NCBI GenBank assembly: GCA_964504985.1
Contig: CAZDFU010000003.1
Location: 822 to 64,821, forward strand
Reading direction: 5' to 3'
Source: an uncultured Gammaproteobacteria bacterium
GTDB lineage: Bacteria; Patescibacteriota; Microgenomatia; Daviesbacterales; UBA10151
DNA: 64,000 bases
Part shown: positions 1 through 64,000 of the stretch, in pieces
Position numbering within the stretch: position 1 is the stretch's first letter
How the letters are laid out: every line of letters starts with the position of its first letter
Notes under the pieces: model-generated
Database searches by the model: none
What the model saw: only the letters and a program-made list of their open reading frames with translations
Told to the model about the DNA's origin: nothing
Made by a program: the position numbers and the translations under genes

Positions 1-1313
1 CTCCATACAAAGTCAGGGCTACAGTCCTTGGGATTGGGGTGGCTGTCATGGTTAAAAAATGTGGGATCTTGGCTTTGGAGCGCAAAAGTGAACGCTGCTT
101 GACTCCAAACCTTTGCTGCTCATCAATGATCACAAGCCCTGCATTTTTAGTATCTAATTTAGAAGAAAGTAAGGCATGGGTACCTACTATGATATTAGGG
201 GAAAGGGCCAAGCGTGAAGGGTGAAGGTTTTTTACTTTACCCTTTCCGGTTCCCCCTTTCCCCTTAGTAAACTTCCTGCTTCCGGTATATATAGCAACAT
301 GAATTCCAAATTTTGATAAAAGGTTTGTTAAAGTATTGTAATGTTGAAAAGCCAATATTTCTGTTGGGGCCATATAGATTGTTCTAAATCCATTTAGATT
401 GGTAAGGTAGGCTATTATAGCTGCCACCACTGTTTTGCCTGAGCCCACTTCTCCCTGAACCAACCTGTTCATGGGCTGTCCTTTTTTAAGGTCTTTTATA
501 ATTTCCCCAATAACCTTAAGTTGAGCTTTGGTTAATTTAAATGGTAAAGATTTAATAAATTTATCCAAAATTTGTGCGTCAACCTTAAAGGTTGCAACTG
601 AAATTTTTTTCTGCCATTTTACCCTGGCAGCTTGAGTTGCTAAAGTTACATAAAAAAGCTCATCAAAGCCTAACCTTTCCCTAGCTTTTTCTGCCTCAGC
701 CCAGTTATTTGGTAAGTGGATTTTGCTTAGTGCTTCAGGCAAAGACAACATTTTACCTTTGATAACTTCTGGTAAAGGGTCTTCAATTTGATTAATAACC
801 TTAGGAAGCAAGTCATTTATTTTTGTCAAAAGCCATTTAGAAGTAAGCCCTGCTGTTTCAGGATAAACAGCCACCAATTTTCCAGTGTGCAAAGACACCT
901 GCAAAGACACCAGGGGTGTTTTTTCCCATTTGGGCATGATAATAGAAAGTTTATTTTTATATTTGGTTAATTTTCCTGAGATCTGCAGCCTATCCCCTAC
1001 CTGGATTTGTTTACTCAGCCAGCTTTGGTTAAACCAGGTTAATTCAACTGGAGAGGTGCCATCATTAAAAATAGCTTTGGTTAAAATTTTTCTGGATCTT
1101 GTATAGATATTTTTAATAGACCAGATTTCTCCTTTTAAGGTAACCACCTGTCCAATCTGGGCATCTTTAATAGAGGTTTTTTGAGAAAAATCATCATAGC
1201 GGAAAGGAAAATGGTAAATTAAATCCTTTACAGTTAAAAGGTTAAGCCTTTCTAATTTATAAGATAAAGATGGACCAATTCCAGCAAGGCTTTTTAAAGG
1301 GGTATTTAAATCC
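1..1313 (-). CDS. recG: ATP-dependent DNA helicase RecG (partial; C-terminus runs off window start)
   Basis: Minus-strand translation starts MDLNTPLKSLAGIGP...HFPFRYDD (RecG wedge N-terminus). Walker A GEVGSGKT, motif II IIDEQQRFGV, MTATPIPRT. No stop before window edge. Confidence 0.8.
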
Positions 1314-1347
1314 ATGAGGGAATTATATTACTAAGTGGAAAACAAAA

Positions 1348-3123
1348 CTATCTTTTAAAAAGAGTCTGTTTCACAATTTGTCTGGTTGATTGCCAATAAT
1401 CTTTAACTAAATCAGAAGCATAAGGATTTCCTTTAGTTGGTATTAACATCCAATCAGGAAGTTTTCCCTGCTGGGCTTCTTTAATAACTGTTGGGTTATC
1501 CCTTTGAATATCTGGATTATCTTTTATATTGTGAACTCTGATAACTCCTCCATCCCCAAAAAAAGGGTCATGAAATACATGCATTTGATTTTTATTTATT
1601 TCTGGAGTATGAGATTCAACTTTTCCAGCTGCCAGTGATTTGCCAAAGGCACCAGCTAATCCTCCTAAAAACTGCCAACTTCTGCTTAATAAATTAGTAT
1701 CAAAATCAGTTTGTATATTTTTGGAATCTATCTCTCCTTTTATAAAGTTTAAGACCTTGATCATAAATAAAGGATCTTTTTTAGCTTTTTCTCTGATTTT
1801 TTGACTTAAAGTCTCCAGAACCTCATTTTTTCTGTAACTTCTTTCATCCTCTTTGCCTCCTGGATTTTTATCTTCTGCCAATATATATCTCATAAGATCT
1901 GAGGTATTTATATCTCTGGTTCCTTTAGGAATATATTCTTCCCCATATTCAATACCATCTAACCTAAAGCTTGCAGTATCATGATCTTTAGGAATGGTTA
2001 AACTTAATTTACCATCAACAAGCTGATCAATTGCATTTTTTAATACAACATCCTTCATGACAATCTGGAAATCAGAAGACAAACCAGTTATTCTTTCGCA
2101 AATATTTCCCATTAGATCAAAGCCACCCTTTTTATAAATACTTCTGACCCTTTGTGTTTCCATTAAGTCATCTGGGAAACGTCTTTCCAGCTCAGGGACT
2201 CTAATATCACGGCTTAAATGAATTACACCTATTTCACCAGTGTTCATATCGTAAGATAATATTGTAGGTGCCCCGCTATATTGTTCGTATGTATCGCCGT
2301 GTTCTTCACTATAACCGAAGATAACCAAATTTATTCTATTTTCATTTAGCTCTTTATCAACACGGTGATAATATTCAGGGTCCTCTTTTTCCTTCTGTGC
2401 GCGTTTTCTCCTAGCTTCTTCCACAAAGGGCTTAATAATTTCTATAAAAAGGTTTAATTTCTCAGGAGATGGAGTATTTTCAGGGTTTGGGAGGTTGATT
2501 GGAGTGCGGGTAACTGTTGGGGTTTTTGTATCAATACGTTCTTGAGGTAAGGTATCTCTGAGGATTTTTGCTCCAACAGTTGCTGCTGTTCCCATTGCTG
2601 CAACTTTTAAAAATTTTCTTCTGCTTAAATTTCCAGTTTTCCTGTCAAATTTTAATTTCTCAAGTTCCTGTTCAAGTAGTCTTAAAGCAGCATATTTTCC
2701 AAATAGAAGCTGCATTTTATCTACTAAATCCAAACGTAGATTAGGATCTCTAAGAATAGCTGTGTGCATTCTGTCAGCTGCCCACCCTTTTTCAGGAATT
2801 CTTCCTCCTACAGCTATAACCTGAGCTCTTCTGATAATTTCATAAGCAATTTTAGCTTCCCTCTTTGGTACCAGAGCTTGAGTTGCATCCCATAACCTGT
2901 CAGGGTCAACACTATTTTTTCCTGAGGCTTCTGTTATAAAATTGCGTTCTCTTTCTATTTCCCCGGGAGGTTGGTTAATTTTATCAACGACAGTTTTTAA
3001 TTTATTTCCCAATGTATTTGCTAAATAAAGGCTTTCTTTTCTGTCTAAACCTTTTAAAACTTCTAAATTTCCAACAAATGCTCTTTCAACAGGTGAAACA
3101 GGTGGAGCTAATCCTTCAGTCAT
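1348..3123 (-). CDS. Membrane protein: conserved N-terminal cytoplasmic domain, internal RRKFLK+hydrophobic segment, LCP (LytR-CpsA-Psr)-like extracytoplasmic domain
   Basis: N-terminal ~170 aa paralogous to N-terminus of downstream PP2C ORF. SRRKFLKVAAMGTAATVGA TM/Tat-like segment. RINLVIFGYSEEHGD...GVIHLSRDIRV...GGFDLMGNICERITGLSSDFQIVMKDVVLKNAIDQLVDG resembles LCP family core. Confidence 0.55.
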   Translation of the reverse strand: MTEGLAPPVSPVERAFVGNLEVLKGLDRKESLYLANTLGNKLKTVVDKINQPPGEIERERNFITEASGKNSVDPDRLWDATQALVPKREAKIAYEIIRRAQVIAVGGRIPEKGWAADRMHTAILRDPNLRLDLVDKMQLLFGKYAALRLLEQELEKLKFDRKTGNLSRRKFLKVAAMGTAATVGAKILRDTLPQERIDTKTPTVTRTPINLPNPENTPSPEKLNLFIEIIKPFVEEARRKRAQKEKEDPEYYHRVDKELNENRINLVIFGYSEEHGDTYEQYSGAPTILSYDMNTGEIGVIHLSRDIRVPELERRFPDDLMETQRVRSIYKKGGFDLMGNICERITGLSSDFQIVMKDVVLKNAIDQLVDGKLSLTIPKDHDTASFRLDGIEYGEEYIPKGTRDINTSDLMRYILAEDKNPGGKEDERSYRKNEVLETLSQKIREKAKKDPLFMIKVLNFIKGEIDSKNIQTDFDTNLLSRSWQFLGGLAGAFGKSLAAGKVESHTPEINKNQMHVFHDPFFGDGGVIRVHNIKDNPDIQRDNPTVIKEAQQGKLPDWMLIPTKGNPYASDLVKDYWQSTRQIVKQTLFKR

Positions 3124-5465
3124 ATTGATTGATCTGGTATGATTTCTTCAAGCAGGTTGTTGGAAAGATTTTTGCCATAGTTAATTTTGAGTCCTGCTTT
3201 TTGGGCTAAGTCTTCAAGATAATCTTTTTTATGCTGTTCTATCAGGTTGTTTAGTTTAAGATAAGTAATTGTTGTTTTGATTCCATTTTTAAAAGCCTGA
3301 ATTATTTCCTCTTGAGTTGACTGAGGATTTCGTAAAATACTGATATATTCTATTGCTGCATTATAATATTCATTTAGAGCTTTATCTTGGAGAGGAATAA
3401 AAGAACGATCTGCATCGGCTTCTTTTATAATTCTATCAATGGTAGAAGATTCATCCTCATTACTGCTTTGACCTTCCTGAATGCCCTTCATATAATTTGA
3501 AAGGCTTTCCTGTAAATCCTGTGGGGCAGAGGCAAACATTCTTTTTAACAGTGCTATTTGCTGATCTGAGGGTGGTTTTTCGGCTGAGTAGTTCCATCTT
3601 TCAAATGGGAACCTGAAAGAGTCCAAATTATTACTATGCTTATTTTCTATGACAAAAGTGACAATACTTTCATCTTCCGCTAAATTAAGAACCTGGCTTA
3701 ATTCTGCTTCAAGATCTATTTTTTCATTCTCCCGGTTCTCTTGTTCAGTAACCGTTTCCTCTTTTGGTGTTACTGCTACTAATTGACGGAGTCTTAATAC
3801 AATGTCACTTACCCTTGCTCTTACATTTTCAGGTTCTTCTATCAATTCATCTGCTGGAAGAGCGGTATTAGATCCTTCAACAATGTAGTAGATTCTTCCA
3901 TCCCCAGAAGTACCTGCAATGCCTGTTACTTGAACAGGAATATCTGAACCAGCGTTTTTCCAAATCATTCGTCTGGGTACAAATTCTGTAGCTGGATTGG
4001 TAGTTTCAGGTTCTGTAGGGACAGGATATGTTAGAGGTTCAATTGTAGTTTCTTCTGGTTTTGCCAGTCCAACTAAATCTCTCTCATCTGGGATTGTTTC
4101 TTCAATTGAAGCTGGCTCCCCAGGTGTTGGTTGGTTTGGGGCGGGTTCAATTTTTACCTTTTTCCCTTTTACCAATTCCTCAATTTTAGCAACTGCAAGG
4201 CCAATATCATCTGTCCCGCCTGCATTTTGGGCTTTCTTAATGAGCTCTCTAACAGCATCCTCAGGATTTTTGCTTTTAGATAAAATTTTGGCAATTGTAT
4301 TATCCGGCAATGGTCCCCAAAGGCCGTCTGTACAAAGAAGGATCTGGTCTCCTTTTTCAAGCCTGTAAGGACCGTGTACTTTATCACTTCTGACGTCCCG
4401 TAAATCAGGTTCAACACCAATGGCCTCAGTAATAAAATTTTGTGCAGCCCTGGGATCTGTCCTTTCTCTTTCAGAGTGATCCGTTGTTAACCTGTTTAAC
4501 GCGCCTTTTCTTAAGAGGTATACTCTGCTATCTCCCGCGTGGGCTATATATAACTCATGCCCTTGAATTATGGCAACAACAAGTGTAGTGCCCATTCTTT
4601 CTGATTGCTCTGGTTTGTATACTGCCTTATTAGCTTTATTTAGAGCATTTACTAAGAATTCAGGGGGAGATACCATGTCTTCTTGTGCAAATTTGTAAAG
4701 TACTTGTTCAATTGCTGTATTGCTGGCTATCTCTCCTGATCTAAGTCCTCCCACACCATCAGCTGCTGCAAGTATAGTCCCTTTGGCTAAGTTTCTTATT
4801 TTTTCCTCTGTAAACGGGGCAGCCTCAGGAGTATCTGGGTGCACATAACCAACACTATCCTGGTTTATAGAGCGTTCTGTACCTCTAACTTTACTTGCAA
4901 ATAGGTCTATTTTTGCAAAGGGTTCTAGTTCTACCATCCCCTCTTCTTCCGGGGTTGTGACCTCATCCATTATTTTTAAAAGCAAAGGTAAGGCAGCATG
5001 TTGACCAAACAGTAGCTGCCTTTGATTTAATAAGTCTAAACGGTAATTTTCTGGATCAGAGATTAGAGTTTGATGAATTTTTTCAGCATTCCATTCCTCA
5101 CCTTCAGGAATCTTGCCTCCTACTGCCATTACCTGAGCTTTTCTTACAGTCTGATAAGCTATTTCAGCTTGATTTTTAGGATACAATGTATGAGTTATTA
5201 CCCAAAGCTCATCTGGATCATTTATATCTACAATGTCAGTAATCTCTGGCTTTCTTTTCCTTCCCAACCCCAGAAAACCTTTTTTATTCCGTGAATCTAT
5301 TTTATTTCTAACATAATCATATTCTCTTTTGTCCTCCTCTGGGGTTTTATAAGAAGCATCGCCTGCTTGTTTTAATTCTTCAGCCAGCATGTTTGATATT
5401 CTGGTAATTTGATCTGGAGTTTGGACAGTTAAGCTTTCCGGGATTTGAGACGGTATTTCTCGCAT
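3120..5465 (-). CDS. PP2C-family (PPM/SpoIIE-like) Ser/Thr phosphatase with N-terminal shared domain and long C-terminal uncharacterised domain
   Basis: LAAADGVGG, MGTTLVVAII..LYIAHAGDSRVYL, LLCTDGLWG are PPM motifs. N-terminal block ELWVITHTLYPKNQAEIAYQTVRKAQVMAVGGKIPE matches RLWDATQALVPKREAKIAYEIIRRAQVIAVGGRIPE of upstream ORF. 4-nt overlap with upstream gene. Confidence 0.7.
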   Translation of the reverse strand: MREIPSQIPESLTVQTPDQITRISNMLAEELKQAGDASYKTPEEDKREYDYVRNKIDSRNKKGFLGLGRKRKPEITDIVDINDPDELWVITHTLYPKNQAEIAYQTVRKAQVMAVGGKIPEGEEWNAEKIHQTLISDPENYRLDLLNQRQLLFGQHAALPLLLKIMDEVTTPEEEGMVELEPFAKIDLFASKVRGTERSINQDSVGYVHPDTPEAAPFTEEKIRNLAKGTILAAADGVGGLRSGEIASNTAIEQVLYKFAQEDMVSPPEFLVNALNKANKAVYKPEQSERMGTTLVVAIIQGHELYIAHAGDSRVYLLRKGALNRLTTDHSERERTDPRAAQNFITEAIGVEPDLRDVRSDKVHGPYRLEKGDQILLCTDGLWGPLPDNTIAKILSKSKNPEDAVRELIKKAQNAGGTDDIGLAVAKIEELVKGKKVKIEPAPNQPTPGEPASIEETIPDERDLVGLAKPEETTIEPLTYPVPTEPETTNPATEFVPRRMIWKNAGSDIPVQVTGIAGTSGDGRIYYIVEGSNTALPADELIEEPENVRARVSDIVLRLRQLVAVTPKEETVTEQENRENEKIDLEAELSQVLNLAEDESIVTFVIENKHSNNLDSFRFPFERWNYSAEKPPSDQQIALLKRMFASAPQDLQESLSNYMKGIQEGQSSNEDESSTIDRIIKEADADRSFIPLQDKALNEYYNAAIEYISILRNPQSTQEEIIQAFKNGIKTTITYLKLNNLIEQHKKDYLEDLAQKAGLKINYGKNLSNNLLEEIIPDQSI

Positions 5466-5474
5466 AGTTTTCCT

Positions 5475-5801
5475 TTAGTTTAATTTTTGTGGATTTTGTT
5501 TTAAGTCTGTAACAACCTTTTGCAGCTCCTGTTCCAGCTGTTCTGCTAGAAATGGAATTTGGGAGGCATATTCTTCTATTTTTTCCTTCATTTGGGGGCT
5601 GTCAGCAGAAAGATCTTTTAAAGAAGAAAGCTGTTCTTCATTTAAATTATCAACAATAACATCAATAATTACCCCATCCAAATATGTTCTAATCTTTTCA
5701 GATAAAGGTATTCTTTGATCTTCTGGGAGACTGGTAAAACCTGGTGAAGCAAGCACTTCTTTAACTAAATTATCTAAATATTGGTTAATCTTTTGATCCA
5801 T
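5475..5801 (-). CDS. Hypothetical small acidic coiled-coil protein (108 aa)
   Basis: ORF in operon position between 521-aa and PP2C genes; no recognised motif. Confidence 0.4.
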   Translation of the reverse strand: MDQKINQYLDNLVKEVLASPGFTSLPEDQRIPLSEKIRTYLDGVIIDVIVDNLNEEQLSSLKDLSADSPQMKEKIEEYASQIPFLAEQLEQELQKVVTDLKQNPQKLN

Positions 5802-5802
5802 T

Positions 5803-7368
5803 TTATTTTTGTGCTATTTTTGTTATCACATCTTTTACTAAACCAAACTTCAAAGGTTCTCCTGGGGGTAACATTCTTGCATCTACTCCTTGCATTAAGC
5901 CCCATTCTGGAACTTTAAATCCTTGTCTTTCAGCTAATGCAAAGGATACCTTAAAAACGTTCTGATTAGTAGGTTCTACCCCAATAGATTCTAAATATTT
6001 AGCAGTTGTATCCCAGATATTTGACTCCTTTTCTAATAGTACTTCATCAGGTGCAGAAGCTATATTTTCTGGAATCTGAAGTTGGGATTCAGGAGCAGGA
6101 GGTTGTTGTAGTGTTCCATCTGGAGGTTGTGCTGGTGTTTCTCCAGATATACCTGTAGCAGGGGTTTGTGGTTGGGCAGGAGAAGGAGTTTCAAGTGCAG
6201 CTGTATCTGGAGAAGATTCTATAACTTGCCCAGTTTGGGGTACCTGGGTGGCAGGCGCTGGACTTGGTTCTACTCCAGGTACACTAGCAGGTGTTTCTGA
6301 AGGAATAGGAGCGGAGGCTGGTGCTGGAGGAGGAGCATAAGCAGGTTCAGGCATTTTAGCTGGTGCAGGAGATGAGGCTGGCTGTGGAGCAACAGCTTGA
6401 GCAGCTTCAGGTGAAGCTGTAGGGGCAGCAGTTGCTGTGGAGGATTCTCCAAAACTTTGCTGTACTTGGTTAACCTGCTCAGGGACTTGTGGCAACCTGA
6501 TCTCAGGTGCCTTAATTTCTGGTAATTCAACTTTAGGCATGTTGATTTGAGGTAGTTGAACTTCGACACTTTTAATTGTTTGTCCAGGAATAGATTTAAC
6601 ATTTTCCCAGACGCTTTTTGCTGTAGTTGCTCCGGAAGAAGCAGTTTCCCGGACTGCCCCAACAACTGCTTTACTGGCTGCTGCCACTTGTTCTTGTATC
6701 CACTCATTTTCTAAGGCTAAACTAATAACAGTATTGGCAGCCACACCACCTACTGCTCCCATAGCAGCTCCTTTTAAGCCTGCCATGGCAATTGCTCTGC
6801 CGTCTTTAATCTTTAATTTATGTTTTAATTCTCCAACAAGATTAGCCTGATAAGTGGTTTCATTATAATTTCTGCGCTGGCGCATGTACTCTTTTGCTAC
6901 TCCAGAGATTCCACCTCCAGCAGCACCCAAAATTGCCATTTCTACCACCCCAACACCAGTCATGCTGGTGGCAATTTTTAAACCTGTTTTAAATGTTCCA
7001 GCTGCTACTGCTCCAACAGCTGCATCTGCTAACATATCTGATAATTTCTGGCCGAATACTCTTTTCTCACCCAAATTTTGAACTGTTTTTTTGGTGATAA
7101 CAGCCATTTCTGCAATATTGGGTTTTCTTGCAGAAAACTTTTCTGAAAGATTGGAAAAAGCATTTCTTATTGGGATTGAGCTTAAGAATTCATTAACTTT
7201 TGATGCTGCCTCACCTATTTTTTTTCTTGGGCTTTCTGGGGCGTTACCTCTTTGGTTCCAGGGGATTCTATTAGGATTTGGTCCTCTTGCAGGGCCCGAA
7301 TCTGTGTTAGCTTCCCGTTGGGGCATTCCCCATGAATTTCCTTCAGGCATATGAGTTAATTTTCTCAA
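5803..7368 (-). CDS. Hypothetical protein with Gly/Ala-rich hydrophobic core and Pro/Ala/Ser-rich low-complexity region
   Basis: 521-aa ORF. Disordered N-terminus, AAVGAVAAGTFKTGL...AILGAAGGGISG hydrophobic segments, PAPASAPIPSETPASVPGVEPSPAPAT low complexity. Stop overlaps start of next gene. Confidence 0.5.
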   Translation of the reverse strand: MRKLTHMPEGNSWGMPQREANTDSGPARGPNPNRIPWNQRGNAPESPRKKIGEAASKVNEFLSSIPIRNAFSNLSEKFSARKPNIAEMAVITKKTVQNLGEKRVFGQKLSDMLADAAVGAVAAGTFKTGLKIATSMTGVGVVEMAILGAAGGGISGVAKEYMRQRRNYNETTYQANLVGELKHKLKIKDGRAIAMAGLKGAAMGAVGGVAANTVISLALENEWIQEQVAAASKAVVGAVRETASSGATTAKSVWENVKSIPGQTIKSVEVQLPQINMPKVELPEIKAPEIRLPQVPEQVNQVQQSFGESSTATAAPTASPEAAQAVAPQPASSPAPAKMPEPAYAPPPAPASAPIPSETPASVPGVEPSPAPATQVPQTGQVIESSPDTAALETPSPAQPQTPATGISGETPAQPPDGTLQQPPAPESQLQIPENIASAPDEVLLEKESNIWDTTAKYLESIGVEPTNQNVFKVSFALAERQGFKVPEWGLMQGVDARMLPPGEPLKFGLVKDVITKIAQK

Positions 7369-7502
7369 AGATCAAAGAGTAAGTCAAATTTTTAAACAGA
7401 TAAAAGAAGAGGCAGGAAAGAGAAGATCAAAATGGATATTCCTGCAATTATAGATAAAATGATCCAGACTATTTTAAATTTTTTGTTATACATATAAATT
7501 TT

Positions 7503-8624
7503 CTAGGTGTGAGTTGTTAGTTTCTCTATTTCCTCCAAAGCTGCCTTTCTTTTTGGGTCTTCAAAATAGCTTCTAACTGGTTCAAGTTTTTCAATTATCC
7601 ATTCTGCCACAGCTTTTTTTAAATCCTGAGGGTGAAGCTTTTTTTCAGCATAATCTTTTTCCAGCTCCTCATATGAGGAATAGCTTAAATTTCCACCCCA
7701 TCTTTCATCTCTGTTAACTTCTAAAGTAGTTTTTGAATAAAATATTAAATACCTTGTCCAGTTTAAAATTGGATTTCCTTCAATAATCCCTTCTGGAGCA
7801 TAAGCATCATTTATTTTTTTCCTTATTTCCTCTTCTGTGTCATGGATAGATATACCACTGCCAGGTTTAGATTTGCTCATTTTATTTTTCATAGCTGCTT
7901 CATCAGCTTCCCCGCCGCTGTCTGCTGGTCCTGATAAACTAAGCAAAATTGGGTGATGTATGGCTACAGGTTTTATTTGATTGCCTTTAATATCTTTTAA
8001 GGGGTTTGTTTTAACCTGCATGGCAGCGTCTTTGGCAATCACATGTACCTTTCTTTGGTCAATTCCTGCATGAGCTATATTTGCTCCAAGTAAAAATATA
8101 TCTGCTGCCTGCATAATAGGATAAAACAGTTTATCTGTAGGCATTGAGTCGTCTGATTGATCTCTGCCCATGATGGTGATAGACCTTTTGGTTCTTGCCA
8201 GGGTAGTGGTTTTTCCTATTTCCAAAAGAGTCAGCCAAAAATCAGGGTTTTTTGCATATGTTTCTGAAGTCAGTTTAAAGATTAGTTTTTCAGGATCCCC
8301 TCCTATTAAGGTAAATAAAGCCTTGATAGCTTCTTCAAAATAATCTTTGGCTATTTTTTTAATAATCTCTAAATCGCCTCCTAATTTATCATTAATGGCT
8401 GAATGCAGATCTGCCAGCCAAATTAAAGTTTCTGCCCCGGCATCTTGCAGATCTTTAACCTTTAAAAGAGTAAATAAGTAGCCTAAATGCAGTTTTCCTG
8501 AAATCTCAAAACCAATATAATGTTTTAAGGGAGTATCTGAATTAATAAGTTCTTTTAATTCGTCTTCAGTTAAAACTTCCTCCAGGTTCCTGGTGATTAA
8601 ATTAAATTTTTCCTCATTGTTCAT
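7503..8624 (-). CDS. tyrS: Tyrosyl-tRNA synthetase, archaeal/eukaryal type
   Basis: HYIGFEISGKLHLGY (HIGH-like), KMSKSKPGSGI (KMSKS). C-terminal KLHPQDLKKAVAEWIIEKLEPVR closely matches M. jannaschii TyrRS ELHPMDLKNAVAEELIKILEPIR. Confidence 0.85.
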   Translation of the reverse strand: MNNEEKFNLITRNLEEVLTEDELKELINSDTPLKHYIGFEISGKLHLGYLFTLLKVKDLQDAGAETLIWLADLHSAINDKLGGDLEIIKKIAKDYFEEAIKALFTLIGGDPEKLIFKLTSETYAKNPDFWLTLLEIGKTTTLARTKRSITIMGRDQSDDSMPTDKLFYPIMQAADIFLLGANIAHAGIDQRKVHVIAKDAAMQVKTNPLKDIKGNQIKPVAIHHPILLSLSGPADSGGEADEAAMKNKMSKSKPGSGISIHDTEEEIRKKINDAYAPEGIIEGNPILNWTRYLIFYSKTTLEVNRDERWGGNLSYSSYEELEKDYAEKKLHPQDLKKAVAEWIIEKLEPVRSYFEDPKRKAALEEIEKLTTHT

Positions 8625-8649
8625 ATGGTAATATTAACACAGCTTAGGT

Positions 8650-10224
8650 ATGTCTAAAAATATTACTAAATTAACTTCTGCATTGGTGGCAGCTTATGAT
8701 CAGGTTTACTCATCTTCTGATGACAGGACTATCTCTGTGAACCCTTTGATAGCAGAACTTGCTACCTGGTATGAAAAGTTCCGTACATCTATGGATTACA
8801 GGGAGGATGAAGTAATCTTAAGAGCTGCAATTGAGAGGATTTTAAGAAGACGTTTGCTTTTAAGGGGAGGAGGCGGCGAAGCGGTTGCTGCTCCCTTAAT
8901 CCGGGAATTGATTTGGGCCCGCTATTTTCCTGATGCTTTTGTCCCCCAGTCCGCTGTTGAGAAAGTTACTGATATTATCAATCTTTACCTTAATCTTGAG
9001 AAAAAAATTAATGAGCATCACAGGATCAACCATGGCCAGGTTTATGATTGGATTGTTCATCTTCTTTCTTCTGAGATTGAGGATATTTTAAAGCCTGGTA
9101 ATGAAAAAGATTTGATGGCCCATTACATCTATCAGATTTTTAAAGACAGGATTACCATAAGTGATGATTCAGAAGAAACAAAAGATATTCAGGTGTTTAT
9201 TGCTGTGAGGCGTTCTTATGCTAATGATGATTTGGCACTTTTGCGGTTTAGATTGTTCAGGCAATATTTTGGCAAAGTTACTTCAGAGAATGTAGACACA
9301 ATTGCCAAGCTCTTTCTTGAGGCAAAACATAAATTTGAAATGCATTTTAAATATCCTGCCAAAGATAAGATCTATAACTACATAAAAAAAGAAATGATCC
9401 CCTTTTTGATTTTGGATGATGTTTTCCAAAAAAACCGCGGTAAAGTTGGCCAGCTTGTTTTGGATGAAGACCATCTGGGTACAGAAGTATTGGCAGCTTG
9501 TAATACCCGGTATAAGACTATATCTGGTAAGGTACGAAGGGCAATTGTCAGAAGTGTTATTTTTATCTTTATGACTAAGGCTGTTTTTGCTTTATTTGTG
9601 GAAGGAGCGTTTGAAAGGTTTTTATATGGCAAGATTATTTGGTCATCAATTGTTTTAAATACTTTAACTCCTCCGGCTTTGATGATTTTGGTGGGATCTT
9701 TAATTCAAACTCCCAATAGAGAAAACTCCTTTAGGATTCTTAAAAAAATAAATACTGTTTTGTATGATGAGAATCCTTCTCTTGATGCTCCTTTAATTGT
9801 GAGGAAAAAACCCAGTAAAACTGATCCTTTGCTTTGGAGTTTATTTATTATACTTTGGTTAACTACTTTTGCCTTAAGTTTTGGGGGGATAATTTTTATA
9901 TTAAATAAGTTTAAGATTAATCCCCTGTCCCAGGTGGTTTTTGTGTTCTTTCTGGCAATTGTTTCCTTTGTTTCATTTAGGATTAACAGAACAGCCCATA
10001 TGTATATATTAAAGGTAAGAAAAGATAATTTAGGTTCATTATTTTTTGACTTTTTCTTTATGCCTTTTATACAAGTAGGAAGAAAATTAACTCAAGCAGT
10101 TTCACAAATAAATATTATTCTTTTTATTTTTGATTTTATAATTGAGACTCCCTTTAAGGGTATAGCTGCTTTTTTTGAACAATGGTTACTCTTTTTAAGA
10201 ACCCAAAGAGAAAAGTTAGATTAG
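8650..10224 (+). CDS. Hypothetical polytopic membrane protein (524 aa)
   Basis: Soluble N-terminal half followed by multiple hydrophobic helices (FIFMTKAVFALFV, LWSLFIILWLTTFALSFGGIIFIL, VVFVFFLAIVSFVSF). Confidence 0.5.
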   Translation: MSKNITKLTSALVAAYDQVYSSSDDRTISVNPLIAELATWYEKFRTSMDYREDEVILRAAIERILRRRLLLRGGGGEAVAAPLIRELIWARYFPDAFVPQSAVEKVTDIINLYLNLEKKINEHHRINHGQVYDWIVHLLSSEIEDILKPGNEKDLMAHYIYQIFKDRITISDDSEETKDIQVFIAVRRSYANDDLALLRFRLFRQYFGKVTSENVDTIAKLFLEAKHKFEMHFKYPAKDKIYNYIKKEMIPFLILDDVFQKNRGKVGQLVLDEDHLGTEVLAACNTRYKTISGKVRRAIVRSVIFIFMTKAVFALFVEGAFERFLYGKIIWSSIVLNTLTPPALMILVGSLIQTPNRENSFRILKKINTVLYDENPSLDAPLIVRKKPSKTDPLLWSLFIILWLTTFALSFGGIIFILNKFKINPLSQVVFVFFLAIVSFVSFRINRTAHMYILKVRKDNLGSLFFDFFFMPFIQVGRKLTQAVSQINIILFIFDFIIETPFKGIAAFFEQWLLFLRTQREKLD

Positions 10225-10274
10225 CCTCTTTTAAGTTGATTTTTTAACCCACTTATTATATACTATAGGTTTAT

Positions 10275-11027
10275 ATGAGTGCAGAAAAACAACCTTTTAG
10301 AATTAATGGTGATGAAATTTCTGGTTTAACAGAATTAGATAAAGGCATCTTAGGATCTATTTTAGAAGCAAAAAAAGCAGGAAAAATAGTTACCAGAGCA
10401 GAGCTAGCACCTCAGTTTTATAACCCAAGAGACCCCGGTCCTGTGATAATGGGAAATTTTAATGGAGCCCTGCAAAGGCTGAGAGAAAGATTAAACGGTG
10501 TTTCTTCTCCGTGGAGTATTGTTTCTCAAAGAGGAGGAATTTTGGATTTAGCCAGAGCCCCAAAAGAAATACCAGACCAATTAAAACCTACGCCTCCAGA
10601 GTTTGCAGTAACCAGATATATCACAGAATGGTTGGGAAGCAGGTCTGGTAGGCTATATTATGACCGGATTCATGCTGATGATGATATCAAGATAGCTTTT
10701 CAATTTGTAGATGAAAGAATTGTACCCCGGGAAAATGGTTTGCCTGGATTTAAGGTTTATTATTTAACCAGAAAAGAATTAAGTGATGCTTATGAGGGTG
10801 GGTTTAAGAAATTGAAACAAGTTTCCTCGGATGAGCATATGAGAAGAGCGTGGGATGAAAAAACAACAGAGTTGTGGAATAACATCCAAAGGCTTAAGAG
10901 CTTGCTGAAAACAGAGACCGATGAAAAGTTTTTAGGAGAGATCAAGAGGCGGATTAGAAAAGCAGAATCAGATTATATATCAAGACATGAATGGCGCACT
11001 AACGGACAACCTTATATTATCTTTTAA
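10275..11027 (+). CDS. Hypothetical protein (250 aa)
   Basis: Clean ORF; no recognised motif. Confidence 0.45.
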   Translation: MSAEKQPFRINGDEISGLTELDKGILGSILEAKKAGKIVTRAELAPQFYNPRDPGPVIMGNFNGALQRLRERLNGVSSPWSIVSQRGGILDLARAPKEIPDQLKPTPPEFAVTRYITEWLGSRSGRLYYDRIHADDDIKIAFQFVDERIVPRENGLPGFKVYYLTRKELSDAYEGGFKKLKQVSSDEHMRRAWDEKTTELWNNIQRLKSLLKTETDEKFLGEIKRRIRKAESDYISRHEWRTNGQPYIIF

Positions 11028-11058
11028 AAACATTTTAAAAAGAATCCAAAGAGAAAAG

Positions 11059-12123
11059 TTAGATTGATTCCTGAATAGGCCTGAGAGGGAGTTCAAGGAA
11101 AAAGGTTGACCCATGCCCTATCTTGCTTTTGACCCATAATTTTCCTTTATGATGACGGATTATCTGCTGGCAGATAAACAGTCCAAGCCCCAATCCCTCT
11201 GATTTGCTTCTTACAACATCATGGGCTCTATAAAATCTGCTGAATATTTGTTTTTGGTCTTTTTTGGCTATCCCCAATCCAAAATCTCTAACACTTAAAC
11301 TTACTTTTCCTTTTGTTTCTTTTAATTTGACTATTATTTTTTTCTTTTGGGGGGAATATTTTATAGCATTTGTTAAAAGATTGGTGATAATTTGTCCAAT
11401 TCTATAGCGGTCTCCATAAAGCATCTGTTTTGATAGCCCCTTAAATTCTATAGTTCTATTTTTAGCAATGATTCTTTGATGAGCAATCACCTCTGTAGCC
11501 AGATCAGTCATGTTAAAGAATGAGTCTGAATAAGTGAATTTACCTATCTCTATGCTGGCTATATCCAGCAAATCATTAATAAGTTCCAGCATTTTATTTG
11601 TAGCTTCAGCAATAGAATGCCCGTATGAGGTAGTTTTGTCATTACCTTTTGCCTTTTCTACTATTAAATTAGAAAAACCAATCACTGCGGCCAAAGGGTT
11701 TTTTAGTTCGTGAGCCATAAAAGCTATAAACTCATCTTTCTGCTCTTCCATTTCAAATCTGGCTTCCAAAGCAATGCTGATGATAACCCCTTCCACAATA
11801 AATATTGCTGTCAGCACCAAATCCCCAACAAATGGGGATGTAGAAATATCATATTTAAGAAAGATAAAATAAGTTAATGTTGCTGATAAAAGGGTAGCAA
11901 AAATCCCAGGTCTTAATCCTCCATACCAGGAGGAAACAGCCACAATGAATGAAACCATTAAAAAAGCTGTATTATGACCCAAAACATCATGGAAATAATT
12001 TTTAAGAAAAAAAACAATTGTGATCAGTAAGACAGGTAGGCCATAGCGTTTAATCCTGTTTCTTTTTTGGAAATGGGTAAGATGAACCAGTAATACTTTT
12101 ATTTTAACCCATAATTCTTCCAT
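11059..12123 (-). CDS. Sensor histidine kinase (membrane-anchored, HisKA + HATPase_c)
   Basis: N-terminal TM helices. H-box FMAHELKNPLAAV, N-box LLTNAIKYS, G-boxes DFGLGI and GLGLGLFICQQII. No adjacent response regulator. Confidence 0.8.
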   Translation of the reverse strand: MEELWVKIKVLLVHLTHFQKRNRIKRYGLPVLLITIVFFLKNYFHDVLGHNTAFLMVSFIVAVSSWYGGLRPGIFATLLSATLTYFIFLKYDISTSPFVGDLVLTAIFIVEGVIISIALEARFEMEEQKDEFIAFMAHELKNPLAAVIGFSNLIVEKAKGNDKTTSYGHSIAEATNKMLELINDLLDIASIEIGKFTYSDSFFNMTDLATEVIAHQRIIAKNRTIEFKGLSKQMLYGDRYRIGQIITNLLTNAIKYSPQKKKIIVKLKETKGKVSLSVRDFGLGIAKKDQKQIFSRFYRAHDVVRSKSEGLGLGLFICQQIIRHHKGKLWVKSKIGHGSTFFLELPLRPIQESI

Positions 12124-12200
12124 AAAATCATAGCTGCCGGATTAGTACATACATTTTTTAGTATAAACCTATTAAAATAATATTGCAGTGATAAATATAT

Positions 12201-12302
12201 ACAAAGTGGTAAGTATTCACCTTTTCCCAGTACTTTGTCATTCCGAGCCTGACGAGGAATCTCAGGATTAACCCAGAGATCCTTCACTACGTTCAGGATG
12301 AC
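12201..12302. promoter_or_regulatory. Composite palindromic element in the atp operon upstream region
   Basis: acaaagt(12201)/actttgt(12233) inverted pair. 27-nt imperfect inverted arms gtcattccgagcctgacgaggaatctc (12237-12263) / gagatccttcactacgttcaggatgac (12276-12302). Confidence 0.4.
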
Positions 12303-12381
12303 AATTTACTGGGAAACTCTGAATAGATACACAAAGTGCAGTTGACCAACGCTTTCCTTCTCTTGTAAAATACAAATAAAC

Positions 12382-13325
<944 letters not shown>

Positions 13326-13400
13326 TTCATAGTTATTAGTTGGTAGTTCGGAGTAATTTTAAATACTACGGACTATGAACTACGAACTCAAAACTAATCA
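13326..13400 (+). promoter_or_regulatory. Intercistronic stem-loop between atpE and atpF
   Basis: agttcatagt ... actatgaact inverted repeats with nested tagttcg/cgaact. Confidence 0.35.
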
Positions 13401-13895
13401 ATGGAAATTTTGAATCAATTTGGAGTACAACCTATACTTTTGGCTGCGCAAGTGGTCAATTTTTTGATACTCCTTTTTATTTTAAAGAGGTTTTTGTATA
13501 AACCAATTTTAAATGTTTTAGCAGAAAGAAAAAAAAGGATTGAGGACAGTCTAAAAAATGCCGGGGATATAGAGCTTAAACTTGAGCAGACAAATGAAAA
13601 GATAGATCAGATGCTTATTAAAGCCTCTGAGGAGGGACAAAAGATTTTAGATGAATCACAAAAAAGCGCTTTGCAGTTAAAAGATGAGATTTTGCAAAAA
13701 GCAGCCCAGGAAGCCCAAACAGTTATCAAAAAAGCTGAAGAGTCTGTTAGACTGGAAAGAGAAAAAATGATGAGTGAAGCTAAAGAGGAGGTTATGAATT
13801 TGGTGGTGGAAGTTTTTAGAAGATTAACAGGTAAAGTATTAAGCAAAGAAGACCAGAGAAAAATCATAGAAAAGGGAGTGAGGAATCTTACTTGA
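13401..13895 (+). CDS. atpF: F0F1 ATP synthase subunit b
   Basis: N-terminal TM helix then long charged coiled coil; operon position. Confidence 0.75.
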   Translation: MEILNQFGVQPILLAAQVVNFLILLFILKRFLYKPILNVLAERKKRIEDSLKNAGDIELKLEQTNEKIDQMLIKASEEGQKILDESQKSALQLKDEILQKAAQEAQTVIKKAEESVRLEREKMMSEAKEEVMNLVVEVFRRLTGKVLSKEDQRKIIEKGVRNLT

Positions 13896-14305
13896 AACAA
13901 TCAAAATTATTGCAAAAAACTATAACTAAGCTGGTTGAGGTTTCTTTTAAAGAAGGAAAACTTTTAGAGGCTCAGGTTACTAAATCCATCAAACTTCTAA
14001 AAGTCCTTCCAAAATATGAGGCTATCTGGGCTCTGACAGAATATTTAAAACAGTTAAAAAGAAAAGAAAGACAGCATACTATGTATATTGAAACAGTTAT
14101 GCCTCTTTCAGAACAGCAAATTAAAAAAGCCAAAAGAATTATTGAGAAAAAAGTGAAAATTACTAAAGTTAAGATTTCAGTTAACCCGGAGATTTTGGGA
14201 GGGTTTAAGTTAAAAGTGGGAGATGATATCTGGGATGAGAGCCTTTTGGGAAAACTTAATCAGGTAAAAGATGCGCTAGCTGGAAAAATTTCGGTAAGAA
14301 GTTAA
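13892..14305 (+). CDS. atpH: F0F1 ATP synthase subunit delta (short form)
   Basis: Operon position between b and alpha; overlapping start; OSCP-like C-terminus. Confidence 0.6.
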   Translation: MKQSKLLQKTITKLVEVSFKEGKLLEAQVTKSIKLLKVLPKYEAIWALTEYLKQLKRKERQHTMYIETVMPLSEQQIKKAKRIIEKKVKITKVKISVNPEILGGFKLKVGDDIWDESLLGKLNQVKDALAGKISVRS

Positions 14306-14314
14306 ATAAAAAAT

Positions 14315-15871
14315 ATGAGTGATCTTATAAACCAAATTGAGTCTGAAATAAAAGACCTTAAACTAAAAGCCCAAAAGCAAAATATAGGGACTGTGGTGGA
14401 AATTGGAGATGGTGTTTGCAGGATTGAGGGGTTGTCTGATGTAAAGTCCTCTGAGCTTTTGGATTTTGGCCCTTCGACTCCCTCTGGTCGCTCAGGACAA
14501 GTTGCCACAGAACATATTTATGGGTTGGCTTTAAATTTGGAACAATATAATGTTGGGGCTGTTATTTTTGGAGACTTTACTGCTATTAAAGAAGGCCATG
14601 AGGTTAAAACAACGGGCAGGATTTTAGAAGTGAATGCGGGAGAGGCTTTGGTTGGCAGAGTGGTTGATGCTTTAGGAAATCCGGTAGATGGTAAAGGCCC
14701 GATAAAGACAAAAACTGCTTACCCTGTGGAAAAAATAGCTCCAGGGGTTATCACCAGACAATCGGTTAATACACCATTACAAACAGGAATTAAGGCAATT
14801 GATTCTTTGATCCCTATTGGAAGAGGTCAGAGGGAGTTAATTATTGGAGACAGAAATACTGGTAAAACCACCATTGCCATAGATACCATCATTAACCAGA
14901 AAGATGTTATTTGTATTTATGTAGCAATCGGCCAAAAAACCTCCAAAGTTGCTCAGCTTGTGGCTAAACTGGAAGAATTAGGGGCTATGGATCATACAGT
15001 TGTGGTTTCTGCTTCAGCTGCTGATTCTGCTACCATGCAGTATCTTGCTCCCTATTCTGGTTGTGCTATAGGTGAGTATTTTATGGACCAGGGTAAAGAT
15101 GCTTTGATTATTTATGATGATTTATCTAAACATGCCTGGGCTTACAGACAGGTATCTTTGCTTTTAAGAAGGCCTTCCGGGAGAGAGGCTTATCCTGGGG
15201 ATGTTTTTTATCTTCACTCAAGGCTTTTGGAAAGGGCAGCCAGATTAAATAAAGAGTTTGGCGGAGGGTCTTTGACTGCTTTGCCTATTATAGAAACTCA
15301 GGCAAATGATGTATCAGCCTATATTCCAACCAATGTTATTTCTATAACTGATGGTCAGATATATTTGGAACCAGACCTGTTTTTTGCAGGGATAAGGCCT
15401 GCTCTTAATGTGGGGATTTCTGTTTCCAGGGTTGGGGGTGCTGCACAAACTAAGGCTATGAAGTCTGTAGCCGGAAGGTTAAAGTTAGATTTAGCCCAAT
15501 TTAGGGAACTACAGGCTTTTGCTCAATTTTCTTCTGATTTAGACCCTCAAACAAAACTTCAAATTGAAAGAGGTAGAAGGATTACAGAAATTCTAAAACA
15601 ACTTCCCTACTCCCCTGTCCCTTTAGAACAGCAGGTTGTTGTTTTATGGGCAGTAACTAATGGGTATTTAGATGAAGTGGAAGTTGGGAAAGTTAAAGAA
15701 TTTGAGGAAAAATATATAGCTCAGTTGAAAATAAGAGCTAAAAAACTTCTTTCAGACCTGGCAACAGAGAAGATTTTAGATGAAAAGCTAATTAAAGAAC
15801 TGGAGAAAGTAACTAAAGAATTTGTCAGTACATTTTTGAAAGGAGTAAAGAGAGCAACTGGTAACAAGTAA
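14315..15871 (+). CDS. atpA: F0F1 ATP synthase subunit alpha
   Basis: [19 protein letters not shown]-loop; alpha-subunit-wide similarity. Confidence 0.95.
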
Positions 15872-15921
15872 CTAGGAACCCTTTTAAAAGATCAGGGTTA
15901 CTTGTGCCTTGTTGCAAAACT

Positions 15922-18176
<2,255 letters not shown>

Positions 18177-18267
18177 ATATAATAGCTGAAGACAAAAAAG
18201 ACCAAGATTTTACTTTAAGCCTATTCCGATATTTTTCCAAGCCTTCTACCTGATTTTAATTTCTACT

Positions 18268-18349
18268 AAAATTTAATGTGGTTTTGTTGGCTTAAGGATT
18301 AAGTCAAATACCCTAGGTGTCAAGCTAGTCCACCTCCCAGGTGGGATTC
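18268..18349 (+). repeat. Short palindromic repeat family 1, copy A (tgtggttttg...ccctaggtgtcaagctagtccacctcccaggtgggatt)
   Basis: Shares an 80-bp similarity block with 19821-19910 and core with 33931-33998 and 47701-47768. Contains hairpin CCACCT-CCC-AGGTGG. Confidence 0.7.
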
Positions 18350-18352
18350 TTG

Positions 18353-19885
18353 TTACAGGCTGTTTAATTTGGTGGCCAGGGAATCTTGTTCTTCATTTAG
18401 CTTTTCATCCTGCTTAACCATTTGATTTTCTGCCTCAGTTAACCACACATTTGCCTCAAGTTTAGAAATAACAGCGGAGGCTATATTTATTCTTTGGGAA
18501 ATAATTTCGTTCATCCTATCAATATCTCTTTTATTTTTACTGTAAAAATCTGGATATTCTTTTAAATTTGCCCAATTAGGTTGAATACTTTTTAAGTCAC
18601 TTAATAATTTTTTCCAGGGGTTGATAGTTTCCTGGTCATAATTTGGTGGGACATAGCCTGCTAAATGTCCAACTACTATTTGGGCTGGGCAGCCATTCAG
18701 CTGCCCCTCAACTTCTGCAATACCTATATCCTGAAAATCCTGGTTTAATAGGAATTTTTTTGAGTCTGGGAATGAGAATTGATTTTCTATTAATTCCTCT
18801 GCTTCATAATAGCCTAAAGCAGATGTTTCCCCATAAGTAATATTGGAATACCCTGCATCTGAGAGGGCTTTTTTCATGGTATAACCACTTCTGGTGGCCT
18901 CAAAAGAGAGGTCATTATATTTAAGGCTTATTTTGCCTCTGCTGGCAGCTGATGTTTCAAGTCTGGTCTGATATCTTAAGGGACCGGCACCTGCTTCTCT
19001 TCTTTTTTGGTTTAATAATTCTAAATAACGGTTTTTATCCAGCTTAATTTTTGAGATTTCTTCAAGATCTTTGTCAGTTTTTCTCCAATTTTTATCTAGT
19101 GTGTCTTTTTGTTTTTTCAAAGGGATAACATGGTCTATATCTTTAAACTCTATCAGACCCAGTGTGTGCCTTGAATCCCCGCTTCCCTTTCTATTGTCCC
19201 CCATAACAAATAATTTTCCAGCAGGAACTGTCAGGCTTTTGCAGTCAGCTAAAAACTCTCCCCCAAAAGTAGACCTGGCTTTAAAAATATATGGTTCTTT
19301 TTGAGGCTTACCATTTAAAAGTAATACCCCGTCTTTTATTTCTAATGTATCTGCAGGCAGTGCAATAACTCTTTTAACAAAACCTCTTGGTTTATCCCCG
19401 TCTTTGGTAGTTATTTCTGCTGTTTTAAAATTATAAAAAGAGACTATATCCCCTCTTTCTATTTCATAAGAAAATAATTTATATCCAAATAAATTAAGAC
19501 CAGAAGGATACCTCATCATTCCAGTAGTGCCTACTATTTCCTTTGATTGTTCCTCTGGGGTTTTGCCTTCACCTTTGGGAAAAGTGGGATACATTGACCC
19601 AGTTCCTGACAGTGGGATATAATCTTCCACCAGGTTTAATTTGTCCAATACTAAAAAAGCAGTTAATTTATATGAACTAATCCAAACAGGTACCAAAATC
19701 AAGAGGGTTATTAGGGCAAGAAAGGGCAGAAGAAATCTTTTTACAATTAAATATCCAATTGTTACAAAACTAAAATATTTTTTCATGAACTTACTAATAA
19801 TATAATAATTTATTGTGGTTTTGATGGGTTTTGCTATCCTTAGTCCTAGGGATACAGAAATTTCCCTAGGTGTCAACCTGGGCAC
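18353..19885 (-). CDS. Signal peptidase I fused to C-terminal CAP/SCP (YkwD-like) domain
   Basis: N-terminal TM. SGSMYPTF (box B Ser), KRVIALPADTL (box D Lys), GDNRKGSGDSR (box E). C-terminal half LLNQKRREAGAGPL...YGETSALGYYEAEELIENQFSFPDSKKFLLNQDFQDIGIAEVEG resembles CAP/PR-1 domain. Confidence 0.6.
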   Translation of the reverse strand: MPRLTPREISVSLGLRIAKPIKTTINYYIISKFMKKYFSFVTIGYLIVKRFLLPFLALITLLILVPVWISSYKLTAFLVLDKLNLVEDYIPLSGTGSMYPTFPKGEGKTPEEQSKEIVGTTGMMRYPSGLNLFGYKLFSYEIERGDIVSFYNFKTAEITTKDGDKPRGFVKRVIALPADTLEIKDGVLLLNGKPQKEPYIFKARSTFGGEFLADCKSLTVPAGKLFVMGDNRKGSGDSRHTLGLIEFKDIDHVIPLKKQKDTLDKNWRKTDKDLEEISKIKLDKNRYLELLNQKRREAGAGPLRYQTRLETSAASRGKISLKYNDLSFEATRSGYTMKKALSDAGYSNITYGETSALGYYEAEELIENQFSFPDSKKFLLNQDFQDIGIAEVEGQLNGCPAQIVVGHLAGYVPPNYDQETINPWKKLLSDLKSIQPNWANLKEYPDFYSKNKRDIDRMNEIISQRINIASAVISKLEANVWLTEAENQMVKQDEKLNEEQDSLATKLNSL

Positions 19886-19910
19886 CTCCCAGGTGGGATT
19901 TACCGTTTAA
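19821..19910 (+). repeat. Short palindromic repeat family 1, copy B
   Basis: tgtggttttgatgg...gaaatttccctaggtgtcaacctgggcacctcccaggtgggattt. Overlaps the last codons of the 176-aa ORF. Confidence 0.7.
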
Positions 19911-20430
19911 GGTCTGCAGGGGCTCTTAGGTATGGATTGTTTTCCAGATGACTGGAATTATTTGCAGAATTTTGAACCTGGGGAGGGTTTTCTTTAAAAA
20001 CCCCTATCCCCTCTATTACACCAAGGGTTTGTTGGTTTCCTGGCTGGGTAGTTAAATCCTGGGAAATTGTGGCTACTTCTTTGTTGGTAGAACTTACTGA
20101 AGGCAATTGTTTTATTAAGGAGATGGTTTCTTCCCTGTTTTGCCAGGCAAGTAATTTACTTTCATCTTCAGCTACTTCTCCCATTTTTTCTTCAAGGTTT
20201 GTTAAAGGAACATCTATTTCTCCTCTTTCCACAATATCCCCTAAAATATCTCCTGCATTGGCAATATGTTCAAAAGGCAGGCCTGCTAAAGCATAAGCCT
20301 TGATGGTATTAACATATTGGGTATAATTTTGTTGTTGGGAAGTTATTTTAAATGATTTCGCCCTGGTTAAAGGATGGGATGATTGTGAACTCAAAAGATC
20401 ATTCTTTGGGGCAGTTAAATTATTATGCAT
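19900..20430 (-). CDS. Hypothetical protein (176 aa); C-terminal residues encoded by repeat copy B
   Basis: ORF; no motif; final ~4 codons lie within the repeat. Confidence 0.4.
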   Translation of the reverse strand: MHNNLTAPKNDLLSSQSSHPLTRAKSFKITSQQQNYTQYVNTIKAYALAGLPFEHIANAGDILGDIVERGEIDVPLTNLEEKMGEVAEDESKLLAWQNREETISLIKQLPSVSSTNKEVATISQDLTTQPGNQQTLGVIEGIGVFKENPPQVQNSANNSSHLENNPYLRAPADLKR

Positions 20431-20488
20431 AGAAATGGATTCTACCAGATCTACTCAAGTATTTACTATTGGAGTATAATCTCACAAT

Positions 20489-21976
20489 ATGCAGATCCCA
20501 CAGACTCATATCAATATTAAAGTTAGAGATCTTTTTAAAAAGATCTATCAGGGCAGGAAAATTAATTTAGCTGCTTCTAAAAGTTCTTTAGAAATGCAGC
20601 TTAATTTATATTTGGACCATTTAAGCAGCCACACATTTGTAAAAATATCCCAAAGAGACAGAAAAAGGATCTGGGAAACAATTGAAAGAAACAACCATGT
20701 TGCCAAAACTTTATCTTCCCCTTTATATAGAAAAATTGTTAAAAGCAAAAGGGAGCTTTCCAAAGAAGTATCTATTGGGTTTGTTTTTTGTATTGATGGC
20801 AGGATTCCTGCCATTTTTTTAGGAGGAAGGTTTGCCAGGCATTTTGAGATTCCTGCTGGAGAAATATCAATCATTAGAAGAAAATCAGATGGCAGAATAA
20901 TTCCAGACTCTTCTGATTTAAATGAGGCTTTAAGAAAAACAGCCACCTCAAATGATGATTTATTGGAGATTGTGTTTGCTCATACTTCTTTATCAAACCC
21001 CCATCATGGTTGCGGGGCTATGATTGCCAAGATGAGGGCAGGTTTGCTTGATCCAAAACTTTCTTTAGAGGAGGCAAATTTAAAAATAATAAGAGATAGG
21101 ACTATTCCGGCAATTTCTAATATTTATAATGAGTTTAGAATTCAACAAGGGAATGAACCCTTGAAAATGGTGGGAATTTCCGCGCTTTTTGACACAGATA
21201 CTTTTGGCATAATTTTAAACTATGATTTAAGAAAGGCCAATAATTCCTTATCTACAACAGACCTTACAAATAAGTATGCTTCAGAGTTGGATGAGTACTT
21301 CATCAAAAACAATTTAGTATTTGGATCATTTAAAGAAAAATTCTCTGATTTAAAATTTTTAATCCCCCTTTCCCAGAATACATTAAAAATAGTTGAGGCT
21401 TTGCTTAATAAAAAAATAGCACCAAAACTTTTAGATGAGATTGGAGAATATATAAATAAGTTTTATTCTGATCTGACAGAAGATCAAAAACAGGCATTAA
21501 TTTTTGTATTGCTAAGAAACATTGCTTTTCAATATTTAACAGGGCTGGCTAAATTTAAGAAAAAAAGTGCTGATCATCCTTTTTTGGAACATGGAGAATC
21601 TTTTTTAGCTGTGGCTATGAGAGGAACGACCATTGGTAAATTTGATCCTCAAAATCAGGGATTTGCCTCCTCCCCTTCTGATCCTAAGCAGGCAATTTCT
21701 AATATTAATACCATGCTTTCTATTATGGGTGATTCCTCAAAACTTAAGCCCTATATTTTATTTGTCTGTAACAGTGTTAACAGCAGGGACTTAAGGGAAA
21801 ATAACCAGGTTATACAAAGGATAATTGGTTCAAATGCAGGCTTACTTAGGGATATTATTGAAGATAAGAAATTGGGTGAGATGATAGAAAAAGGTGAGAT
21901 GATACCAGTGCCTGTTTTAATTGAGGAAGATTCAAGGGAAGTTTTAAAAATAGTTGACCATTCAGGATATATTTAA
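20489..21976 (+). CDS. Beta-class carbonic anhydrase-like domain protein with long C-terminal extension (495 aa)
   Basis: FCIDGRIP (C-x-D-x-R) and NPHHGCGAM (H-x-x-C-G) ~60 aa apart, the two zinc-ligand signatures of beta-CA. Confidence 0.45.
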   Translation: MQIPQTHINIKVRDLFKKIYQGRKINLAASKSSLEMQLNLYLDHLSSHTFVKISQRDRKRIWETIERNNHVAKTLSSPLYRKIVKSKRELSKEVSIGFVFCIDGRIPAIFLGGRFARHFEIPAGEISIIRRKSDGRIIPDSSDLNEALRKTATSNDDLLEIVFAHTSLSNPHHGCGAMIAKMRAGLLDPKLSLEEANLKIIRDRTIPAISNIYNEFRIQQGNEPLKMVGISALFDTDTFGIILNYDLRKANNSLSTTDLTNKYASELDEYFIKNNLVFGSFKEKFSDLKFLIPLSQNTLKIVEALLNKKIAPKLLDEIGEYINKFYSDLTEDQKQALIFVLLRNIAFQYLTGLAKFKKKSADHPFLEHGESFLAVAMRGTTIGKFDPQNQGFASSPSDPKQAISNINTMLSIMGDSSKLKPYILFVCNSVNSRDLRENNQVIQRIIGSNAGLLRDIIEDKKLGEMIEKGEMIPVPVLIEEDSREVLKIVDHSGYI

Positions 21977-22043
21977 TTGACTAGGCTGGTATAATGTAAA
22001 TTAAGAATGCGACCCCCTAAAAAGGGTCGGTTTTTTAAAAGAT

Positions 22044-23132
22044 ATGAGTGAGCAGATAAAAGAGCCAATAAATCCTCAGCATTTACTTGAGGATAACTAT
22101 TCTGATAAAGCAGGAGAAAACATAGAAAAAATTCTTCAATTAAGAAAGGAAGGTCAACTTATACTTTTAATGGGTTGTTCAGATGCCAGGCTTATTTTGC
22201 CTGATGATGTTTACCAGATTAGAACCATCTCAGCCACAGGGCCAAGAAGCCCTTGGGAAAAACCTTTAAATTACGGAAGAACAGCTGGGGTAATAATTAT
22301 GGATCATTTATATTGCGGGGGTTTACTGGCAAAGGCTCAGCTTCCTGAAAACATTTTAGATGATGATACAGCTTTAGGATTTGTTAAAGATCACGTGTGG
22401 ACTGACGATCCGATTGTTCAGTCTATTCTGACTGGTTCATGGACAGCATCACGTACTCAAAAACCAGTTTTATCTGCTGTTCAGAATCCATATGATGGTT
22501 CGGTTTATATCCAAGGAGCTTTCAATAATGGTGAGCAAACCGAGCATAAAACTATTCCTACATATAAACTAATGCAAAGATATATTAAAGAAAAATTATA
22601 CGGTGATGAAATTCCTCAATTAAGGCCTGATTTAGTCCTCTCAATTTTTTCTAATATTTTGGGCCGGTTACCAGAAAAAGTTAAATTAATAGCTGAAAGT
22701 GTAGGAGATTTAACAACTTATCAAGGTACACAAGACCCGGAAGTGGTTGCTGTGACGTCTAACTTAAAAGCACTTTCAGCAAGATTCCCTGCTCTTTTTG
22801 GTCTTTCAAATACTGTTTTTCAGGTTAGCTTAAGAAGACAATCACTAGATATTGAAGGAGAATTAGAAACAAATGATGTAAGGGAGGTTTTCAGGCAAAT
22901 ACATTATCCTCTTTCCCATTGTATTGAAAATAATAAATCTGAAGGTAGATTACCATTTAAAAGTACAAGGGTTTTATATTTAGAAACTGGAGATATGAAA
23001 GATTCTCTTAGGCTGGCCCATCGTGTTAAAAGAAGGCGTGAAGTACAGGAGTGGTTAGATCTGCCAGGCAGAGTCATAATAGCAGCACAAGCTGTAAGAG
23101 GAAGAATCCAGCAAATTGAACTGGTTGTATAG
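22044..23132 (+). CDS. Beta-class carbonic anhydrase-like domain protein, second paralog (362 aa)
   Basis: GCSDARLILP (C-x-D-x-R) and IMDHLYCGG (H-x-x-C-G) ~45 aa apart. Confidence 0.45.
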   Translation: MSEQIKEPINPQHLLEDNYSDKAGENIEKILQLRKEGQLILLMGCSDARLILPDDVYQIRTISATGPRSPWEKPLNYGRTAGVIIMDHLYCGGLLAKAQLPENILDDDTALGFVKDHVWTDDPIVQSILTGSWTASRTQKPVLSAVQNPYDGSVYIQGAFNNGEQTEHKTIPTYKLMQRYIKEKLYGDEIPQLRPDLVLSIFSNILGRLPEKVKLIAESVGDLTTYQGTQDPEVVAVTSNLKALSARFPALFGLSNTVFQVSLRRQSLDIEGELETNDVREVFRQIHYPLSHCIENNKSEGRLPFKSTRVLYLETGDMKDSLRLAHRVKRRREVQEWLDLPGRVIIAAQAVRGRIQQIELVV

Positions 23133-23165
23133 AATCATTAAAACTTGCTATAATTTCTTCAACAA

Positions 23166-23576
23166 ATGTCACAGCTTCATTTAAAAATTGTAACTCCAGA
23201 GAAATTGCTAGTTGATGAAGAGGTTTCCCAGGTTAATGTTTCAACTGTTAGCGGGATGATTGGAATTTTACCGAATCATGCTAATTTAATGGCTAAACTT
23301 GCTCCCGGGGAGTTAACTATTAAAAAAGGTGGAAAAGTTGAGACTTTGGCAATAGGTTCAGGTTTTTTACAAGTTTCTGATAATACTTTATCTATCATGA
23401 CAGATTTAGCAACCCCTGAATCAGACATTGATGAAAAAGCTGTTGAGGAGGCTAAAAAAAGAGCAGAAGCTGCTTTGGAAGAAAAACTCTCTGATGAAGA
23501 ATATGCAGAAACCCTGGCTAATTTGGAAAAATCCTTAGCCCAGCTTAGGGTTAAAAGAAGGCATAAGGTAAGATAA
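23166..23576 (+). CDS. atpC: F0F1 ATP synthase subunit epsilon
   Basis: MSQLHLKIVTPEKLLVDEEVSQVNVSTVSGMIGILPNHANLMAKLAPGEL...AQLRV matches epsilon beta-sandwich + helical hairpin. Separated from atpD by ~5 kb. Confidence 0.85.
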   Translation: MSQLHLKIVTPEKLLVDEEVSQVNVSTVSGMIGILPNHANLMAKLAPGELTIKKGGKVETLAIGSGFLQVSDNTLSIMTDLATPESDIDEKAVEEAKKRAEAALEEKLSDEEYAETLANLEKSLAQLRVKRRHKVR

Positions 23577-23669
23577 GCAGCAGCCTGTCTCCCCGCTTTT
23601 ATGATTGTGAGTTTGCAGCTATGCTTAAATAATTGGTAATTAAAACTCTAACGTTATACAATTAATTAC

Positions 23670-24602
23670 ATGGCTAGTTTAGAAAGCCCTGATCTTTCAA
23701 TTATTATCCTAAATTATAATGTTAAGGAGCTATTATTAAAATGTTTGGAGTCTATTTTTAAAGACCCTAATTCTAAAAACTGGCAGGTTATTGTGGTGGA
23801 TAATGCTTCAGAGGATGGTTCTGCAGAAGCTGTTAAGAAAAAATATCTGAATTCCCAAATCCAAGTTGAAGTTGTGGAAAGCAAGGAAAATCTGGGCTTT
23901 GCAGGAGGTAATAATTTAGGAGTAAAATATGCCAAAGCTCAGGCTGTTTTATTTTTAAATCCAGATACTTTGGTTGTGGGAGATGCTGTCTCTAAATCTT
24001 TGGAGTTTTTGTTATCTAACCCAGATATAGGAGCCCTAACTTGCAGAGTGGAGCTGCCTGATGGGAAACTAGATTACTCCTGTCACAGAGGTTTCCCTAC
24101 TCCCTGGAATTCTTTTGCTTATTTTAGTGGTCTTTCTAGAGTTTTTCCCCGTTTCCGGCTGTTTTCAGGATACACTGCCTCTTATCAAAATATTAAAACC
24201 ATACATGAGATAGATTGTTTAACTGGAGCATATCTTATGGTTAGAAAAATTGCCGGTGATCAAATAAATTGGTGGGATGAAGATTATTTTTGGAATGGTG
24301 AAGATATTGAATTTTGTTACTCTTTAAAAGAAAAAGGTTGGAAAATATTTTTTTATCCAGAGGCAAAAATTATTCATTATAAAGGTTCATCCTCTGGTCT
24401 CTGGTCTTCTAAAGCAGTTTCTGTTGAGAAAGAGAAAATGTTTACCAGCGCTTCTCATGCAGCTTCAGCCATGAGGATTTTTTATATGAAGCATTACTTT
24501 AAAAAATACCCGGTAGTTTTAAGGGAATTTATTTTATGGGGAATTAAATCTTTGGAACACTTCAGAAAGTTTAAAATCAGAGTGGGGTTAAGGTATAAGT
24601 GA
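23670..24602 (+). CDS. Family 2 glycosyltransferase
   Basis: IIILNYNVKELLLKCLESI...VVDNASEDGS; DxD region; GT-A fold. Confidence 0.8.
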   Translation: MASLESPDLSIIILNYNVKELLLKCLESIFKDPNSKNWQVIVVDNASEDGSAEAVKKKYLNSQIQVEVVESKENLGFAGGNNLGVKYAKAQAVLFLNPDTLVVGDAVSKSLEFLLSNPDIGALTCRVELPDGKLDYSCHRGFPTPWNSFAYFSGLSRVFPRFRLFSGYTASYQNIKTIHEIDCLTGAYLMVRKIAGDQINWWDEDYFWNGEDIEFCYSLKEKGWKIFFYPEAKIIHYKGSSSGLWSSKAVSVEKEKMFTSASHAASAMRIFYMKHYFKKYPVVLREFILWGIKSLEHFRKFKIRVGLRYK

Positions 24603-24603
24603 C

Positions 24604-25491
24604 ATGGATTTATCAATAATAATACTAAGCTATAATACAAAAGATATTACCGGTCAATGTTTACTGAAGTTAAAGAGTGCTGTAGACAGTTTACAAAAGA
24701 AAACAGGCAATAATGCAGAGGTCATTGTTTTGGATAATGCTTCATCAGACGGATCTGTTGAAATGATTAAAACCAATTACCCCTGGGTTCAGCTAATTGA
24801 ATCAAAAGAAAATACAGGGTTTTCCAGGGGCAATAATTTAGCATTTAAAAAAACCAGATACCCCAATATTTTATTTTTAAACTCTGATGTTTATGTTGGC
24901 GAGGATACATTAATTAAAAGTTTGGAATATTTTAAAAATCATGGTTGTAATGTCTTGGGAGTTAGGCTTGTTTTTGAAAATGGAAAATTCCAACCCTCGG
25001 CCGGAAATTTACCAACACCAATTAATACTATTTTTTGGATATTAGGATTTGGACAACTGTTTAACCCATTTCATCCTAAAAGTGAGAATTTTTTTTCCCA
25101 GGAAAGAGAAGTAGGTTGGATTATGGGAGCATTTTTTATGATTAAAAGAGAAACTTTTATCAGTGCTGGTGGATTTGATGAGAATATTTTTATGTATATG
25201 GATGAGATTGATCTTTGCAAAAGGGTTTCAGATCTGGGTTTTAAGATCTGCTATGCCCCAGTTACTGAGGCAGTCCATCTGCACAGGGCCAGCAGCAAGG
25301 ATAATCCTGAGAAAGCCTTTACATTGGAGCTTAAGGGTATGAAGGTTTATCTTAAAAAATATCATGGATCCTGGTATCAGGTAATTAAATTATTTTTGAT
25401 CCTTGGGTTGGTTTTAAGAGTGATTGCTTTTTCCTTGTTTGGAAGAACAGCTAGAGCTAGGGCTTATATTGAAGGACTAAAAGAAGTATGA
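24604..25491 (+). CDS. Family 2 glycosyltransferase
   Basis: SIIILSYNTKD...VLDNASSDGS; overlapping start with upstream GT. Confidence 0.8.
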   Translation: MDLSIIILSYNTKDITGQCLLKLKSAVDSLQKKTGNNAEVIVLDNASSDGSVEMIKTNYPWVQLIESKENTGFSRGNNLAFKKTRYPNILFLNSDVYVGEDTLIKSLEYFKNHGCNVLGVRLVFENGKFQPSAGNLPTPINTIFWILGFGQLFNPFHPKSENFFSQEREVGWIMGAFFMIKRETFISAGGFDENIFMYMDEIDLCKRVSDLGFKICYAPVTEAVHLHRASSKDNPEKAFTLELKGMKVYLKKYHGSWYQVIKLFLILGLVLRVIAFSLFGRTARARAYIEGLKEV

Positions 25492-27269
25492 AAATTGCAA
25501 TTATTACACTTAATTACAATGGTAAAGAAGATACTTTGGAGTTACTAAATTCTTTAAAAAAACTAAGATCTAAAATCTATGATCTTAAAACTATAGTAGT
25601 GGATAATGCTTCAGAAGATGGAAGCGTGGGCGCTATTCACAAGGCTTTCCCTGAAGTAGATATTCTCCAGACAGGAGAAAATTTAGGCTTTGGACAGGGA
25701 TATAATAAAGGTTTTGAATATGCCAAAATCTGGGGGCCTGACTATTACTTGCTGATAAACAATGACTCAAAAATAGAAGACCCTAAACTTTTAGATAAGT
25801 TGCTGCAGGTATTTAAAAAAGATCCAAAAATTGGGATGGTTGCTCCTAAGATTTTATTTGAAAAGGGGTTTGAGTTTCATAAAGACAGGTACTCAAGTGA
25901 TGATTTAGGAAAAGTTATATGGTATGGGGGTGGTTTTATGGATTGGAATAATATACGCTCAGTTCACAGGGGCATAGATGAAGTTGATAGGGGTCAGTAT
26001 TCAGAAGTGGAAGAAGTGGGTTTTATCAGTGGTGCCTGTTTTTTAATTAAAAAAGAAGTTTTAGAAAAAGTTGGTGGATTCAGTGGAGATTATTTTCTAT
26101 ATTTTGAGGATGCCCAATTTTGTAAAAAAGTTTTAGAAGCAGGATATAAGTTATATTACTGCGGGCAAACTGTAATCAACCATAAAGTATCCCGTTCCAC
26201 AGGCATTGGTTCCAGCTTAACTGATTATTACCATACCAGGAATAGGCTTATTTTTGGCATGAAATATGGAAGGTTTAGGGCAAAGTTTGCCCTGGTTAGA
26301 GAAGCTATCAAGTTGTTGCTTATTGGCAGGCCTGCCCAAAGAAAAGGATTACTGGATTTTTATCTGGGAATAAGAGGAAAAGGAGAAGAGTCCCCAGGTG
26401 TCCCAACCGTGTATCCGTTAAAACTGTCCATTGGAATTGTTAATTATAAAACAGCCCAATTAACAAAAAAACTACTGGAAAGTATCTTTAAAAAAGATTC
26501 AGGATTTGATTCCAAAACAATGGAAGTTATAGTTTTGGACAATGGGTCAGAAGATAATTGTAAAGAAGCTATAAAAGAATTTTTGCCCAGGATAAAATAT
26601 CTGGAAAATAAAGAAAATGAAGGGTTTAGCAGAGGTTATAATAAAACCATAAACTTCTCTTTGGGTAAACATTATTTAATGTTTAACTCTGATATTGAAG
26701 TATTACCAGGCAGCTTATCTGAAATCCTTAAGGCAGCAGAGCATTTTGAGGGAAAGGCAGTTTTATCTGGGAAACTATTTTTTCCAGATAAAACAGATCA
26801 GGATTCTGTCTATCACTTGCCTACCCTTTCTGGCGCTTTTGATGAATATTTCTTAGGTAAGAATGGATCTTATTTTATGTACCTGCCTCGCCATAAGGCG
26901 GGTCAGCCAAAGTCTGAAGAATATACAAAAGTAGAAGGAGCAGTAATGGCTTGTTTTTTGATACCAAAATATATTTTAAATAAAGTAGGGCTTTTGGATG
27001 AGCAGACTTTTATTTATTTTGAGGATATAGAATATTGCAGGCGTTTAAAAAAGTTTGGATTCCCTGTTTATTTTGTACCTTCTGCCCATTTTATTCATCA
27101 CCATGGTGCTTCATCTAAAACTATAGGAGTTGATAAATCCCAGGCTCTTTTACAAAAAGCAGCCAGGCATTACCATGGAGGTTTTTATTATTTTCTCCTC
27201 TCCTGGGTATTGAGGTTAGGCCAGAAATTTGGCAGGGTTCAAACCCCTGTATCAAGGTGGACTAAATAA
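25488..27269 (+). CDS. Tandem double family 2 glycosyltransferase (two GT-A domains, 593 aa)
   Basis: N-terminal IAIITLNYNGKEDT...VVDNASEDGS and second LSIGIVNYKTAQ...VLDNGSEDN with downstream DxD-like motifs. Confidence 0.75.
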   Translation: MKIAIITLNYNGKEDTLELLNSLKKLRSKIYDLKTIVVDNASEDGSVGAIHKAFPEVDILQTGENLGFGQGYNKGFEYAKIWGPDYYLLINNDSKIEDPKLLDKLLQVFKKDPKIGMVAPKILFEKGFEFHKDRYSSDDLGKVIWYGGGFMDWNNIRSVHRGIDEVDRGQYSEVEEVGFISGACFLIKKEVLEKVGGFSGDYFLYFEDAQFCKKVLEAGYKLYYCGQTVINHKVSRSTGIGSSLTDYYHTRNRLIFGMKYGRFRAKFALVREAIKLLLIGRPAQRKGLLDFYLGIRGKGEESPGVPTVYPLKLSIGIVNYKTAQLTKKLLESIFKKDSGFDSKTMEVIVLDNGSEDNCKEAIKEFLPRIKYLENKENEGFSRGYNKTINFSLGKHYLMFNSDIEVLPGSLSEILKAAEHFEGKAVLSGKLFFPDKTDQDSVYHLPTLSGAFDEYFLGKNGSYFMYLPRHKAGQPKSEEYTKVEGAVMACFLIPKYILNKVGLLDEQTFIYFEDIEYCRRLKKFGFPVYFVPSAHFIHHHGASSKTIGVDKSQALLQKAARHYHGGFYYFLLSWVLRLGQKFGRVQTPVSRWTK

Positions 27270-27281
27270 GAAAATACTTTT

Positions 27282-27530
27282 ATGATAGAAAGAGAAACGC
27301 CAGTAGAAACAAGAGAACCAACTTTAAGCGCAGAAGTTTATTCACCGTCAAAGTTTACAAGGGCTTTAATGGCAGGGTTAATTACTTTTGTTGTGGCTGA
27401 TATTATTCTTTCATCTGCTTTACCAGCTTTTAGTTTCTCAACTGAATCTGCTAATAGGATTGCCATAATTGCTGCCTTAATCCCAGCTGCAGCTGCTTAT
27501 TATTTTGTTAATAGGAAAAAGGATAAATAA
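27282..27530 (+). CDS. Small membrane protein (82 aa)
   Basis: Two hydrophobic segments; follows GT cluster. Confidence 0.4.
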   Translation: MIERETPVETREPTLSAEVYSPSKFTRALMAGLITFVVADIILSSALPAFSFSTESANRIAIIAALIPAAAAYYFVNRKKDK

Positions 27531-27573
27531 AAGCCTCTTGACTAGTTTTATTTTAAATGCCAATAATTAATTA

Positions 27574-27822
27574 ATGTCCAAACAAAAAGGTGCAATTGTA
27601 CCTTTAGTTTTAATTATAATCATTATTATCCTGGCTGTTTTAGCTTTTATATTTATATCACAAAATAAGTTCAATCAAACTAATGAGTCAAAATCTCCCC
27701 AAACAGCTGCCGGTTCAAGTTATCTTAAAGAACAATATCAGAACCCTTTTGAAGAAAAAAGCCAATATGAAAATCCATTCTCAGAAGATTCTTACCAGAA
27801 TCCTTTTGATAACCTTAAATGA
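27574..27822 (+). CDS. Small single-TM protein with Q-Y-x-NPF tripeptide repeats (82 aa)
   Basis: N-terminal TM then QYQNPFEEKSQYENPFSEDSYQNPF; stop overlaps next start. Confidence 0.45.
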   Translation: MSKQKGAIVPLVLIIIIIILAVLAFIFISQNKFNQTNESKSPQTAAGSSYLKEQYQNPFEEKSQYENPFSEDSYQNPFDNLK

Positions 27823-29012
27823 TTAAAATATTTAAAATTACCAGGACTGGGGTTGTGGCTTTTTTGGCAGCCTTAATTTTGAGTTTTATCTTTGTTTCTT
27901 TAACTTATGCACATGAAGGTGAAGACCATGAAGAAGAAAACCCTGAACAGGCGGCTAAAAAATATAATCTAACTTTTCCTATAACAGAACTTGGGGGATG
28001 TCAAAATTATGCAGCCTGCAGGTCTTATTGTGAGTCTGAGGCTAATAGGGATCAGTGTACTTCCTATGCCAAGAAAAAGGGATTCTACCAGGAGAGAAGA
28101 AAAGAAGAAGGAATAATTAATGAAGCTAAATCCCAGTTAGGTTGTGATTCAGAATCCTCCTGCAGGGCTGTTTGTGAGAAAGAAGAAAATATTGAAAAGT
28201 GTTCTGCATTTGCCCAAAAGCATAATTTAGGGGGGCCCAGAGGAAAGCCGGGTGATAGGAATATATTACAAAAAGCCAAAGAAATTTTGGGATGTGATTC
28301 AGAGCAGTCTTGCAGGTCAGTTTGTGAGAATCCTGCCAACCAGGACAAATGTTCTACTTTTGCTGCTCAAACTGGTTTAGGTGGAGGGGTTAGAAGGGTT
28401 GGGCCTGGAGGGTGTAATTCTGAAGAAAGCTGCAGGAGTTTTTGTGAGAAAAATATTGATGAATGCAGAAAGTTTGGAGGAGGGCCCCCTGAGGGGTATG
28501 ATAGTGGCAGAAAAGGTCCTGGCGGGTGTAATTCTGAGGAGTCTTGTAATGCTTATTGTCAGTCTAATCCAGAAGAGTGTGCAAAATTAGGAGGAGGTAC
28601 TGGAAATTTTGGAGGAGGAAGAAGGGGTCCTGGAGGGTGTGATAGTGAGGAATCTTGTAGAAGATATTGTGAGGCAAATCCTAAAGAATGTGGTATTGGT
28701 GAAAGAGGTGTTAGAGATCAAAGAGAGGGTTTTGAAAGAGAAGGAAGAAGGGATTTTAGACCTGAGAATAATCAGAGACCAACAGAAAATTATCAAAGAG
28801 AAGAATTTAGGTCTTCCCAGGAGTACCAAAGACCAGTTGAGGATCAGTACCAGCAGCCTCAAACATATGAACTCCCCAGACAAGACACTCAGCCTGCTGA
28901 ATCTTTTCAAAGGGAATCATCATCAGATACTTTCACTAATACAACCCAAGAAGTTAGAGGGGCTTCAACAGGAAGAAATCTATTCCAACAAATCTTAGAT
29001 TTCTTGTTTTAG
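27819..29012 (+). CDS. Secreted/anchored protein with six tandem ~45-aa four-cysteine repeats and Q/E/R-rich tail
   Basis: N-terminal hydrophobic segment. Repeats G-C-[DN]-S-E-x-S-C-R-x-x-C-E-x(5,6)-C-x-x-[FY] occurring six times. Confidence 0.6.
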   Translation: MIKIFKITRTGVVAFLAALILSFIFVSLTYAHEGEDHEEENPEQAAKKYNLTFPITELGGCQNYAACRSYCESEANRDQCTSYAKKKGFYQERRKEEGIINEAKSQLGCDSESSCRAVCEKEENIEKCSAFAQKHNLGGPRGKPGDRNILQKAKEILGCDSEQSCRSVCENPANQDKCSTFAAQTGLGGGVRRVGPGGCNSEESCRSFCEKNIDECRKFGGGPPEGYDSGRKGPGGCNSEESCNAYCQSNPEECAKLGGGTGNFGGGRRGPGGCDSEESCRRYCEANPKECGIGERGVRDQREGFEREGRRDFRPENNQRPTENYQREEFRSSQEYQRPVEDQYQQPQTYELPRQDTQPAESFQRESSSDTFTNTTQEVRGASTGRNLFQQILDFLF

Positions 29013-29167
29013 AATTCTTGTAATGATTCTAAATAGAAACAGTACTTGAGGGTCTGGAGGGAAGATAGATAGCGTTCCTTTCGGGAAACTAACAGCGCAA
29101 GCGCGGTACTAATCCTTCATCGTCGATAATTGTAAAGATTGTCTGGATAAATCCAGCCAACCTTAAA

Positions 29168-29210
29168 AAGTCCACCTGATAGACGTTAGTCTAACCTTAA
29201 TTCCTAATTT
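29168..29210 (+). repeat. Direct repeat flanking mazEF cassette (left copy)
   Basis: aagtccacctgatagacgttagtctaaccttaattcctaattt; ~35/43 identical to 29929-29973. Confidence 0.6.
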
Positions 29211-29247
29211 TCTTTTGAAGAGCTGGTGATATATAAACAACAGTCCT

Positions 29248-29622
29248 TTAGGTAAACAATTTACGAACATCCTCTAAAATCTTACTCTTAATTGTTGGAG
29301 TTAATTGACCAACGGCATCTTTAATAATAGTCGCATCTGCTGTAAATAATTTATCTGGTCGTACAAAACTTACGACTGGTAAACTACCCTTAGAAAAATC
29401 TTCAGATTTAATACTGATAGCTATTTTGCTTGTATAAGGTTTTGAGGTAATTTGGCATAAAATAAGAAAATCTTGATGCTTCGCATTAAAATTATCAAAC
29501 TCAACATTTGCTAAAACCAATGCTGGACGAACTTTCCGGCCTTTTAAATTGGAGAATGGAAATGTAACTAAAACAACACTTCCTACTCGCAGAGAAGTTC
29601 TGTTTACTGTAAGCTTGCCCAT
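29248..29622 (-). CDS. mazF: MazF/PemK-family endoribonuclease toxin
   Basis: SH3-like toxin fold cues: VVLVTFPF, KVRPALVLAN, QDFLILCQITS. Overlaps upstream antitoxin gene. Confidence 0.7.
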   Translation of the reverse strand: MGKLTVNRTSLRVGSVVLVTFPFSNLKGRKVRPALVLANVEFDNFNAKHQDFLILCQITSKPYTSKIAISIKSEDFSKGSLPVVSFVRPDKLFTADATIIKDAVGQLTPTIKSKILEDVRKLFT

Positions 29623-29843
29623 GCTGTATCCTCTTCAGGTCTATCCCAATCAACCGCAAGAGTTTTTTCAGATAGCGATAATGTAGTTGTTGCAGAGGTA
29701 CTCTTTACAGGTGCTGGAACAATTCTTATTTCACCCTTTTTTACCTGTAATTCAACCTGTTCCCCAAGGCCACTTTCTTCAAGCGCGGGTTTAGGTATAC
29801 GTATTCCACGAGAATTTCCTATTTCAATAATTGTTGTTATCAT
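29604..29843 (-). CDS. mazE: MazE/AbrB-family antitoxin
   Basis: SpoVT/AbrB swapped-hairpin motif IIEIGNSRGIRIPKPAL; 19-nt overlap with toxin. Confidence 0.65.
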   Translation of the reverse strand: MITTIIEIGNSRGIRIPKPALEESGLGEQVELQVKKGEIRIVPAPVKSTSATTTLSLSEKTLAVDWDRPEEDTAWASLQ

Positions 29844-29928
29844 ACTTCGATTTCACTCAGTATGACCCTGAGTATTTGTCGAATGGGTCATAGTAATTAC
29901 ATTGTACCTACGCAGAATAATGTTGTCA

Positions 29929-29973
29929 AGTCCATCTGGTAGACATTAGTCGGACTATTATCCCTAATTTATT
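29929..29973 (+). repeat. Direct repeat flanking mazEF cassette (right copy, in mazE promoter region)
   Basis: aagtccatctggtagacattagtcggactattatccctaattt. Confidence 0.6.
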
Positions 29974-30097
29974 ATTTGACGAGTTTGCATTATATCGGTC
30001 GCTTCCTAGTTCTTCTTGATCCTTTCTTTTAATTGCTCAGAAGTTAACTTCTTAAATGTTTGGATAGCAATATTGGCTAGCTTATTTTAGTGTCTAT

Positions 30098-32326
30098 CTA
30101 AGCCCTTAACTTTATACCGGCTTCAATCATTGTTTGAATAAATACTTGCGTTCCTTCTTCAGTTAGTACTTCTATGGGGCCTCTGGGAGATTCAAATCTA
30201 TCGGCGAAATATTCAGGATGGTTCTCTTTAAATGATATGATCACTTTTCTGGCTTTATCCACAACTAGTGGTTGAGTGCCTTTAAATAAACGCTTTAAAT
30301 TTTTATGATTTAATCGTAAACCAACGTCAGGTTTATCTGTTGATTTTTTCGGCTCATTATTTTTAATTCTAACCCCCATATCTACCATAGCTTGGATAAA
30401 TCTTTCCCTACCCTCAGCTGTGATAACCTCAACTTCAATTCCGCCGTTACTTCTTCTGCTTAAGTATTCAGGATGTTGATCATGAAGCTGATTTTTTACC
30501 TGATCTACAAATTGGAGTATCCTATTATGGTGGCCTTTAAATATTAGCATTAATCCTCTCTGTGATAAGACTAAATCTGTATCCTGCACTACTTCTAGTT
30601 GATGATCCCTTAATTTTACTCCGGCTTCGAGCATTGCTTTTATAAAAACAGCTCTACCTTCAGTTGTCACAACATCGACCTCTCGAAAATGTTTATTTAT
30701 CCTTTTTGTAAAATACTCTGGATGCTCATCCTCTAATTGTTTTTTGACCCGAGAATATAGTTGAAACAATCTTCTATAATCACCAACAAAGATAACGTTG
30801 TCTGGACTTTGTGGAGACAATACTATTTCACCATCTTTAACATCAAATAAACCTTTCCTTTCTAACTCTCTTATGGGCTTTACATCAGCTTGGGTTTTGA
30901 AGTTGGTAATAGCTGGTAGATTTTTAAGTCCTTCGATGTCAGTTTCTGGACCTAAATACAATAATCCATTTTCCAGTTGTCTTACATTTCCTTTCATCCA
31001 CATTGCCATGTTATATGACCAAGAATATTGGCTGGTTTGATACAAACAGTCAACTATAACTCCAAATAGTTTTCCATTAGTTCTTCTGGCTAGTCTTCCT
31101 GTATATTGGGTATATCTTAGTTCGGAATCTGTTGGTGAAGCCCATACTAGAACTTCGGTGAATGGAGCATCAAATCCCTCTGATGCTACATAGGGTGAAA
31201 TTAATACTTGTATTGCTTTTTCGTCAGCCTCTGGTAGTTTATATCTCTCAATTGAATCTATAGCTGGAATTTGTTCAGTATGTATAGCTTTAGCGACTGG
31301 TTTATTTATAGCAACTCCAACTTTGATGCCCCTATCATATAAAAGTTGAGCTAATTCCTCTGCTTCCCATACATAATTACAAGCTATAACTGTTTTATAA
31401 TTCTTTCCAGAAGGATCTTTAATGATATTGGATACTCGATCAGCTATAAATGGTCTTAATTCAGGGCTCTTTTTAAGTAATTGCTCCAGTTTTTTATAAT
31501 CTATTCTCCCGAGTGCTGTTACTGGAATTTCATCAACAAGATCTTGGGTGTTAATTTGAAGTCCTAAGAGAGGAGGTAAAAATCTTTCTTCTTGAGCTTC
31601 AGGTAAAGGTAAAGATTCAATAACAATAAATCCATATTGCTCAGGCCTTTTCATGCTACCCGAGTGACGATAAGGAGTAGCGGTAAAACCAACTAATCTA
31701 TTGAACTGATTGATAGATTCTAATCTAGGTTCTGTTCCAACATTATGGGCTTCGTCAATAACTACCAAATCATAATCTTCGGGATTTAGAGTTCCTTTGT
31801 TTAATGCTGACTGAACAGTTTGTATCGTTGCGATTTGTACATTGACATCATCACTTTTACCATATTTACCAATAGTATAGAGAAAGGAGTGAGATTCTTC
31901 TAGAAGTCTCTCCTCCTCTTCGGTATTAGTTGTTTCATCAGTTAGACTTTGGTCTTGTTCTGATTCAATATAACTAGGTTCTTTCTCATTTTGTGGAGGT
32001 TGTTGATAACCAGATAATGAATCATGAGCCTGATCTACTAATACAAGCTTTGTCCCCGCTACAACTAAAACTTTAGAATCAGGCTTTCTTCTTATTTGTT
32101 GCTCTATAACCAAATGAGTAATTCTCCCTTTACCAATACCGGTTGCCATAGCAATCATAGGAAAATGATCTTCAGGGTTCTTGTTATCTAAATAATCCCT
32201 CAATTTTGAGGCTGCTCTTTCTTGTAGGAAATTTAACCTTTGTTGCTGATCAGGTGTAAGTAATCCATCTCGGTTAATTTCTCCTGTTGAGCCATAAATA
32301 ATACGTTCTGCTCCATTATCTACCAT
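30098..32326 (-). CDS. Superfamily 2 DEAH-box helicase with three tandem ~85-aa C-terminal repeats
   Basis: Motif I AMATGIGKGRITH, motif II VVIDEAHNVG, motif III GFTATPYR, motif VI QYTGRLARR. C-terminus carries three repeats of HPEYF-x-R-x(6)-EV-x-T-x-EGR-x-x-FI-x-AM-x(3)-G-x-KLR. Confidence 0.75.
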   Translation of the reverse strand: MVDNGAERIIYGSTGEINRDGLLTPDQQQRLNFLQERAASKLRDYLDNKNPEDHFPMIAMATGIGKGRITHLVIEQQIRRKPDSKVLVVAGTKLVLVDQAHDSLSGYQQPPQNEKEPSYIESEQDQSLTDETTNTEEEERLLEESHSFLYTIGKYGKSDDVNVQIATIQTVQSALNKGTLNPEDYDLVVIDEAHNVGTEPRLESINQFNRLVGFTATPYRHSGSMKRPEQYGFIVIESLPLPEAQEERFLPPLLGLQINTQDLVDEIPVTALGRIDYKKLEQLLKKSPELRPFIADRVSNIIKDPSGKNYKTVIACNYVWEAEELAQLLYDRGIKVGVAINKPVAKAIHTEQIPAIDSIERYKLPEADEKAIQVLISPYVASEGFDAPFTEVLVWASPTDSELRYTQYTGRLARRTNGKLFGVIVDCLYQTSQYSWSYNMAMWMKGNVRQLENGLLYLGPETDIEGLKNLPAITNFKTQADVKPIRELERKGLFDVKDGEIVLSPQSPDNVIFVGDYRRLFQLYSRVKKQLEDEHPEYFTKRINKHFREVDVVTTEGRAVFIKAMLEAGVKLRDHQLEVVQDTDLVLSQRGLMLIFKGHHNRILQFVDQVKNQLHDQHPEYLSRRSNGGIEVEVITAEGRERFIQAMVDMGVRIKNNEPKKSTDKPDVGLRLNHKNLKRLFKGTQPLVVDKARKVIISFKENHPEYFADRFESPRGPIEVLTEEGTQVFIQTMIEAGIKLRA

Positions 32327-32463
32327 AATTAAACGTATTATACCAAAATTGGGAGAATTTATAAACCTATAGTGTAATTGTCCTCTTAGTGGACACTGTT
32401 CGAACCATTATTCTTAACTTAAGTTTTAGTGAGGCTGAAGTATACAGACATTTACAGTTTTAA

Positions 32464-33300
32464 TTAAGATTCCATTTTAACTTCAAGCGGAAATTCATAA
32501 CCCCTTTTTGTTTTAACAAGAACTTTATAAACATTAGTACCTCCAACTGGTCTAAAACGATTCTGTTCTGGACTAGTTCTAGGTTCGATGTCAGAGAATA
32601 ATACTGAAATATCCCTAATATCTTCTGCTTCTATTTTTAATAGCTCATTTGGCTTCAGATTAGTATTAAGGGGATCGTCAAAAACAAAGTAAGTACTTCT
32701 CCAGGTTTCATTACCAGTATTTCCCTCCATTATTGCTCCGATATAATCTGATTTTGAACTGTTGGAGTTATCAATATGCAGGAATACCCGAAAGCTGAAA
32801 AACATATATCTTCCAGCAGAGTAGTTTTGCCAGCTAGTTGTATCTACTTTTAAGGTGACATCAATTGAAGGTTTTGGTTTCTTTTTTTCTGCCCACAATT
32901 TCTCCGAGGATTGCAGATTCCCTAACTCACCATGTTTAAGACACTCCTCAAGTAGAGTATTCATGCAATGGTTGGGTGGTAAATCCCCAATGTAATCTCT
33001 TTTGTTCGAAATTTGGGTATGAAGTGATGAATCCCCCTCATTCCGGAATTCTTGAAGTTTCTTAATGTTTGCTCTTTTAGAATTGTCCCAAGGGTATTGT
33101 GATACAACTTCAGTAAAGGTATTGAATCCCAAAAGAGGCGGTATGGTATCAATAATAGCTCGGAGTAAAGGAGCAGCAACGTATATAGCTTTACTATTCT
33201 TATTTAGGCCTTTTAACTGTTGAATTAATTTCGAATATTCAAAAGGACCCACCTTCTCTTTGAATTTTTGAATAATTCTTAAATCTACATAGCTACTCAT
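32464..33300 (-). CDS. Hypothetical protein (278 aa) immediately upstream of helicase; candidate HamA-like partner
   Basis: Clean ORF co-oriented with helicase and 138-nt gap. No motif recognised by eye. Confidence 0.4.
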   Translation of the reverse strand: MSSYVDLRIIQKFKEKVGPFEYSKLIQQLKGLNKNSKAIYVAAPLLRAIIDTIPPLLGFNTFTEVVSQYPWDNSKRANIKKLQEFRNEGDSSLHTQISNKRDYIGDLPPNHCMNTLLEECLKHGELGNLQSSEKLWAEKKKPKPSIDVTLKVDTTSWQNYSAGRYMFFSFRVFLHIDNSNSSKSDYIGAIMEGNTGNETWRSTYFVFDDPLNTNLKPNELLKIEAEDIRDISVLFSDIEPRTSPEQNRFRPVGGTNVYKVLVKTKRGYEFPLEVKMES

Positions 33301-33589
33301 GCGCTTATTTTACCATTAAGCTGGTTTAGAGAGTGATGTTTTATTAATGCTCTTATCAATTTTAGCAATAAATACCTTTTCTGCAGAGTCACCATTTAAA
33401 CTGGTAACTTTAATTTTAACTTTGCTTCTAGAGCTTTAGATAGGTAGGAAAACGGCACTGTAGAAGAAAAAAGAATAATATTACATGCGATTGGTTTAAG
33501 GCTTATTTTAAAAGATAAAAAACTAGAAATAACACCGAGGTCAATGTTCAAAGAGATACAAATTGCAACTGCTTTAGCTTCAAAAGGTT

Positions 33590-34010
33590 CGATTATTGAG
33601 GCATCTGTCCGGAGGGAAGGATTCCCTTCGACTACGCTCAGGGTAAACTGCTCATCCCTCTGATAATATTCGTCTCGTACGCTCGCATTGAGCGAGCTTG
33701 CGAGCCGAAATGTCCGGAGGGAAGGATTCGCACCTTCGCAGGGAAAACCCGGTAGATTTACAGTCTACTGCAATTGACTACTCTGCCACCTCCGGTATGC
33801 CTTATTATATCTTAGGCAAATTGATTGGACAACTTTTAAAATATACTTCTGCGGACTGTAAGTCCTTGAAGATCCCGGTTGTAACCGGGGATCCGCGATA
33901 AACTTTGTTCATCGGGACTGTAATTAAATTAAAATTTCCCTAGGTGCCTGCTCGCCTCGCTCGACGCGAGTCGAAGCGGGCCTAATCCACCCCCCAGGTG
34001 AACAAAGATA
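33590..34010. ncRNA. Candidate structured non-coding RNA region (unassigned family)
   Basis: ~870-bp gene-free interval. Locally GC-rich in an AT-rich genome. Direct repeat of tgtccggagggaaggattc at 33605 and 33709. Perfect hairpin gctcgc-attga-gcgagc. Contains repeat family 1 variant at its 3' end. Confidence 0.35.
33931..33998 (+). repeat. Short palindromic repeat family 1, copy C (variant with 34-nt GC-rich insertion)
   Basis: aaatttccctaggtg...ccaccccccaggtg. Confidence 0.5.
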
Positions 34011-34174
34011 GCCCTATATACTCCTGATGTTTGGGTATCTTCAAGGCGCCAAACAGCTGTTGATTTAGTTAGGAATCCTTCCATGAAAGTTTTTAAAACT
34101 GTAGCCTCAAAAATCCCCAATAGAGCACTGCAGGCAATCGCTTGAACATTAAAAAACTGTTATAATCCCTTAAT

Positions 34175-36730
34175 ATGACCCATGGTTCATGGAAAGCAAG
34201 AAGAGAGCACCAGAGGCTTTGGAGATTTAAATTTCTTTCCAATCTTTCTACTTTCATGCTGGTTCTTGTGATAGGCTTTCTCCTGCTTCTTTTTGGTACT
34301 GTAGTATTCTTTGCAACTCAAATCCCCTCCCCCCAGGATTTAACTAACAGGTCTGTTGCCTCCTCCACCAAAATTTATGACAGGTCAGGTGAACTTTTAT
34401 ATGATATTTATGCAGACCAAAACAGAACCCCTATAAAACTTTCAGATATTCCAGACCATGTTAAAAAAGCCACCATCTCAATTGAAGATAAAGATTTTTA
34501 TAAACATTCAGGCTTTTCTATTGCAGGCATAGCGAGGTCTTTGTTTGAGCTGGTAGTTCACCGCCGGGTGGAAGGCGGGTCTACCCTGACTCAACAATTG
34601 ATTAAGAATGCCCTGCTTTCAGGGGAAAGGACATTAACCCGGAAATTAAAAGAGTTTATTCTGGCTATCCAGGTTGAAAGAGCCTATTCCAAAGACCAGA
34701 TTTTGGAGATGTATTTGAATGAAATCCCTTATGGTGGCACAGCCTATGGTATAGAAGCAGCATCTAACCTATATTTTGGGAAATCAGCCAAAGATCTTGA
34801 TTTAGCAGAAGCAGCTCTTTTAGCAGGTTTACCACAGCGTCCTTCTGTTTATTCTCCTTATGGAACAAGGCCTGAGTTATCCAGATCCAGGCAAAAAGAA
34901 GTTTTAAGAAGAATGGTTGAAGATGACTATATTACAGAGGCCCAGGCTAAGCAGGCTCAGCAACAGCAGTTAACTTACCGTACCAGCCAGACTGAAAAAG
35001 GTTTTAAAGCTCCTCATTTTGTTTTGTATGTGAAAGAAAAGCTGATAGAACAATTTGGAGATAAGATGGTGGAACAAGGAGGCTTAAGAGTTACTACTAC
35101 CCTGGATTATAAATTGCAACAGGCAGCAGAAGAGATAGTTAAAAAAGAAGTTGAGAATTTAGCCTCTGCCAAAGTTGGTAATGGTGCAGCCGTTGTTATG
35201 AACACTAAAACAGGGGAGATTTTATCTATGATAGGCAGCAAAGACTATTTTGGAGCTTCTCTGCCCGAAGGGTGTACTGAGGGAGATTCCTGTATTTTTG
35301 AGCCAAATGTTAATGTGGCAATCCGCGAAAGACAACCTGGTTCTGCTACCAAGCCTATCAATTATGCCAAGGCTTTGGAAAAGGGTTATACAGCAAGCTA
35401 TGTTTATATGGATGTTAAAACAGAATTTCCAGGCGGTGATAGGCCAAGTTATATACCGGTAAACTATGATGTGCAATTTCATGGACCAGTTCAGATGCGT
35501 TTTGCCCTGGCTAATTCCTATAATATCCCTGCTGTTAAAAACTTAGCTTTAGTTGGGGTAAAAGATGTTTTGGAATTAGGTTACAGGATGGGAGTAACTA
35601 CCTGGGAACCTTCTGAGGAGAATGTTAATTCAGTTGGATTAAGCCTGACTTTGGGAGGAAGAGAGGTCAGGCTTCTGGATTTAACAACTGCTTTTGGGGT
35701 TATGGCCAATAAAGGACGCCAAATTGACCCTATTTCTATTTTGAAAGTTACTGATTCAAAGGGTAAGAATTTGTTTGAATATCACCAGTCTGAGGGACGG
35801 AGGATCCTGGATGAAGGAATTACCTTTATTATTTCTGATATCCTTTCAGATAATGGAGCAAGAACTGCTGCTTTTGGTTCTAACTCTGTTTTAAATATCC
35901 CCGGAAAAGTAGTGGCAGTGAAAACAGGTACAACAGATGAGAAAAGGGATAATTGGACAGTGGGATTTACCCCTTCTGTGGTGGTAGGGGTTTGGGTGGG
36001 AAATAATGATAATTCTGTAATGAGCCCTGCTGTTTCCTCAGGGGTAACAGGCGCTTCCCCTATCTGGAATAAGATTATGAGGGAGGTTTTGAAAGATAAA
36101 CCCAATGAGTCATTTGAGAAACCTTCTAATGTGAATCAAATGGAAATAGATGGTTTAATGGGTGGCAAGCCACATGGAGGATCTCCAGCTAGAAAAGAAT
36201 ATTATATTTCAGGCACAGAACCAAAGGGTGAAGCTCCTGCTTATCAGAGAGGTAAAGTTTGTAAAAATAATCCTCATAGATTAGCAAATGATGGTGAGGA
36301 TGCTGATGAGAAAGATGTGATAGTCCTAAAAGAAAATGATCCAACAGGGGCTAATAAATGGCAAAAAGGTATTGATGATTGGGTTTTAACTGCAGCTGAT
36401 GGCAGGTTAGTTGGGGCTTCCAAAGGTTGTTCTGGAGTTCCTGGGTTCACAGCTGGAAGTGGAGGGGTTATTGAAATTGTTAATATCCCCAATGGGGCTA
36501 ATGTGCCTAGAGTGTTTGATGTTTTAGCCAAAGCCAATTCCCCTGCAGGAGTAAAAAAGGTTGTCTGGCAAATAGATGGAAGCAATAAATCTACTCAAAC
36601 TTCTGAGCCATTTGCCCTGCATGTAGAATTTCCTGAAGGAGACAAGGGCTCCCATACTATTTCAGTTACTTTAGAAGATAACAATGGAGCCTCACATTCC
36701 ACCACAATAGGTGTTTCTCTCAACCTCTAG
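34175..36730 (+). CDS. Bifunctional class A penicillin-binding protein (glycosyltransferase GT51 + transpeptidase) with C-terminal extension
   Basis: N-terminal TM. GT51 motifs ISIEDKDFYKHSGF, GGSTLTQQL, RKLKEF. TPase SATKP (SxxK), SYN, KTGTT. C-terminal ~200 aa extra domain. Confidence 0.9.
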   Translation: MTHGSWKARREHQRLWRFKFLSNLSTFMLVLVIGFLLLLFGTVVFFATQIPSPQDLTNRSVASSTKIYDRSGELLYDIYADQNRTPIKLSDIPDHVKKATISIEDKDFYKHSGFSIAGIARSLFELVVHRRVEGGSTLTQQLIKNALLSGERTLTRKLKEFILAIQVERAYSKDQILEMYLNEIPYGGTAYGIEAASNLYFGKSAKDLDLAEAALLAGLPQRPSVYSPYGTRPELSRSRQKEVLRRMVEDDYITEAQAKQAQQQQLTYRTSQTEKGFKAPHFVLYVKEKLIEQFGDKMVEQGGLRVTTTLDYKLQQAAEEIVKKEVENLASAKVGNGAAVVMNTKTGEILSMIGSKDYFGASLPEGCTEGDSCIFEPNVNVAIRERQPGSATKPINYAKALEKGYTASYVYMDVKTEFPGGDRPSYIPVNYDVQFHGPVQMRFALANSYNIPAVKNLALVGVKDVLELGYRMGVTTWEPSEENVNSVGLSLTLGGREVRLLDLTTAFGVMANKGRQIDPISILKVTDSKGKNLFEYHQSEGRRILDEGITFIISDILSDNGARTAAFGSNSVLNIPGKVVAVKTGTTDEKRDNWTVGFTPSVVVGVWVGNNDNSVMSPAVSSGVTGASPIWNKIMREVLKDKPNESFEKPSNVNQMEIDGLMGGKPHGGSPARKEYYISGTEPKGEAPAYQRGKVCKNNPHRLANDGEDADEKDVIVLKENDPTGANKWQKGIDDWVLTAADGRLVGASKGCSGVPGFTAGSGGVIEIVNIPNGANVPRVFDVLAKANSPAGVKKVVWQIDGSNKSTQTSEPFALHVEFPEGDKGSHTISVTLEDNNGASHSTTIGVSLNL

Positions 36731-36804
36731 ATTTGTAAAATATCTCATAGTATGTTATAATTACCTCTAAGCGGACCCTAATTTAGGGCCTGTATTTTTT
36801 TACT

Positions 36805-37458
36805 ATGATATATCAAACAGTAGCTAAAATTTCTACAGTTGCTTTATTTACTTTAACTCAGTTTAACACCCTTCCTGCCACACCAGAACAGGTATTATCT
36901 TCTCATGAGATATCTTTGGAGAACAGGTATCCTGTAAAATCAGTCAGTGATATTTTCCGTGATAATATCTTGCTGAATTTAGCTTATATGGATGGTAAGG
37001 TTAAAGGGAAAAAAGATATTAACTGGGACGAGATTAAAAAGCCTTTCACTTATCAATTTAGGCTGGAGCCTAATAAAACCTTTGCCTTTCATGAAGATGT
37101 TTCAGATGAGTATAAAGATAAAGTAACTAAAACCACACAGGCTCATTTTAATGCTGAAGAAGGATTTAAAACAGATGGGTATTTATTTGGTGATGGAGTA
37201 TGCCACTTAGCCTCCTTAATATATTGGACAGCCAAAGATGCCAATTTGGATATTAAAGCTCCAACAAACCATGATTTTATGGCTATCCCTGAAATTTCTA
37301 AAGAAAATGGAGTATCTATTTATAGCAACCCCTACTCCAATGGTTCAAATACCCAGCAGAATTTATATGTTACTAATAATAAAACTAAAGTTATTACCTT
37401 TAAATTTGAATATAATGGGGAAAAATTAAAAGCTTCTGTTATAGAAGAAAAGCAATAA
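36805..37458 (+). CDS. VanW-like domain protein (217 aa)
   Basis: N-terminal hydrophobic; GDGVCHLASLIYWTAKDANLDI resembles VanW core GGGVCQVSTTLYNA. Confidence 0.45.
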   Translation: MIYQTVAKISTVALFTLTQFNTLPATPEQVLSSHEISLENRYPVKSVSDIFRDNILLNLAYMDGKVKGKKDINWDEIKKPFTYQFRLEPNKTFAFHEDVSDEYKDKVTKTTQAHFNAEEGFKTDGYLFGDGVCHLASLIYWTAKDANLDIKAPTNHDFMAIPEISKENGVSIYSNPYSNGSNTQQNLYVTNNKTKVITFKFEYNGEKLKASVIEEKQ

Positions 37459-39123
37459 TTAGGTTTCCAAATCAACTTCCATTACTGCCGCCCTTTTTTC
37501 TATCCCTAATTTATTTAAAATTCTTAAATGAACTTCAGCCAAGTGCCCAATTTGTTTTCCATTTTTTTCTAACCTTAAAATCCTTTTAGGGTGAAAAAGT
37601 TCAGTTTGAACCATGCCTCCACCCCCGAGGTGTAAGCTCAAAGTTTTAGCAATATTGGCCAGTTCCTCTATTGGGTTGTCTGTATTATTCATTAAAGCAA
37701 TAGACAAATGATATTTTTCTATTGGTTGTTCCTGCTTTTTTGAGTAAGTTTTCCCTATTTCAAATATCCCAATATCTTTATATCCTTGTCTTATATTTTT
37801 TCCAACTATTTCTACCAGATTAGGCCAAAGATTATCTCTTAAATATTCCGTTTCCTTAGAAATAGGATTAGATATTTTAATTAAGTCCTTTTTATCCTTT
37901 GTTAAACTGGTTAAAATATCAGTAGAATAATATGCATATGTTTGAACCTCAGTCAGCCCTGCCTCATATAGAGCCTGTTTAAGGTTCTGTATAAGCCTAA
38001 AAAAGGGGTTTTGGCGGTGGTCTGGTATATTCACCTCAGCAGGATGTTTGGAGGGGATTTTTTCATATCCATACATTCTGGCTACTTCTTCAATTACATC
38101 TTCCTCGATGTTTATATCCAATCTCCACAGCGGTACTGTAACTTCCCAATTGAGGTTCCCGCTTGACGGGTGGGAAACCATTTTAAAGCCTAAGGATTCT
38201 AAAGAGGATTTTACAATTTGCTCAGGTATTTCTATCCCAATTAAGGAATTAACTTTTTCTTGATTTAAAACAATAGTTTTAGGTTTGTCTTCAAGATTAC
38301 CTGTTAAAGTAAGAGCTGTTAATTTTCCGCCCAGACTTTCATACATCTTTATTGCAGCAGAAAGCGATTGGAGCAAATTTGTTTTTGTTAAGCCATGCTG
38401 GAATCTTTTGGATGCTTCTGAATAAAGTCCCAGCCTTTGGCTGGTTTTTCTTAAGGATATTGGGTCAAAAATAGCTGCTTCCAAAAAAATAGAGGTGGTA
38501 GTCTCTGAAACTTCACTCATTTTTCCTCCCATCACTCCGGCAATTCCAATCGGACCTTTTTCATCTGTAATTAATAAATCGTTTTCAGAAAGCTCCCTGA
38601 TTTTATTATCCAGTGTGGTAATCTTTTCCCCATCTCTAGCAACCCTTACTACTACAGCCCCTTGTACTTTTTCAGCATCAAAAGCATGCATAGGCTGTCC
38701 AAATTCCAGCATACATAAATTAGTTATATCTGCCACATTACTGATAGATCTTATTCCGCAAGACTGAAGTTTTTCATTCCATTCAGAAGGAGAAGGGTTA
38801 ACTTTTAGTTTTTCTATTTTTGCCAGGCAGTATACCGGTGCTAAAGCAGCATCTTCTACTTCAACTGCCACTTCTGAAAGGGTGGGAATTTGCCACTTTT
38901 CCATTGTAAAGTTGACAGGAGAATTTGTAACGGCTGAAATTTCTTTTGCTGCTCCTCTCATAGATAAAAGATCAGCCCGGTTGTAGCCTTTCATATCCAG
39001 TTCAAAATAATCTCTAGAAACTTCTTTTAAGCCAATAGTGCGGAGGGGTAAAAGCCTGATAAGTTCCTCAACAGAAACCTTTAAATCCACCAATTCTTTT
39101 AACCAGTTAATACTTATTTTCAT
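37459..39123 (-). CDS. pheT: Phenylalanyl-tRNA synthetase beta subunit (short form)
   Basis: 554 aa. B3/4 and B5 domain similarity, catalytic-like core; translationally coupled to pheS (overlap). Confidence 0.8.
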   Translation of the reverse strand: MKISINWLKELVDLKVSVEELIRLLPLRTIGLKEVSRDYFELDMKGYNRADLLSMRGAAKEISAVTNSPVNFTMEKWQIPTLSEVAVEVEDAALAPVYCLAKIEKLKVNPSPSEWNEKLQSCGIRSISNVADITNLCMLEFGQPMHAFDAEKVQGAVVVRVARDGEKITTLDNKIRELSENDLLITDEKGPIGIAGVMGGKMSEVSETTTSIFLEAAIFDPISLRKTSQRLGLYSEASKRFQHGLTKTNLLQSLSAAIKMYESLGGKLTALTLTGNLEDKPKTIVLNQEKVNSLIGIEIPEQIVKSSLESLGFKMVSHPSSGNLNWEVTVPLWRLDINIEEDVIEEVARMYGYEKIPSKHPAEVNIPDHRQNPFFRLIQNLKQALYEAGLTEVQTYAYYSTDILTSLTKDKKDLIKISNPISKETEYLRDNLWPNLVEIVGKNIRQGYKDIGIFEIGKTYSKKQEQPIEKYHLSIALMNNTDNPIEELANIAKTLSLHLGGGGMVQTELFHPKRILRLEKNGKQIGHLAEVHLRILNKLGIEKRAAVMEVDLET

Positions 39124-40166
39124 ATTTTTTGCAGGAACCTTAAGTCCCCACTTTTAAACGCACGGATATCTTCTACTCCATATTTGAGCATAGCCATTCT
39201 TTCAGGCCCGGCTCCCCAGGCAATACCAGAATAAACATTGGGATCAATTCCACCATTTTTTAATACAGCAGGGTGAATCATGCCAGCTCCAGCCAGTTCC
39301 AGCCATCCCATTCCTCCACAAACCTTACAGCCCTTACCTTTACAAAAGATGCAAAGCCCATCAACCCCTGCTCCTGGTTCTACAAAAGGGTAATATTTTG
39401 GCCTAAGCCTGGCTTTAATATCCTTACCCAGAATTCCTTGGAAAAAGTACTCAGACAAATATTGTAAATTAGCCATACTGACCCCTTTATCTATATATAT
39501 AATTTCAAACTGATCAAGGGTATGTTCATGCCTGGCATCAACAGCCTCATACCTGAAGCAGCGGTCAATGATCATCATCCTGATTGGAGGTTTAAACTCC
39601 TTCATAATTCTTATCTGAGCATTTGAGGTATGAGTTCTAAGAAGAAGTTCCCCGGGGGTAGATTTAAGGTTGGAAGTATCTATATAAAGTGTATCCCAAA
39701 GGTCTCTGGCAGGGTGGCCTTTGGGAATGTTCAACAGCTCAAAATTATATTCTTCACTGTCTATATGAGGGGCATCATACAAACTAAAACCTAATTTAGC
39801 AAACAACTTAACAATTTCATTTTCCAGCTTGGTAACAGGGTGCAGGTGGCCTTCTCTTTTTTTAGCCTGCAACCTCGAAGGTTGCAGCACAAATGTTTCA
39901 TTTTCCAGCTTTTTATAGCTTTCTTCCCTCAGATCCAGGCGCCCTTTTTCTATGGCTTGTTCCAGCTCTGCTTTGGTTTTATTAAAAAGCGGACCGATTT
40001 TTTTCTTTTCATCAGAGGAGAGTTTGAAAAACTGTTTTGGTAAAAGTGTTATTTCACCTTTTTTTCCAAAAAGCTCCAGAAAAATTTTATCAAGGTCTTT
40101 TAAAGATTTGGCTTGACGGATTTTTTCCAGGACCCCTTTTCCTATTTGCGAAATTTTATCTTCCAT
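39120..40166 (-). CDS. pheS: Phenylalanyl-tRNA synthetase alpha subunit
   Basis: Class II motifs: GHPARDLWDT (motif 1 region), FRYEAVDARHEHTLDQFE (motif 2), GWLELAGAGMIHP (motif 3). Confidence 0.85.
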   Translation of the reverse strand: MEDKISQIGKGVLEKIRQAKSLKDLDKIFLELFGKKGEITLLPKQFFKLSSDEKKKIGPLFNKTKAELEQAIEKGRLDLREESYKKLENETFVLQPSRLQAKKREGHLHPVTKLENEIVKLFAKLGFSLYDAPHIDSEEYNFELLNIPKGHPARDLWDTLYIDTSNLKSTPGELLLRTHTSNAQIRIMKEFKPPIRMMIIDRCFRYEAVDARHEHTLDQFEIIYIDKGVSMANLQYLSEYFFQGILGKDIKARLRPKYYPFVEPGAGVDGLCIFCKGKGCKVCGGMGWLELAGAGMIHPAVLKNGGIDPNVYSGIAWGAGPERMAMLKYGVEDIRAFKSGDLRFLQKI

Positions 40167-40261
40167 ATTGCTTGATTCTAATATATACTTCCGTGGTTTG
40201 TAAGTCCAGGTTTTCTGCTAGTGATTACAATTTTAAAGGAGTTGGGCAAGCCTAAAGAGTA

Positions 40262-40498
40262 TTATTGTATATCTTTAGACTCAATAATAAGCGGTAATCC
40301 TTTTTCTTCAGCCATTTGTCTGGCAGTTTGTAGGAATTCTCCAATTGTTTGTACTTTTTCTGGCCGGGATAAATTCTTAGGGTCTGGTACTATTTCTGTC
40401 CGTATGATTTGATCTACAGTTAAGTTAGCAAAGGGTGGGTTATTGGGGTCTGCGATAACTCTTAAGATGTTAATTATCTTTGATTCTATGTGAGACAT
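40262..40498 (-). CDS. Hypothetical small protein (78 aa)
   Basis: ORF between rplT and pheS in same orientation. Confidence 0.4.
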   Translation of the reverse strand: MSHIESKIINILRVIADPNNPPFANLTVDQIIRTEIVPDPKNLSRPEKVQTIGEFLQTARQMAEEKGLPLIIESKDIQ

Positions 40499-40502
40499 AG
40501 AT

Positions 40503-40850
40503 TTATGTTTTAACCTGGCTAATTATTTGTTTGAAGTCTTCGCTATGATTTACTGCTAGTTCTGCCAGGATCTTGCGATCCAGTTTTATGTTATGAGTCT
40601 TTAGTCCAGAGATAAATTTGGAATAGCTTAAACCTTCTGCCCTTACTGCATTACCTAGTTGAATAATCCAAAGCCTTCTCATATCCCTTTTTCTATTTTT
40701 TCTGCCTGCAAAAGCATATTCTCCAGCATGAAGCAAAGCTGATTTTGCTTCTTTGACCAGCTTGCCTCTGCCACCTCTGAAGCCTTTGGTTAATTTATGT
40801 AATTTTTTATGTCTTCTGTGACTTGTTAGGCCCCTTTTAACTCTTGCCAT
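40503..40850 (-). CDS. rplT: 50S ribosomal protein L20
   Basis: MARVKRGLTSHRRHKKLHKLTKGFRG... Confidence 0.9.
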   Translation of the reverse strand: MARVKRGLTSHRRHKKLHKLTKGFRGGRGKLVKEAKSALLHAGEYAFAGRKNRKRDMRRLWIIQLGNAVRAEGLSYSKFISGLKTHNIKLDRKILAELAVNHSEDFKQIISQVKT

Positions 40851-41001
40851 TGTAATATCCTCCTTTTTTGAAGAAGCTAATTATTTTCCCAAAATATCCT
40901 GATCTGTTAAATCCAGAATAGTTTCTGGGAATAGAATTGCCTTTTTTTGAATTTCCATTTTGCCTAAAATTTCTAGTTTCTCTGCCCATTTTTATAGATC
41001 C

Positions 41002-41199
41002 TTACGCAGGGATTACCTTTCTAAATCTTTTAGCTTCACCTTTAAAGTATTCCACAGTCTTCCTGTGGTTTTTTAAAGCACCCTTACTTTTATTCCTTTT
41101 TAAGTGACCTGCACCTAATTGATGCCTTCTTAAAATTTTACCCTTTGAGGTAATTTTTACTCTTTTTAATATTGATTTATTAGTTTTCTGTTTTGGCAT
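41002..41199 (-). CDS. rpmI: 50S ribosomal protein L35
   Basis: MPKQKTNKSILKRVKITSKGKILRRH. ORF-track upstream extension (to 41232) rejected; ATG at 41199 overlaps infC end. Confidence 0.85.
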   Translation of the reverse strand: MPKQKTNKSILKRVKITSKGKILRRHQLGAGHLKRNKSKGALKNHRKTVEYFKGEAKRFRKVIPA

Positions 41200-41722
41200 C
41201 TTCTTTATTTCCTCCCTTACTTCTTCCAACAATCATTGATAATTTTCTTCCCTCCATTTTAGGGTCCCTGTCTATTGCTACTTTATCCCCCAGTAATGCT
41301 AAGGCCTCCTGTAAAACTTTATAGCCTAATTCCTGGTGAGCCATTTCCCTGCCTTTAAACTTCACTGTCAGCTTGACCTTATACCCTTTTTTTAAAAACT
41401 CTTCTGTCCTAGTTAATCTAACCTTTAAGTCATGCTCATCTATCCTGGGAGAAAGCCATAGTTCTTTAAGCGCTCCTTCTCCGCTGCCTTTTTTAGACCC
41501 TCTTTCTTTTTTATTTTCATCGTATCTGAACTTTTGGAAATTGGCAATTTTGGCAACTGGTGGATTTGCATTTGAGGCAATTTCTATCAAATCCATCTCC
41601 ATCTGTTTTGCTTTTTCCAGGGCATCTACCCTGCTTAAAACTCCCAATTGTTCTCCTTTAGAGTCTATAACTCTTAAATTTGGAGCCTGGATATGTTCGT
41701 TAATACGGTAAAATTTGGCCAA
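41180..41722 (-). CDS. infC: Translation initiation factor IF-3
   Basis: INEHIQAPNLRVIDSKGEQLGV...LIEIASNANPPVAKI...KVKLTVKFKGREMAHQELG. Confidence 0.9.
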   Translation of the reverse strand: MAKFYRINEHIQAPNLRVIDSKGEQLGVLSRVDALEKAKQMEMDLIEIASNANPPVAKIANFQKFRYDENKKERGSKKGSGEGALKELWLSPRIDEHDLKVRLTRTEEFLKKGYKVKLTVKFKGREMAHQELGYKVLQEALALLGDKVAIDRDPKMEGRKLSMIVGRSKGGNKEDAKTEN

Positions 41723-41825
41723 GTATAAACAAAAACCCCTCCTTAGGTTTCAAAAAATTTTAACACAACTTTGATTTAGATTCAATGGTTGGACTAATAA
41801 CTGTTTAGTATTTCCTGCTAAACTG

Positions 41826-43610
41826 TCATTTTTTTTGTTCAATCTCCTGATTAATTTTCTCTAAGAATTCTAAAACCGGCATTGCTCCTAAATCTTTCCC
41901 GTCTCTTGTCCTGACAGCTGCTTGTTTTCCTTCTTTCTCCCTGTCTCCTGCAATTAACATATAAGGGATTTTTTGCATTTGAGCATCTCTTATTTTAGAT
42001 TGCATTTTTTCAGCCCTTGAGTCTATCTCAACTCTGATATTTGAATCTTTAAGTTGTTCGAGTACATTTTGTGCATATTCAATGTGACGGTCTGCAATGG
42101 GTATAATTTTTACCTGAACTGGTGCAAGCCATGTTGGAAAAGCTCCACCTGTATGTTCAATATAAACAGACAAAAATCTTTCAATAGACCCCAGCAGAGC
42201 AAAATGAATCATAACAGGAGTTTGTTCAATGCCTTTTTCATCAACATACTTTAAACCAAATCTTTTAGGTTGGACAAAATCCAATTGTGGAGTGGCCAAC
42301 TGCCATTCCCTGCCTAAGGCATCTGTTACCATAAAATCAATTTTAGGCCCATAAAATGCAGCCTCACCCTCTGCTGCAAAATAATCCAATTCATTTTCTT
42401 TAGCTACCTCCAAAAGGATCTGTTGAGCCCTGTCCCAATTCTCAGCTTCCCCTAAGTATTTTTCTGAGTTGTTAGGGTCTTTAAAAGAAAGCCTGGCTTT
42501 AAACCTCATTCCTAAAGCACCATAAAATTCTTTCACCACATCAATTAAGAGTTGATAAATTTCTTTAACTTGACCAATTGTGCAAAAAGTGTGACTGTCA
42601 TCCTGAGTTGCTGATCTGACTCTTGAGAGTCCGATTAATTCTCCTGCTTTTTCATCCCTATAAATGGTTGTTGTTTCCATATATTTAATTGGTAAATCTT
42701 TATAGCTTTTTTGAGATGAAGCATAAATTTGTTGGTGGTGTGGGCAGTTCATAGGTTTTAAAACCATCTGATCTTCTGTTTCCTGACTCTTAACCAAAAA
42801 TAATTCATCTCCAAATTTATCCCAGTGGCCGGAGGTTTTATAAAGATCTGTTTTAGCAATATGAGGAGTCCAAACTTTTTGAAAGCCCCTTTTAAGCCTT
42901 AACTCCTGTGAGAAGTTATTTAATAATTCTCTGAGTAAAGTTCCTTTTGGAGTAAATAATGGTAAACCCTTACCAACTAAATCTGAAAAAGTAAAAAGGT
43001 CTAATTCCCTCCCTAATTTTCTATGGTCTCTTTTTTTGGCTTCTTCCTGCATTTTAAGGTACTCATCTAATTCTTGTTGATTTGGAAAAGATGTCCCATA
43101 AATTCTGGTAAGCATTTTAGCCTTAGCGCGGTCAGCGTCTGAGGTTAGGCTCTGCTTATTTTTCTCCGAACCTCTCCAATATGCTCCAGCAATATGGGTT
43201 AATTTAAACGCACTGATATCTTTAGAAGGATTTTCACTATGCCCTCCACGGCAGAGATCTTCAAATCCGCCTGATTTATATAAAGTAATAGGTTCACTCT
43301 TTTTTATGATTTCCCCAATAAGCTCTAATTTATAAGGGTTATTTTTATAGATTTCTTTGGCTTCATCTGCAGAAACTTCCCTTTTTTCAAATTTAATCCA
43401 GGAGGGCAAAAGTTTTTTCATGACTTCTTCAATTTTTGGCAAATCCTCTTCAGAAATAGTTTGGTCACCAAAATCAAAATCATAGTAGAAACCATTCTCA
43501 ATAGCAGGTCCAATTGTGGGTTTGGCATCTGGCCAAAGTTGTTTCACAGCTGCTGCAAGTAAATGAGCACAAGAGTGCCTTATGTTATTTAACATGTCTT
43601 TATTTTCCAT
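41826..43610 (-). CDS. thrS: Threonyl-tRNA synthetase (lacks N-terminal TGS extension)
   Basis: HSCAHLLAAAVKQLWPDAKPTIGPAIENGFYYDFD (second additional domain zinc motif), class II core, C-terminal anticodon-binding domain. Confidence 0.9.
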   Translation of the reverse strand: MENKDMLNNIRHSCAHLLAAAVKQLWPDAKPTIGPAIENGFYYDFDFGDQTISEEDLPKIEEVMKKLLPSWIKFEKREVSADEAKEIYKNNPYKLELIGEIIKKSEPITLYKSGGFEDLCRGGHSENPSKDISAFKLTHIAGAYWRGSEKNKQSLTSDADRAKAKMLTRIYGTSFPNQQELDEYLKMQEEAKKRDHRKLGRELDLFTFSDLVGKGLPLFTPKGTLLRELLNNFSQELRLKRGFQKVWTPHIAKTDLYKTSGHWDKFGDELFLVKSQETEDQMVLKPMNCPHHQQIYASSQKSYKDLPIKYMETTTIYRDEKAGELIGLSRVRSATQDDSHTFCTIGQVKEIYQLLIDVVKEFYGALGMRFKARLSFKDPNNSEKYLGEAENWDRAQQILLEVAKENELDYFAAEGEAAFYGPKIDFMVTDALGREWQLATPQLDFVQPKRFGLKYVDEKGIEQTPVMIHFALLGSIERFLSVYIEHTGGAFPTWLAPVQVKIIPIADRHIEYAQNVLEQLKDSNIRVEIDSRAEKMQSKIRDAQMQKIPYMLIAGDREKEGKQAAVRTRDGKDLGAMPVLEFLEKINQEIEQKK

Positions 43611-43652
43611 GGCTTCAATATAACAGAAATACCCTTATTTTGAATAGTCTCA

Positions 43653-43862
43653 TTAAGGCTTAGGTTCCTGTTTTTCAAATACTTCTAGCTTTCCCACATG
43701 GAATGCGGGAGCCTTAAGTTGTTGTGGCGCATCAATTCTATCAGGCAATTCCCGCCTGACAAATTCAGGACTTATTGGATGCCCAAGCTCGCGTGCTCTG
43801 TTGCTCATATCAGAACCAATATATATAAGTCTTTCTGTCATTTTTACCTCCTTTCTTTGCAT
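43653..43862 (-). CDS. Hypothetical small protein (69 aa); C-terminus encoded by repeat family 2 copy
   Basis: ORF; last 14 codons lie in repeat 43686-43719. Confidence 0.3.
   Translation of the reverse strand: MQRKEVKMTERLIYIGSDMSNRARELGHPISPEFVRRELPDRIDAPQQLKAPAFHVGKLEVFEKQEPKP
43686..43719 (+). repeat. Short palindromic repeat family 2, copy A (tagctttcccacatggaatgcgggagccttaagt)
   Basis: Near-identical to 44243-44276; hairpin cccacat-gga-atgtggg. Confidence 0.7.
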
Positions 43863-43983
43863 TAAAAAAGCCTCCTTCCGGAGGCTTGTCTTTGTTTAGT
43901 GTCTGACCTAAACTTACACTACAAAACCTCCCCTATTAAAAGTGGTAATTGTAGTACAACAATTTTGAGAAAAATTAATCATT

Positions 43984-44193
43984 TTATTTAAACTGCTCAA
44001 AAAAAGTATTTAATCCTGTAAATGCTCCTATGAGATTTAAGAAATATATTATAACACCAACTACAACAGATGCTCCCAAAGCTGACCCCACTCCCCAGGC
44101 TATTCCTCCTAAAAAATTCCCAATAATAATATCCTTTTTCTTAATTTCCATATTAGCTGTTAGGTGTCTTTTGATTTCCTTAGTAGCCTTCAC
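43984..44193 (-). CDS. Small hydrophobic membrane protein (69 aa)
   Basis: IIIGNFLGGIAWGVGSALGASVVVGVIIYFLNLIGAF; bracketed by family 2 repeats. Confidence 0.45.
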   Translation of the reverse strand: MKATKEIKRHLTANMEIKKKDIIIGNFLGGIAWGVGSALGASVVVGVIIYFLNLIGAFTGLNTFFEQFK

Positions 44194-44242
44194 TGGATAT
44201 ATATTAAGTGGTAAAGAAGAGATTGTAAAGGTGATTAGTATT

Positions 44243-44276
44243 TAGCTTTCCCACATGGAATGTGGGAGCCTCAAGT
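44243..44276 (+). repeat. Short palindromic repeat family 2, copy B
   Basis: tagctttcccacatggaatgtgggagcctcaagt; abuts tRNA-Val. Confidence 0.7.
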
Positions 44277-44284
44277 AAGGTGGT

Positions 44285-44357
44285 GTGGGCAGTAAGGGAC
44301 TTGAACCCCTGACATCGTTCACGTCAAGAACGCGCTCTACCAGCTGAGCTAACTGCC
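44285..44357 (-). tRNA. tRNA-Val (anticodon GAC)
   Basis: Minus-strand GGGCAGTTAGCTCAGCTGGTAGAGCGCGTTCTTGACGTGAACGATGTCAGGGGTTCAAGTCCCTTACTGCCCA; cloverleaf with 7-bp acceptor, TTGACGT anticodon loop. Confidence 0.9.
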
Positions 44358-44441
44358 CTAAAATTTCAATGAATCACAATGCAATTTCAAACTATGATGA
44401 TCCGAAGGTTATTTTATGTTATGACTATAATTTATTCAAGT

Positions 44442-45095
44442 TTAACCTGTGGCTTTAGTAAAGTGACCAAAATCTTCCGCGCCTTTAAGTAATTCATTCT
44501 CACCCATCATGCCCCCTGGTTGTTTTCCTGTAACTTGAGCTATTTGATTTTGTCTTTTTTCCTTTAACTGCTGCTCAGAAAGTTTTGAATTTGCCTGTTC
44601 AAAATATGTTTGTACATCAACCCTTAAAGCACCATTTTCATTCACAGTTCCTTCATAGCTGAGGTTAGAGATACCCCCAATTGTTTTATTAACATTCTCT
44701 ATCATTTGAGCCCTCATCTTTTTTTGTTCCTCCTCTGATCTAACCTGGGTTTGTTGTTGAGCTATTTCCTTTTGTTTTGCCACCCTTTTTTGATTATTCT
44801 GGACCTCCTCTTTTTCTTTGGGGTTGTTAAACTTTATTTCTGTTTGGCCTCCGATTTGGGTTTTTGAGGTTTCTTTAGAAGTTCCTGCAATATCTACAAA
44901 TAACTCACCTATAGCATTACCTGCATCAGCCAGAAAACTTCCTCCATTTTTTACTAATTGAACAGGATCAGGAGTAAAACTGGATAAATCAGGAAATAGG
45001 CTTGAAGAATTACTATCTGAATTTGCTTCAGACTCAAAACGTCTTTCATCATATTCCCAGGGTGCAGTTTGAGGCACAAGTGAGTTGTTATTCAT
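44442..45095 (-). CDS. Hypothetical coiled-coil protein (217 aa)
   Basis: ORF; Q/K/E-rich central region. Confidence 0.4.
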   Translation of the reverse strand: MNNNSLVPQTAPWEYDERRFESEANSDSNSSSLFPDLSSFTPDPVQLVKNGGSFLADAGNAIGELFVDIAGTSKETSKTQIGGQTEIKFNNPKEKEEVQNNQKRVAKQKEIAQQQTQVRSEEEQKKMRAQMIENVNKTIGGISNLSYEGTVNENGALRVDVQTYFEQANSKLSEQQLKEKRQNQIAQVTGKQPGGMMGENELLKGAEDFGHFTKATG

Positions 45096-45335
45096 ATTAT
45101 TGGAATTTTACTACTTCCGCCTTAGAAGTCAAATCAAAATATTGTAAGAAATTAATTAGTGCTGAGAGGATAAAGTCCTGATTGAACCTGTCCTCTGTAT
45201 CAATAGCCTCAATTATACAACTTTCCTTCCTAATCTGCAAGAAACGCAGCTGTTGCCCGCACAATAAAACACTATTTGTATATAGATCTAGTGTAGTGTA
45301 TTGACAAGTTTAGTTGTTTATAGTAAAGTTTAGAT

Positions 45336-45596
45336 ATGTTTAGTAATGTCAAGAAAGTGTATACTCCAGAACAAGTAGCAGAAATGCTGCAGCTTAATAA
45401 AGCTACCATTTATGATCTTATTTCCCGGGGCGAGATAATTGCCAAAAGAATCGGTAAGGTCTATAGAATACCTGCCAGTTCTATTTCTTTTGTCTTTACT
45501 GGTTTAGATGCAGACCTTTTGGAAGCCCAAAAAGAAGACCTAAAGAAGCTTTCTGAAATAGAAACGGAAATTTCCAAAGCTAGAGCAAAACTGTAA
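45336..45596 (+). CDS. Excisionase/MerR-like HTH_17 DNA-binding protein (putative antitoxin)
   Basis: YTPEQVAEMLQLNKATIYDLISRGEIIAKRIGKVYRI; stop overlaps PIN gene start (TAATG). Confidence 0.6.
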   Translation: MFSNVKKVYTPEQVAEMLQLNKATIYDLISRGEIIAKRIGKVYRIPASSISFVFTGLDADLLEAQKEDLKKLSEIETEISKARAKL

Positions 45597-46021
45597 TGGC
45601 TCTTAAGGTTTTTATTGACTCTGATGTGGTTATATCATCACTTATTTCTTCTGAGGGAGCAGCATACCTTCTAATTAATAATGTTTTAGACTTAGAACTC
45701 TATATTTCCAACCTATCTTTAAAAGAACTAGAAGTAGTGGCAGAAAGATTAAAGTTAGAGAAAAATCTGCTTACAGAATTGGTAAGCAAAAGGTTCCAAA
45801 AGGTAGATTTAAAAGACTCTAATGAAAAAATAAAACACTTATTTGATGATTATGTCCTGGATATAGATGATGCCCATATAGCTGCTGGAGCAAAGGAGGG
45901 CAAGGTTAGATTTTTAATATCATATAATCTCAGGCATTACAAATTAGATAAAATCAAAAAAGATTTTGGTATTATTGTACTTACTCCTGCTCAGTTCCTG
46001 CAATACTTACGGAGCCTTTAA
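45596..46021 (+). CDS. PIN-domain protein (VapC-like putative toxin)
   Basis: VFIDSDVVIS (first acidic residue), DIDDAHIAAGA, PIN size 141 aa. Confidence 0.55.
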   Translation: MALKVFIDSDVVISSLISSEGAAYLLINNVLDLELYISNLSLKELEVVAERLKLEKNLLTELVSKRFQKVDLKDSNEKIKHLFDDYVLDIDDAHIAAGAKEGKVRFLISYNLRHYKLDKIKKDFGIIVLTPAQFLQYLRSL

Positions 46022-46074
46022 AACATAGAGTCCTATAGTTGATAACTACAATCTTCTTTGTTAGGATTATTGTC

Positions 46075-46938
46075 ATGAATGAGGCTCTAGCACCATATAT
46101 AGCTAAACATATTGACTTTCCCAGCTCAGAAAAATCTGGTGGAGCACAGCGATATCTAACTCTAGCGAAAAGGATTTCAACTCCTAAGGGAACAGCTACA
46201 GAGTTAGTATTTCATTATACTAGAATTTTGGATGATGCTGTGGATGAATCGTCGGAAGTGTTGCCAATAAAAAAAGCCTTAAAAGAGGAGAGAGATGGTT
46301 TAAAGGCCGGACCTTTTACAGTATTACAACAAGAATTACTTGCTCCTGGGATTGAAATTTACCCTTGGTATATACAAGATCAGATTAGGCTTGAAATGCG
46401 AAAAGTAATTACAGGACTATTAATGGATTTGGAACTTAGATATGTTAGCACCGCTCCTGAAGAATCAGATTTAAAATATAGAAATTTAATGGATTTTTGG
46501 GCAGCGTTTAATATCTTAAATCTAGGTTGGTCAGGCAAAAAATTAACTGCTAAACGTAAAGCAGTGGAGTTAGTTAATGCCTGGGCAACTCATGACAATA
46601 CTTTAGATTTAGCAGAGGATTTAAATGGCGGGTTAATACTCGTGAATAAGGGTAACTGTGAAAGGTTTGGACTAGAATTTATGGATGGAGAACTTGTAAA
46701 CCCTCAAGGATTGAGAATGTACTCGCAATACCAGAAAACCAAACTTGCCACAGTTTTCAGAGAAAATAGAAGTGCTGTTTTTGGAATTGGTCTACCTGTT
46801 TGGAGTGCAGCCCTGATGTTCCTATATTTTGGAAGACGGCCAAAGGTAAAAGCCATTGATTCATTTACAGGGGAAGGGATAGTTTTTAGAGCGCCATTAG
46901 ATTCTATCCATAGGATTACTGATAAGCACAAGAGTTGA
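46075..46938 (+). CDS. Hypothetical protein
   Basis: ORF; ATG at 46075 preferred over upstream TTG at 46039. LDDAVDE resembles an Asp-rich DDxxD-type motif but fold unassigned. Confidence 0.4.
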   Translation: MNEALAPYIAKHIDFPSSEKSGGAQRYLTLAKRISTPKGTATELVFHYTRILDDAVDESSEVLPIKKALKEERDGLKAGPFTVLQQELLAPGIEIYPWYIQDQIRLEMRKVITGLLMDLELRYVSTAPEESDLKYRNLMDFWAAFNILNLGWSGKKLTAKRKAVELVNAWATHDNTLDLAEDLNGGLILVNKGNCERFGLEFMDGELVNPQGLRMYSQYQKTKLATVFRENRSAVFGIGLPVWSAALMFLYFGRRPKVKAIDSFTGEGIVFRAPLDSIHRITDKHKS

Positions 46939-47025
46939 ACCTAAAATTAGCCTTAAACACTGTGTTCTTCTAGCCGTTGTCCCTCTCCCCGTCCACCCAC
47001 TTGTGGTGAGATGGGACGGGATAGG

Positions 47026-47108
47026 TGCGGACGAGAGGAGTTGAACCTCCACGCCCTTGCGGGCAATAGGTCCTAAACCTATCGTGTATGCCGTTTCACC
47101 ACGTCCGC
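47026..47108 (-). tRNA. tRNA-Leu (anticodon TAG), class II long variable arm
   Basis: Minus-strand GCGGACGTGGTGAAACGGCATACACGATAGGTTTAGGACCTATTGCCCGCAAGGGCGTGGAGGTTCAACTCCTCTCGTCCGCA. Confidence 0.85.
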
Positions 47109-47130
47109 ATATGGGACTTATTTTAACAGA

Positions 47131-47889
47131 TCAGCCAAATTTTTTAATTGTGTTGTTGTGGGTTTTGTTTTCCAACTCATCATCAAGCGGGGCAAGATTA
47201 ATTTCTTTTCCATATTTTACCTCTAAAGCTTTTTTCAAAAGCCAGTCAGCTAACTTTGGATTTTTAGGTAAAAGTGAACCATGCATATAAGCCCCAATGG
47301 CATTTTTATAAATACAACCTTCTGTTTGATCTTCACCATTATTACCAAAGCCTTTAGACACCAGTCCTAAAGGAGTTGCCCCCTTTTTAAGAAAAGTTTT
47401 ACCTGAATGATTTTCAAAACCAACTAACTTGCCAAACATTGTATCAATAACAATATTCCCAATCATTCTTTGATCAGAAGCTAAGGTATAGGCTGGGAAA
47501 AGTCCAACTCCTTTAAGTCTGGGGCCTTTATGAGGTTGATAATATTCTCCCAATAGTTGATAGCCTCCACAAATAGAAAGCAGAGGTATCCCCCTTTCTA
47601 CTTCTTTTTTAATAAACTTTCCTTTACCAGAAGTTATTAAATCTTTAGCTACCAGCTCTTGTTGTTGATCCTGCCCTCCCCCAAAAAAATATAGGTCTGC
47701 TTTTTGTCCACCTGGGAGGTGTCTACCTAGTCCACCTGGGAGGTGGACTGCGTTGGTACCTAGGGAAATATTAATAATTTTTACTTTAATTCCCCTCCAC
47801 TGGGCACGTTTTTTTAAGGTAATAATATTGCCTGTGTCTCCATAAATATTCATCAAATCACCATATAAATAACCCACAACAATTTTCAA
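47131..47889 (-). CDS. gatD: Lipid II isoglutaminyl synthase glutaminase subunit GatD (CobQ-like GATase); carries an in-frame repeat-element insertion
   Basis: Collinear with S. aureus GatD (IYGDTGNIITLKKRAQWRGIKV..., ICGGYQLLG catalytic Cys, GFENHSG). 13 extra residues HLPGGLGRHLPGG encoded by repeat family 1 copy. Confidence 0.8.
   Translation of the reverse strand: MKIVVGYLYGDLMNIYGDTGNIITLKKRAQWRGIKVKIINISLGTNAVHLPGGLGRHLPGGQKADLYFFGGGQDQQQELVAKDLITSGKGKFIKKEVERGIPLLSICGGYQLLGEYYQPHKGPRLKGVGLFPAYTLASDQRMIGNIVIDTMFGKLVGFENHSGKTFLKKGATPLGLVSKGFGNNGEDQTEGCIYKNAIGAYMHGSLLPKNPKLADWLLKKALEVKYGKEINLAPLDDELENKTHNNTIKKFG
47701..47768 (-). repeat. Short palindromic repeat family 1, copy D (inverted orientation, inside gatD CDS, hairpin arm duplicated)
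   Basis: Minus-strand reads aatatttccctaggtaccaacgcagtccacctcccaggtggactaggtagacacctcccaggtggac. Confidence 0.7.
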
Positions 47890-47893
47890 TTTA

Positions 47894-49207
47894 TTACTCC
47901 TCCTCCCAATAATTTTTTTTAATGTCTGATTTTACCAGTATTCTTTGTAGATCAAGCATGGCTGTATAAGTAGGCAGGATAAATAGCTGCCCTTTTAAGC
48001 CCTTTTGAGCCTCTTTAAGAGCCTTTTTCAGGTTCTCTTCTACCTTTATCTGGTTAATATTAAATCCTGCATATTTGAGCCTGACAGCCATATCATATGC
48101 CCTGGTGCCGGAACAAACAATTTTCAATTCTCCTCTACCGCGGGTTTTCTGATCTTTCACAGAATAGTCTGCGTCTATTTTTAATTTTTCAAACTCCCCA
48201 TCCCAGATCCAGGATACATCTGTTCCATCTGCCAAATTATCATTTAGGGCGAAAAGCAACCTGTCTGCTGGTTTAATCTGCGGGGCAATTGTTTCAAAAA
48301 CCTGGGTAGCACCTGCTGGGTTTTTGATTAGGAAAATATACCCGAAAGGTAATTTTTCTACCCTGCCAAAAGCTGGCTGGTAATTTAAAAGAGAAGAAAT
48401 AATTTTGGCTGCAGAAATGTTTAGGTTAGAGGCACATGCTATGGCAGCTGTAGCATCATATATATGGTAAATACCTGGAATGGGTAGGTTAACAGATAAT
48501 AGTTTATTATTAGTAGGCAGTAGAAAAGAGCTTCCTAAAAGTCCTTTTGTTTTGACTTTTTTTGCTTCAAAATCAGGTTTATACCTTCTTTTTTTCCCTA
48601 TACCCTCCCCTGCTATTTTAGAACCCTCTACCCCAAAAGTTTTAACACGTCCTTTAAAGGCCTCTTTTAGTTTTAAAGTATTGGCATCATCACCATTTAC
48701 CAAAATTATTGTTTCAGGAGAAAGTTTTTTTAATGTCTCACACCACCTTTTAACAATAGTATCTACCTCCCCATACCTGTCCAACTGGTCTCTGAAAATA
48801 TTTAAAAATACCACCATAGCAGGATTCAGTTTAGGAGCAACAGAGTTAAAAGCAGCCTCATCCAACTCCCATATCCCCAGATCATAGTTAAAATTCCCAT
48901 TTGAAATGCGGGAGGCTGAAATTAGGGTTGAGGCTATGCCTCTTTCCAAATTTGAGCCTGTATGGTTTCTGATTACCTTAAGGTTTGATGTTTTGGCAAT
49001 ATGGGCCAGCATTCTGGCTGTGGTGGTTTTACCATTTGTACCAGTGATAATAATATTTTTAGGGATATTAAGACTAAGTTTTTGAACAAGAGAAGGGTCT
49101 ATTTTAAGAGCATATAAACCAGGGGCTGCAGAGCCGCCACTCAACTTTAATTTTCTAACAAAAGAACGGATTAGTTTACCGGCTAAAACTGCAGTGAATG
49201 TTCTCAT
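47894..49207 (-). CDS. murT: Lipid II isoglutaminyl synthase MurT (Mur ligase family + DUF1727)
   Basis: ITGTNGKTTT P-loop, Mur ligase middle domain, adjacent to gatD with 4-nt gap. Confidence 0.8.
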   Translation of the reverse strand: MRTFTAVLAGKLIRSFVRKLKLSGGSAAPGLYALKIDPSLVQKLSLNIPKNIIITGTNGKTTTARMLAHIAKTSNLKVIRNHTGSNLERGIASTLISASRISNGNFNYDLGIWELDEAAFNSVAPKLNPAMVVFLNIFRDQLDRYGEVDTIVKRWCETLKKLSPETIILVNGDDANTLKLKEAFKGRVKTFGVEGSKIAGEGIGKKRRYKPDFEAKKVKTKGLLGSSFLLPTNNKLLSVNLPIPGIYHIYDATAAIACASNLNISAAKIISSLLNYQPAFGRVEKLPFGYIFLIKNPAGATQVFETIAPQIKPADRLLFALNDNLADGTDVSWIWDGEFEKLKIDADYSVKDQKTRGRGELKIVCSGTRAYDMAVRLKYAGFNINQIKVEENLKKALKEAQKGLKGQLFILPTYTAMLDLQRILVKSDIKKNYWEEE

Positions 49208-49223
49208 CTTCTCAATCCAGAGG

Positions 49224-49838
49224 TTATCTTAACACAGGGGTTCCAGAAACAGCAGCAATTTTAGGGCTCTCTTGGGAACTTAGTAAATTATTTTGGTCTG
49301 CCTCATATTGAGCTGCAAAGGTATTCAGATCATTCATAAAGAAAGTTACATTAGCCCCCCACCTGGGTGAGGCAGCATAAACCCTGTTTATTGCATAAGG
49401 ATCTGTTAACCCCTTATTTAAGTACCCCTCCCTTAATCCTTTGGCAAGGGTAAAGATCCCATCCCTCCAGGAACTAAAATAAATAGCCTGAGTGCCATAT
49501 ACTCCCCATCCCCAGGCATTATAGCCTCCAGGTATCTGTTTACCAAAAGTAGATTCAACACCAGCAATAGAGGGGATTAGCTTCCAGTCCAAGTCATACA
49601 TTCTGGCAGCATCCACAAAATCCTGGGCATGATATTGCAAGGGTGAATCAAAGCGTGCCAGATATTTAGCTAAAATCTCAGCTTCTTTATTAAGTTTGCC
49701 TGCTGATATTTCTACGCCAGGATTGTTGGTTGGCAGATCAAGTTTAACTATTGTTTCTTCTGCTCCTGCTTTATGAAAAGTTGTAGGTGAGGAAAGGGCA
49801 AGAAAGAGAAAAGCTAAAATTGTTAGTTTTTTGCTCAT
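49224..49838 (-). CDS. Secreted peptidoglycan hydrolase, glucosaminidase (FlgJ C-terminal-like) family
   Basis: Signal peptide. LIPSIAGVESTFGKQIPGGYNAWGWG...GLTDPYAINRVYAASPRWGANV resembles mannosyl-glycoprotein endo-beta-N-acetylglucosaminidase domain. Confidence 0.5.
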   Translation of the reverse strand: MSKKLTILAFLFLALSSPTTFHKAGAEETIVKLDLPTNNPGVEISAGKLNKEAEILAKYLARFDSPLQYHAQDFVDAARMYDLDWKLIPSIAGVESTFGKQIPGGYNAWGWGVYGTQAIYFSSWRDGIFTLAKGLREGYLNKGLTDPYAINRVYAASPRWGANVTFFMNDLNTFAAQYEADQNNLLSSQESPKIAAVSGTPVLR

Positions 49839-49950
49839 TAAAAAATCCTGATTCAGCTTTAGGGCAGATATCAGGATTAAGGGGGTATTTTAGCAGATTT
49901 AACTTAAGAAGTCAAACATTATAGGGTAATATCTGGGCAAAATGAGTGGT

Positions 49951-50970
49951 TTAGGGGAGTTTTAAGATCACTTCTGCTAACTTTCTGCTGTTATGTCTGA
50001 ATAGATGCTCCCTGATATGATATATAGCCAGGTGTTCCTTAATTATTTTTGTATGCGGGGCAACTTTCTGGCATTCTTCCAGATCAATTTCCACAGGCTG
50101 CTGTTTATCTTTTTTATAAACTTTTAAAACTTCTTTATCCAAGCCATTGCTGTTTGCCAGCACATAATTTATATGTTTACCTTCCCCTAAATAATAAATA
50201 AAGGCTTTAAGGTAATCTGAGGCTTTAAAGTTATCTGTTTCCCCCATTTTAGTCATCAGATTTAAAACTAAATATACTTTTGCCTTAGATTGTTCTATAG
50301 CTTCTTTAATACCGCTGACTAAAAGGTGTGGCAGGACTGAGGTATATAAGTCTCCTGCTGAGAAAATAACTTTATCTGCTTCAAGTATGGCAGAAATTGC
50401 TTCTGGATTTGGGTCAGCAGCAGTTTCAAAATAAATCCTTGAGATTTTTTGTTTAGGGTTATAATCCTTTTTTTGGGCTCTTAAATCTATATTAGATTCA
50501 CCATTAAGCTCTTTGCCTCCCTCAAGTTTGGCCATCAAATTTAATTCAGAAATACTGACAGGATAAACTCTAGCTTTTATTCTAAAAAGCAGCCTTTCAG
50601 CTTCAACAGCCCTGTCAGGGCCTTTATAAATATGCTCCAGTCTTGCTGCTATCAAATTCCCTAAAGCATGTCCTTTTAGAGGACTTCTCATATTATCCAT
50701 CCTGTCATCAAAAAGTTTTTGGGCAACCTGACGCTGTTTGGGGTCCCCCATCAGGGCCAATAGGCACTGCCTGATATCCCCAGGGGGTAAAACACCAAGC
50801 TCTGTTCTTAATCTGCCAGAAGATCCTCCAGAGTCCCAGGTTCCTACAACAGCAGTAATAAGTTCTGGTTTGTTTAGTTCAACCAAACCTCTAAGAAGTG
50901 AAAAGTGGCCAGTTCCTCCACCCAGGGTGACAATTTTTTGGGCAAAAGGATGCTTTGTATTTGCTGCCAT
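49951..50970 (-). CDS. yvcK: Gluconeogenesis factor / YvcK-CofD family (UPF0052)
   Basis: KIVTLGGGTGHFSLLRGL...TAVVGTWDSGGSSGRLR. Start set at ATG 50970 (MAANTK) because the longer ORF would overlap a tRNA. Confidence 0.8.
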   Translation of the reverse strand: MAANTKHPFAQKIVTLGGGTGHFSLLRGLVELNKPELITAVVGTWDSGGSSGRLRTELGVLPPGDIRQCLLALMGDPKQRQVAQKLFDDRMDNMRSPLKGHALGNLIAARLEHIYKGPDRAVEAERLLFRIKARVYPVSISELNLMAKLEGGKELNGESNIDLRAQKKDYNPKQKISRIYFETAADPNPEAISAILEADKVIFSAGDLYTSVLPHLLVSGIKEAIEQSKAKVYLVLNLMTKMGETDNFKASDYLKAFIYYLGEGKHINYVLANSNGLDKEVLKVYKKDKQQPVEIDLEECQKVAPHTKIIKEHLAIYHIREHLFRHNSRKLAEVILKLP

Positions 50971-51019
50971 TTGAAGAATTATATCACTTTTTCTGCTAAA
51001 ATATGCTTGGGTCAAAAAT

Positions 51020-51103
51020 GCCCCGATGCTGGAACTGGTAGACAGGCTGGCCTCAGAAGCTAGTGCCAGAAATGGCGTGGGAGTTCGAATCTCCCTTGGG
51101 GCA
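51020..51103 (+). tRNA. tRNA-Leu (anticodon CAG), class II
   Basis: GCCCCGATGCTGGAACTGGTAGACAGGCTGGCCTCAGAAGCTAGTGCCAGAAATGGCGTGGGAGTTCGAATCTCCCTTGGGGCA. Confidence 0.85.
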
Positions 51104-51212
51104 CCCAATTTTAACTAATCAACCTCAGAACTATCCTTAAATTAAATGTAAGTAGGCTTACAAACTTTTTGTAACTTATCTGACAGAAGGTATCAGCCAA
51201 AAAAGGTATCCT

Positions 51213-52880
51213 TTGTGGATGAATAATTATAGGATAGAACAGATTCCTGTCATGGGTAAAGAAGATAAAATTACCTACCTATATTTAGTCCTTGGGGGGA
51301 TGGTTATTACTTCCATTTTTGCAGTCTGGTGGTTTATGCCTTCTCATCTTCCCCATAATTTTAGCGGTGTTTTTCATCTGGTAGATATTATGCTTTTTGT
51401 GATGCTGAGTTTTATTGTCTGGCATCAGATAATTATGGAAGTTTTAGCCTGGTATATCTCTTTAAATATGAAAACTCCCAAACCTACCTTTGCCCCTCCA
51501 GGTTTTAAAGTGGCTTTAATGACTGCTTTTGTGCCTGGAAAAGAATCTTATGAAATACTGACAAAAAGTTTAAGAGCTATGAAAGAGGTAGATTACCCTC
51601 ATGACACCTGGCTTTTGGATGAGGGCAATGATCCCCAAGCCAAACTTATATGTAATTTATTAGGAGTAAAACATTTCTCCAGGTTTGGTATAGAAAAATA
51701 TAACCAACCAGAAGGAAGATTTAAAGCTAAAACCAAAGGTGGAAATTATAATGCCTGGTTTGATATTTATGCCAAACATTATGATATTGTAGCCCAGCAT
51801 GATGTAGATTTTGTGCCTATTAAAGGGTTTTTAACTAAAACTTTAGGATATTTTAAGGATCCTCAGGTGGCTTTTGTAGGATCTCCGCAAATTTATGGTA
51901 ACCAGGAGCAGTCCTGGATTGTAAGAGGCGCAGCTGAACAGGCTTTTAGTTTTTATGGTCCTATTCAAAAAGGCTTATTTGGAGCTGATATGCAGCTTTT
52001 TATTGGTGCCAACCATATTGTTAGGGTTAAAGCACATGATGATATTGGTGGCTACTCCGGGCATATTGTAGAAGATCATTTAACAGGTATGAAGATGTAT
52101 GTTAGAAGGTGGAAAAGTGTTTATGTACCTGAAATACTGGCTGTAGGAGAAGGGCCTGCTAGTTGGGGAGCTTACTTTAGTCAACAAATGAGATGGGCTT
52201 ATGGTTTAATTGATATTTTACTAAGGCATAGCCCTAAGTATTTACCTTTGATGAGGTTTAAACATGCTTTTAATTACTTCATGCTTCAGCAGCACTATTT
52301 TCATGGATTGGCTCAGGGTATTGGTGTAGTACTGATCCTTCTATACTTTTTCTGGGGTATTCAGGCAACTTCAATGGAATTAACAGAGCTGATTTTGTTA
52401 TATATGCCTGTGCTGATTATCCAGATTTTTGTGTTTTATTTTCTGCAGAAATTTTATATATACCCATCTAATGAGGCAGGTTGGTTAGGTAAAAGTAAAT
52501 TGTTAAATTTGGCAGTGTGGCCAATATACCTGGTGGCGTTTCTATCTGTTATTATGAAAAAACCCTTAACTTATAAAGTTACACCAAAAGGCAGCATAGA
52601 AAAAGAAATGCCCTCATTTAAACCTTTTATACCTCATTTTATCTTGGGGACTTTGACTTCTGTGGGTATCGCTGTATCCTTTTTTACCCATTATCAGGCA
52701 CCTCAGATATTCTTTTTTGCTTTCCTAAATTCTGCAGCTATGTACTTTTTTGTTGCAATGGTATTAATACAAAGGCTGCAGGCAATGTATCAGGATAATA
52801 TTTATGCTTTTCTTAAGGGTTTGAAGGAAAGTTGGGGGGTCAGAACACATGCGGATGGTGTTGCTGCTGTTTGGAGATAG
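51213..52880 (+). CDS. Membrane-embedded processive family 2 glycosyltransferase (cellulose-synthase-like)
   Basis: TM helices flanking GT-A domain; DEGND (DxD), QQMRWAYG (QxxRW). Confidence 0.75.
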   Translation: MWMNNYRIEQIPVMGKEDKITYLYLVLGGMVITSIFAVWWFMPSHLPHNFSGVFHLVDIMLFVMLSFIVWHQIIMEVLAWYISLNMKTPKPTFAPPGFKVALMTAFVPGKESYEILTKSLRAMKEVDYPHDTWLLDEGNDPQAKLICNLLGVKHFSRFGIEKYNQPEGRFKAKTKGGNYNAWFDIYAKHYDIVAQHDVDFVPIKGFLTKTLGYFKDPQVAFVGSPQIYGNQEQSWIVRGAAEQAFSFYGPIQKGLFGADMQLFIGANHIVRVKAHDDIGGYSGHIVEDHLTGMKMYVRRWKSVYVPEILAVGEGPASWGAYFSQQMRWAYGLIDILLRHSPKYLPLMRFKHAFNYFMLQQHYFHGLAQGIGVVLILLYFFWGIQATSMELTELILLYMPVLIIQIFVFYFLQKFYIYPSNEAGWLGKSKLLNLAVWPIYLVAFLSVIMKKPLTYKVTPKGSIEKEMPSFKPFIPHFILGTLTSVGIAVSFFTHYQAPQIFFFAFLNSAAMYFFVAMVLIQRLQAMYQDNIYAFLKGLKESWGVRTHADGVAAVWR

Positions 52881-53526
52881 CTGCTTCCTGCTCTAATTTT
52901 TCCAAATTACTGATCACTAAAAACGGGCGTTTGCTGTAAATAATCTTCCCTTTTTCAAACTCTTTTATTATCAAACTGGTAGTTTCCCGGGTTAACCCAG
53001 CCAGGGTGGCAATAATTTGGTGGGTCAAAGGCAAATCAATAACTATTTCACCATTCTCCTGCTTTTTGCCAAAGCGTTTGGCAGCAATTACCAATACTAT
53101 GGCTACTTTGTTATATGAATTGCCAAACATCAAAGACTCCATTACCCCCAGGAGTCCATCTAAACCAATCAGGATTCTTCTGGTTAATTCAAATAGTACT
53201 TCTGGCTCCTGGCGGACAAACTCCACTAAGGCTTCTTTGGGGGCCTTTAAAAGTTCAATTTTTGTCAGGGCTTCAAAATAATAAGTATTTTGGGTTTCTC
53301 CAATAGCCCACATCATGGAAAAATAAGAACCTGGTTTAAAAATATTTAAAGTTAATTCCTGGCCTGTTGCAGAAACAGTATAAAGTCTGGCATAGCCTTC
53401 TTTAAGGTAAAAGACTCCGGGAGGGATATCATCAGCGCGGACAATAATCTCCTTTTTGTTGTAGATCCGTTTGGTATCAAACTTGTTAAAGAAATGCTCG
53501 ATTTTCTCACCAAAGGAATTTTGCAC
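52840..53526 (-). CDS. Crp/Fnr-family transcriptional regulator
   Basis: cNMP-binding-like N-terminus; C-terminal HTH LPLTHQIIATLAGLTRETTSLIIKEFEKGKII. Confidence 0.75.
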   Translation of the reverse strand: MQNSFGEKIEHFFNKFDTKRIYNKKEIIVRADDIPPGVFYLKEGYARLYTVSATGQELTLNIFKPGSYFSMMWAIGETQNTYYFEALTKIELLKAPKEALVEFVRQEPEVLFELTRRILIGLDGLLGVMESLMFGNSYNKVAIVLVIAAKRFGKKQENGEIVIDLPLTHQIIATLAGLTRETTSLIIKEFEKGKIIYSKRPFLVISNLEKLEQEAAISKQQQHHPHVF

Positions 53527-53654
53527 ATGTTAATTTTACCACAAAACAAAAAGTCCTGTTACGCACTATTTGTAATGATTCTTACAGTTTTTCTGCAATA
53601 TATCTGACAGAAGTTTTAGCCCGAAAGGGATATTCTAAACATGTTCTGAAAAAT

Positions 53655-56600
53655 ATGTACAAAGGAAAAATGAAAAAAATATTTCAAAAACTAATATACA
53701 TTTTTGCTGCAGCCTTAATTGTTTTTTACCAGGTTGCGCCTATTGGTTTCTCCCTCAGTACAGTTTTGGCAAAAGATGGCGAGGAAGAAGTTGCTTCTGA
53801 AAATAAAACTGATAACTCAGGTTCCAGTTCAAATGGAGATTCTCAGCCTGAAAGTAATTCATCCGGATCAGGTTCATCTGGGTCTGGTTCATCTGGCAGT
53901 TCTGGGTCTGGCAGCGGATCTTCCGAACCCGCTCCCCAACCTGCAACAACAGAACCTGTACCTGTTGCCACTAATAATGAAGCCGTTCAACAGGAAACTG
54001 CACCAGTAAATATTGTTCAAGAGCAAACCGCACCAGTTAATGCTGTGGAAGTACCGGAAATAATTGCTCCTGTGGTACCTGTAACAAATGAGGTTGAGGA
54101 TGTGAAAAACGGCGGGGTTATTAAAGATGCACCTGGTGATACAGTGAGGCCAACAGATCCAGTGGTAACAACAGAGGCTCAAGCAGGAGCTCTGGCCCCA
54201 GAGACTGCACCGCAAGATCCCATCCCTGCCCAGGCAGACACTTTAGTTGAACCTGTAGAACCCGCCGTAGAAACAGTTACTTCTGCAGTAAACACCATAA
54301 CCGGGCCAGTAGAAACAAGCATTAATACAACATCTGTGAGCAGCCCAACAAGCATTGCTGGTGTAGTTGATCAGGTAAATGGTTTTCCGTCTGCTTATCA
54401 AGACAAATTAGGCATAGCTGTTATCCCCTGCCTTGATGGATCAGACCCTAATTGTGTCTTGCCAGGAGCAGGTGAAGAAGAAGGGTTTGATCCTTCCCAA
54501 CCAACTGCTTTAGGTACTAACTTTCCATCAGAATTTTTCTACTGGATTGCAGAATCTGAACCATTAACTACTCCAAATGGAGGTAAAACTTTTATCAGGA
54601 CAGCTTTAGAAGGAGCCTTCCTGAATGAAGAACCAATCTCAACAGATCAGATGGTCTTTGGCAGAATCAGAGTAACAGGCACAGGTTTAGAACCAAACTC
54701 TACCTACATTGTCACCCATCCTTATGGAATTGATACTTACAAAACAAATGATGTAGGTATTATTGCAAGAGGAGAAGGAACAGAAGATATTGGTTGTGAG
54801 GTCAAGCCTTGTGACTTTACTAAAGCATTAGATAGCAGAATCTTTGATGGGTTCCTACAAATGTCTGAAGGTGCACCAGTTGGTTATCTCGGTGATGCAG
54901 CAACAGCAGCAGAAGTAACAGGAAGTCCTTTAGGCCAAAATTCTTATAGAATTGAAGGCCCAGGTTTACCATTAGGAGGTTTGTTTACCAACCTTTTCAC
55001 TGTAGCAGGTAAATTACTTTCTGGCCTTATTACCCCAATTTCTGTGGAAATCCCAGCTAACCAGCCAGCTCCTGTTAATGAGCAAAATGGAGCGGCGGGT
55101 CCAATTGATGATTCAAATGGGTTTCCTGCATCTTACCAGGATCTTTTGGGTACAACTGTTATCCCCTGCCTTGATGGATCAGACCCTAATTGTGTCTTGC
55201 CAGGAGCAGGTGAAGAAGAAGGGTTTGATCCTTCCCAACCAACTGCTTTAGGTACTAACTTTCCATCAGAATTTTTCTACTGGATTGCAGAATCTGAACC
55301 ATTAACTACTCCAAATGGAGGTAAAACTTTTATCAGGACAGCTTTAGAAGGAGCCTTCCTGAATGAAGAACCAATCTCAACAGATCAGATGGTCTTTGGC
55401 AGAATCAGAGTAACAGGCACAGGTTTAGAACCAAACTCTACCTACATTGTCACCCATCCTTATGGAATTGATACTTACAAAACAAATGATGTAGGTATTA
55501 TTGCAAGAGGAGAAGGAACAGAAGATATTGGTTGTGAGGTCAAGCCTTGTGACTTTACTAAAGCATTAGATAGCAGAATCTTCCAGAGTTTACTGGAATG
55601 GGATGTCCCTCTGCTTAATGGTTATCTGGGTGATGCTATAACTCCACACACTGTTATGGGAAGCCCAACAGGAAACAACTTCTTCAGAATAGAAGGACCA
55701 GGATTGCCTATTGGGGGACTATTAACTAACCTCTTTACAGTAGCAGGAAAATTAGCAGGAGCTATAGGAGGGGTAGTTGATAATATTTTACCAACAGAAG
55801 AGCCTGTTATAGAGGAAGGAACAACTGCTGAGGAAGATATGGTAGAGCCAATTATGGATACAGACCCAGCAGATGAACTTATAGCAGAGGATCTACTTGT
55901 TGGAGGACCTACCGCTGAGGAGGGAACAGGAGAAGACCCAATTAATGAGGCTGAAGATACTCCTGATGCAGAAATTGAAACTCCTGTGGCAACTGAGGAT
56001 ACAGTTAATGAACCCGTGGGGGAGGTAGTAGTTTCCCCTGCTAATGAAGATGAGCAAGAAACAAATGAAGAAGAGCAAGAATCAGAAGAAACAGAAGAAC
56101 CAGAAGCACCAGTTACTGTTATTCCTGGAAATGAAGATGAGGTAGAAGATAATAATGGGACTAATACTGAGGAAGAGGTTATTCAAGAAGAGATTATTCA
56201 AACAGTAGAAACTATCCTTGCAGATCCACTTGACCAGCTTCTTAACACAAACAGCCAGGAAGAAGCATCAGAGCAAGTAACTGCTTTTCTTCAACCAGCT
56301 ATTGTTGAGGCAATAAATAACCAAGCAAACACAACTGAAGATAATACTGTTTTAGCAAGTAATAATTCCTCAGCTGCACAAACAAACAACACCACATCTG
56401 AGTCTGCTGCCAGCTCAAATAATAATTCCAGCTCAGTATCAAATAATACTAGCAGTCAATCATCAAGCTCAGATAATAACCAATCATCTGGTTCAACTAA
56501 CCAGTCATCTGGCGGGATTGAGGCAGGACAAAAAACTAGTGCAGAGGAGGCAAAAACTGGAGAAGAAAATAAAACTCAGGTATTGTCAGTACAAATTTCC

Positions 56601-56789
56601 CAAACCGCAGAAGATAACTCATCTGAGATTTTTGAACAAGCTGAACAGCCTGAGCAACCAGAACAATCAGATTCAAGTGAAGTAACCTCAGAAGAAAAAG
56701 AAGCAGGGAAAAATCCTATAGGCATAGTTTTAGCTCTAACCGGCTTAGCTATCGCAGGAGGGTTTTTCTCCAGACGCTTTATTGTCTAA
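53655..56789 (+). CDS. Large secreted/surface protein (1044 aa) with S/G-rich and acidic low-complexity regions, internally duplicated 142-aa module, C-terminal hydrophobic anchor
   Basis: N-terminal signal/TM. SGSGSSGSGSSG linker. Two identical copies of VIPCLDGSDPNCVLPGAGEEEGFDPSQ...CEVKPCDFTKALDSRIF. C-terminal LALTGLAIAGGFFSRRFIV. Confidence 0.7.
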   Translation: MYKGKMKKIFQKLIYIFAAALIVFYQVAPIGFSLSTVLAKDGEEEVASENKTDNSGSSSNGDSQPESNSSGSGSSGSGSSGSSGSGSGSSEPAPQPATTEPVPVATNNEAVQQETAPVNIVQEQTAPVNAVEVPEIIAPVVPVTNEVEDVKNGGVIKDAPGDTVRPTDPVVTTEAQAGALAPETAPQDPIPAQADTLVEPVEPAVETVTSAVNTITGPVETSINTTSVSSPTSIAGVVDQVNGFPSAYQDKLGIAVIPCLDGSDPNCVLPGAGEEEGFDPSQPTALGTNFPSEFFYWIAESEPLTTPNGGKTFIRTALEGAFLNEEPISTDQMVFGRIRVTGTGLEPNSTYIVTHPYGIDTYKTNDVGIIARGEGTEDIGCEVKPCDFTKALDSRIFDGFLQMSEGAPVGYLGDAATAAEVTGSPLGQNSYRIEGPGLPLGGLFTNLFTVAGKLLSGLITPISVEIPANQPAPVNEQNGAAGPIDDSNGFPASYQDLLGTTVIPCLDGSDPNCVLPGAGEEEGFDPSQPTALGTNFPSEFFYWIAESEPLTTPNGGKTFIRTALEGAFLNEEPISTDQMVFGRIRVTGTGLEPNSTYIVTHPYGIDTYKTNDVGIIARGEGTEDIGCEVKPCDFTKALDSRIFQSLLEWDVPLLNGYLGDAITPHTVMGSPTGNNFFRIEGPGLPIGGLLTNLFTVAGKLAGAIGGVVDNILPTEEPVIEEGTTAEEDMVEPIMDTDPADELIAEDLLVGGPTAEEGTGEDPINEAEDTPDAEIETPVATEDTVNEPVGEVVVSPANEDEQETNEEEQESEETEEPEAPVTVIPGNEDEVEDNNGTNTEEEVIQEEIIQTVETILADPLDQLLNTNSQEEASEQVTAFLQPAIVEAINNQANTTEDNTVLASNNSSAAQTNNTTSESAASSNNNSSSVSNNTSSQSSSSDNNQSSGSTNQSSGGIEAGQKTSAEEAKTGEENKTQVLSVQISQTAEDNSSEIFEQAEQPEQPEQSDSSEVTSEEKEAGKNPIGIVLALTGLAIAGGFFSRRFIV
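54418..55582 (+). repeat. Perfect 427-bp direct tandem duplication (units 54418-54844 and 55156-55582, period 738 bp) within the surface-protein gene
   Basis: Line-by-line identical DNA between the two units. Confidence 0.85.
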
Positions 56790-56815
56790 GCAATAAGAAA
56801 GTAGATTGGTCTTTA

Positions 56816-56848
56816 AAAACTCCTCCCGGGAAACGGGGGAGTTTTTTT
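56816..56848 (+). terminator. Rho-independent terminator after surface-protein gene
   Basis: aaaaactcctcccgg-gaaa-cgggggag followed by ttttttt. Confidence 0.75.
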
Positions 56849-56942
56849 GGTTAAATATTAGTTTTTCCCAATGGTAATCTGCTGGGAATTTTGAATAGTT
56901 ATGTTTTGTGAGGTTTAAAATTAAGAAGCCTTTAGGTATAAT

Positions 56943-57026
56943 TAACAAATCAGCCGGGATGCTGGAATCGGTAGACAGGCTACCTTGAGGTGGTAGTGCC
57001 CGCAAGGGCGTGGAGGTTCAAGTCCT
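56943..57026 (+). tRNA. tRNA-Leu (anticodon GAG), class II
   Basis: GCCGGGATGCTGGAATCGGTAGACAGGCTACCTTGAGGTGGTAGTGCCCGCAAGGGCGTGGAGGTTCAAGTCCTCTTCCCGGCA. Confidence 0.85.
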
Positions 57027-58544
57027 CTTCCCGGCACACGAGCCGACCAAGTCGGTTTCAAATTGACGAATAGATTGATATATCGGGCTAATGTGGGTGT
57101 TGTCTAAGCTCTTATAGTCCCAAACCAGTCCGGAAGGGCTTATTGAACACATAAGCACACGAATCTGGCTAAGAGTAGACATTTGATAAGTTTGAGGAAG
57201 ATTTGCAAACTTCTCTTTCATAAACTTCACAATTGATTCAAGGTTATATTTTGCGAGGAGTGCATCATCTTTGGTAACTTGAACAGCAGCAATTTGATCT
57301 TCAATTAGCTTATTCTGTTCTTTGAAGATTTCATCCGAAAATACCCCACTTAAATTCTTCTGAATAAGTGCTTGGCGCATTTCATAGAGTCTTTTTAGCT
57401 CACTATCTGCTTGCTCTTTTCTTTTTTGGAGTTGGGATACTCTTTGATAATAAATTCGTCTTAAAAGAGCTATAAAAGCATCCAGTGCTTGTTTGGTAGG
57501 AGTAATAGTGGATAAGAATTGTAAAGCAGCATTATTGAGCTTGTAAGCCTGTATTGAAGGCATTTTACAGCCATGCTGACATCGGTAATAAGCATATCTA
57601 GCTTTTTTTCCTTTACTCCATCCGCCAGTTAAGGGTTGTTTACATATTCCACATATAACCAGCCTTCGTAGAGGGAATTCAGTATTGTCTTTATTTCTTC
57701 TTGCCACAGGAACATGGAGATTGGTATTTCTGCCGTCTATTACCGCTTGTACGCGATAAAACATCTCTTCAGTAACCATCGCCACATGTTGTCCTCTAAC
57801 TTCCTCCGGATACCGTGTAGAAGTTAGTATGCCGATATAATATTTGTTTCTAAACATCACACTCAGAGCTTGTTTCCTGATTATGTTTTCCTTGCCTTTA
57901 TATCTTTGGGTTACACCCCATTCATTCATCAACTCTGCCATTTCCTGAAGAGTTTTGGTACCAGTTGCCATTAATTTCCAAGCCTCAACAACTTTATCCC
58001 AAGTTTTTGTATCTTTGACTATATAGCCACTTTCACTTTTATAGCCAAGTGGTGGTGTGCCACTGGTAAGTCCAGCTAAAAACCTAGCTCTTAGTCCATT
58101 TTTAGTACGTTCGCTTCTGATATCATTATCCATCTGAGCAAAACTGGCAAGCATAGTTTCTACAAACTTTTCTGTGGCACTGTTTCCAGTAGGTTCAGAA
58201 GTAGATAAAAGTGCTATCTGGTATTCAGTAAGCTTTTTCTTAATTGCCAAAAAGTCTCCAACCTGACGTGAAAGTCTATCTAATCGGTAAACAATCAACG
58301 CATCAATATTTTTCTTATTTCTCCTGCAAAACTCCATCATCTCAATAAGTACAGGTCTGCCAGTGATATTTTTGGCTGATCGGCCTTCTTCTTTGAAGAC
58401 TTGGATAATCTCAAGCCCTTTACGTTCTGCTTCTTGAGCACAGATTCTCTCCTGAGTTTCCAAAGAGAAGTTATCTACTTGTTCTTCTGTTGAAACTCGA
58501 AGATAAACAATTGCTTTTCTAGATTCTGATTTAATTAATGCCAT
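57018..58544 (-). CDS. Large serine recombinase (phage-type serine integrase)
   Basis: N-terminal resolvase domain AIVYLRVSTEEQ (catalytic Ser). Recombinase domain. Zinc ribbon CGICKQPL...YYRCQHGC. Coiled-coil C-terminus. Confidence 0.8.
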   Translation of the reverse strand: MALIKSESRKAIVYLRVSTEEQVDNFSLETQERICAQEAERKGLEIIQVFKEEGRSAKNITGRPVLIEMMEFCRRNKKNIDALIVYRLDRLSRQVGDFLAIKKKLTEYQIALLSTSEPTGNSATEKFVETMLASFAQMDNDIRSERTKNGLRARFLAGLTSGTPPLGYKSESGYIVKDTKTWDKVVEAWKLMATGTKTLQEMAELMNEWGVTQRYKGKENIIRKQALSVMFRNKYYIGILTSTRYPEEVRGQHVAMVTEEMFYRVQAVIDGRNTNLHVPVARRNKDNTEFPLRRLVICGICKQPLTGGWSKGKKARYAYYRCQHGCKMPSIQAYKLNNAALQFLSTITPTKQALDAFIALLRRIYYQRVSQLQKRKEQADSELKRLYEMRQALIQKNLSGVFSDEIFKEQNKLIEDQIAAVQVTKDDALLAKYNLESIVKFMKEKFANLPQTYQMSTLSQIRVLMCSISPSGLVWDYKSLDNTHISPIYQSIRQFETDLVGSCAGKRT

Positions 58545-58546
58545 AT

Positions 58547-58882
58547 TTATCCTTCATGCAAAACTTCTTTTAATGTCATGCCACCAAATACATCTCTTTC
58601 AAACTCATCAAGCCAGTTATTAGCTAAAAATTGAAACTCTGCGACTACACATTCAATTTGCTCATCAGATAATGTGTTAGCAGTTTCACCAAGTATTCTT
58701 CTGGTTTTGAGAATACTTGCTTCTTCTGTTTGGGTTGGAAGAATAGAGTTAAGAGCACTTTCTAGCGAGGCAAGAGGATTAGTATTAATAGGCTCTGGAG
58801 AGACAATATTAGAATTAACTGTAGGAGTAGTTTGAAATCTAGTTTCGAGTGTAGGATAAAGTGGTAATCGTTGTGGTTCCAT
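58547..58882 (-). CDS. Hypothetical protein (111 aa) upstream of integrase
   Basis: ORF 3 nt upstream of integrase start; possible recombination directionality factor (speculative). Confidence 0.35.
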   Translation of the reverse strand: MEPQRLPLYPTLETRFQTTPTVNSNIVSPEPINTNPLASLESALNSILPTQTEEASILKTRRILGETANTLSDEQIECVVAEFQFLANNWLDEFERDVFGGMTLKEVLHEG

Positions 58883-59407
58883 AGTGTGTTCAATAGGTCT
58901 TCTTGAGTACAGTATATATCTCGATCGAGATAGTTGTCAAGAGGCAATTTAAGTAGAAAAAAGTCCCTACGCGTGGGGACAAAATGTGTAAACGCGTTTA
59001 TACATTTTTAAGGCTATTTTGAGCCTAATTCTTCAAAAAACACAGACTCTTTATACTTATATAAATATAAGGGGGTGTAATATAATCTAAAACAAAGATG
59101 TATAACCCTAACCTCTACCCAAGTTCCAATCCTCTGCTCAACCTATTAACTATTAACCTATCTAACATGAAAACATTACCACCAATTACTAAAACCCAAA
59201 AACAAATAATCTTATTTCTCTATAAATTCCGCTTTTCTACAGTAACCCCACTACAAAAACTTTCAAAGATTTCTCGCTTTTTTTTAACTACTCAAGATGC
59301 TATTAAATTTAGTAACGGGAAAACAAATCAATTGTCTTAATACACATTATGCCTATTCATAATTCAAATCATATCTCAGTGCTTAGAATCTTTGATATAC
59401 TTCTAGC

Positions 59408-59894
59408 ATGAGTAATATTGAAATAACAACTCTTTCATCTGAAAATTGGGAAGAATACAAAAATCTTAGGTTAACGGCTCTTAAAGAAAATCCAGAGGCT
59501 TTCGGTTTATTGTATGAAGAAGCTAAAGAATACTCTAAAGATAAATGGTTAGACCCTCTTGTAGAAGCAGAAAATGAGGAAAAATAAATGGATACTTTTT
59601 GCAAAGTTAAATGGAAAACTAGTTGGAATGATTAGTGGAAGTGTAATAGATGGAGATACTGTTAAATTAGGTGAGGTATTTGTTGCTACGGAGGCAAGAG
59701 GTATGGCTCTCGGAAAGAAACTTCTGGAAACTTTAATCAGTAAAATCACTAAATACCCTGAATTAAAAAAAGCTAAAGCAAAAGTGTTTACAACTCAAAA
59801 AGCAGCGTTAATCTATATGAAAGCTTTGGTTTTGAAACATCGGAGACAATTACAGAACACTGGCCAGATGGAAGAACTCATGAAACGTTTATAA
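59408..59894 (+). pseudogene. GNAT-family N-acetyltransferase interrupted by frameshift in an A-run
   Basis: Frame A 59408-59587 (MSNIEITTLSSENWEEY...EAENEEK*) and frame B 59574-59894 (…LFAKLNGKLVGMISGSV…VATEARGMALGKKLLE…) join at gaggaaaaataaa. Confidence 0.55.
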
Positions 59895-60037
59895 TGTATA
59901 AATCTTTACAATAGAGAGGAAAATCAAATATTTGGCAGAAGATAGAGTAATTTTAAAAATTAGCAATTACTTAAACCTTTTCTATTTATGGTAAATTTTG
60001 CCCATGACTCATTCTGCTTATCTTCCCTTCTAAGTAA

Positions 60038-62122
60038 TTAGATTTTTTTATAATATTCTTCAACTCTTTTTGCTATTTCAGTTAAAGGTAAGCCATTCTC
60101 TTTCCCATGTGTTTCTAATTCAGGATCAGTTGGTTCAAATATCCATGATTGAAAGCCTATCATGCCGGGATTATTTTGCGTGTTTTGGCCTTTATCGTCA
60201 ATAATCGGTACATCAAAAAGTTTTTTGAAAATGGGAGCAATTCGTTTACCTGAGGCGATATCAAAAGGTTCAAAATCATCATCATTAAATTCCCTCTCAT
60301 GTTCCAAACTATAATCTACAAAATCAGCTACAACTTGCGCAATAATATCTTCTTTTTGCTTATAATCATGTTCACCTCCTGCGATAAGGTAATTTTGCTG
60401 TGCCATTAAAACAATGTCATCCTGCCATAAACCAAAATCAGTTAGATATTTCTGTATGCGATCTCTTGCAGTTGCATCTGTACAGATAACAACAGTACCT
60501 ACTTTACGTAACCTATCTAGAAGCTCTTTCGCTTCAGGATTTGGAACTTTCGGCCCATCGTTGTTTATAAGAACATTATTTAGATCAACCACAATAGGTT
60601 TAGGAATTGTGCGTAATAACTCTAAGGCTTTTTTATCCCAAGCAAAGCCCCTCTTTTCAAAATAACCATTCAATTCAGCGATAGTACCTTTCAAGTTCTC
60701 CTGCTCTGAAGCTTCTTGTTGAGATTCAGCAGGTTTCTCTAAATAAGCCCTAGCAAGTAGCCCGTCTGATACGACACGGAGCGCAGTATCCTTACCGCCC
60801 TCTGTTACTGCCTTCCGTATTCGATCGATATCAGATTCTCTAAAAGAGGCCATGCCAATATGCTGATTTATGATTTCGTATAATTCTGGTCTCGCATTCC
60901 ATAGCATGTCCGCGTGTGCAGAATTAGGCATGATAGCTGAATGAGTAAGTTGAACATCGGACCCCTCTATAAAAGCACCTAAAAAATTTTCTGGAGGATG
61001 AGCATCCTTGGTCAGTACCCCAAGGTATATACCAACTGTTCTTTCGGGGGTTTGTGGAACAAGAGTGATTGGTTCTCTTCTATAAAGGGCGTTTTGGTGT
61101 CCATAAGATGTCTTATGCCAGGTCTGGAAAGTTTCATCATGTTTTGTAAAAAAACGAACTTTCCTTGTAGCATCAAAAACACCGTTAACGATGGCCGATT
61201 GAGCGAGTAGTTCTGGAGCAGTGTTTGTCTCCCGCTCTTCTTGATCTATAGTTGTTGGTATTTTACTCGATATTTGTTTCGGTGAAGGACGTACCTGTAC
61301 TAGATTATAGAAGCTAGGAATGTTCGGGTCAAAGATCAGCTCTAATTGAACACCAAAATCAATCCCTGTTTTTTTAATAGCAGCAAATAAATCAACAACA
61401 AAGGGATTTGCTGCCAAGTCGTTATATCCGAGAAGAGATTTATGAAAGCTTCTGGTGGGAATAATTGGTTCGCCAGTTTCTGCATCCCAAGCTCCTACAC
61501 CAGCTTCCGCATCCTCTGTAGCGGATGTAAACGCTCTCCCGCGCTCATTGCCAGAAGCTACTCTGGCAACCACCTTTCCTTCTAATGAACTATAACCGAT
61601 GTCTATTACTAAGCCTATCCCTTTAAGTGCATTCTGCACAACAAATGGTATTTCTGGTAATTCGCTACGTTTTTGCGCATCTTCAAACTTTCTTCGTGTG
61701 TCGTAATCAGTTAAGTTAAAGCTTCTAAATGTACCACTTTGACCATCAAGCCAATCTTCAGTAAGAGAAGAGCTGCGAAACATTGCGTTAGGATGAGCGG
61801 CAGGATGGACAGATTTAACATCTTTGACTATAGACCACCCGGGCACATCAAGCCCTACACCTGACGAAGATCGTCGAAAATTTTCACTAATCATCTTGCA
61901 AACTACTAACCCAAAAGCTTTCCCCCCTCCGTTGCGTAACGTATTTTCAAGACCTTCTTTAGTGTGTGGATATCGGGCAAGTCGAGTAGTAAAAGCATCG
62001 AGGTTTGCTTGCGTATACTGCCATCTATCCAAAGCAAACTCTGGCTTTTCTGAGTTTTCTGATTCGTGCCTGACAGCGTATTGCTCTGGTGTGGTTGCTG
62101 GTTGTGGTTCATTCATACTCAA
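60038..62122 (-). CDS. PEP-utilising-enzyme N-terminal (PPDK/PEP-synthase ATP-grasp)-like domain fused to C-terminal HAD-like domain (694 aa)
   Basis: GGGKAFGL, VPGWSIV, MFRSSSLTEDWLDGQSGTFRSFNL (cf. RSSATAEDLP..SFAGQ..T). C-terminal IVVDLNNVLI...VVICTDA...K(x)nDFVD HAD-like arrangement with degenerate motif I. Confidence 0.5.
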   Translation of the reverse strand: MSMNEPQPATTPEQYAVRHESENSEKPEFALDRWQYTQANLDAFTTRLARYPHTKEGLENTLRNGGGKAFGLVVCKMISENFRRSSSGVGLDVPGWSIVKDVKSVHPAAHPNAMFRSSSLTEDWLDGQSGTFRSFNLTDYDTRRKFEDAQKRSELPEIPFVVQNALKGIGLVIDIGYSSLEGKVVARVASGNERGRAFTSATEDAEAGVGAWDAETGEPIIPTRSFHKSLLGYNDLAANPFVVDLFAAIKKTGIDFGVQLELIFDPNIPSFYNLVQVRPSPKQISSKIPTTIDQEERETNTAPELLAQSAIVNGVFDATRKVRFFTKHDETFQTWHKTSYGHQNALYRREPITLVPQTPERTVGIYLGVLTKDAHPPENFLGAFIEGSDVQLTHSAIMPNSAHADMLWNARPELYEIINQHIGMASFRESDIDRIRKAVTEGGKDTALRVVSDGLLARAYLEKPAESQQEASEQENLKGTIAELNGYFEKRGFAWDKKALELLRTIPKPIVVDLNNVLINNDGPKVPNPEAKELLDRLRKVGTVVICTDATARDRIQKYLTDFGLWQDDIVLMAQQNYLIAGGEHDYKQKEDIIAQVVADFVDYSLEHEREFNDDDFEPFDIASGKRIAPIFKKLFDVPIIDDKGQNTQNNPGMIGFQSWIFEPTDPELETHGKENGLPLTEIAKRVEEYYKKI

Positions 62123-62304
62123 TACACCTTTAATGATTATACAACACAGTTATAGGTTCTGCAGGAGTAGAGCTTCGGTTTTTTCAAGATATACGCAGTC
62201 CTTGCTATTCCTGATAATAAAAATGATGTTTATAGTATTCCCTCACAACTTCATATATAATTCACATAGAAACTCAACAGGTGAAGTTTAGAGAAGAAAG
62301 GTCC

Positions 62305-62550
62305 TTAGTTTTTGGATCTGTTATTTAAGACTTCTGTGGCTACTTTTTGCATTTCAGTTACCAAAGATTCAATATATTCTTGGTTATTTATCTTTTCTGG
62401 TGTATATTTTGCAACATTTTCTTTAACAATTTCCGTAGTTTTGATGCGATCTGAAACTACTGCATGTAAAGTCTCGCTGTTTAACGATTCACATAATTCT
62501 TTGCAGAATTGATAGTTCGGGTTTGATTGCAAATCATCTGGTACACTCAT
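62305..62550 (-). CDS. Hypothetical small protein (81 aa), divergent from XRE regulator
   Basis: ORF; Cro-like position. Confidence 0.35.
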   Translation of the reverse strand: MSVPDDLQSNPNYQFCKELCESLNSETLHAVVSDRIKTTEIVKENVAKYTPEKINNQEYIESLVTEMQKVATEVLNNRSKN

Positions 62551-62575
62551 GAGGCAATTCTAGCAAAGTCAGACT

Positions 62576-62806
62576 GTGAGCGCAAACTATCTCGATAAGA
62601 TGTATAATATAGATGTTATGGGTTTCAAAGAAGATAACGCTAAGAAATTTAAAAAAGCTCGGGAGGATCAGAGTCTTACTCAAGCTCAAGTTGCTAAAAG
62701 GGCAAAAATAAGCACCAATTACTACGCACGAATTGAGAGAGCTGATCCTGAAGCCAGAGGGAATGTTTTAGATAGAATTGCGAAGGCTCTAGGGGTAAAG
62801 CTATAA
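62576..62806 (+). CDS. XRE-family helix-turn-helix transcriptional regulator
   Basis: LTQAQVAKRAKISTNYYARIERA (Cro/C1 HTH). Confidence 0.7.
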   Translation: MSANYLDKMYNIDVMGFKEDNAKKFKKAREDQSLTQAQVAKRAKISTNYYARIERADPEARGNVLDRIAKALGVKL

Positions 62807-63013
62807 AACTTTCTTTCATCTGAATTTTTTAATATAATACGATTTGGAATAACGAATGCCCTCGGGTGAGTAGTTTTCGCTTTCTGTCTCCTCTTGCTCT
62901 GGGTAAGCAAGCATGATTTTATAAATCCAAGGCAGAAAGTGTTCAAAAGAAAGTCGCTCAGGGGCACTTAAATTCTATGGACGGTTAGCTCAGGAAGAGC
63001 GCTTCGCTCTGAT

Positions 63014-63086
63014 GGAGTCGTAGCTCAGTTGGTAGAGCGTCTGATTTACATTCAGAAGGTCACAGGTTCGAGACCTGTCGGCTCCA
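63014..63086 (+). tRNA. tRNA-Val (anticodon TAC)
   Basis: GGAGTCGTAGCTCAGTTGGTAGAGCGTCTGATTTACATTCAGAAGGTCACAGGTTCGAGACCTGTCGGCTCCA. Confidence 0.85.
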
Positions 63087-63171
63087 CATTCGAAGATGGC
63101 GGGGGTTCAAATCCCTCAGTACCCACTTGATTCCAGTGGCACTGCCCTGTGATATACTAAATCTTACTTTT

Positions 63172-64000
63172 ATGTGCGGGATATTTGGTTATGTTGGCCC
63201 TAAAAATGCTCCTGAAATTATTTTGGAAGGATTAAAAAGGCTTGAATATAGAGGTTATGATTCCTGGGGAATTGCTGTTACTGCAGATGTTATCAGCGTT
63301 AATAAGCAAATAGGAGCTATAGGTGACCTTGATAAATTAGCCTCTTTGCCCCCTTCTTCTGCAGGAATTGGCCATACCCGTTGGGCCACCCATGGTGCAA
63401 TAACCCAACCTAATGCTCACCCTCATTCCTCTACTGATAAAAGTTTTGTCCTGGCCCAAAATGGGATAGTTGAAAATTACCAGAAATTAAAAAAAGAACT
63501 TATTAAAAAAGGTTATAAATTTGAGAGTGAGACAGACACAGAAGTAATTGTCAGACTTATTGAAGACAAACGGGGTTCAAAAGATGATTTACAAGAGGCT
63601 GTCAGAGAGGCTTTTTTAGAACTGGAGGGCAGAAATACCATTATTGTTTTAACTAAAGACGGACAAATTATCTCTTGCAGGAATGGTTCCCCTTTGGTAA
63701 TTGGTAACAATAAAGAAGAAATGTTTTTTTCCTCAGATACCCTTTCCTTTGCTCCATACTCAAATTCAGTACTGGTTGTGGAAAATGGGCAAATGGTTTG
63801 TTGGAATGGAAAGCTGGAGGTAAGGGATATAAAAACAAATAAATCCTTGCCTGTTCATTTTGAGAAGATCAATTTTAAAAGCAGTAAAGTTGATAAAGAA
63901 GGCTATGATCACTTTATGTTAAAAGAAATTTCTGAAAGTCCTTATGTTATAAATCAGGTTATAAACCAGGTTGAAGATATAATTTCCTTAGCCAAAGTTA
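63172..64000 (+). CDS. glmS: Glutamine--fructose-6-phosphate aminotransferase (partial, runs off window end)
   Basis: MCGIFGYVG (N-terminal nucleophile Cys2), RLEYRGYDSWGIAV, GIGHTRWATHG. Confidence 0.9.
   Translation, partial: MCGIFGYVGPKNAPEIILEGLKRLEYRGYDSWGIAVTADVISVNKQIGAIGDLDKLASLPPSSAGIGHTRWATHGAITQPNAHPHSSTDKSFVLAQNGIVENYQKLKKELIKKGYKFESETDTEVIVRLIEDKRGSKDDLQEAVREAFLELEGRNTIIVLTKDGQIISCRNGSPLVIGNNKEEMFFSSDTLSFAPYSNSVLVVENGQMVCWNGKLEVRDIKTNKSLPVHFEKINFKSSKVDKEGYDHFMLKEISESPYVINQVINQVEDIISLAKV

What the first reader, a model, noticed from the sequence alone, without database searches (positions are those of the whole stretch)
20489..23132. Two tandem, highly divergent beta-carbonic-anhydrase-like paralogs with long unique C-terminal extensions
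Both proteins carry the beta-CA zinc-ligand signatures C-x-D-x-R (CIDGR / CSDAR) and H-x-x-C-G (HHGCG / HLYCGG) at appropriate spacing. Overall similarity to canonical beta-CAs is otherwise low.

The extensions are 300 aa and 230 aa with no recognisable domains.

They could be divergent CAs, or CA-fold proteins repurposed for another function (for example CS2/COS hydrolase-like).
Basis: partly seen in the sequence, partly recalled or inferred. Interest (0 to 1): 0.55.

Follow-up and report, generated by a model that had tools for sequence, protein, structure and literature searches.

The report
Carbonic anhydrase genes inside ATP-synthase operon
Two adjacent genes in a Daviesbacteria-like (candidate phyla radiation) genome encode very divergent zinc carbonic anhydrases, one built like the carboxysome enzyme CsoSCA; relatives carry different carbonic-anhydrase genes at the same spot inside the ATP-synthase operon, which hints at an unstudied link between CO2/bicarbonate chemistry and ATP synthase.

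Summary
Both ORFs are real (A: 20489-21976, 495 aa; B: 22044-23132, 362 aa) and both belong to the beta-carbonic-anhydrase (CA) superfamily, but they are not detectable paralogs.

**ORF-A.** It is a full-length structural homolog of the carboxysomal enzyme CsoSCA (Foldseek E 1e-10 to 2e-9; the top four hits are all CsoSCA). Its zinc site is CsoSCA-style: C101-x-D103-x-R105, H165 and C175. The family has about 174 clusters at 50% identity. Named members are all Patescibacteria, and Pfam's CsoSCA models miss it.

**ORF-B.** It belongs to a 19-member family (named members are Daviesbacteria). The N-terminal half is a canonical beta-CA (C45-S-D47-A-R49, H88-x-x-C91-G-G). The model best matches the tandem-repeat beta-CA 1DDZ.

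The "unique extensions" are therefore structured domains, probably degenerate second CA-like halves, as in CsoSCA.

**Context (unexpected).** Both genes lie between atpD and atpC. In relatives this slot holds A alone, A plus a zeta-CA (CDCA) gene, two divergent A paralogs, or Pro_CA_2 plus B. In one distant locus A is the first gene of the atp operon.

The most likely function is cytoplasmic CO2/HCO3-/H+ interconversion serving an H+-type F1Fo ATPase. The superfamily assignment is well supported. Catalysis and the coupling to the ATPase are inferred.

The parts
20489..21976 (+). ORF-A, 495 aa: CsoSCA-like three-domain beta-class carbonic anhydrase. Approximate domains: N-terminal helical domain residues 1-92; catalytic domain about 93-359; C-terminal domain without zinc ligands about 360-495.
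   Evidence: ORF call. AF2 model pLDDT 89.7, pTM 0.90. Foldseek top four hits are all CsoSCA (8thm, 9g4t, 2fgy), E 1.4e-10 to 2.1e-9, about 540-550 aligned columns, TM about 0.5. Profile A4 hits 8thm_A at E 0.021 over the catalytic stretch. No transmembrane segment or signal peptide.
20789..20803 (+). ORF-A codons for C101-I-D103-G-R105: first zinc ligand plus the Asp-Arg dyad.
   Evidence: C101 and D103 are invariant, G104 and R105 at least 90% conserved, in 106 sequences. Aligned to CADGR of Cyanobium CsoSCA. Codon positions.
20981..21013 (+). ORF-A codons H165 to C175 (AHTSLSNPHHGC): second and third zinc ligands with CsoSCA-type spacing.
   Evidence: H165 and C175 are invariant in 106 sequences. 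H172 and H173 vary. Aligned to YHFSSLDPQHEGC of 8thm.
21590..21664 (+). ORF-A C-terminal-domain residues H368, E370, Q390 and F392: a conserved polar cluster outside the zinc site, of unknown role.
   Evidence: H368, E370 and Q390 are at least 90% conserved in 106 sequences. Q390 and F392 are invariant in the 35-sequence set. The role (completing the active-site cleft, or a regulatory site) is inference only.
22010..22036 (+). Terminator-like hairpin (CGACCC...GGGTCG) plus a T-run in the 67-nt A-B spacer, preceded by TGgTATAAT at 21987-21995.
   Evidence: These are consensus matches only; function is not shown.
22044..23132 (+). ORF-B, 362 aa: divergent beta-CA. The N-terminal half (about residues 1-195) carries the catalytic residues. 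The C-terminal half (about 196-362) has a similar helix/strand order but no conserved Cys or His.
   Evidence: ORF call. AF2 pLDDT 84.5, pTM 0.85. Foldseek best hit is 1ddz_A, the tandem beta-CA of Porphyridium (E 1.5e-7, 436 columns), followed by many single-domain beta-CAs. Profile A2 against PDB: 7 of 8 weak hits are beta-CAs, aligned at CSDAR and HxxCGG. 10 of 18 members give weak PF00484 hits. One member (P0091) is named 'Carbonic anhydrase' by UniRef.
22176..22190 (+). ORF-B codons C45-S-D47-A-R49.
   Evidence: C45, S46, D47 and R49 are invariant in 18 sequences. Codons.
22305..22322 (+). ORF-B codons H88-L-Y-C91-G-G: the canonical beta-CA H-x-x-C-G-G.
   Evidence: Invariant in 18 sequences. 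Aligned with HYGCGG of E. coli Can and with PDB beta-CAs.
16806..18176 (+). atpD (F1 beta subunit): upstream border of the slot.
   Evidence: ORF call. 80-86% identical to the AtpD genes flanking the same slot in loci L003-L029.
23166..23576 (+). atpC (F1 epsilon subunit), 33 nt downstream of ORF-B: downstream border of the slot.
   Evidence: PF02823 E 4e-25 and PF00401 E 6e-9. TGcTATAAT at 23146-23154.
18353..20430 (-). Two minus-strand genes that also occupy the slot: a signal peptidase I / CAP-like fusion (18353-19885) and orf176 (19900-20430).
   Evidence: PF10502 E 2.5e-23. orf176 homologs (37-51% identity) lie in the same slot in L010, L014 and L028.

Best explanation
ORF-A and ORF-B are two independent, soluble cytoplasmic zinc enzymes of the beta-carbonic-anhydrase superfamily. 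Both most likely catalyse CO2 + H2O <-> HCO3- + H+.

**ORF-A** is a remote relative of the alpha-carboxysomal CsoSCA. It has an N-terminal helical domain, a catalytic domain with a Cys101/His165/Cys175 zinc site and an Asp103-Arg105 dyad, and a C-terminal domain that has lost the ligands and packs against the catalytic domain as a pseudo-dimer partner. No carboxysome genes were seen nearby.

**ORF-B** has a canonical beta-CA half (Cys45/His88/Cys91, Asp47-Arg49) followed by what looks like a degenerate second half.

**Context.** Together they form the local version of a variable 'carbonic-anhydrase cassette'. In this Daviesbacteria-like lineage the cassette occupies the gap between atpD and atpC of the F1Fo ATP-synthase operon, and a CA gene lies immediately upstream of atpC.

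**Proposed role (inferred, not shown).** Rapid equilibration of CO2, bicarbonate and protons at the cytoplasmic face of an H+-coupled F1Fo enzyme. This would act as a proton buffer, source or sink for pH homeostasis and for maintaining the proton-motive force, in an organism of a group generally predicted to lack a respiratory chain (not checked for this genome).

**Confidence by step.**
- Beta-CA superfamily with an intact metal site: about 0.9.
- Real CA activity: about 0.65.
- Functional coupling to the ATP synthase: about 0.3-0.35.
For: **Fold**
- A matches only CsoSCA structures at E<=1e-9, over its full length.
- B matches the tandem beta-CA 1DDZ at E 1.5e-7, then dozens of other beta-CAs.
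- Both models are confident.

**Sequence**
- Catalytic residues are invariant across 106 A-family sequences down to 18% identity and across 18 B-family sequences.
- The broad A profile hits Cyanobium CsoSCA at E 0.021, with correct ligand-to-ligand alignment.
- The B profile hits beta-CAs and 10 of 18 members hit PF00484 weakly.
- Neither protein has a transmembrane segment or signal peptide.

**Context: A, or an A-family paralog, lies between atpD and atpC in every sampled locus where atpD and/or atpC is also on the contig, except L022.** This includes all loci whose A is >=49% identical to the window's.
- Gaps to atpC are 13-35 nt.
- Gaps from atpD are only 2 nt (L009) and 6 nt (L029).

**Context: the slot carries different CA classes in different genomes.**
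- A + B: the window.
- Pro_CA_2 (E 1.3e-16) + B: L003-L007.
- A + zeta-CA CDCA (E 2.6e-22): L009; CDCA-related ORFs also in L015, L018 and L019.
- Two divergent A-family paralogs: L013, L028, L029.
- A alone: L008, L010, L014.

**Context: an independent arrangement.** In L022 a 34%-identical A is the first gene, 82 nt upstream of atpB.

**Other points**
- The c-subunit (13122-13325...AFAEAIAIY...) lacks the Na+-binding Gln/Ser-Thr signature. This points to H+ coupling (plus textbook knowledge of c-ring motifs).
- A distant A member sits next to NhaA and a Na+/H+ exchanger, again an ion/pH-homeostasis context.
Against:
- The sequence-level links to known CA families are all below curated thresholds.
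- The atp linkage is seen mainly in one lineage (AtpD 80-86% identical), so much of it could be vertical inheritance of one ancestral insertion.
- The loci were retrieved through A or B, so the sample is biased. No census of atp operons lacking CA genes could be made.
- More distant A-family genes are not atp-linked: tgt-A-fmt, and a radical-SAM neighbourhood.
- The slot also holds unrelated genes (signal peptidase, Fic/MazE, glyoxalase, GNATs, methyltransferase). This fits a permissive insertion hotspot.
- A terminator-like hairpin lies between A and B, and there are separate -10-like boxes before B and atpC. Co-transcription is therefore unproven.
Confidence: 0.6

Rival explanations
1. The genes are genuine carbonic anhydrases, but their position in the atp operon has no functional meaning. 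The atpD-atpC gap in this lineage is simply a tolerated insertion hotspot, and the CA genes do general housekeeping (bicarbonate supply, CO2 removal).
For: - The slot also contains unrelated cargo: signal peptidase and orf176 in the window; Fic/MazE/AHSA1; glyoxalase; GNATs and a PMT-like protein in a 13-kb slot; a methyltransferase.
- Distant A-family genes are elsewhere in the genome.
- There are possible separate promoters and a terminator-like hairpin.
Against: - At least four CA classes (CsoSCA-like A with its divergent paralogs, B, Pro_CA_2, zeta-CA) recur in the same slot. About 10 of 14 informative slots carry two different CA-type genes.
- A CA gene is almost always the gene directly upstream of atpC.
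- L029 and L009 have tight co-directional atpD-CA junctions of 6 and 2 nt.
- L022 links A to the operon at a different position.
Confidence: 0.35
2. One or both proteins use the beta-CA fold and zinc site for another small-molecule hydrolysis (COS or CS2 hydrolase-like) rather than CO2 hydration.
For: COS and CS2 hydrolases share the Cys-His-Cys / Asp-Arg site with beta-CAs (established knowledge), so residue conservation cannot tell them apart. Both families are far from characterised CAs.
Against: - No COSase or CS2 hydrolase structure appears among the top 50 Foldseek hits of either model. The hits are CsoSCA and ordinary beta-CAs.
- The partner genes in the slot (Pro_CA_2, CDCA) are CA families, not sulfur-metabolism genes.
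- No sulfur-metabolism genes were seen among the neighbours examined.
Confidence: 0.1
3. The proteins are CO2/bicarbonate-binding regulators or assembly partners of the F1 sector (for example acting with epsilon) rather than bulk catalysts. The degenerate second domains would serve as interaction or ligand-sensing modules.
For: - The CA gene is adjacent to atpC, which encodes the regulatory subunit.
- A conserved polar cluster (H368, E370, Q390) lies in the ligand-less C-terminal domain of A.
- In Cyanobium CsoSCA the C-terminal domain forms an allosteric RuBP site (PMC11086599, read).
- Cassette proteins diverge very fast (21-29% identity) beside a conserved AtpD (80-86%).
Against: Full conservation of the catalytic Asp-Arg dyad and the zinc ligands is what one expects of an enzyme. 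There is no evidence of interaction, and none of the tools could test complexes.
Confidence: 0.1
4. The motifs are chance matches in unrelated hypothetical proteins.
For: No Pfam, NCBIfam or PDB sequence hit for the two window proteins themselves.
Against: Invariance of exactly these residues across deep alignments, and independent structure-based matches to CsoSCA and beta-CAs with Foldseek probability 1.00.
Confidence: 0.02

Closest known systems
CsoSCA, the alpha-carboxysome shell carbonic anhydrase (PDB 2FGY, 8THM, 9G4T; Pfam PF20687/PF20686/PF08936)
   Same: ORF-A shares several features with CsoSCA:
- The three-domain architecture, over its full length.
- The Cys-x-Asp-x-Arg motif followed by His-x(~10)-Cys zinc-site spacing.
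- A C-terminal domain that has no conserved zinc-ligand set.
- A similar size, 495 aa against about 460-520 aa.
   Different: - Sequence identity is only 11-13% in the structural alignments.
- Pfam CsoSCA models do not detect the family: 2 sub-threshold hits in about 110 members.
- No carboxysome shell, CsoS2 or RuBisCO genes were found among the neighbours examined (locus tables).
- The named hosts are Patescibacteria, a group generally described as non-autotrophic (background knowledge).
- The Rubisco-binding N-terminal peptide was not examined.
CsoSCA2, the non-carboxysomal CsoSCA homologs (PMC9164163; also called 'non-cso isoforms' in PMC11086599)
   Same: Stand-alone CsoSCA-type enzymes outside carboxysome loci, with an active plus a defunct domain and all catalytic residues. 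They are reported in several CPR phyla: Falkow-, Magasanik-, Moran-, Pace-, Staskawicz- and Uhrbacteria.
   Different: - CsoSCA2 was defined by Pfam08936 hits. Family A has none.
- Daviesbacteria are not listed, and ATP synthase is not mentioned in that paper.
- CsoSCA2 has a truncated N-terminal domain of about 40 aa, whereas ORF-A has about 90 aa of helices before the catalytic strand.
- Family A is best seen as a further, more divergent branch.
Canonical beta-CAs (PF00484; E. coli Can, H. influenzae HICA) and the tandem-repeat beta-CA of Porphyridium purpureum (1DDZ)
   Same: ORF-B has the canonical C-S-D-A-R and H-x-x-C-G-G motifs and the beta-CA fold. Like 1DDZ, it appears to place two beta-CA-like halves on one chain.
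   Different: - In ORF-B only the first half keeps the ligands. Both halves are active in 1DDZ (background knowledge).
- The Cys-to-His spacing is 43 residues, against 56 in E. coli Can (spacing recalled; the Can sequence was fetched).
- PF00484 scores stay below the gathering threshold.
- The family has only 19 members among 5.8 billion proteins.
- The two halves show no sequence similarity to each other.
DabA/DabB (DAB) and cyanobacterial CupA/B-NDH-1: carbonic-anhydrase-like proteins coupled to ion-motive membrane machinery
   Same: This is a conceptual analogy only. A divergent beta-CA-like protein is genetically tied to a proton-translocating membrane complex, so that CO2/HCO3- conversion and H+ flux are linked (bioRxiv 10.1101/476713 appeared; the mechanism is from background knowledge).
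   Different: No homology to DabA was detected. The partner here would be F1Fo ATP synthase, not an Mrp/NDH-type subunit. No vectorial CO2 hydration is implied by any data here.
Pro_CA_2 (PF20393) and zeta-CA / CDCA (PF18484)
   Same: They occupy the same atpD-atpC slot in related genomes, as partners of B or A.
   Different: They are different CA families. No copy is present in this window.

Membership tests
Beta-carbonic anhydrase superfamily (fold level) | Alpha/beta core fold shared with solved beta-CAs | tested here: met
   A: CsoSCA structures at E 1e-10 to 2e-9, then Nce103, Cab and CcaA. B: 1DDZ at E 1.5e-7, then HICA, Can, psCA3 and CafA, most with probability 0.8-0.99.
Beta-carbonic anhydrase superfamily (fold level) | Cys, His, Cys zinc ligands plus the Asp-Arg dyad (C-x-D-x-R) | tested here: met
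   A: C101, D103, H165 and C175 invariant; R105 at least 90% conserved in 106 sequences. B: C45, D47, R49, H88 and C91 invariant in 18 sequences.
Beta-carbonic anhydrase superfamily (fold level) | The three ligands converge on one metal site in 3D | not testable with these tools
   Model coordinates are not exposed. This is only implied by the fold matches.
Beta-carbonic anhydrase superfamily (fold level) | Zinc binding and CO2 hydration activity | not testable with these tools
   Requires biochemistry.
Pfam PF00484 Pro_CA (canonical beta-CA), for ORF-B | Profile score at or above the gathering threshold (25.7 bits) | tested here: not met
   ORF-B has no hit at E<=1. 10 of 18 relatives hit, best E 0.0021, all sub-threshold. 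Profile against PDB beta-CAs gives E 0.024-1.
Pfam PF00484 Pro_CA (canonical beta-CA), for ORF-B | H-x-x-C-G-G and C-S-D-x-R signatures | tested here: met
CsoSCA (Pfam PF20686 / PF08936 / PF20687; NCBIfam shell CA model), for ORF-A | Profile match to the CsoSCA catalytic, C-terminal and N-terminal domain models | tested here: not met
   No hit for ORF-A. Only 2 sub-threshold PF20686 hits (E 5e-4 and 0.017) and no PF08936 or PF20687 hit appeared in any scan of about 110 family members.
CsoSCA (Pfam PF20686 / PF08936 / PF20687; NCBIfam shell CA model), for ORF-A | Three-domain architecture with a ligand-less C-terminal pseudo-dimer domain, and His-x(~10)-Cys spacing | tested here: met
   Full-length Foldseek alignments of about 540-550 columns. 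Ligand alignment to 8thm. No conserved zinc-ligand triad after residue 360.
CsoSCA (Pfam PF20686 / PF08936 / PF20687; NCBIfam shell CA model), for ORF-A | Located in a cso (alpha-carboxysome) operon with csoS2, shell proteins and cbbLS | tested here: not met
   The neighbours are atp genes, a signal peptidase and glycosyltransferases. No BMC or RuBisCO Pfam families appear in any related locus table.
CsoSCA2 (non-carboxysomal CsoSCA homologs, PMC9164163) | Pfam08936 match outside a carboxysome locus | tested here: not met
   The location criterion is met. The Pfam08936 match is absent.
COS / CS2 hydrolases (beta-CA fold) | Closest structural neighbours are COSase or CS2 hydrolase; narrow hydrophobic substrate tunnel | tested here: inconclusive
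   None appear among the top 50 Foldseek hits for either model. Tunnel geometry is not testable here.

The most novel reading that the evidence does not exclude
In a lineage of Patescibacteria, a group generally predicted to lack a respiratory chain, carbonic anhydrases have become accessory components of the F1Fo ATP-synthase operon. CA-catalysed CO2/HCO3-/H+ interconversion at the cytoplasmic face would be mechanistically coupled to proton flux through the enzyme. It could act as a bicarbonate-dependent proton sink or source that sustains or dissipates delta-pH, or as a CO2/bicarbonate-responsive regulator acting with epsilon. The rapidly diversifying CsoSCA-like, beta-, Pro_CA_2- and zeta-type genes would be interchangeable solutions to that one need. 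The CsoSCA fold would then have a pre-carboxysomal, bioenergetic role.
Probability: 0.2. Interest if true: 0.85.

Novelty: new variant of a known kind. Interest (0 to 1): 0.6.

Why it matters
**The CsoSCA architecture reaches further than thought.**
- CsoSCA was long regarded as carboxysome-specific. Non-carboxysomal 'CsoSCA2' genes were noted only in 2022 and remain unstudied.
- Family A has about 174 clusters at 50% identity and is invisible to Pfam. Its named members come from Patescibacteria, a group regarded as non-autotrophic.
- This supports the idea that the carboxysomal enzyme was recruited from an older cytoplasmic family.

**The atp-operon context gives a testable lead on Patescibacteria physiology.**
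- At least four CA classes, and divergent paralogs of them, recur between atpD and atpC.
- Why organisms thought to lack an electron-transport chain keep an F1Fo ATPase, and how they manage pH and proton-motive force, are open questions.
- I found no paper linking CA genes to atp operons in these bacteria.

**Practical use.** The two alignments are seeds for new profile models. Automated annotation currently calls nearly all members 'hypothetical'.

Tried and rejected
**Direct searches that found nothing**
- Pfam and NCBIfam scans of both proteins: no CA model at E<=1.
- phmmer of both proteins against PDB: nothing relevant.
- The 35-sequence A profile against PDB: nothing. Only the 106-sequence profile reached CsoSCA (E 0.021). 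Its top hits, designed armadillo repeats, are an artefact of one short segment matching a repeated unit.

**The paralog hypothesis: rejected**
- BLASTP E 0.68.
- hhalign probability 0.3%.

**Internal duplication at sequence level**
- Comparisons of the B N-half with its C-half, of the A catalytic domain with its C-terminal domain, and cross-comparisons all showed no signal.
- The 'degenerate second CA half' of B therefore rests only on the 1DDZ match and on secondary-structure order.

**Other weak or failed attempts**
- hhalign of the A and B profiles against E. coli Can: only a 22-column HxxCGG match for B (probability 38%) and noise for A.
- The search for related loci with the full A1 alignment failed because no stretch was conserved enough. 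The closer set A3 gave 4 genome loci and 10 metagenome loci.
- The window's own protein P0001 is not indexed in the look-up of encoding contigs.
- The profile search for more B relatives found no new members.
- Cluster look-up gave no taxonomy for distant A members.

**Context ideas rejected**
- Carboxysome context: no BMC, RuBisCO or CsoS2 genes among the neighbours examined.
- A Na+-coupled ATPase: the c-subunit lacks the Na+ motif.

Full report
**1. Observation**

The two ORFs exist as described. ORF-A is at 20489-21976 (+), 495 aa, and ORF-B is at 22044-23132 (+), 362 aa.
- A contains CIDGR (residues 101-105) and HHGCG (172-176).
- B contains CSDAR (45-49) and HLYCGG (88-93).
- Neither has a signal peptide or a transmembrane segment.
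- GC content is about 34-36% across this region, similar to its surroundings.
- The closest homologs that carry a name are from Candidatus Daviesbacteria or the 'Patescibacteria group'. The window is therefore a CPR/Patescibacteria genome fragment.

**2. Standard annotation fails**
- Pfam and NCBIfam give no CA hit for either protein, even at E<=1.
- phmmer against all PDB sequences gives nothing relevant.
- The two proteins show no similarity to each other by BLASTP (E 0.68), by profile-profile comparison (probability 0.3%), or by domain-wise comparison.
- They are not paralogs in any detectable sense.

**3. Families**

ORF-A:
- It has 87 relatives in the 5.8-billion-protein set, down to 26% identity.
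- An exhaustive profile search finds 174 clusters at 50% identity.
- Across 106 full-length members, down to 18% identity, the invariant columns are C101, D103, H165 and C175.
- G104, R105, G240, H368, E370 and Q390 are at least 90% conserved.
The zinc histidine is H165, in 'AHTS'.

ORF-B:
- It has only 19 relatives, and a profile search adds none.
- C45, S46, D47, R49, H88, C91, G92 and G93 are invariant.
- One member (P0091) is already called 'Carbonic anhydrase' by UniRef.

**4. What ORF-A is**
- The AF2 model is confident (pLDDT 89.7, pTM 0.90).
- Against the PDB, its only strong matches are the four CsoSCA structures: 8thm chains A and C (Cyanobium), and 9g4t and 2fgy (Halothiobacillus). 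E-values are 1.4e-10 to 2.1e-9, probability 1.00, with about 540-550 aligned columns and TM about 0.5. The match therefore covers all three domains. Ordinary beta-CAs follow at E>=0.03.
- The 106-sequence profile also reaches Cyanobium CsoSCA by sequence alone (E 0.021). It aligns C-I-D-G-R with C-A-D-G-R and AHTS...HGCG with YHFSS...EGCAAH.
- This is the CsoSCA ligand pattern of Cys, Asp-Arg, then His-x(~10)-Cys. It differs from the canonical H-x-x-C.
- Pfam's CsoSCA models nevertheless miss the family. There are two sub-threshold PF20686 hits and no PF08936 hit in any scan of about 110 members.

Non-carboxysomal CsoSCA homologs ('CsoSCA2') were described in 2022 (PMC9164163). They were defined by Pfam08936 matches and reported in several CPR phyla, but not in Daviesbacteria. 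Pulsford et al. (PMC11086599) also mention 'smaller uncharacterized non-cso isoforms'. ORF-A is therefore a new, more divergent branch of a known kind, not a new kind.

**5. What ORF-B is**
- The AF2 model has pLDDT 84.5 and pTM 0.85.
- Its best match is the Porphyridium purpureum beta-CA 1DDZ, a natural tandem repeat of two beta-CA domains (E 1.5e-7, 436 columns). Dozens of single-domain beta-CAs follow: HICA, E. coli Can, psCA3 and CafA.
- The family profile hits PDB beta-CAs weakly but consistently. Seven of its eight hits are beta-CAs, aligned at CSDAR and HxxCGG.
- 10 of 18 members hit PF00484 below threshold.
- The C-terminal half (about residues 196-362) repeats the order of helices and strands of the N-terminal half. 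It has no conserved Cys or His.
- I read it as a degenerate second beta-CA domain, the same 'active plus defunct' pseudo-dimer logic as in CsoSCA. This rests on structure only, because the two halves show no sequence similarity.

**6.

The window carries a complete F1Fo operon: atpB at 12382, the c-subunit gene at 13122, then b, delta, alpha, gamma and beta, ending at 18176. atpC is displaced to 23166-23576. The 5-kb gap contains two minus-strand genes (a signal peptidase I / CAP-like fusion, and orf176), followed by A and B on the plus strand. B ends 33 nt before atpC.

I mapped AtpG, AtpD, AtpC, A, B, Pro_CA_2 and CDCA onto 29 related loci. Every locus whose A is >=49% identical to the window's has A in this same atpD-atpC slot. 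The content of the slot varies:

| Slot content | Loci |
|---|---|
| A alone | L008/L012, L010, L014, L016 |
| A + B | this window only |
| Pro_CA_2 (PF20393, E 1.3e-16; minus strand) + B | L003-L007 |
| A + zeta-CA CDCA (PF18484, E 2.6e-22) | L009 |
| A + CDCA-related ORF | L015, L018, L019 |
| Two divergent A-family paralogs in tandem | L013, L028, L029 |

- The tandem-paralog assignments rest on hhalign E 5e-11 for L013 and E 2e-65 for L028, and on tblastn for L029.
- In L029 the order is atpG-atpD-[A-like]-[A']-atpC, all co-directional, with gaps of 6, 43 and 26 nt.
- In L009, A starts 2 nt after atpD.
- The cassette proteins in L028 and L029 are only 21-29% identical to the window's ORF-A, although the flanking AtpD is 80-86% identical.
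- In L022 (AtpD 68% identical) atpD and atpC are nearly contiguous. There a 34%-identical A is the first gene of the operon, 82 nt upstream of atpB (PF00119, E 8e-47). This is an independent arrangement.
- More distant A genes are not atp-linked: tgt-A-fmt twice, a radical-SAM/DJ-1 neighbourhood, and one next to NhaA plus a Na+/H+ exchanger.

No carboxysome, RuBisCO or bicarbonate-transporter family was seen among the neighbours I scanned (and the locus tables).

**7. How it most likely works**

Shown:
- Both proteins have beta-CA-type folds and invariant metal-site and dyad residues.
- They are soluble.
- They sit in a CA-rich cassette beside atpC.

Inferred:
- Both are active CAs. A functions as a CsoSCA-like pseudo-dimer. 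The conserved H368/E370/Q390 cluster of its C-terminal domain either completes the active-site cleft or forms a regulatory pocket.
- In beta-CAs the partner subunit contributes to the cleft (background knowledge). In Cyanobium CsoSCA the C-terminal domain forms the allosteric RuBP site.
- The c-subunit lacks the Na+-binding signature, so the ATPase should be H+-coupled.

My preferred mechanism is that the CAs keep CO2, HCO3- and H+ at equilibrium at the cytoplasmic side of the F1Fo enzyme. They would buffer, supply or consume protons during ATP-driven proton export or delta-pH-driven synthesis. This would matter in organisms generally predicted to have no respiratory chain and found in bicarbonate-containing groundwater (both points are background knowledge and were not checked for this genome). 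It remains a hypothesis, at about 0.3-0.35.

The main rival is that the slot is an insertion hotspot with no functional meaning.
- In its favour: the unrelated cargo in the slot, the sampling bias (all loci were fetched through A or B), the shallow phylogenetic spread, and the terminator-like hairpin with separate -10-like boxes between A, B and atpC.
- Against it: the recurrence of at least four CA classes, the frequent presence of two CA-type genes per slot, and the separate arrangement in L022.

**8. Comparison and novelty**
- ORF-A works like, and is structurally a member of, the CsoSCA branch of beta-CAs. It fails the Pfam membership test and the cso-operon criterion.
- ORF-B works like a canonical beta-CA fused to a dead copy. 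It also fails the PF00484 threshold.
- Both are new variants of a known kind.
- I found no paper that reports CA genes embedded in the atp operon of CPR bacteria. The searched library is incomplete.

**9. Verdict**
- The interpretation 'divergent beta-CAs' is supported by structure and by residue conservation.
- Interest is moderate to high (0.6), mostly because of the atp-operon CA cassette and the reach of the CsoSCA fold into Patescibacteria.

Noticed in passing
window 16806-23576; loci L003-L019, L028, L029: The F1Fo operon is split. atpC is separated from atpD by a variable 1-13 kb slot. In related genomes the slot carries different carbonic-anhydrase classes (CsoSCA-like A and divergent paralogs, B, Pro_CA_2, zeta-CA CDCA) plus unrelated cargo. 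In most slots a CA-type gene lies directly upstream of atpC.
   Followed up: yes
L022 225-2808: A 34%-identical family-A gene is the first gene of an otherwise contiguous atp operon, 82 nt upstream of atpB. This is an independent way of linking this CA family to the ATP synthase.
   Followed up: partly
L009 10613-11353; L015 5971-6344; L018 6360-6530; L019 9588-10232: Zeta-class (cadmium-type, PF18484 CDCA, E 2.6e-22) carbonic-anhydrase homologs occur in Patescibacteria-like contigs, right after family A. The L015, L018 and L019 copies are more divergent, and the L019 ORF has no Pfam hit.
   Followed up: partly
L006 7544-7909 (-); L003 9542-9907 (-): A 121-aa Pro_CA_2 (PF20393) gene is divergently paired with family B wherever family A is absent from the slot. 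B was never seen without a second CA-type gene beside it.
   Followed up: partly
window 19900-20430 (-): orf176 is a Q/N/S-rich protein with no family match. It is divergently adjacent to ORF-A and has 37-51% identical homologs in the same atpD-atpC slot in L010, L014 and L028. It may belong to the cassette.
   Followed up: no
window 18353-19885 (-): A 510-aa fusion of signal peptidase I (PF10502, E 2.5e-23) with a C-terminal CAP/YkwD-like region (weak hits) lies convergent to atpD.
   Followed up: no
window 21987-22036 and 23146-23154: Perfect extended -10 boxes (TGnTATAAT) lie just upstream of B and of atpC. The atpC box ends only 11 nt before the ATG, which suggests a near-leaderless transcript. 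The B box is followed by a terminator-like hairpin plus T-run (22010-22036) before the B start codon. Whether this is the terminator of A or an attenuator is unknown.
   Followed up: no
L013 (CAYOSW010000025.1): The contig is labelled 'uncultured Gammaproteobacteria bacterium', but its AtpD is 81.6% identical to the window's and it has the same CA-containing slot. It is probably a mis-binned Patescibacteria contig. Its slot is 13 kb and holds two family-A paralogs, two GNAT acetyltransferases and a PMT-like protein.
   Followed up: partly
L027 4785-9476: A distant family-A gene (about 35% identity) lies next to a Na+/H+ exchanger (PF00999) and NhaA (PF06965). This is another ion/pH-homeostasis neighbourhood.
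   Followed up: no
L028 and L029 vs window: Cassette proteins are only 21-29% identical to ORF-A, while the adjacent AtpD is 80-86% identical. This suggests either very fast evolution of the CA genes or differential retention of ancient paralogs.
   Followed up: partly
window 23670-27269: A run of three family-2 glycosyltransferase genes follows atpC; the third (593 aa) contains two GT2 domains. This synteny is conserved in L006, L008, L010, L014 and L028.
   Followed up: no
window 11059-12123 (-): A histidine kinase (DUF4118 + HisKA + HATPase_c) lies immediately upstream of, and divergent from, the atp operon.
   Followed up: no
window 13122-13325: The ATP synthase c-subunit (67 aa, ...AFAEAIAIY...) lacks the Gln / Glu-Ser/Thr Na+-binding signature, so the enzyme is probably H+-coupled.
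   Followed up: partly

Follow-up and report, generated by a model that had tools for sequence, protein, structure and literature searches.

The closest described counterparts of the units reported here are the repeats of the E. coli tyrT operon and the associated rtT RNA (rttR, RF00391), which go back to the work of Bosl and Kersten (1991, as cited in PMC3318445). In E. coli K-12, 178-nt units follow tyrV, with copies of the last 19 nt of tRNA-Tyr at +178, +356, and +534, and the first of these units is annotated as the sRNA rttR. Inside a unit, inserted hairpins are flanked by GGGGAAGGAT and the tRNA-derived ATCCTTCCCC, which form an exact pairing. The function of rtT has been described as still unclear (bioRxiv 10.1101/2024.07.17.603846). 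The 3' ends of tRNA genes are also known as targets of integrative elements, and the integrases that target them are usually of the tyrosine type (PMC4701971). In the streptococcal ICEs that are inserted in rumA, attR lies within the gene for a serine integrase (PMC4701971). The tRNA-Tyr of CPR bacteria has been described as carrying a C1-G72 pair and a variable arm that is either present or absent, including in the Microgenomates and, among these, Daviesbacteria (PMC5370408).

In this study, an intergenic interval of a Candidatus Daviesbacteria (CPR) genome was examined within a window of 64,000 nt, which is the whole stretch of DNA that was analysed. The interval separates a 278-aa ORF (32464-33300, - strand) from a class A PBP gene (34175-36730, + strand) and contains no long ORF. 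The PBP has Transgly, Transpeptidase, and Big_7 domains (Pfam), and its best relatives are from Candidatus Daviesbacteria, with protein identities of 68-82% (81-82% for the nearest). An earlier reading of the sequence alone (the sequence-only reading) described the interval as gene-free and GC-rich and as a likely structured RNA of unassigned family. The interval is not gene-free, as a tRNA gene and a recombinase pseudogene lie inside it. The high GC content holds for the middle (0.49 for 33601-34020) but not for the first 300 nt (0.313 for 33301-33600; 0.373 for the whole window). An RNA gene is indeed present, but it belongs to a known family, tRNA-Tyr, and lies on the opposite strand from the one that had been folded. 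According to our analysis, the interval holds a tRNA-Tyr gene of the ordinary kind, a repeat unit derived from this tRNA, what remains of a serine integrase gene, and a copy of a dispersed repeat (Table 1), and very probably it represents a tRNA-Tyr integration hot spot rather than a new RNA family.

Table 1. Features of the locus in window positions, and copies of the tRNA-Tyr 3' end in the window and in related loci (L numbers) as distances from the tRNA 3' end.
Feature	Position	Strand	Basis
AT-rich spacer, 278-aa gene start to recombinase stump	33301..33414	.	GC ~0.31
Pseudogene, last ~70 codons of large serine recombinase	33415..33627	+	translation, blastn, tblastn
19-nt copy of tRNA-Tyr 3' end, TGTCCGGAGGGAAGGATTC	33606..33624, partner 33711-33729	.	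exact direct repeat
Unit u1, tRNA-Tyr-derived pseudo-tRNA, 105 nt	33607..33711	-	alignment to tRNA, homology to L094 unit
tRNA-Tyr(GUA) gene	33712..33795	-	Rfam tRNA and ARAGORN
Promoter-like site TTGTCC-17-TATAAT	33804..33832	-	consensus scan, consensus match only
Intergenic repeat family copy, CCCTAGGTG..CCACCTCCCAGGTGG / CCCTAGGTG..CCACCYCCCAGGTG	33935..34007	+	repeat comparison
Cargo of decayed element E1	29970..33414	-	Pfam and PADLOC
Element-side arm of E1, ends ..GTCTACCAGATGGAC	29930..29969	-	arm identity
MazE/MazF cassette with own arm 29170-29209	29170..29929	-	Pfam MazE_antitoxin, PemK_toxin
Unit u2, second degenerate tRNA-Tyr-derived unit, ends ..CTTCCCTCCAGAC	29052..29169	-	tRNA 3'-end match and unit profile
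tRNA 3'-end copies, window	+105 (19/19 identical), +4660		
tRNA 3'-end copy, L002	+144		
tRNA 3'-end copy, L091	+138		
tRNA 3'-end copies, L101 (two identical tandem units)	+142, +284		
tRNA 3'-end copy, L084	+1861		
tRNA 3'-end copy, L216	+7502		

The tRNA-Tyr gene and the search for other RNAs

The tRNA gene matches the Rfam model RF00005 over its full length (33713-33795, - strand) with 55 bits against a gathering score of 29, and ARAGORN, an independent method, calls it as tRNA-Tyr (gta) with the anticodon in a 7-nt loop. The predicted tRNA has a long variable arm, a C1-G72 pair, and A73, and the CCA end is not encoded. C1-G72, A73, and the GUA anticodon are shared with the CPR tRNA-Tyr of archaeal-type identity (Mukai et al. 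2017, PMC5370408), and the presence of the variable arm here together with its absence from some close relatives is the pattern published for the Microgenomates including Daviesbacteria. There is no difference of substance between the window tRNA and those described; its T loop reads UGCGAAU, with a G at position 55, and this variant is also found in L089 and L092. In about 30 Candidatus Daviesbacteria loci, tRNA-Tyr and the PBP gene are neighbours in divergent orientation, and the tRNA gene is 75-90% identical to the window gene in the four loci (including L002, L004, and L007) that could be aligned over the full length. The promoter-like site ends 9 nt ahead of the tRNA 5' end.

The Rfam models were run against the whole window at gathering scores and against 33200-34300 permissively at E <= 10. 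The first run returned five tRNAs and nothing else. In the second, SRP RNA, RNase P RNA, tmRNA, 6S RNA, and riboswitches were absent, with only the tRNA and chance-level matches found, and no tmRNA was detected by ARAGORN. The sequence GUCCGGAGGGAAGG, which had been likened to helix 8 of SRP RNA, turned out to be the complement of the T arm/T stem and the acceptor 3' strand of tRNA-Tyr and has no Rfam SRP match, and no Rfam match lends support to the resemblance that had been seen to the P4 strands of RNase P. Readings as SRP, RNase P, T-box, hammerhead, or C/D-box (K-turn) RNA were accordingly dropped, as Rfam gave nothing above chance. An apparent inverted tRNA-Tyr fragment at 33850-33920 (+ strand) resembled the tRNA no more closely than shuffled sequences did (p ~0.06 on one strand and 0.95 on the other). 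Three small ORFs were also rejected as genes: relatives match the 67-aa ORF only where it is antisense to the tRNA and it has no Pfam match, and the 63-aa and 51-aa ORFs have neither relatives nor Pfam matches.

The sequence-only reading had itself proposed Rfam and related genomes as checks, and both went against a new family: Rfam knows no RNA here other than the tRNA, and beyond the tRNA and the pseudogene the interval is conserved in only two short pieces. When the interval was compared by blastn with all related loci, the matches comprised the tRNA, the stretch 33415-33624, the 30-nt end of the dispersed repeat, and a few short matches; the two pieces that match relatives besides the tRNA and the stump are 32 nt of the unit and 30 nt of the repeat. 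The AT-rich spacer has no match in the related loci (blastn) or to RNA families (Rfam, E <= 10), and is presumably the promoter region of the 278-aa gene, a role suggested by its position ahead of that gene's start.

The serine recombinase stump and its intact relatives

The pseudogene was identified through the neighbouring locus in relatives. Its DNA (33415-33624) is 81.5% identical over 211 nt to L213-L216 (E = 2e-51) and 76% identical to L083 (blastn), and over 70 aa its translation has 83% identity to residues 458-527 of the L214 recombinase (530 aa; E = 3e-38), a match that is also backed by tblastn. The L214 protein has Resolvase, Recombinase, and Zn_ribbon_recom domains and is thus a large serine recombinase. 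Read through its stops, the + strand translation of the stump gives ..FNFASRALDR, a stop, and ENGTVEEKRIILHAIGLRLILKDKKLEITPRSMFKEIQIATALASKGSIIEASVRREGF.., with the in-frame TAG at 33445-33447 and two more stops just upstream (33334-33336 and 33397-33399). The stump has no match among the PHROGs or NCBIfam profiles and only four short matches among representative proteins. The full Resolvase/Recombinase/Zn-ribbon gene is missing at the window locus, where only about 70 stop-bearing codons are left; as this C-terminal stump is all that survives, the element is classed as decayed.

In L214 and L216, the recombinase ORF is convergent with the tRNA-Tyr gene and ends 30 nt inside its 3' end. In the window, the corresponding codons (..SVRREGF) coincide with the 19-nt repeat copy and not with the tRNA gene, and the junction ..CCTCCGGAC/AGATGCCTCAATAATCGAACC at this copy is identical to the tRNA/integrase junction of the intact L216 element. 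This copy closes u1 at its 3' end, and the recombinase stump abuts it. The same window offers a second example: tRNA-Leu(GAG) (56953-57037) shares 20 nt at its 3' end with the gene for an intact large serine recombinase of 508 aa (57018-58544, - strand), so a serine integrase ORF that ends inside a tRNA recurs in this genome. The overlap of an attachment site with a serine integrase ORF is shared with the streptococcal rumA ICEs (PMC4701971), whereas those ICEs target a protein-coding gene rather than a tRNA, and neither they nor their hosts are related to the ones described here.

The insertion and its cargo

Comparison with relatives shows what has been inserted. In L003, the order is glycosyltransferase, tRNA-Tyr, PBP, and in L001 a gene for a Cys-rich secreted protein is followed by tRNA-Tyr; both are loci without the insert. 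In the window, an insert of ~4.4 kb (29170-33606) lies between the Cys-rich gene (which ends at 29012) and the tRNA-proximal unit, and this stretch, with the 278-aa gene, a ResIII helicase, and MazEF, is without counterpart in relatives. The search for a near-identical strain with the site still empty had no success, the closest PBP having 81-82% identity, and the insertion boundaries are therefore drawn from comparisons across species.

On the minus strand, the order runs from the tRNA through u1 to a first element (the recombinase stump, the 278-aa gene, the helicase, and an arm), then to the MazEF cassette with its own arm, and then to u2 and host genes. The cargo of the first element, E1, consists of a ResIII/SF2 helicase (30098-32326) and the 278-aa protein, for which no family was found in Pfam, NCBIfam, or PADLOC; at this locus, all relatives lack both genes. 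As E1 carries no catalytic integrase domain, its link to the stump is positional only. The arm that closes E1 is identical at 31 of 40 positions to the arm of the MazEF cassette and at 25 of 30 to the arm of the L216 element, and it also matches L083, L090, L092, and L104; for the arm of the cassette, 22 of 30 positions agree with L216. The cassette (mazE 29604-29843, mazF 29248-29622, promoter 29900-29929) has 76-77% nucleotide identity to cassettes that lie right after tRNA-Tyr in L084 and L090. Both window arms end in ..CAGRTGGAC, and beyond the arm of the cassette come the second unit and then conserved host genes.

The intact recombinase of L216 stands at the head of a 7.5-kb element, among whose genes are an HTH regulator, HNH, a small terminase, PIN, and TIR. 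This element is bounded by the tRNA at one side and by an arm and a unit at the other, its far end reading ..GTTTACCAGGTGGAC and being followed by a complete tRNA-derived unit. The GGAC/AGATGCCTCAATAATCGAACC junction of the window is that of L216, the element arms match as well, and all five boundaries at the locus end in GGAC or AGAC.

This arrangement resembles integrative elements at tRNA 3' ends that have accreted cassettes without integrases of their own: a lineage-specific block of defence and toxin-antitoxin genes lies right downstream of the tRNA, repeated junction sequences form its bounds, and an integrase gene sits beside the junction. It differs from them in the recombinase, which is a large serine recombinase and not the usual tyrosine integrase (PMC4701971), in the recombinase ORF that ends inside the tRNA with a shared core of only ~4 nt (GGAC), and in the apparent use of a pseudo-tRNA copy instead of the tRNA gene.

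The 19-nt repeat and the tRNA-derived units

The 19-nt direct repeat that the sequence-only reading had pointed out is exact, and its copies were placed only one or two positions off. Zero matches of this kind are expected by chance. It had been taken as a sign of a novel RNA; instead, it is a duplicated tRNA 3' end, and the copy outside the tRNA gene forms the end of a unit derived from the tRNA. From the tRNA outward, u1 contains a GC hairpin (33670-33708), which encloses the perfect hairpin GCTCGC-ATTGA-GCGAGC that had also been noted and is present at 33681-33697, an acceptor-5'-like TCAGAGG (33657-33663), a variable-arm-like segment, a T arm with a 4-nt loop, and the exact copy of the tRNA 3' end. 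In the local alignment of u1 with the window tRNA (CGAAGG, a gap of three, and GAATCCTTCCCTCCGGAC), the score was reached by none of 300 shuffles, and the body of u1 is homologous to the unit that follows tRNA-Tyr in L094. The end of u2 agrees with the tRNA 3' end at 11 of 12 positions and sits exactly at the synteny break, 40 nt past the stop of the conserved Cys-rich gene (27819-29012). The whole of u2 is matched by the unit profile (nhmmer, E = 0.17), and its placement after an element arm is that seen in L216.

Copies of a locus's own tRNA-Tyr 3' end (12-19 nt) were found only downstream of the tRNA and on the same strand (window, L002, L084, L091, L101, L216), and more diverged copies were recognized by eye in L085, L094, and L099. 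The units of several species have a common layout. An A/T-flanked hairpin right after the tRNA is followed by an acceptor-5'-like strand, AAGG with a T-loop-like stretch, hairpin 1, CTGTTCG, hairpin 2, and finally the T stem and acceptor 3' strand that form the tRNA 3' end. In viral contigs, the single exact match to the tRNA 3' end (L162) is a chance match in a coding region of a high-GC phage, and none of the 42 matches to the unit motif has a full unit.

Strand exchange by serine recombinases takes place at a very short core and does not leave 19-nt duplications; the repeat therefore belongs to the unit, and the mechanism of the serine recombinase does not account for its origin. It could be asked whether the two copies are instead the classical attL and attR of an element that a tyrosine integrase placed in the tRNA 3' end and that was later deleted almost entirely, leaving 86 nt. 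A repeat of this length and in this position is typical of tyrosine integrases that target tRNA genes (PMC4701971), and in L084 a 1.86-kb cassette lies between the tRNA and a ~41-nt tRNA 3' half. Against this, neither a tyrosine integrase nor a remnant of one was found at the window locus or at the loci with genes that were examined, where only the serine type occurs, and the unit holds an acceptor-5'-like strand and the architecture of the units of other species, which would be unexpected in a deletion scar. We consider this origin quite improbable. The units are most likely relics of a tandem duplication of tRNA-Tyr.

The units share several features with E. coli rtT: a unit of 105-178 nt lies just downstream of tRNA-Tyr and has an exact copy of its last ~19 nt at the end, tandem units are possible, and the 5' strand pairs with the tRNA-derived 3' strand to form a stem around inserted hairpins. 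They differ in that a terminator-like hairpin precedes the unit, the copies in the window are degenerate, and the RtT covariance model (RF00391) has no match at E <= 10 in the window interval or the unit-bearing loci, while it gives four matches of 133-137 bits in E. coli. In the absence of a model match, the resemblance to rtT is one of layout and not of family membership, and a separate origin is likely since each unit derives from the tRNA of its own host.

The unit family is small and conserved among relatives, and it might be an RtT-like RNA. If the units, u1 included, are conserved because they function, they could be small RNAs that, like rtT, are made with or just after tRNA-Tyr and cut out by tRNA-processing enzymes at the tRNA-like minihelix; or they could be landing pads kept by the host, decoy attachment sites that divert integrases and spare tRNA-Tyr. 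The ordered layout across species is in keeping with function, as is hairpin 2, which has a clean stem although its sequence differs in every species. In L085 and L101, the 5' strand of the unit pairs best with its own 3' strand, so that the closing stem follows the acceptor sequence of each lineage, but this complementarity may be plain inheritance from the duplicated tRNA. Five of six intact units in relatives fold somewhat better than shuffles (z = -1.5 to -2.7), whereas the units of the window show no excess stability (z = +0.2 for the u1 core and +1.7 for u2). The closing stem is mismatched in u1 and weak in u2, where the acceptor-like stem is broken, and both units look degenerate. Further points on the side of function are the two identical tandem units of L101, the same arrangement in E. 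coli with one unit annotated as an sRNA, and the apparent use by the window integrase of the unit end rather than the tRNA end. On the other side, the RtT model does not match, the terminator-like hairpin between the tRNA and the unit body argues against co-transcription, and many relatives have no unit at all. Only ~8 units were at hand, their alignment by MAFFT was too poor for a trusted consensus, and RNAalifold yielded little. Overall, we regard a function of either kind as rather unlikely.

The dispersed repeat upstream of the tRNA

Ahead of the tRNA lies a GC-rich stretch (33836-34012) that folds much better than its shuffles, with z = -4.0 on one strand and -4.2 on the other. The sequence-only reading had recognized here a GC-rich variant of a repeat family of the window, and this was borne out: the copy carries a 34-nt GC-rich insert and is enclosed by an inverted repeat (33903-33916 / 33994-34007), which accounts for the strong fold. 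The window has four more copies of the dispersed repeat, and other Microgenomates loci have variants of it. The strong folding could also point to a novel structured RNA or to a structured leader of the PBP gene, for example with 33836-34012 (+ strand) as a regulatory 5' UTR, and a weak promoter-like site on the + strand (33813-33842) would place the stretch in such a UTR. Several observations make this very improbable. The fold is symmetric on both strands, as expected of DNA inverted repeats in a dispersed repeat family, Rfam gave no match, and the stretch is not conserved at the locus in relatives, where only the 30-nt repeat end matches and the tRNA-PBP spacer ranges from 50 to ~500 nt or bears genes (50 nt in L003, 120 nt in L002, gene-bearing in L216). 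We conclude that the GC-rich stretch is a copy of an intergenic repeat outside any conserved RNA and see no evidence for an RNA gene in it.

Proposed mechanism of integration

The junctions suggest how the locus was assembled. The recombinase would recognize the T arm and acceptor end of tRNA-Tyr, with strand exchange at or near the shared GGAC, and comparison of the junctions points to GGAC as the crossover site. From the L216 element, the attP would be reconstructed as ..GTTTACCAGGTGGAC/AGATGCCTCAAT.. The attachment site used in this genome would be the unit's copy of the tRNA end and not the tRNA itself. The loci L002, L085, L091, L094, L099, and L101, which have a unit only, suggest that u1 predates the integration. 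Two insertions, E1 and the MazEF cassette, would then have built up at the unit's copy, and the integrase would have decayed afterwards.

Implications

The annotation of this genome loses a false candidate RNA family and gains a tRNA gene, the pseudogene of an integrase, and the boundaries of a small island of defence and toxin-antitoxin genes. Large serine recombinases of this CPR lineage have the 3' ends of tRNA genes as their targets and ORFs that end inside the tRNA; the window has two such cases. If the tRNA-derived units are functional, E. coli tyrT/rtT would be one case of a wider, independently evolved design, and the units of Candidatus Daviesbacteria would offer a second independent system in which the role of rtT-type elements may be addressed.

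Repeats

The dispersed repeat CCCTAGGTG-N12-CCACCTCCCAGGTGG, whose copies are mostly intergenic, can fold into either of two mutually exclusive hairpins. No match to this repeat was found in Rfam. Variants of it (CCACCTCNNAGGTGG) are present in many Microgenomates loci used for comparison (L004, L025, L050, L064, and L084-L086). A second, hairpin-forming repeat of 34 nt, TAGCTTTCCCACATGGAATGCGGGAGCCTTAAGT, has one copy just 3' of tRNA-Val(GAC). A 300-nt direct repeat (92% identical) was observed within a 1044-aa ORF.

Features of the window and of L101, a related locus
Feature	Position	Strand	Description
CCCTAGGTG-N12-CCACCTCCCAGGTGG	18306-18348
	19859-19900
	33935-34007
	47700-47765	-
TAGCTTTCCCACATGGAATGCGGGAGCCTTAAGT	43686-43719; 44243-44276; 48889-48922
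MazE/MazF cassette	29170-29969
tRNA-Tyr	33712-33795	-	84 nt, variable arm
1044-aa ORF	53655-56789
300-nt direct repeat	54357-54656; 55095-55394
tRNA-Leu(GAG)	56953-57037	+
Large serine recombinase	57018-58544	-	intact, 508 aa; Resolvase + Recombinase + Zn_ribbon_recom
ATTCGAAGATGGCGGGGGTTCAAATCCCTCAGTACCCAC	63088-63127
Tandem units	L101 5328-5611		two of 142 nt, 100% identical

tRNA-Tyr and neighboring tRNA fragments

Among close relatives, tRNA-Tyr occurs at one locus in two forms, one of 84 nt with a variable arm (the window, L002, L004, L007, and others) and one of 74 nt that lacks it (L001, L003, L093, L096-L098, L100, L101, L103, L105, L108, and L209), and C1-G72 is present in every tRNA-Tyr of both forms. 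This variable-arm dimorphism has already been published (PMC5370408). Remnants of the opposite form lie just 3' of the gene in L104, L209, and L100, which hints at gene replacement. The T loop of the tRNA-Tyr in the window is UGCGAAU, in which G replaces the usual U55; L089 and L092 have this variant as well, as does the displaced tRNA fragment of L084. The tandem units of L101 lie 3' of its 74-nt tRNA-Tyr, and each has a strong terminator-like hairpin at its start and the last 17 nt of the tRNA at its end. Immediately 3' of tRNA-Val(UAC), ATTCGAAGATGGCGGGGGTTCAAATCCCTCAGTACCCAC resembles a T arm and acceptor 3' strand and may represent either a further tRNA fragment or an unusual tRNA that went undetected.

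Serine recombinase and the MazE/MazF cassette

The recombinase gene overlaps the 3' end of tRNA-Leu(GAG) by 20 nt (56953-58544), a layout shared with the integrase at tRNA-Tyr of L214/L216. Farther along the window, no long repeat of the tRNA-Leu(GAG) end was found. The MazE/MazF cassette is flanked by 40-nt direct repeats (31/40 identical), and in L084 and L090 this cassette and its promoter recur immediately 3' of tRNA-Tyr. Together, the flanking repeats and this recurrence after tRNA-Tyr suggest that the cassette is an integrase-less element mobilized by serine recombinase elements.

Follow-up and report, generated by a model that had tools for sequence, protein, structure and literature searches.

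A palindromic segment translated within gatD as a probable intragenic copy of a dispersed REP-like element of Microgenomates (CPR)

The usual description of CPR genomes is one of streamlining and little mobile DNA. Among the closest described systems, the IS200/IS605 elements and the gene-less PATEs are characterized by a Y1 HUH transposase (PF01797) and sub-terminal hairpins at each end; the chemistry of IS200/IS605 is expected to take place on single-stranded DNA, and IS200 TnpA measures about 130-150 aa. The Correia/NEMIS repeats of Neisseria are small and able to bring promoter-like hexamers beside genes; Correia elements measure 100-150 bp, end in inverted repeats and duplicate a TA target. 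The yeast mitochondrial GC clusters are GC-rich palindromic mini-elements of a very AT-rich compact genome, with an optional in-frame copy in var1, and the Rickettsia element RPE-1, of roughly 100-150 bp, encodes tens of residues. In the REP/REPIN-RAYT systems of Pseudomonas and E. coli, short GC-rich palindromes are scattered over the genome, for the most part between genes and crowded close behind them, and inverted copies surround a Y1 HUH transposase gene (PMC3116915; PMC3337134; PMC3733652). REPs have also been documented inside genes in several species, where the extra residues that they encode are thought to be neutral; the Rickettsia elements RPE-4 and RPE-6 are CGTC REPs, a class for which no dedicated transposase is known, and RPE-1 has been termed a "longer palindromic insertion" than the REP-type units (PMC3733652). 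Hence, intragenic palindromes of this kind are an already known phenomenon, and what is new in the case described below is the lineage, the architecture of the element and the linked transposase. We found no mention of RAYT or REPIN together with CPR names in the literature that was searched.

The case comes from the gatD gene of a 64-kb stretch of DNA with a GC content of about 37% (hereinafter the window). Homologs of the encoded protein have the PF07685 domain and are annotated either as glutamine amidotransferase or as lipid II isoglutaminyl synthase, with nearly all of the named ones belonging to Candidatus Daviesbacteria. A MurT-like ORF (437 aa) lies immediately upstream, separated by a 4-nt gap, and the combination of a GATase_3 fold, a catalytic Cys and adjacency to murT identifies the gene as gatD. 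The original prediction had the protein collinear with S. aureus GatD outside the insert; the two match with E = 3e-48 (5n9m, 6gs2), and every invariant column of a 54-sequence GatD alignment is present in the window protein, including the active-site Cys of ICGGYQ. The gene and the parts of its insert are as follows:

47131..47889, minus strand: gatD (glutamine amidotransferase subunit of lipid II isoglutaminyl synthase), 252 aa with a TTG start, the host gene of the insert.
47707..47769, plus strand (antisense to gatD): the whole REP-like insert, read on the minus strand as SLGTNAVHLPGGLGRHLPGG; from the repeat search, the covariance model and the family alignment.
47707..47722, plus strand: the first exact 16-mer GTCCACCTGGGAGGTG (hairpin CCACCT GGG AGGTG), which on the gatD strand is also the second outer arm ACTAGGTAGACACCT.
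47729..47749, plus strand: a perfect hairpin, AGTCCACCT GGG AGGTGGACT, with a 9-bp stem and a 3-nt loop, including the second GTCCACCTGGGAGGTG copy.
47750..47769, plus strand: a diverged arm GCGTTGGTACCTAGGGAAAT (family consensus TAGCTTGACACCTAGGGAAAT), coding for ISLGTNA on the gatD strand; from the family and cmsearch alignments.

The plus strand of 47707-47769 accordingly reads GTCCACCTGGGAGGTG TCTACCTA GTCCACCTGGGAGGTG GACTGCGTTGGTACCTAGGGAAAT, with the second copy of the 16-mer at 47731-47746 repeating the first exactly at a 24-nt period. In the list of open reading frames the sole long ORF across this site is gatD itself, which is free of stops and reads ...NISLGTNAVHLPGGLGRHLPGGQKADLYFFGGG... 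with ICGGYQ kept, such that the insert is translated in-frame as HLPGGLGRHLPGG. While an in-frame palindromic repeat is therefore present as first proposed, the loop of 13 residues named along with it needs correction. The net gain is 12 residues relative to both the modal orthologs of 240 aa and S. aureus GatD, and 8 residues (24 nt) relative to the nearest relatives, in which one hairpin is already present; further, the repeat-derived stretch includes the codons for SLGTNAV and is thus wider than the 13 residues.

The palindrome has counterparts elsewhere in the window. The 15-mer CCACCTGGGAGGTGG occurs six times with at most 2 mismatches, as against 0.06 occurrences expected from shuffles, and the 64 kb contain four copies of the repeat, namely that in gatD and three intergenic ones, all three on the minus strand:

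18306..18350, minus strand: intergenic copy A, 6-8 nt past the stop of the ORF 18353-19885, between convergent genes (56.7 bits, E = 3e-16).
19856..19900, minus strand: intergenic copy B, directly after the stop codon of the ORF 19900-20430 (18.6 bits, E = 5e-4).
33933..34003, minus strand: intergenic copy C, flanked by tRNA-Tyr and a PBP1-like gene, with a split arm.

Copy A is the best match in the window to the covariance model of the family (see below). Copies A and B possess the full downstream arm TTGACACCTAGGG, and the arms of all three end in CACCTAGGG(A/T)AT; in copy C the arm is interrupted by a GC-rich insert of 34-36 nt at 33947-33982, with GCACCTAGGG remaining. A spurious ORF runs across copy C. 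A second hairpin family, TTCCCACAT CCG ATGTGGGAA, is likewise represented in the window, by copies at 43686 and 44243 and by a decayed one at 48889, within murT. An Rfam search of the window returned only tRNAs at gathering score, and at E <= 10 only chance-level matches over the gatD site.

Beyond the window, we scanned metagenome contigs for GGTGNNNTAGCTTGRCACCT, which takes in the arm and the 3′ half of the hairpin, and retrieved at least 120 stretches. The unit is abundant in low-GC contigs, with the complementary CACC upstream in nearly all of the low-GC matches listed. It spans about 42 nt and consists of a GC-rich hairpin of 6-9 bp with a CACC/GGTG core and a loop of 3-5 nt, followed by a conserved arm, (N)TAGCTTGRCACCT, and often then by AGGGAAT; full-length copies have an arm on each side of the hairpin. 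About 85 of 127 copies among the matches listed lie outside long ORFs, and of the 42 convergent cases among those listed, 20 have a stop codon no more than 8 nt from the arm. Distal arms are duplicated in 9 of 83 copies among the matches listed, and also at the transposase ends. In one class the copies have CTTTTT after them, as an intrinsic terminator might; however, except where there are two arms, this T-run and the inner hairpin are separated by about 20 nt. A single match to a viral contig led us to consider a phage origin; however, that contig has 61% GC and the match has no hairpin, and we dismissed it as chance.

A covariance model built from 90 metagenome copies among the matches listed, with zero window sequences, recovered copies A, B and C as well as the gatD site. 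The latter was found on both strands with 20-22 bits and E ~1e-4 (full length ~2e-4, hairpin 5e-5). Over these 90 copies 83% of the cells are paired, and the stem covaries (UA 38, CG 29 and UG 16 at pair 12-16; CG 46 and AU 14 at pair 7-21), with the observed covariation score being reached by 0 of 500 shuffles. The family alignment unites the gatD, intergenic and transposase-flanking copies. The earlier assignment of the insert to the repeat family of the window is thus supported both by its alignment with the intergenic copies and by its detection with a model free of window sequence, and we regard the gatD segment as quite probably a copy, lying within a gene, of a REP-like palindromic element that is dispersed in Microgenomates (CPR).

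The unit is linked to a gene for a protein of about 225 aa, which starts MPTNRK..EIYH(V/I)FNRG and contains CLMPNHFHFL and SRYIHLNP, whereby the HUH (NHFH) and RYIHLNP motifs are visible. It matches Pfam Y1_Tnp with 31-35 bits (cut-off 23), and its sole NCBIfam match is REP_Tyr_transpos, with 47.2 bits, below the cut-off of 80. At E <= 1e-10 we retrieved 3203 homologs, those with names being from Daviesbacteria, Levybacteria and Blackburnbacteria. Among the matches listed, 19 copies of the unit lie 18-43 nt (most of them 25-30) upstream of the start of this gene, and at 15 of 15 loci listed an inverted unit, AGGTG(C/T)CAACGTAA plus hairpin, stands just past its stop. Starting from the protein, we met the same flanked-gene architecture at two loci, one in the complete Daviesbacteria chromosome CP066688.1 and one in JACPEY01; in CP066688.1 the flanking copy shares the genome-specific core CACCTGGGGGGTGTCCCAGCTTGACACCTA with a dispersed copy 60-70 kb distant. 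The gene occurs once per contig, tnpB is not adjacent to it, and the hairpin units are dispersed alone. In the upstream arm TTGACA is followed at 17+-1 nt by TAnnnT and then, 5-10 nt on, by ATG, with no Shine-Dalgarno, and this region looks like the promoter of a leaderless message with the TTGACA of the arm as its -35 box. We considered whether every copy might be a sigma-70 promoter; however, while TTGACA is found in the arm, TAnnnT at that distance together with a start codon is consistent only before the transposase gene, and the reading fails at copies A and B and at gatD. From this arrangement we infer that the transposase probably mobilizes the repeat. No homolog of it is encoded in the 64-kb window or at the 80 gatD loci compared, so that for this genome the link comes from its relatives, and we know of no CPR protein for which transposition or cleavage has been shown.

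Set against the known systems, the unit is closest to REP/REPIN-RAYT, which it resembles in its short GC-rich palindromes, in their dispersal over mainly intergenic sites close behind genes, in the inverted copies around a Y1 HUH transposase gene (seen here in relatives) and in the occurrence of copies inside genes. Unlike REPs, it has no unpaired GTAG/CGTC tag, which is absent from the family alignment (the 5′ flank is without consensus and the 3′ flank is nTAGCTTGRCACCT), and in its place has the conserved 13-nt arm TAGCTTGRCACCT with an apparent -35 box. A GTAG is found only incidentally, in the second arm of the window. Further, whereas a REPIN consists of two REPs and a spacer, the full-length CPR copy is one hairpin nested between two arms; the CPR transposase falls below the NCBIfam cut-off for RAYT; and the hosts are CPR bacteria with ultra-small genomes. 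As with the RPEs, essential genes of a small AT-rich genome harbor a palindrome in-frame at fold-compatible places, but the CPR unit, at 42-63 nt, is shorter than RPE-1 and has a candidate transposase linked to it. It shares the Y1 HUH transposase and the hairpins near each end with IS200/IS605 and PATEs, from which it is set apart by the ~225-aa protein, the single gene per contig, the units dispersed alone and the lack of an adjacent tnpB. With Correia/NEMIS it shares the capacity of a small repeat to bring promoter-like hexamers beside genes, but the flanks show no target duplication, whether at copies A and B or at the gatD copies. The yeast GC clusters, though alike in being GC-rich palindromes of an AT-rich genome with an in-frame copy in a gene, belong to an organelle system of unrelated sequence with no Y1 transposase. 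The likeness to Rickettsia and Correia elements that had been drawn from the window therefore stands in part: a REP/RAYT type with intragenic copies, as in RPE-4 and RPE-6, fits, and a Correia-type MITE does not, there being no terminal repeats with target duplication.

To trace the history of the insert, we made a comparison across 120 close homologs of GatD and 80 genomic loci. The modal ortholog, of 240 aa, has a short loop (e.g., NISIGDKLKKGEVDIFFFGGG); most Daviesbacteria are without the segment, and all outgroup GatDs (Roizmanbacteria, Chloroflexi and Firmicutes) have the short form. In a subset of Daviesbacteria orthologs the loop contains a single-hairpin version that adds 4 aa, and in L001, L002, L011, L017 and L081-L083 the corresponding DNA, CCCTAGGTG(C/T)CAAGCTAnn plus hairpin, aligns base-for-base with the intergenic copies of the window. 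The comparison with orthologs thus bore out that the segment is missing from most relatives, and the opposite outcome, with all of them carrying a segment unlike the intergenic copies, was not observed; it also refined the original picture, in that several relatives share the one-hairpin version, what sets this genome apart being just the second hairpin (24 nt). Since the nearest relatives have one hairpin, the window gatD has one hairpin, or one arm, more. Other genomes have a different hairpin in the same place, TTCCCACAT CCG ATGTGGGAA, read as IPTSDVGT. In neighbor-joining (NJ) trees of GatD and of MurT plus GatD the crown is unresolved, and filled alleles, empty alleles and several distinct kinds of empty allele are scattered over it, even within tight sister pairs (L006/L009, L008/L003 and L023/L032); this scatter may reflect repeated gain and loss, or recombination.

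Some features of these alleles recall a palindrome made in place, by template switching or slippage and duplication, followed by gene conversion with other copies and with no transposase. The gatD loop of L023 is as long as that of the empty alleles and yet is a perfect 11-bp palindrome, made from native codons in that its right arm comprises those for G-C-D-I, which suggests that in-situ palindrome formation also occurs, at least contributing. Small local tandem duplications stand beside the hairpin in L081 (GGTGTGCAA twice) and L082 (CTCCC(TGC)AGGTGAG twice), and the exact 16-mer repeat of the window looks recent. Moreover, the unit measures about 42 nt but the single-hairpin alleles are only 12 nt longer than the empty ones, so that native codons were replaced and not merely added to, for which simple insertion is no explanation. 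On the other hand, apart from a few outliers the empty gatD alleles are no more element-like than shuffled sequence and thus offer little homology for priming conversion; on the same ground we rejected homology-guided replacement. Formation in place also sits poorly with the conservation of TAGCTTGRCACCT over very many unrelated loci and genomes, with its inverted placement around a Y1 transposase gene, and with the use of one unit in one frame in five different genes. We consider this account unlikely for the insert as a whole and plausible for the last 24-nt step only.

As to that step, the original prediction had described a tandemly duplicated hairpin arm. The doubling of the 16-mer is exact, and two readings fit the sequence. 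Tandem duplication may be favored by that exact identity, by the small tandem duplications that the nearest relatives have beside their own hairpin and by the duplicated distal arms seen in the family; alternatively, the insert may be a full two-armed element, as its 24-nt period equals the CACCT-to-CACCT spacing of the full-length two-armed copies of the family. The two-armed reading also has on its side that the 14-mer TAGGTAGACACCTC of the gatD insert is identical to the arm of the in-frame murT copy in L041, and that this stretch forms the outer arm when the sense RNA is folded (see below).

The 24 nt could in principle be an error in a metagenome-assembled genome, given that the exact GatD protein is found as one member from one contig in the protein clusters. 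The extra 24 nt keep both frame and fold, though, and other in-frame expansions are found at this very position in independent assemblies (P0002, P0004 and P0022), as also duplicated hairpins or arms recur in the family. A 24-nt repeat fits within one read, making its collapse or expansion harder to produce, and we accord an assembly artefact almost no credence.

Under the preferred reading, an intragenic copy of the dispersed element, a RAYT-like transposase would mobilize single-stranded hairpin copies, and those surviving would be only the ones landing in an open frame within a permissive surface loop of an essential gene. In some lineage of Daviesbacteria, a one-hairpin copy may have come to occupy the gatD loop that joins the second and third core strands, at the expense of some of its native residues and with a net gain of 4 aa. 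A second hairpin or second arm would then have been added in this genome (+24 nt), either by slippage or conversion at the hairpin or by acquisition of the full two-armed form.

A permissive location is in keeping with the structure predicted for the window GatD. An AlphaFold model made with 54 homologs has a mean pLDDT of 87.8, with values below 50 only at residues 49-60 (HLPGGLGRHLPG), a loop between the core strands 35-41 and 66-69. The model superposes on chain A of 6gs2 with a TM of 0.85, and this comparison agrees with the surface-loop location expected at the outset. The published GatD/MurT interface is formed by helices alpha2 and alpha7 and the beta13-alpha6 loop (PMC6113224), and the insert loop is not among these elements. 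On this model, the insert would be a tolerated disordered passenger, most likely neutral for GatD.

In-frame copies are not restricted to gatD. A loop of MurT (from NLERGIAS..LI to GIWELDE) contains full two-armed copies in L001, L021, L030, L041, L015, L040 and L008, which read G(V/A)(N/K)L.H.(P/W)GGL(N/G/R)(R/W)HLG in the same frame as LGTNAVHLPGGLGRHL of the window. In the metagenome contigs we recovered further in-frame copies in a GT28 (MurG-type) gene, a class II aminoacyl-tRNA synthetase gene, a recO fragment and a membrane protein; all the clearly coding copies use one frame, G-(V/A)-K-L-x-H-x-P-G-G.

The recurrence of strong hairpins at fixed murT and gatD loop positions in many Daviesbacteria could also be understood if the hairpin were a selected cis signal of the murT-gatD operon, in DNA or mRNA, tuning the subunit ratio through pausing or attenuation or through mRNA stability. 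The stems covary, and the 78-nt sense RNA of the gatD site folds at -23.8 kcal/mol (z = -2.4), with the TAGGTAGACACCTC stretch folding as outer arm paired with CCCUAGGU. Yet the gatD hairpin is absent from most orthologs, close sisters included; the hairpins in the murT and gatD loops are of several unrelated families, or give way to 7-nt tandem repeats; the unit also stands past stop codons, beside tRNA genes and in unrelated genes; and no Rfam family matches it. A regulatory role of this kind is accordingly highly improbable.

An intragenic copy of a dispersed element thus remains our preferred reading of the gatD segment. More tentatively, and with some doubt on our part, Microgenomates might carry an old, largely vertically inherited REP-RAYT-like system, whose units bear the promoter box of the transposase and repeatedly colonize, expand in and exchange between surface loops of essential enzymes of the cell wall and of housekeeping (MurT, GatD, MurG, an aminoacyl-tRNA synthetase and RecO), such that a selfish hairpin would be a main cause of variation in protein length among some of the smallest bacterial genomes known. 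The hairpins account for the length polymorphism of gatD and murT, can mislead gene callers, as with the ORF across copy C, and provide natural strain-typing markers in groundwater metagenomes. With filled and empty alleles available among close relatives, they offer a testable case of selfish hairpins creating protein insertions. If widespread in Microgenomates, a REP/RAYT-like system would change the picture of streamlined CPR genomes, as one that writes peptide loops into essential peptidoglycan enzymes.

Two repeat-bearing protein loops, an interrupted intergenic copy of the family-1 REP-like repeat and a further coding-region hairpin make up a first set of features, listed here by window coordinates except where a locus of a relative is named:

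43686-43719, 44243-44276 and 48889-48922: second hairpin repeat family, TAGCTTTCCCACATGGAATGYGGGAGCCTYAAGT
about 48870-48925: murT loop (lying roughly 1 kb upstream of gatD in the gatD loci L001-L060)
L023 5943-5967: perfect 11-bp palindrome, ATATCACACCC GGG GGGTGTGATAT, in the gatD loop of a relative
39867-39887: hairpin, CTGCAACC TCGA AGGTTGCAG, in a coding region, within ORF 39120-40166
33947-33982: GC-rich insert of 34-36 nt (~74% GC), GGCCCGCTTCGACTCGCGTCGAGCGAGGCGAGCAGG, inside REP copy C, the intergenic family-1 copy at 33933-34003 (minus strand)

One copy of the second hairpin family directly adjoins the 3' end of tRNA-Val, and a decayed copy (ISASRISNGNFNY) lies in-frame in the murT loop of the window. 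In the gatD loop of relatives, the hairpin of this second family is present instead, read as IPTSDVGT. The MurT segment between NLERGIAS..LI and GIWELDE is hypervariable across Daviesbacteria, where the loop ranges from 26 to 42 residues and contains REP-like copies, other perfect hairpins (with stems of 15 bp in L003 and 19 bp in L011) or 7-nt tandem repeats (AACTACC, CCCTTTA and CCCTAnA). The palindrome in the gatD loop of L023 resembles the product of a template-switch conversion, not of an insertion: the length of the loop is unchanged despite the palindrome, and the native G-C-D-I codons form its right arm. The orthologues of ORF 39120-40166 in L024, L002, L054 and L026 have a hairpin at the same codons as the window, with different stems (GCAACC or CCACCT); these codons are a further intragenic hairpin site, either conserved or recurrent.

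The GC-rich insert interrupts the arm of REP copy C, and its halves are seen again in other Daviesbacteria loci (L014, L099 and L200), among other places within the gatD of L042; possibly, the insert is itself a small element, the third of its kind here. REP copy C is also crossed by a spurious 63-aa ORF (33929-34120).

The window holds other repeats and overlapping features:

28137-28690: repeated modules of ~110-150 nt each, encoding Cys-rich sequence (GPGGCNSEESC...C..YC), within ORF 27819-29012
23670-27269: tandem ORFs 23670-24602, 24604-25491 and 25488-27269, with two diverged repeat blocks in common
54357-54656 and 55095-55394: 300-nt direct repeat (92% identity) within the 1044-aa ORF 53655-56789
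51019-51107: tRNA-Leu(CAG), which the mechanical ORF 49951-51108 overlaps with its 5' end

The tandem ORFs, read as putative glycosyltransferase-like proteins, share a 61-nt block present four times and a 51-nt block present three times (64-73% identity), spaced about 870-940 nt apart, and these shared blocks suggest that they are tandem paralogs. Given the tRNA-Leu(CAG) overlap, the gene of ORF 49951-51108 must really start further downstream.

At least three whole REP-like units form a tandem array in the metagenome contig L188 (about 630-710; TTCCACCTTCCAGGTGGAATAGCTTG...). Upstream of the Y1 transposase gene, an IS200-like gene flanked in relatives by inverted repeat copies, the TTGACA of the repeat arm is apparently the -35 box, and the ATG lies 5-10 nt past a TAnnnT box without a Shine-Dalgarno sequence (both in L104, L152, L086, L141, L205 and L206). 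Transcription of the gene apparently starts at a promoter that uses the repeat-arm TTGACA, and its message looks leaderless. Since the repeat arm would supply the transposase gene with its -35 box, dispersed copies could bring such a box beside other genes.

Follow-up and report, generated by a model that had tools for sequence, protein, structure and literature searches.

The window analysed here is a 64,000-nt stretch of DNA from a candidate-phyla-radiation bacterium, in which positions 57038-62967 are very probably an integrated mobile element: a stripped-down member of a Patescibacteria-wide family of integrative elements, most of them with conjugation genes, that use a large serine integrase, here inserted at the end of a tRNA-Leu(GAG) gene (Table 1). 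The enzyme that put it there is one of a big and apparently undescribed family of large serine integrases directed at tRNA gene ends. Nucleotide-level mapping of the ends gives 5,928 bp from crossover to crossover, and we regard as demonstrated where the element begins and ends, its empty site in relatives, the register shared across the family, the domains encoded and the decay of genes. The first-pass annotation had already placed an integrative element with a large serine integrase at this tRNA gene, with an extent of 56943-63130; the mapped ends are narrower, 57038/40 to 62965/67. The GC comparison that it proposed gave no contrast (0.373 inside, 0.373 outside), so the element does not stand out by its GC content.

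Table 1. Features of the element and its flanks (window coordinates; slashes enclose the crossover dinucleotide)
Feature	Position	Strand	Basis or remarks
tRNA-Leu(GAG)	56953..57036/37	+	ARAGORN; Rfam 49 bits
Large serine integrase, 508 aa integrated	57018..58544	-	Pfam Resolvase (E 2.8e-31), Recombinase, Zn_ribbon_recom
attL crossover dinucleotide AC	57038..57039	.	positions +2/+3 past discriminator; context ...cccggcAc/AC/gagccgac
P' arm (gagccgaccaagtcggtttcaaattgacgaat...)	57040..57075	.	family consensus; outer limit putative
111-aa ORF (C1)	58547..58882	-	directly upstream of integrase, same orientation
Replic_Relax (PF13814) stump, first 31-35 codons	59167..59271	+	tblastn; remainder deleted
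GNAT acetyltransferase pseudogene	59408..59894	+	Pfam; frameshift near 59574-59587
694-aa orphan cargo protein	60038..62122	-	no Pfam match; AF2 pTM 0.67
81-aa ORF, divergent from XRE gene	62305..62550	-	sub-threshold DUF2750 match only
XRE-family HTH regulator	62576..62806	+	HTH_3 E 2e-12
P arm (..aaggcagaaagtgttcaaaagaaagtcgctcaggggc)	62912..62965	.	96% identity to L088; homology to the L167 far end
attR crossover dinucleotide AC	62966..62967	.	identical to attL; context ...gtcgctcaggggc/AC/ttaaattc
Host B' flank	62968..63006	+	outside element; 11-nt spacer ttaaattctat, then old tRNA-Val 5' half
Intact tRNA-Val(TAC)	63014..63086/87	+	ARAGORN; Rfam 73 bits; L087-like allele; outside element
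Old tRNA-Val 3' half	63091..63125	+	cgaag, variable loop, T arm, acceptor agtaccc, discriminator; outside element

The integrase has 928 homologues at E<=1e-10, and its catalytic S18 (in YLRVSTEEQ), R16 and zinc-ribbon cysteines are invariant in the 31 homologues compared. The gene stops within the T-loop of tRNA-Leu (57018-57020, read as tca on the + strand), bearing out the earlier statement that the gene terminates inside the 3' end of the tRNA. In the integrated form the final six codons (CAGKRT) and the stop come from antisense tRNA DNA, giving the tail ...GSCAGKRT-stop. Translation of the rebuilt attP predicts an excised form of 504 aa with the tail ...GSCP-stop, closed by an in-frame TGA from the P arm. 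How much of the tRNA, then, belongs to the host? All of tRNA-Leu(GAG) is host DNA, and the element carries none of its 3' end. The B arm of the attachment site is the last ~25 bp of the gene (T arm, acceptor strand, discriminator A57036 and C57037). Across a 70-locus attL alignment the tRNA end keeps a fixed register, and each acceptor strand changes in step with the 5' strand of its own host. In L167 and L169, whose elements occupy non-tRNA sites, host coding DNA follows past the crossover and the element side has no tRNA sequence. A second copy of the tRNA-Leu 3' end was sought in the window and a duplicated tRNA piece throughout the family; neither was found, as expected from the 2-bp crossover of a serine recombinase.

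The order Leu(CAG)-Leu(GAG)-Val(TAC)-glmS is kept in loci L087-L093. In the window ~6 kb separate tRNA-Leu(GAG) from tRNA-Val(TAC). The comparison with relatives that the first-pass annotation had called for finds the two genes 18 nt apart in L092 and 58 nt apart in L093, with glmS downstream; the empty site of L092 is similar to the rebuilt attB. The stretch between the Leu and Val genes is a hot spot: L087, L088, L089 and L091 hold unrelated inserts there. A closely related integrase module is found at a different leucine tRNA: integrase plus 111-aa ORF share 84% DNA identity with L002, where the module adjoins tRNA-Leu(TAG), whereas the shared chromosomal backbone reaches only 66-74%. Occupancy is reciprocal, the window's Leu(TAG) being empty (..Ac/CT/..) and L002's Leu(GAG) likewise. 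That the module is closer to L002 than the backbone is suggests recent movement.

Both ends of the element can be placed by homology. In the 70-locus attL alignment the register is ungapped family-wide: an invariant C at +1, variable columns +2/+3, which hold the AC of the window, and then a conserved P' motif (consensus [AG][AG]nGnGA[CT] at +4..+11 and TCAAA at +22..+26). The window's P' arm overlaps the final integrase codons and, 18-23 bp away from the crossover, holds the hexamer TTCAAA. On the other side, at a distance of 19-24 bp, the P arm contains GTTCAAA, which resembles a T-loop and reads TTTGAA on the opposite strand. The P arm is 96% identical over 56 nt to L088 1721-1776, the similarity stopping directly after AC, and 62912-62965 is also homologous to the far arm of the L167 element. 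That element, with an 81%-identical integrase, is 9.6 kb long, lies inside an ABC1 kinase gene and has both ends visible: ..gcgcAc/CG/gaggagcgc and ..atcaggggc/CG/tggacttg, with CG at both; the ABC1 gene, once rejoined, is 1 nt out of frame. The P-arm motif recurs in L009 (there without the dinucleotide of its attL), L030, L052, L067, L074, L079 and L083, and TTYGAAC is present in 11 P arms. Elsewhere the hexamer-to-crossover distance of the P arm is 18-20 bp and varies with where the crossover is placed. In 70 loci a related integrase lies against a convergent tRNA gene, the identity of the tRNA varying widely; in a further locus, L045, the integrase meets a tmRNA gene in the same register.

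How would one integrase family serve so many tRNA genes? In the explanation that we favour, the integrase recombined the attP of the element with an attB consisting of the last ~25 bp of tRNA-Leu(GAG) (B), AC, and the spacer preceding tRNA-Val (B'). The crossover AC lies 2-3 nt beyond the discriminator base, at the usual position of CCA, just outside the mature tRNA, and the tRNA thus stays intact and wholly host-encoded, with nothing duplicated. The integrase ORF spans the crossover, ending ...GSCP-stop on the P-arm TGA in the circle and in the T-loop when integrated. Both the P and P' arms present a TTYGAA/TTCAAA hexamer 18-24 bp out, and the tRNA T-loop (GTTCRA) offers the same hexamer 16-21 bp out in the B arm; we propose that the zinc-ribbon domain reads it with attP-type or attB-type spacing. 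Reading the T-loop hexamer, a recognition that we infer, would explain why the family settles at tRNA and tmRNA genes whatever their identity. Symmetry between the P and P' arms is no more than loose, and their motifs are offset by 1 nt. Since the P' TTCAAA doubles as codons for the conserved Phe-Glu in the integrase tail, it may be conserved for the sake of the protein.

What does the element carry? The 111-aa ORF, reported in the first pass, belongs to a family found in 78 related loci, where its distance to the start of the integrase gene ranges from -4 to +53 nt. None of its 60 homologues has a Pfam domain. The AF2 model has a disordered N-terminus and a four-helix C-terminal domain (pLDDT 71), for which no fold match was found, and the protein is a putative integrase partner. 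The Replic_Relax stump matches a 255-aa Replic_Relax family over the N-terminal residues only (tblastn, up to 81% identity, E 3e-11). The frameshift noted in the GNAT gene is borne out: its ORFs (59408-59587 and 59574-59894), once fused, lengthen the Pfam match to profile positions 5-108/116. For the 694-aa protein, earlier described as a PPDK-N/HAD-like fusion, the PPDK-N part of that description was roughly right as a fold. The model is confident for residues ~25-460, for which Foldseek gives ATP-grasp ligases and rifampin phosphotransferase as matches (E~1e-5), so that the N-terminal ~460 aa are predicted to form an ATP-grasp fold; the C-terminal third, where a HAD-like part would have to lie, is modelled poorly (pLDDT <60). 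No more than 23 homologues of the protein were found, Pfam recognises a domain in none of them, and its relatives are absent from the other elements. The proposed Cro/cI-like pair is supported in one half only: the XRE gene belongs to a cluster (C4) with members in 16 related loci, always opposite to the integrase in orientation, but the 81-aa ORF has no relatives in the related loci compared. Across the 80+ related elements compared, the cargo at 59272-62911 has no relatives except XRE, and some of it may be a later acquisition.

Full-size relatives encode, by clustering and Pfam, a T4CP (TrwB/TraG), a VirB4-like ATPase, TrbL/VirB6 with a pilin, an M23 hydrolase, and Replic_Relax, DUF2958 and ArdC-like genes. 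The window copy has lost its coupling-protein and type IV secretion genes and retains an intact integrase, its 111-aa partner, the XRE regulator and matching attL and attR. Since ends and integrase are kept, the copy may still be excisable, a present-day activity that we infer; with Replic_Relax reduced to a stump and the coupling-protein and secretion genes gone, it cannot transfer on its own. No recombination directionality factor was identified.

Could the locus be read in another way? The integrase ORF overlaps the 3' end of the tRNA and tRNA-Val is flanked by tRNA-like fragments, a pattern usual for tyrosine-integrase islands (Islander, PMC4383910). On such a reading the crossover would lie inside the tRNA, the element would have supplied the tRNA 3' end, and the displaced pieces near tRNA-Val would mark the far end. 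We consider this highly improbable. The fragments, which the first-pass annotation took for integration scars, do exist (62983-63002 and 63098-63126), but they are Val-type, not Leu-type, and lie outside attR. By alignment they are pieces of older tRNA-Val genes: a disrupted 5' half (62979-63006) with acceptor ggacggt, D arm and the anticodon-stem strand cttcg, and a 3' half near-identical to that of Val in L093. The intact tRNA-Val, with 7 nt upstream and 4 nt downstream, occupies the position of the old gene's anticodon loop. The resemblance of the P arm to its counterparts in L088 and L167 stops 12 nt short of the first Val fragment. The missing second Leu 3' end, the acceptor strands that follow each host's 5' strand in 70 loci, and the L167 and L169 elements without a tRNA piece likewise speak against an element-borne tRNA end.

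Another possibility is that only 57038 to ~59271 is a serine-integrase remnant, the GNAT, 694-aa, 81-aa and XRE genes being an unrelated insertion, older or more recent, and the end at 62965 non-cognate. In its favour are the orphan cargo from 59272 on, the break in Replic_Relax homology at 59271, a GC dip to 0.318 at 58883-60037 and the unrelated inserts that mark the Leu-Val interval as a hot spot. This too is improbable: the 54-nt block 62912-62965 is a family P arm that ends at attL's AC, and the XRE gene stands in family-typical orientation 105 nt inward of it, so both ends belong to one element. Gene replacement inside those ends fits the model of a single integrated element, rather than a separate chromosome-level insertion. 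An unlikely alternative, though one deserving more weight than the preceding two, is that the element is a fixed, dead remnant that has lost excision, its integrase being kept for another reason or yet to decay. Its pseudogenes, the loss of all transfer genes and a GC content equal to that of the host fit such a fate. No excised circle or restored attB of the same organism was seen (exact look-ups matched only one 1.9-kb contig), and the attP pattern was absent from the viral contigs searched. Against it, no family-invariant residue is missing from the full-length integrase, neither the 111-aa partner nor XRE is disrupted, attL and attR share their dinucleotide with conserved arms, and the identity to L002 suggests recent movement.

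How does the element, taken as a serine-integrase insertion at the tRNA end, compare with known systems? Its integrase shares with phiC31, Bxb1, A118/LI, TP901-1 and SCCmec Ccr a resolvase domain with a Ser nucleophile, a recombinase domain and a zinc ribbon, and with phage and ICE large serine integrases short att sites, a 2-bp crossover and no long direct repeats. For LI integrase, Rutherford and colleagues reportedly found in 2013 that the outer motif lies farther from the centre in attP than in attB half-sites; a similar spacing pattern is seen here, 18-24 bp in the attP arms versus 16-21 bp in the tRNA B arm. Unlike phiC31-type integrases, the family targets the 3' terminus of tRNA/tmRNA genes of many identities and not a single protein-coding gene, its ORF runs over the crossover so that integration alters the final codons, upstream there is always a coupled and conserved 111-aa ORF, and the hosts are Patescibacteria. 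Insertion on the 3' side of a tRNA that remains functional, with a convergent adjoining integrase, recalls the tyrosine-integrase tRNA/tmRNA islands (P4-like, Islander-type; PMC4383910), but the window element is of the serine type, its crossover is 2 bp outside the mature tRNA, and it has neither an element-borne tRNA segment nor a displaced fragment. The tycheposons of Prochlorococcus are likewise small modular elements beside tRNA genes in a streamlined genome, and in 27/937 a large serine recombinase replaces the tyrosine recombinase (bioRxiv 10.1101/2020.12.28.424599). Most of them, however, use tyrosine recombinases and leave partial tRNA repeats, and they differ in phylum and gene content; in the text of that study we found no evidence of a CCA-position crossover or of an attP arm resembling a T-loop. 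The full-size relatives are equipped with conjugation genes, as are monoderm-type ICEs and the T4SS clusters of Patescibacteria, most of which were judged to be without relaxase in an account that does not mention integrases or tRNA (PMC12102498). Unlike these, the window copy keeps only the Replic_Relax stump. In SSV-type archaeal tyrosine integrases attP lies inside the gene, and integration into a tRNA gene splits the integrase gene in two. The present family likewise has its att site within the integrase ORF and a tRNA gene as target, but it exchanges no more than the final 1-5 codons, which leaves the enzyme whole.

Is the stretch between tRNA-Leu(GAG) and tRNA-Val(TAC) an insertion, and if so, where does it end? 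The closest relatives available, fetched by the glmS N-terminus (65-76% amino-acid identity), keep the order tRNA-Leu(CAG), tRNA-Leu(GAG), tRNA-Val(TAC), glmS and then tRNA-Phe/Gly/Gln. The empty site that the first-pass annotation hoped to find is present among them, with 18 nt between Leu(GAG) and Val in one relative locus (L092) and 58 nt in another (L093), and the inserts of the other loci share nothing with that of the window. The short gaps in relatives and the unrelated inserts thus indicate that the 6 kb of the window is an insertion and that the interval is a hot spot. GC content, put forward in the same annotation as a marker, does not single the element out: at 0.373 it is the same as in the rest of the window.

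The integrase matches PF00239 in its catalytic domain (E 2.8e-31), and its matches to PF07508 (E 8e-8) and PF13408 (E 1.4e-7) both exceed the gathering score in Pfam. The catalytic serine is S18 (in YLRVSTEEQ); it, R16 and the zinc-ribbon residues C298, C301 and C322 do not vary among 31 aligned homologues. By its sequence and att sites the protein is a large serine integrase, with attP x attB recombination as its predicted activity. At E<=1e-10 it has 928 homologues; identity is 58-89% in the best 120, and all those with a name are from Patescibacteria. Eighty loci were taken from species-representative genomes (Roizman-, Shapiro-, Levy-, Davies-, Woese-, Gottesman-, Curtiss- and Berkelbacteria, WWE3, Saccharibacteria and CPR2). 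The integrase gene and a convergent tRNA gene meet or overlap at their 3' ends in 70 loci (68 of the 80 fetched, a further relative, L002, and the window, where the stop codon lies antisense within the T-loop of tRNA-Leu). The targets are five Leu isoacceptors, Phe, Glu, Pro, Gly, Ser, Asp, Arg, Lys, Ala, Gln and Met, and in one further locus (L045) a tmRNA gene; the other loci reach a contig edge or occupy a pseudo-site. Two integrases that are 81-82% identical to that of the window (L167, L169) are inserted at non-tRNA sites whose host side ends in both cases with ..GCAc/CG, and these insertions show the use of secondary sites.

Where does the crossover take place? Anchoring the 70 tRNA-adjacent junctions at the discriminator base gave an ungapped alignment in which +1 is always C. 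Positions +2/+3 vary (mostly CA; AC in the window, CT in L002, and AA, TA, TG, AG, CG or TC in others), +4 to +11 read [AG][AG]nGnGA[CT], TCAAA stands at +22-26 and CGAATAGATTGATATA at +33-47, the last coding for YQSIR, which is conserved in the integrase tail. One would expect such a pattern with +2/+3 as the crossover dinucleotide, the tRNA as the host B arm and +4 onward as the P' arm of the element. For the far end two relatives are informative. In L167, the decisive one, an ABC1 kinase gene is split by a 9.6-kb element whose integrase is 81% identical; no tRNA is present and both ends are visible. In the tRNA-like orientation these read ..tttagcgcAc/CG/gaggagcgc.. and ..gtgcatcaggggc/CG/tggacttgccc.., and when the flanks are rejoined the ABC1 motif FGQVH..A-K-LEDGTVVIIKVLRPG is regained except for a 1-nt frame discrepancy. 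The far arm of this element is homologous to window 62912-62965, and in L088 (1721-1800) a 56-nt stretch is 96% identical to window 62912-62967, the similarity ending directly past AC. Together these comparisons place the attR crossover of the window at 62966-67. The 2-bp crossover is thus identical at both ends, AC/AC in the window and CG/CG in L167, and the element measures 5,928 bp. In the rebuilt attB, the 5' end of a tRNA-Val, ggacggttagctcag, begins 15 nt downstream of tRNA-Leu(GAG); the layout and the Val acceptor are the same as in the L092 empty site.

Other readings of the ends were tried. An attR crossover at AG, CA or GG, taken from the local palindrome GCTC-AC-GAGC, is ruled out by the L167 and L088 ends, and so is 'gggcact' (62962-68) as an old tRNA-Val acceptor, an idea suggested by agggcacttta after Leu(GAG) in L093; in L167 and L088 caggggc/ac is the element's own end. 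In a direct-repeat search the tRNA-Leu 3' end proved to be single-copy in the window, and 60 related loci have no direct repeats of the tRNA 3' end either; a 25-nt repeat in L067 is a P'-like flank beside its P arm. The P arm as a mimic of the whole tRNA 3' end was likewise rejected, its similarity to each B arm being no greater than that of shuffled queries. The island of the first-pass annotation stands as an insertion, with its core interpretation, but not in its boundaries, its mechanism or the meaning it gave to the neighbouring tRNA fragments.

Coordinates, spacings and predicted junctions in the window and in related loci (L-numbers; a slash marks each side of the crossover dinucleotide)
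Feature	Locus	Position or length	Strand	Detail
GT2 glycosyltransferase, second island	window	51213-52880		
Crp/Fnr-type regulator, second island	window	52840-53526	minus	
1044-aa Ser/Glu-rich surface protein, second island	window	53655-56789		large internal duplication
tRNA-Leu(GAG)	window	56953-57036/37	plus	ARAGORN, Rfam
attL	window	57038-39		..cctcttcccggcAc(57037)/AC/gagccgacc..; 70-junction alignment
Integrase, 508 aa	window	57018-58544	minus	Resolvase, Recombinase, Zn_ribbon_recom (Pfam)
111-aa ORF	window	58547-58882		directly upstream of integrase
80-codon ORF	window	59098-59340		
GNAT acetyltransferase	window	59408-59894		two overlapping ORFs
694-aa ORF	window	60038-62122	minus	
81-aa ORF	window	62305-62550	minus	
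XRE helix-turn-helix gene	window	62576-62806	plus	
attR	window	62966-67		..aaagaaagtcgctcaggggc(62965)/AC/ttaaattctat..; L167/L088 comparison
5' half of a Val gene	window	62979-63006		alignment A5
tRNA-Val(TAC)	window	63014-63086/87	plus	ARAGORN, Rfam
3' half of a Val gene	window	63091-63125		cgaag, variable loop, T arm, acceptor agtaccc
Predicted attP junction	window			...aaagaaagtcgctcaggggcACgagccgaccaagtcggtttc...
Predicted attB junction	window			...cctcttcccggcacACttaaattctatggacgg...
Hexamer-crossover distance, P arm	window	19-24 bp		
Hexamer-crossover distance, P' arm	window	18-23 bp		TTCAAA
Hexamer-crossover distance, B arm	window	16-21 bp		the tRNA's own T-loop
Leu(GAG)-Val(TAC) spacing	L092	18 nt		
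Leu(GAG)-Val(TAC) spacing	L093	58 nt		
Leu(GAG)-Val(TAC) spacing	L091	334 nt		
Leu(GAG)-Val(TAC) spacing	L088	1.2 kb		
Leu(GAG)-Val(TAC) spacing	L089	1.5 kb		
Leu(GAG)-Val(TAC) spacing	L087	7.5 kb		
Leu(GAG)-Val(TAC) spacing	window	6.0 kb		
Non-tRNA insertion	L167	1570-12654		in ABC1 kinase gene
Non-tRNA insertion	L169	6317-6440		..ggtgcAc

The position of the crossover has a consequence for the protein. Translation of the rebuilt attP gives 504 aa ending in ..ETDLVGSCP, with the stop codon TGA inside the conserved ccccTGA of the P arm, and the integrated form has 508 aa ending in ..ETDLVGSCAGKRT. The L167 tail shifts likewise, ..SSGP in the rebuilt attP versus ..SSGALN when integrated. Homologues end in peptides like ..GAxxxxRT or ..GDPxGNRTP, which are the tRNA acceptor strand and T-loop translated antisense. 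As the integrase ORF spans the crossover, this tRNA-derived tail, found family-wide, is a by-product of reading across attL.

How might one integrase family accept so many tRNA genes? P arms were recovered from the window, L088, L167, L009, L030, L052, L067, L074, L079 (two copies) and L083, and have in common ..[GC][CG]ACTTTCTTT[TC]GAAC.., in which TT[TC]GAA is the T-loop sequence (GTTCRAA), on either strand. The P' arm has the hexamer too, where it doubles as Phe-Glu codons of the integrase tail. In the LI integrase structure from Rutherford and co-workers (2013), the outer motif reportedly lies further out in attP than in attB half-sites. The distances in the window fit, by analogy, a spacing rule of the LI-integrase type; among other loci they shift by +/-1. 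The integrase would read the T-loop hexamer with either attB-type or attP-type spacing, and such reading would account for the acceptance of any tRNA or tmRNA gene as a target. That the hexamer is the recognition site is what we infer from these arms. The inner bases of the B arm, GCAC (G71, C72, discriminator, C74), recur at the non-tRNA sites (..gcgcAc in L167, ..ggtgcAc in L169).

Several features of the arms deserve a separate mention. A short hairpin often lies in the P' arm just past the tRNA end (70 loci; ccgac-caa-gtcgg at 57046-57058 in the window) and might serve to terminate read-through from the tRNA or belong to the att site. Its mean z is -1.0 against shuffles, and covariation in a fixed register is weak (60.6% paired vs 56.3% in shuffles, a control slid by -3 being equally good); we make no claim for a conserved hairpin. 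The P-arm copy of L088 is followed by AC and then catagagaactttt, which resembles the L002 flank after tRNA-Leu(GAG), and it adjoins GatD/MurT genes, where tRNA-Leu(TAG) is expected; this arrangement suggests a rearrangement between element copies. L079 has P-arm copies at 1689 and 6530, 4.8 kb apart, with a common left flank of ~30 nt and a single integrase downstream, and they may be tandem elements, one of them without an integrase.

What kind of element is it? ORFs up to 10 kb upstream of the integrases were clustered and representatives run through Pfam. The 111-aa ORF occurs in 78 loci, and an ~870-aa coupling protein (TrwB_AAD_bind, TraG-D_C) with an ~255-aa Replic_Relax protein in 63; other usual genes encode DUF2958, an ArdC-like protein and a reverse transcriptase, and about a dozen loci have a VirB4-like ATPase, a TrbL/VirB6-pilin protein, an M23 peptidase and small membrane proteins. 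In gene content the family elements are ICE-like. The family is defined here by the register C(+1), NN, [AG][AG]nGnGA[CT], a 111-aa ORF directly upstream and a P arm with ..ACTTTCTTTYGAAC..; the window has its row in the 70-locus alignment, its ORF in the 111-aa cluster and the P-arm motif with 2 mismatches. On these sequence features its element is a member of a Patescibacteria family of serine-integrase elements targeting tRNA 3' ends. Of the family genes it has kept the integrase, the 111-aa ORF and XRE. At 59167-59271 the first 31-35 residues of Replic_Relax are recognisable (identity up to 81%, E 3e-11) before homology ends, and ORF, Pfam and homology searches of the window element gave no type IV secretion genes (VirB4, coupling protein), which relatives have. 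With this stump and no such genes, it is by gene content not a self-transmissible ICE but a decayed small member of the family.

Two further classes were considered. Pfam found no capsid, terminase or tail genes in the window element. A search of 2.9 million viral contigs gave a single close relative of the integrase, itself abutting a tRNA, so the family elements are not recognisable phages; attP had no match in viral contigs. An island of the Islander type would have a tyrosine integrase; a serine-type recombinase is the only one in the window element, which on this ground does not belong to that class. As for the cargo, the frameshifted GNAT gene of the earlier annotation is borne out, since the two ORFs, once fused, match the Pfam profile over a longer span (positions 5-108 of 116). 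Neither this pseudogene nor the 694-aa protein nor the 81-aa ORF has relatives among the other elements. The 694-aa protein belongs to a rare orphan family (23 homologues, no Pfam domain), its N-terminal ~460 residues giving a confident model that matches ATP-grasp enzymes. The 111-aa protein, a candidate integrase cofactor, is modelled with its N-terminus disordered and four helices in its C-terminal domain, and a fold search with the protein returned no structural match. In an exact-sequence look-up the 694-aa protein and the 1044-aa surface protein were unmatched, and the integrase matched one 1.9-kb contig.

Comparison with L002 bears on mobility. The L002 integrase, 89% identical to that of the window, is at tRNA-Leu(TAG), and occupancy is reciprocal: tRNA-Leu(TAG) is empty in the window (47024-47108, minus) and tRNA-Leu(GAG) is empty in L002. 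The integrase and 111-aa module (window 58950-56994) has 84% DNA identity to L002 against 66-74% for backbone genes, and nothing is shared past 58950; hence the module is mobile. The empty Leu(TAG) site of the window reads ..cgtccgcAc/CT/atcccg, CT being the dinucleotide of the elements that occupy Leu(TAG) in L002 and L168. Just upstream of this site is a gene for a PIN-domain protein (45596-46021), followed by a 299-aa ORF without a Pfam match.

The tRNA-like fragments beside tRNA-Val(TAC), which the first-pass annotation took for scars of integration, are both present, but they derive from Val genes and lie outside attR. Aligned with the tRNA-Val genes of relatives, the 5' half has the acceptor ggacggt of L092 and L091, a shortened D loop and the anticodon-stem strand cttcg of L093, and the 3' half differs little from the L093 Val. 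Where the 7-nt anticodon loop would be, the halves are separated by ctctgat, the intact tRNA-Val(TAC) (an L087-like allele) and catt; the anticodon-stem strands of the halves are complementary and their acceptor strands poorly so (4/7). Because they sit to the right of attR, in the host B' flank, the fragments are older than, or independent of, the serine-integrase element. Were they left by an element, since deleted, with the anticodon loop as its target, or by deletions in what was once an array of Val alleles? Both are options, and an intact tRNA with a partial one is also found at this cluster in L089 and L091.

The cluster has other irregularities. A second island of 5.8 kb (51108-56952), in which no integrase was found, lies between tRNA-Leu(CAG) and tRNA-Leu(GAG), which in relatives are 8-750 nt apart. 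Displaced 3' fragments of tRNA-Leu(GAG) accompany the intact gene in L089 and L091 (9560-9610, adjoining a GIY-YIG ORF), L089 also has a partial tRNA-Val after the intact one (its remnants lie at 7540-7640 and 9088-9150), and L087 (1-347) has a C-terminal integrase stump upstream of Leu(GAG). A glmS ribozyme (RF00234, 67 bits) lies between tRNA-Val and glmS in L093 (1174-1384) and is absent from the corresponding 85 nt of the window (63087-63171) and 31 nt of L087, which indicates that the region was rebuilt in further ways; the window lineage appears to have lost the control of glmS by a ribozyme. The Leu(CAG)-Leu(GAG)-Val(TAC)-glmS cluster is a hot spot, repeatedly rebuilt in this genome.

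The main interest of the window element is the family-level rule that it exposes rather than the decayed copy itself. Our reading, tentative and held with slightly more doubt than belief, is of undescribed, phylum-wide integrases that would read tRNA and tmRNA 3' ends via a T-loop hexamer that both attP arms mimic, have their crossover at the CCA position and inside their own ORF, and bound Patescibacteria conjugation clusters (coupling protein, VirB4, VirB6, Replic_Relax). The proposed recognition rule, hexamer and attB-/attP-type spacing, is testable. Serine integrases are sought as tools, and conservation of the T-loop and acceptor end extends across life; the family is possibly relevant to genome engineering. 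Our literature search, incomplete in coverage, found no description of this integrase family, and an earlier one elsewhere is possible.

Are Patescibacteria type IV secretion systems used to conjugate DNA? A 2025 study of these systems (PMC12102498) reports that relaxases are mostly absent and does not mention integrases or tRNA, nor does a 2025 study of gene exchange in Patescibacteria. In many of our loci (L004-L084), genes for the coupling protein, VirB4-like, TrbL/VirB6-pilin, M23 and Replic_Relax proteins lie between integrase and far end, which implies that at least some of the clusters sit inside integrase-bounded elements, a possibility left out of PMC12102498. If the tentative reading above is right, at least part of the 'relaxase-less' systems would be true integrative conjugative elements, and such coupling-protein/VirB4 clusters bear on the question of conjugation raised there.

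Tyrosine integrases classically land at tRNA genes, and serine integrases are known mainly at sites inside protein-coding genes. The Islander paper (PMC4383910) ascribes tRNA and tmRNA integration to tyrosine integrases, and the tycheposon preprint (bioRxiv 10.1101/2020.12.28.424599) found large serine recombinases in a small minority of tRNA-adjacent elements. Islander islands have a tyrosine recombinase and a displaced tRNA 3' copy, both missing here. The present family, large and highly conserved (58-89% identity), consists of serine integrases that insert exactly at the CCA end of whichever tRNA or tmRNA gene is the target; doing so without a carried tRNA copy is a different answer to the same integration problem.
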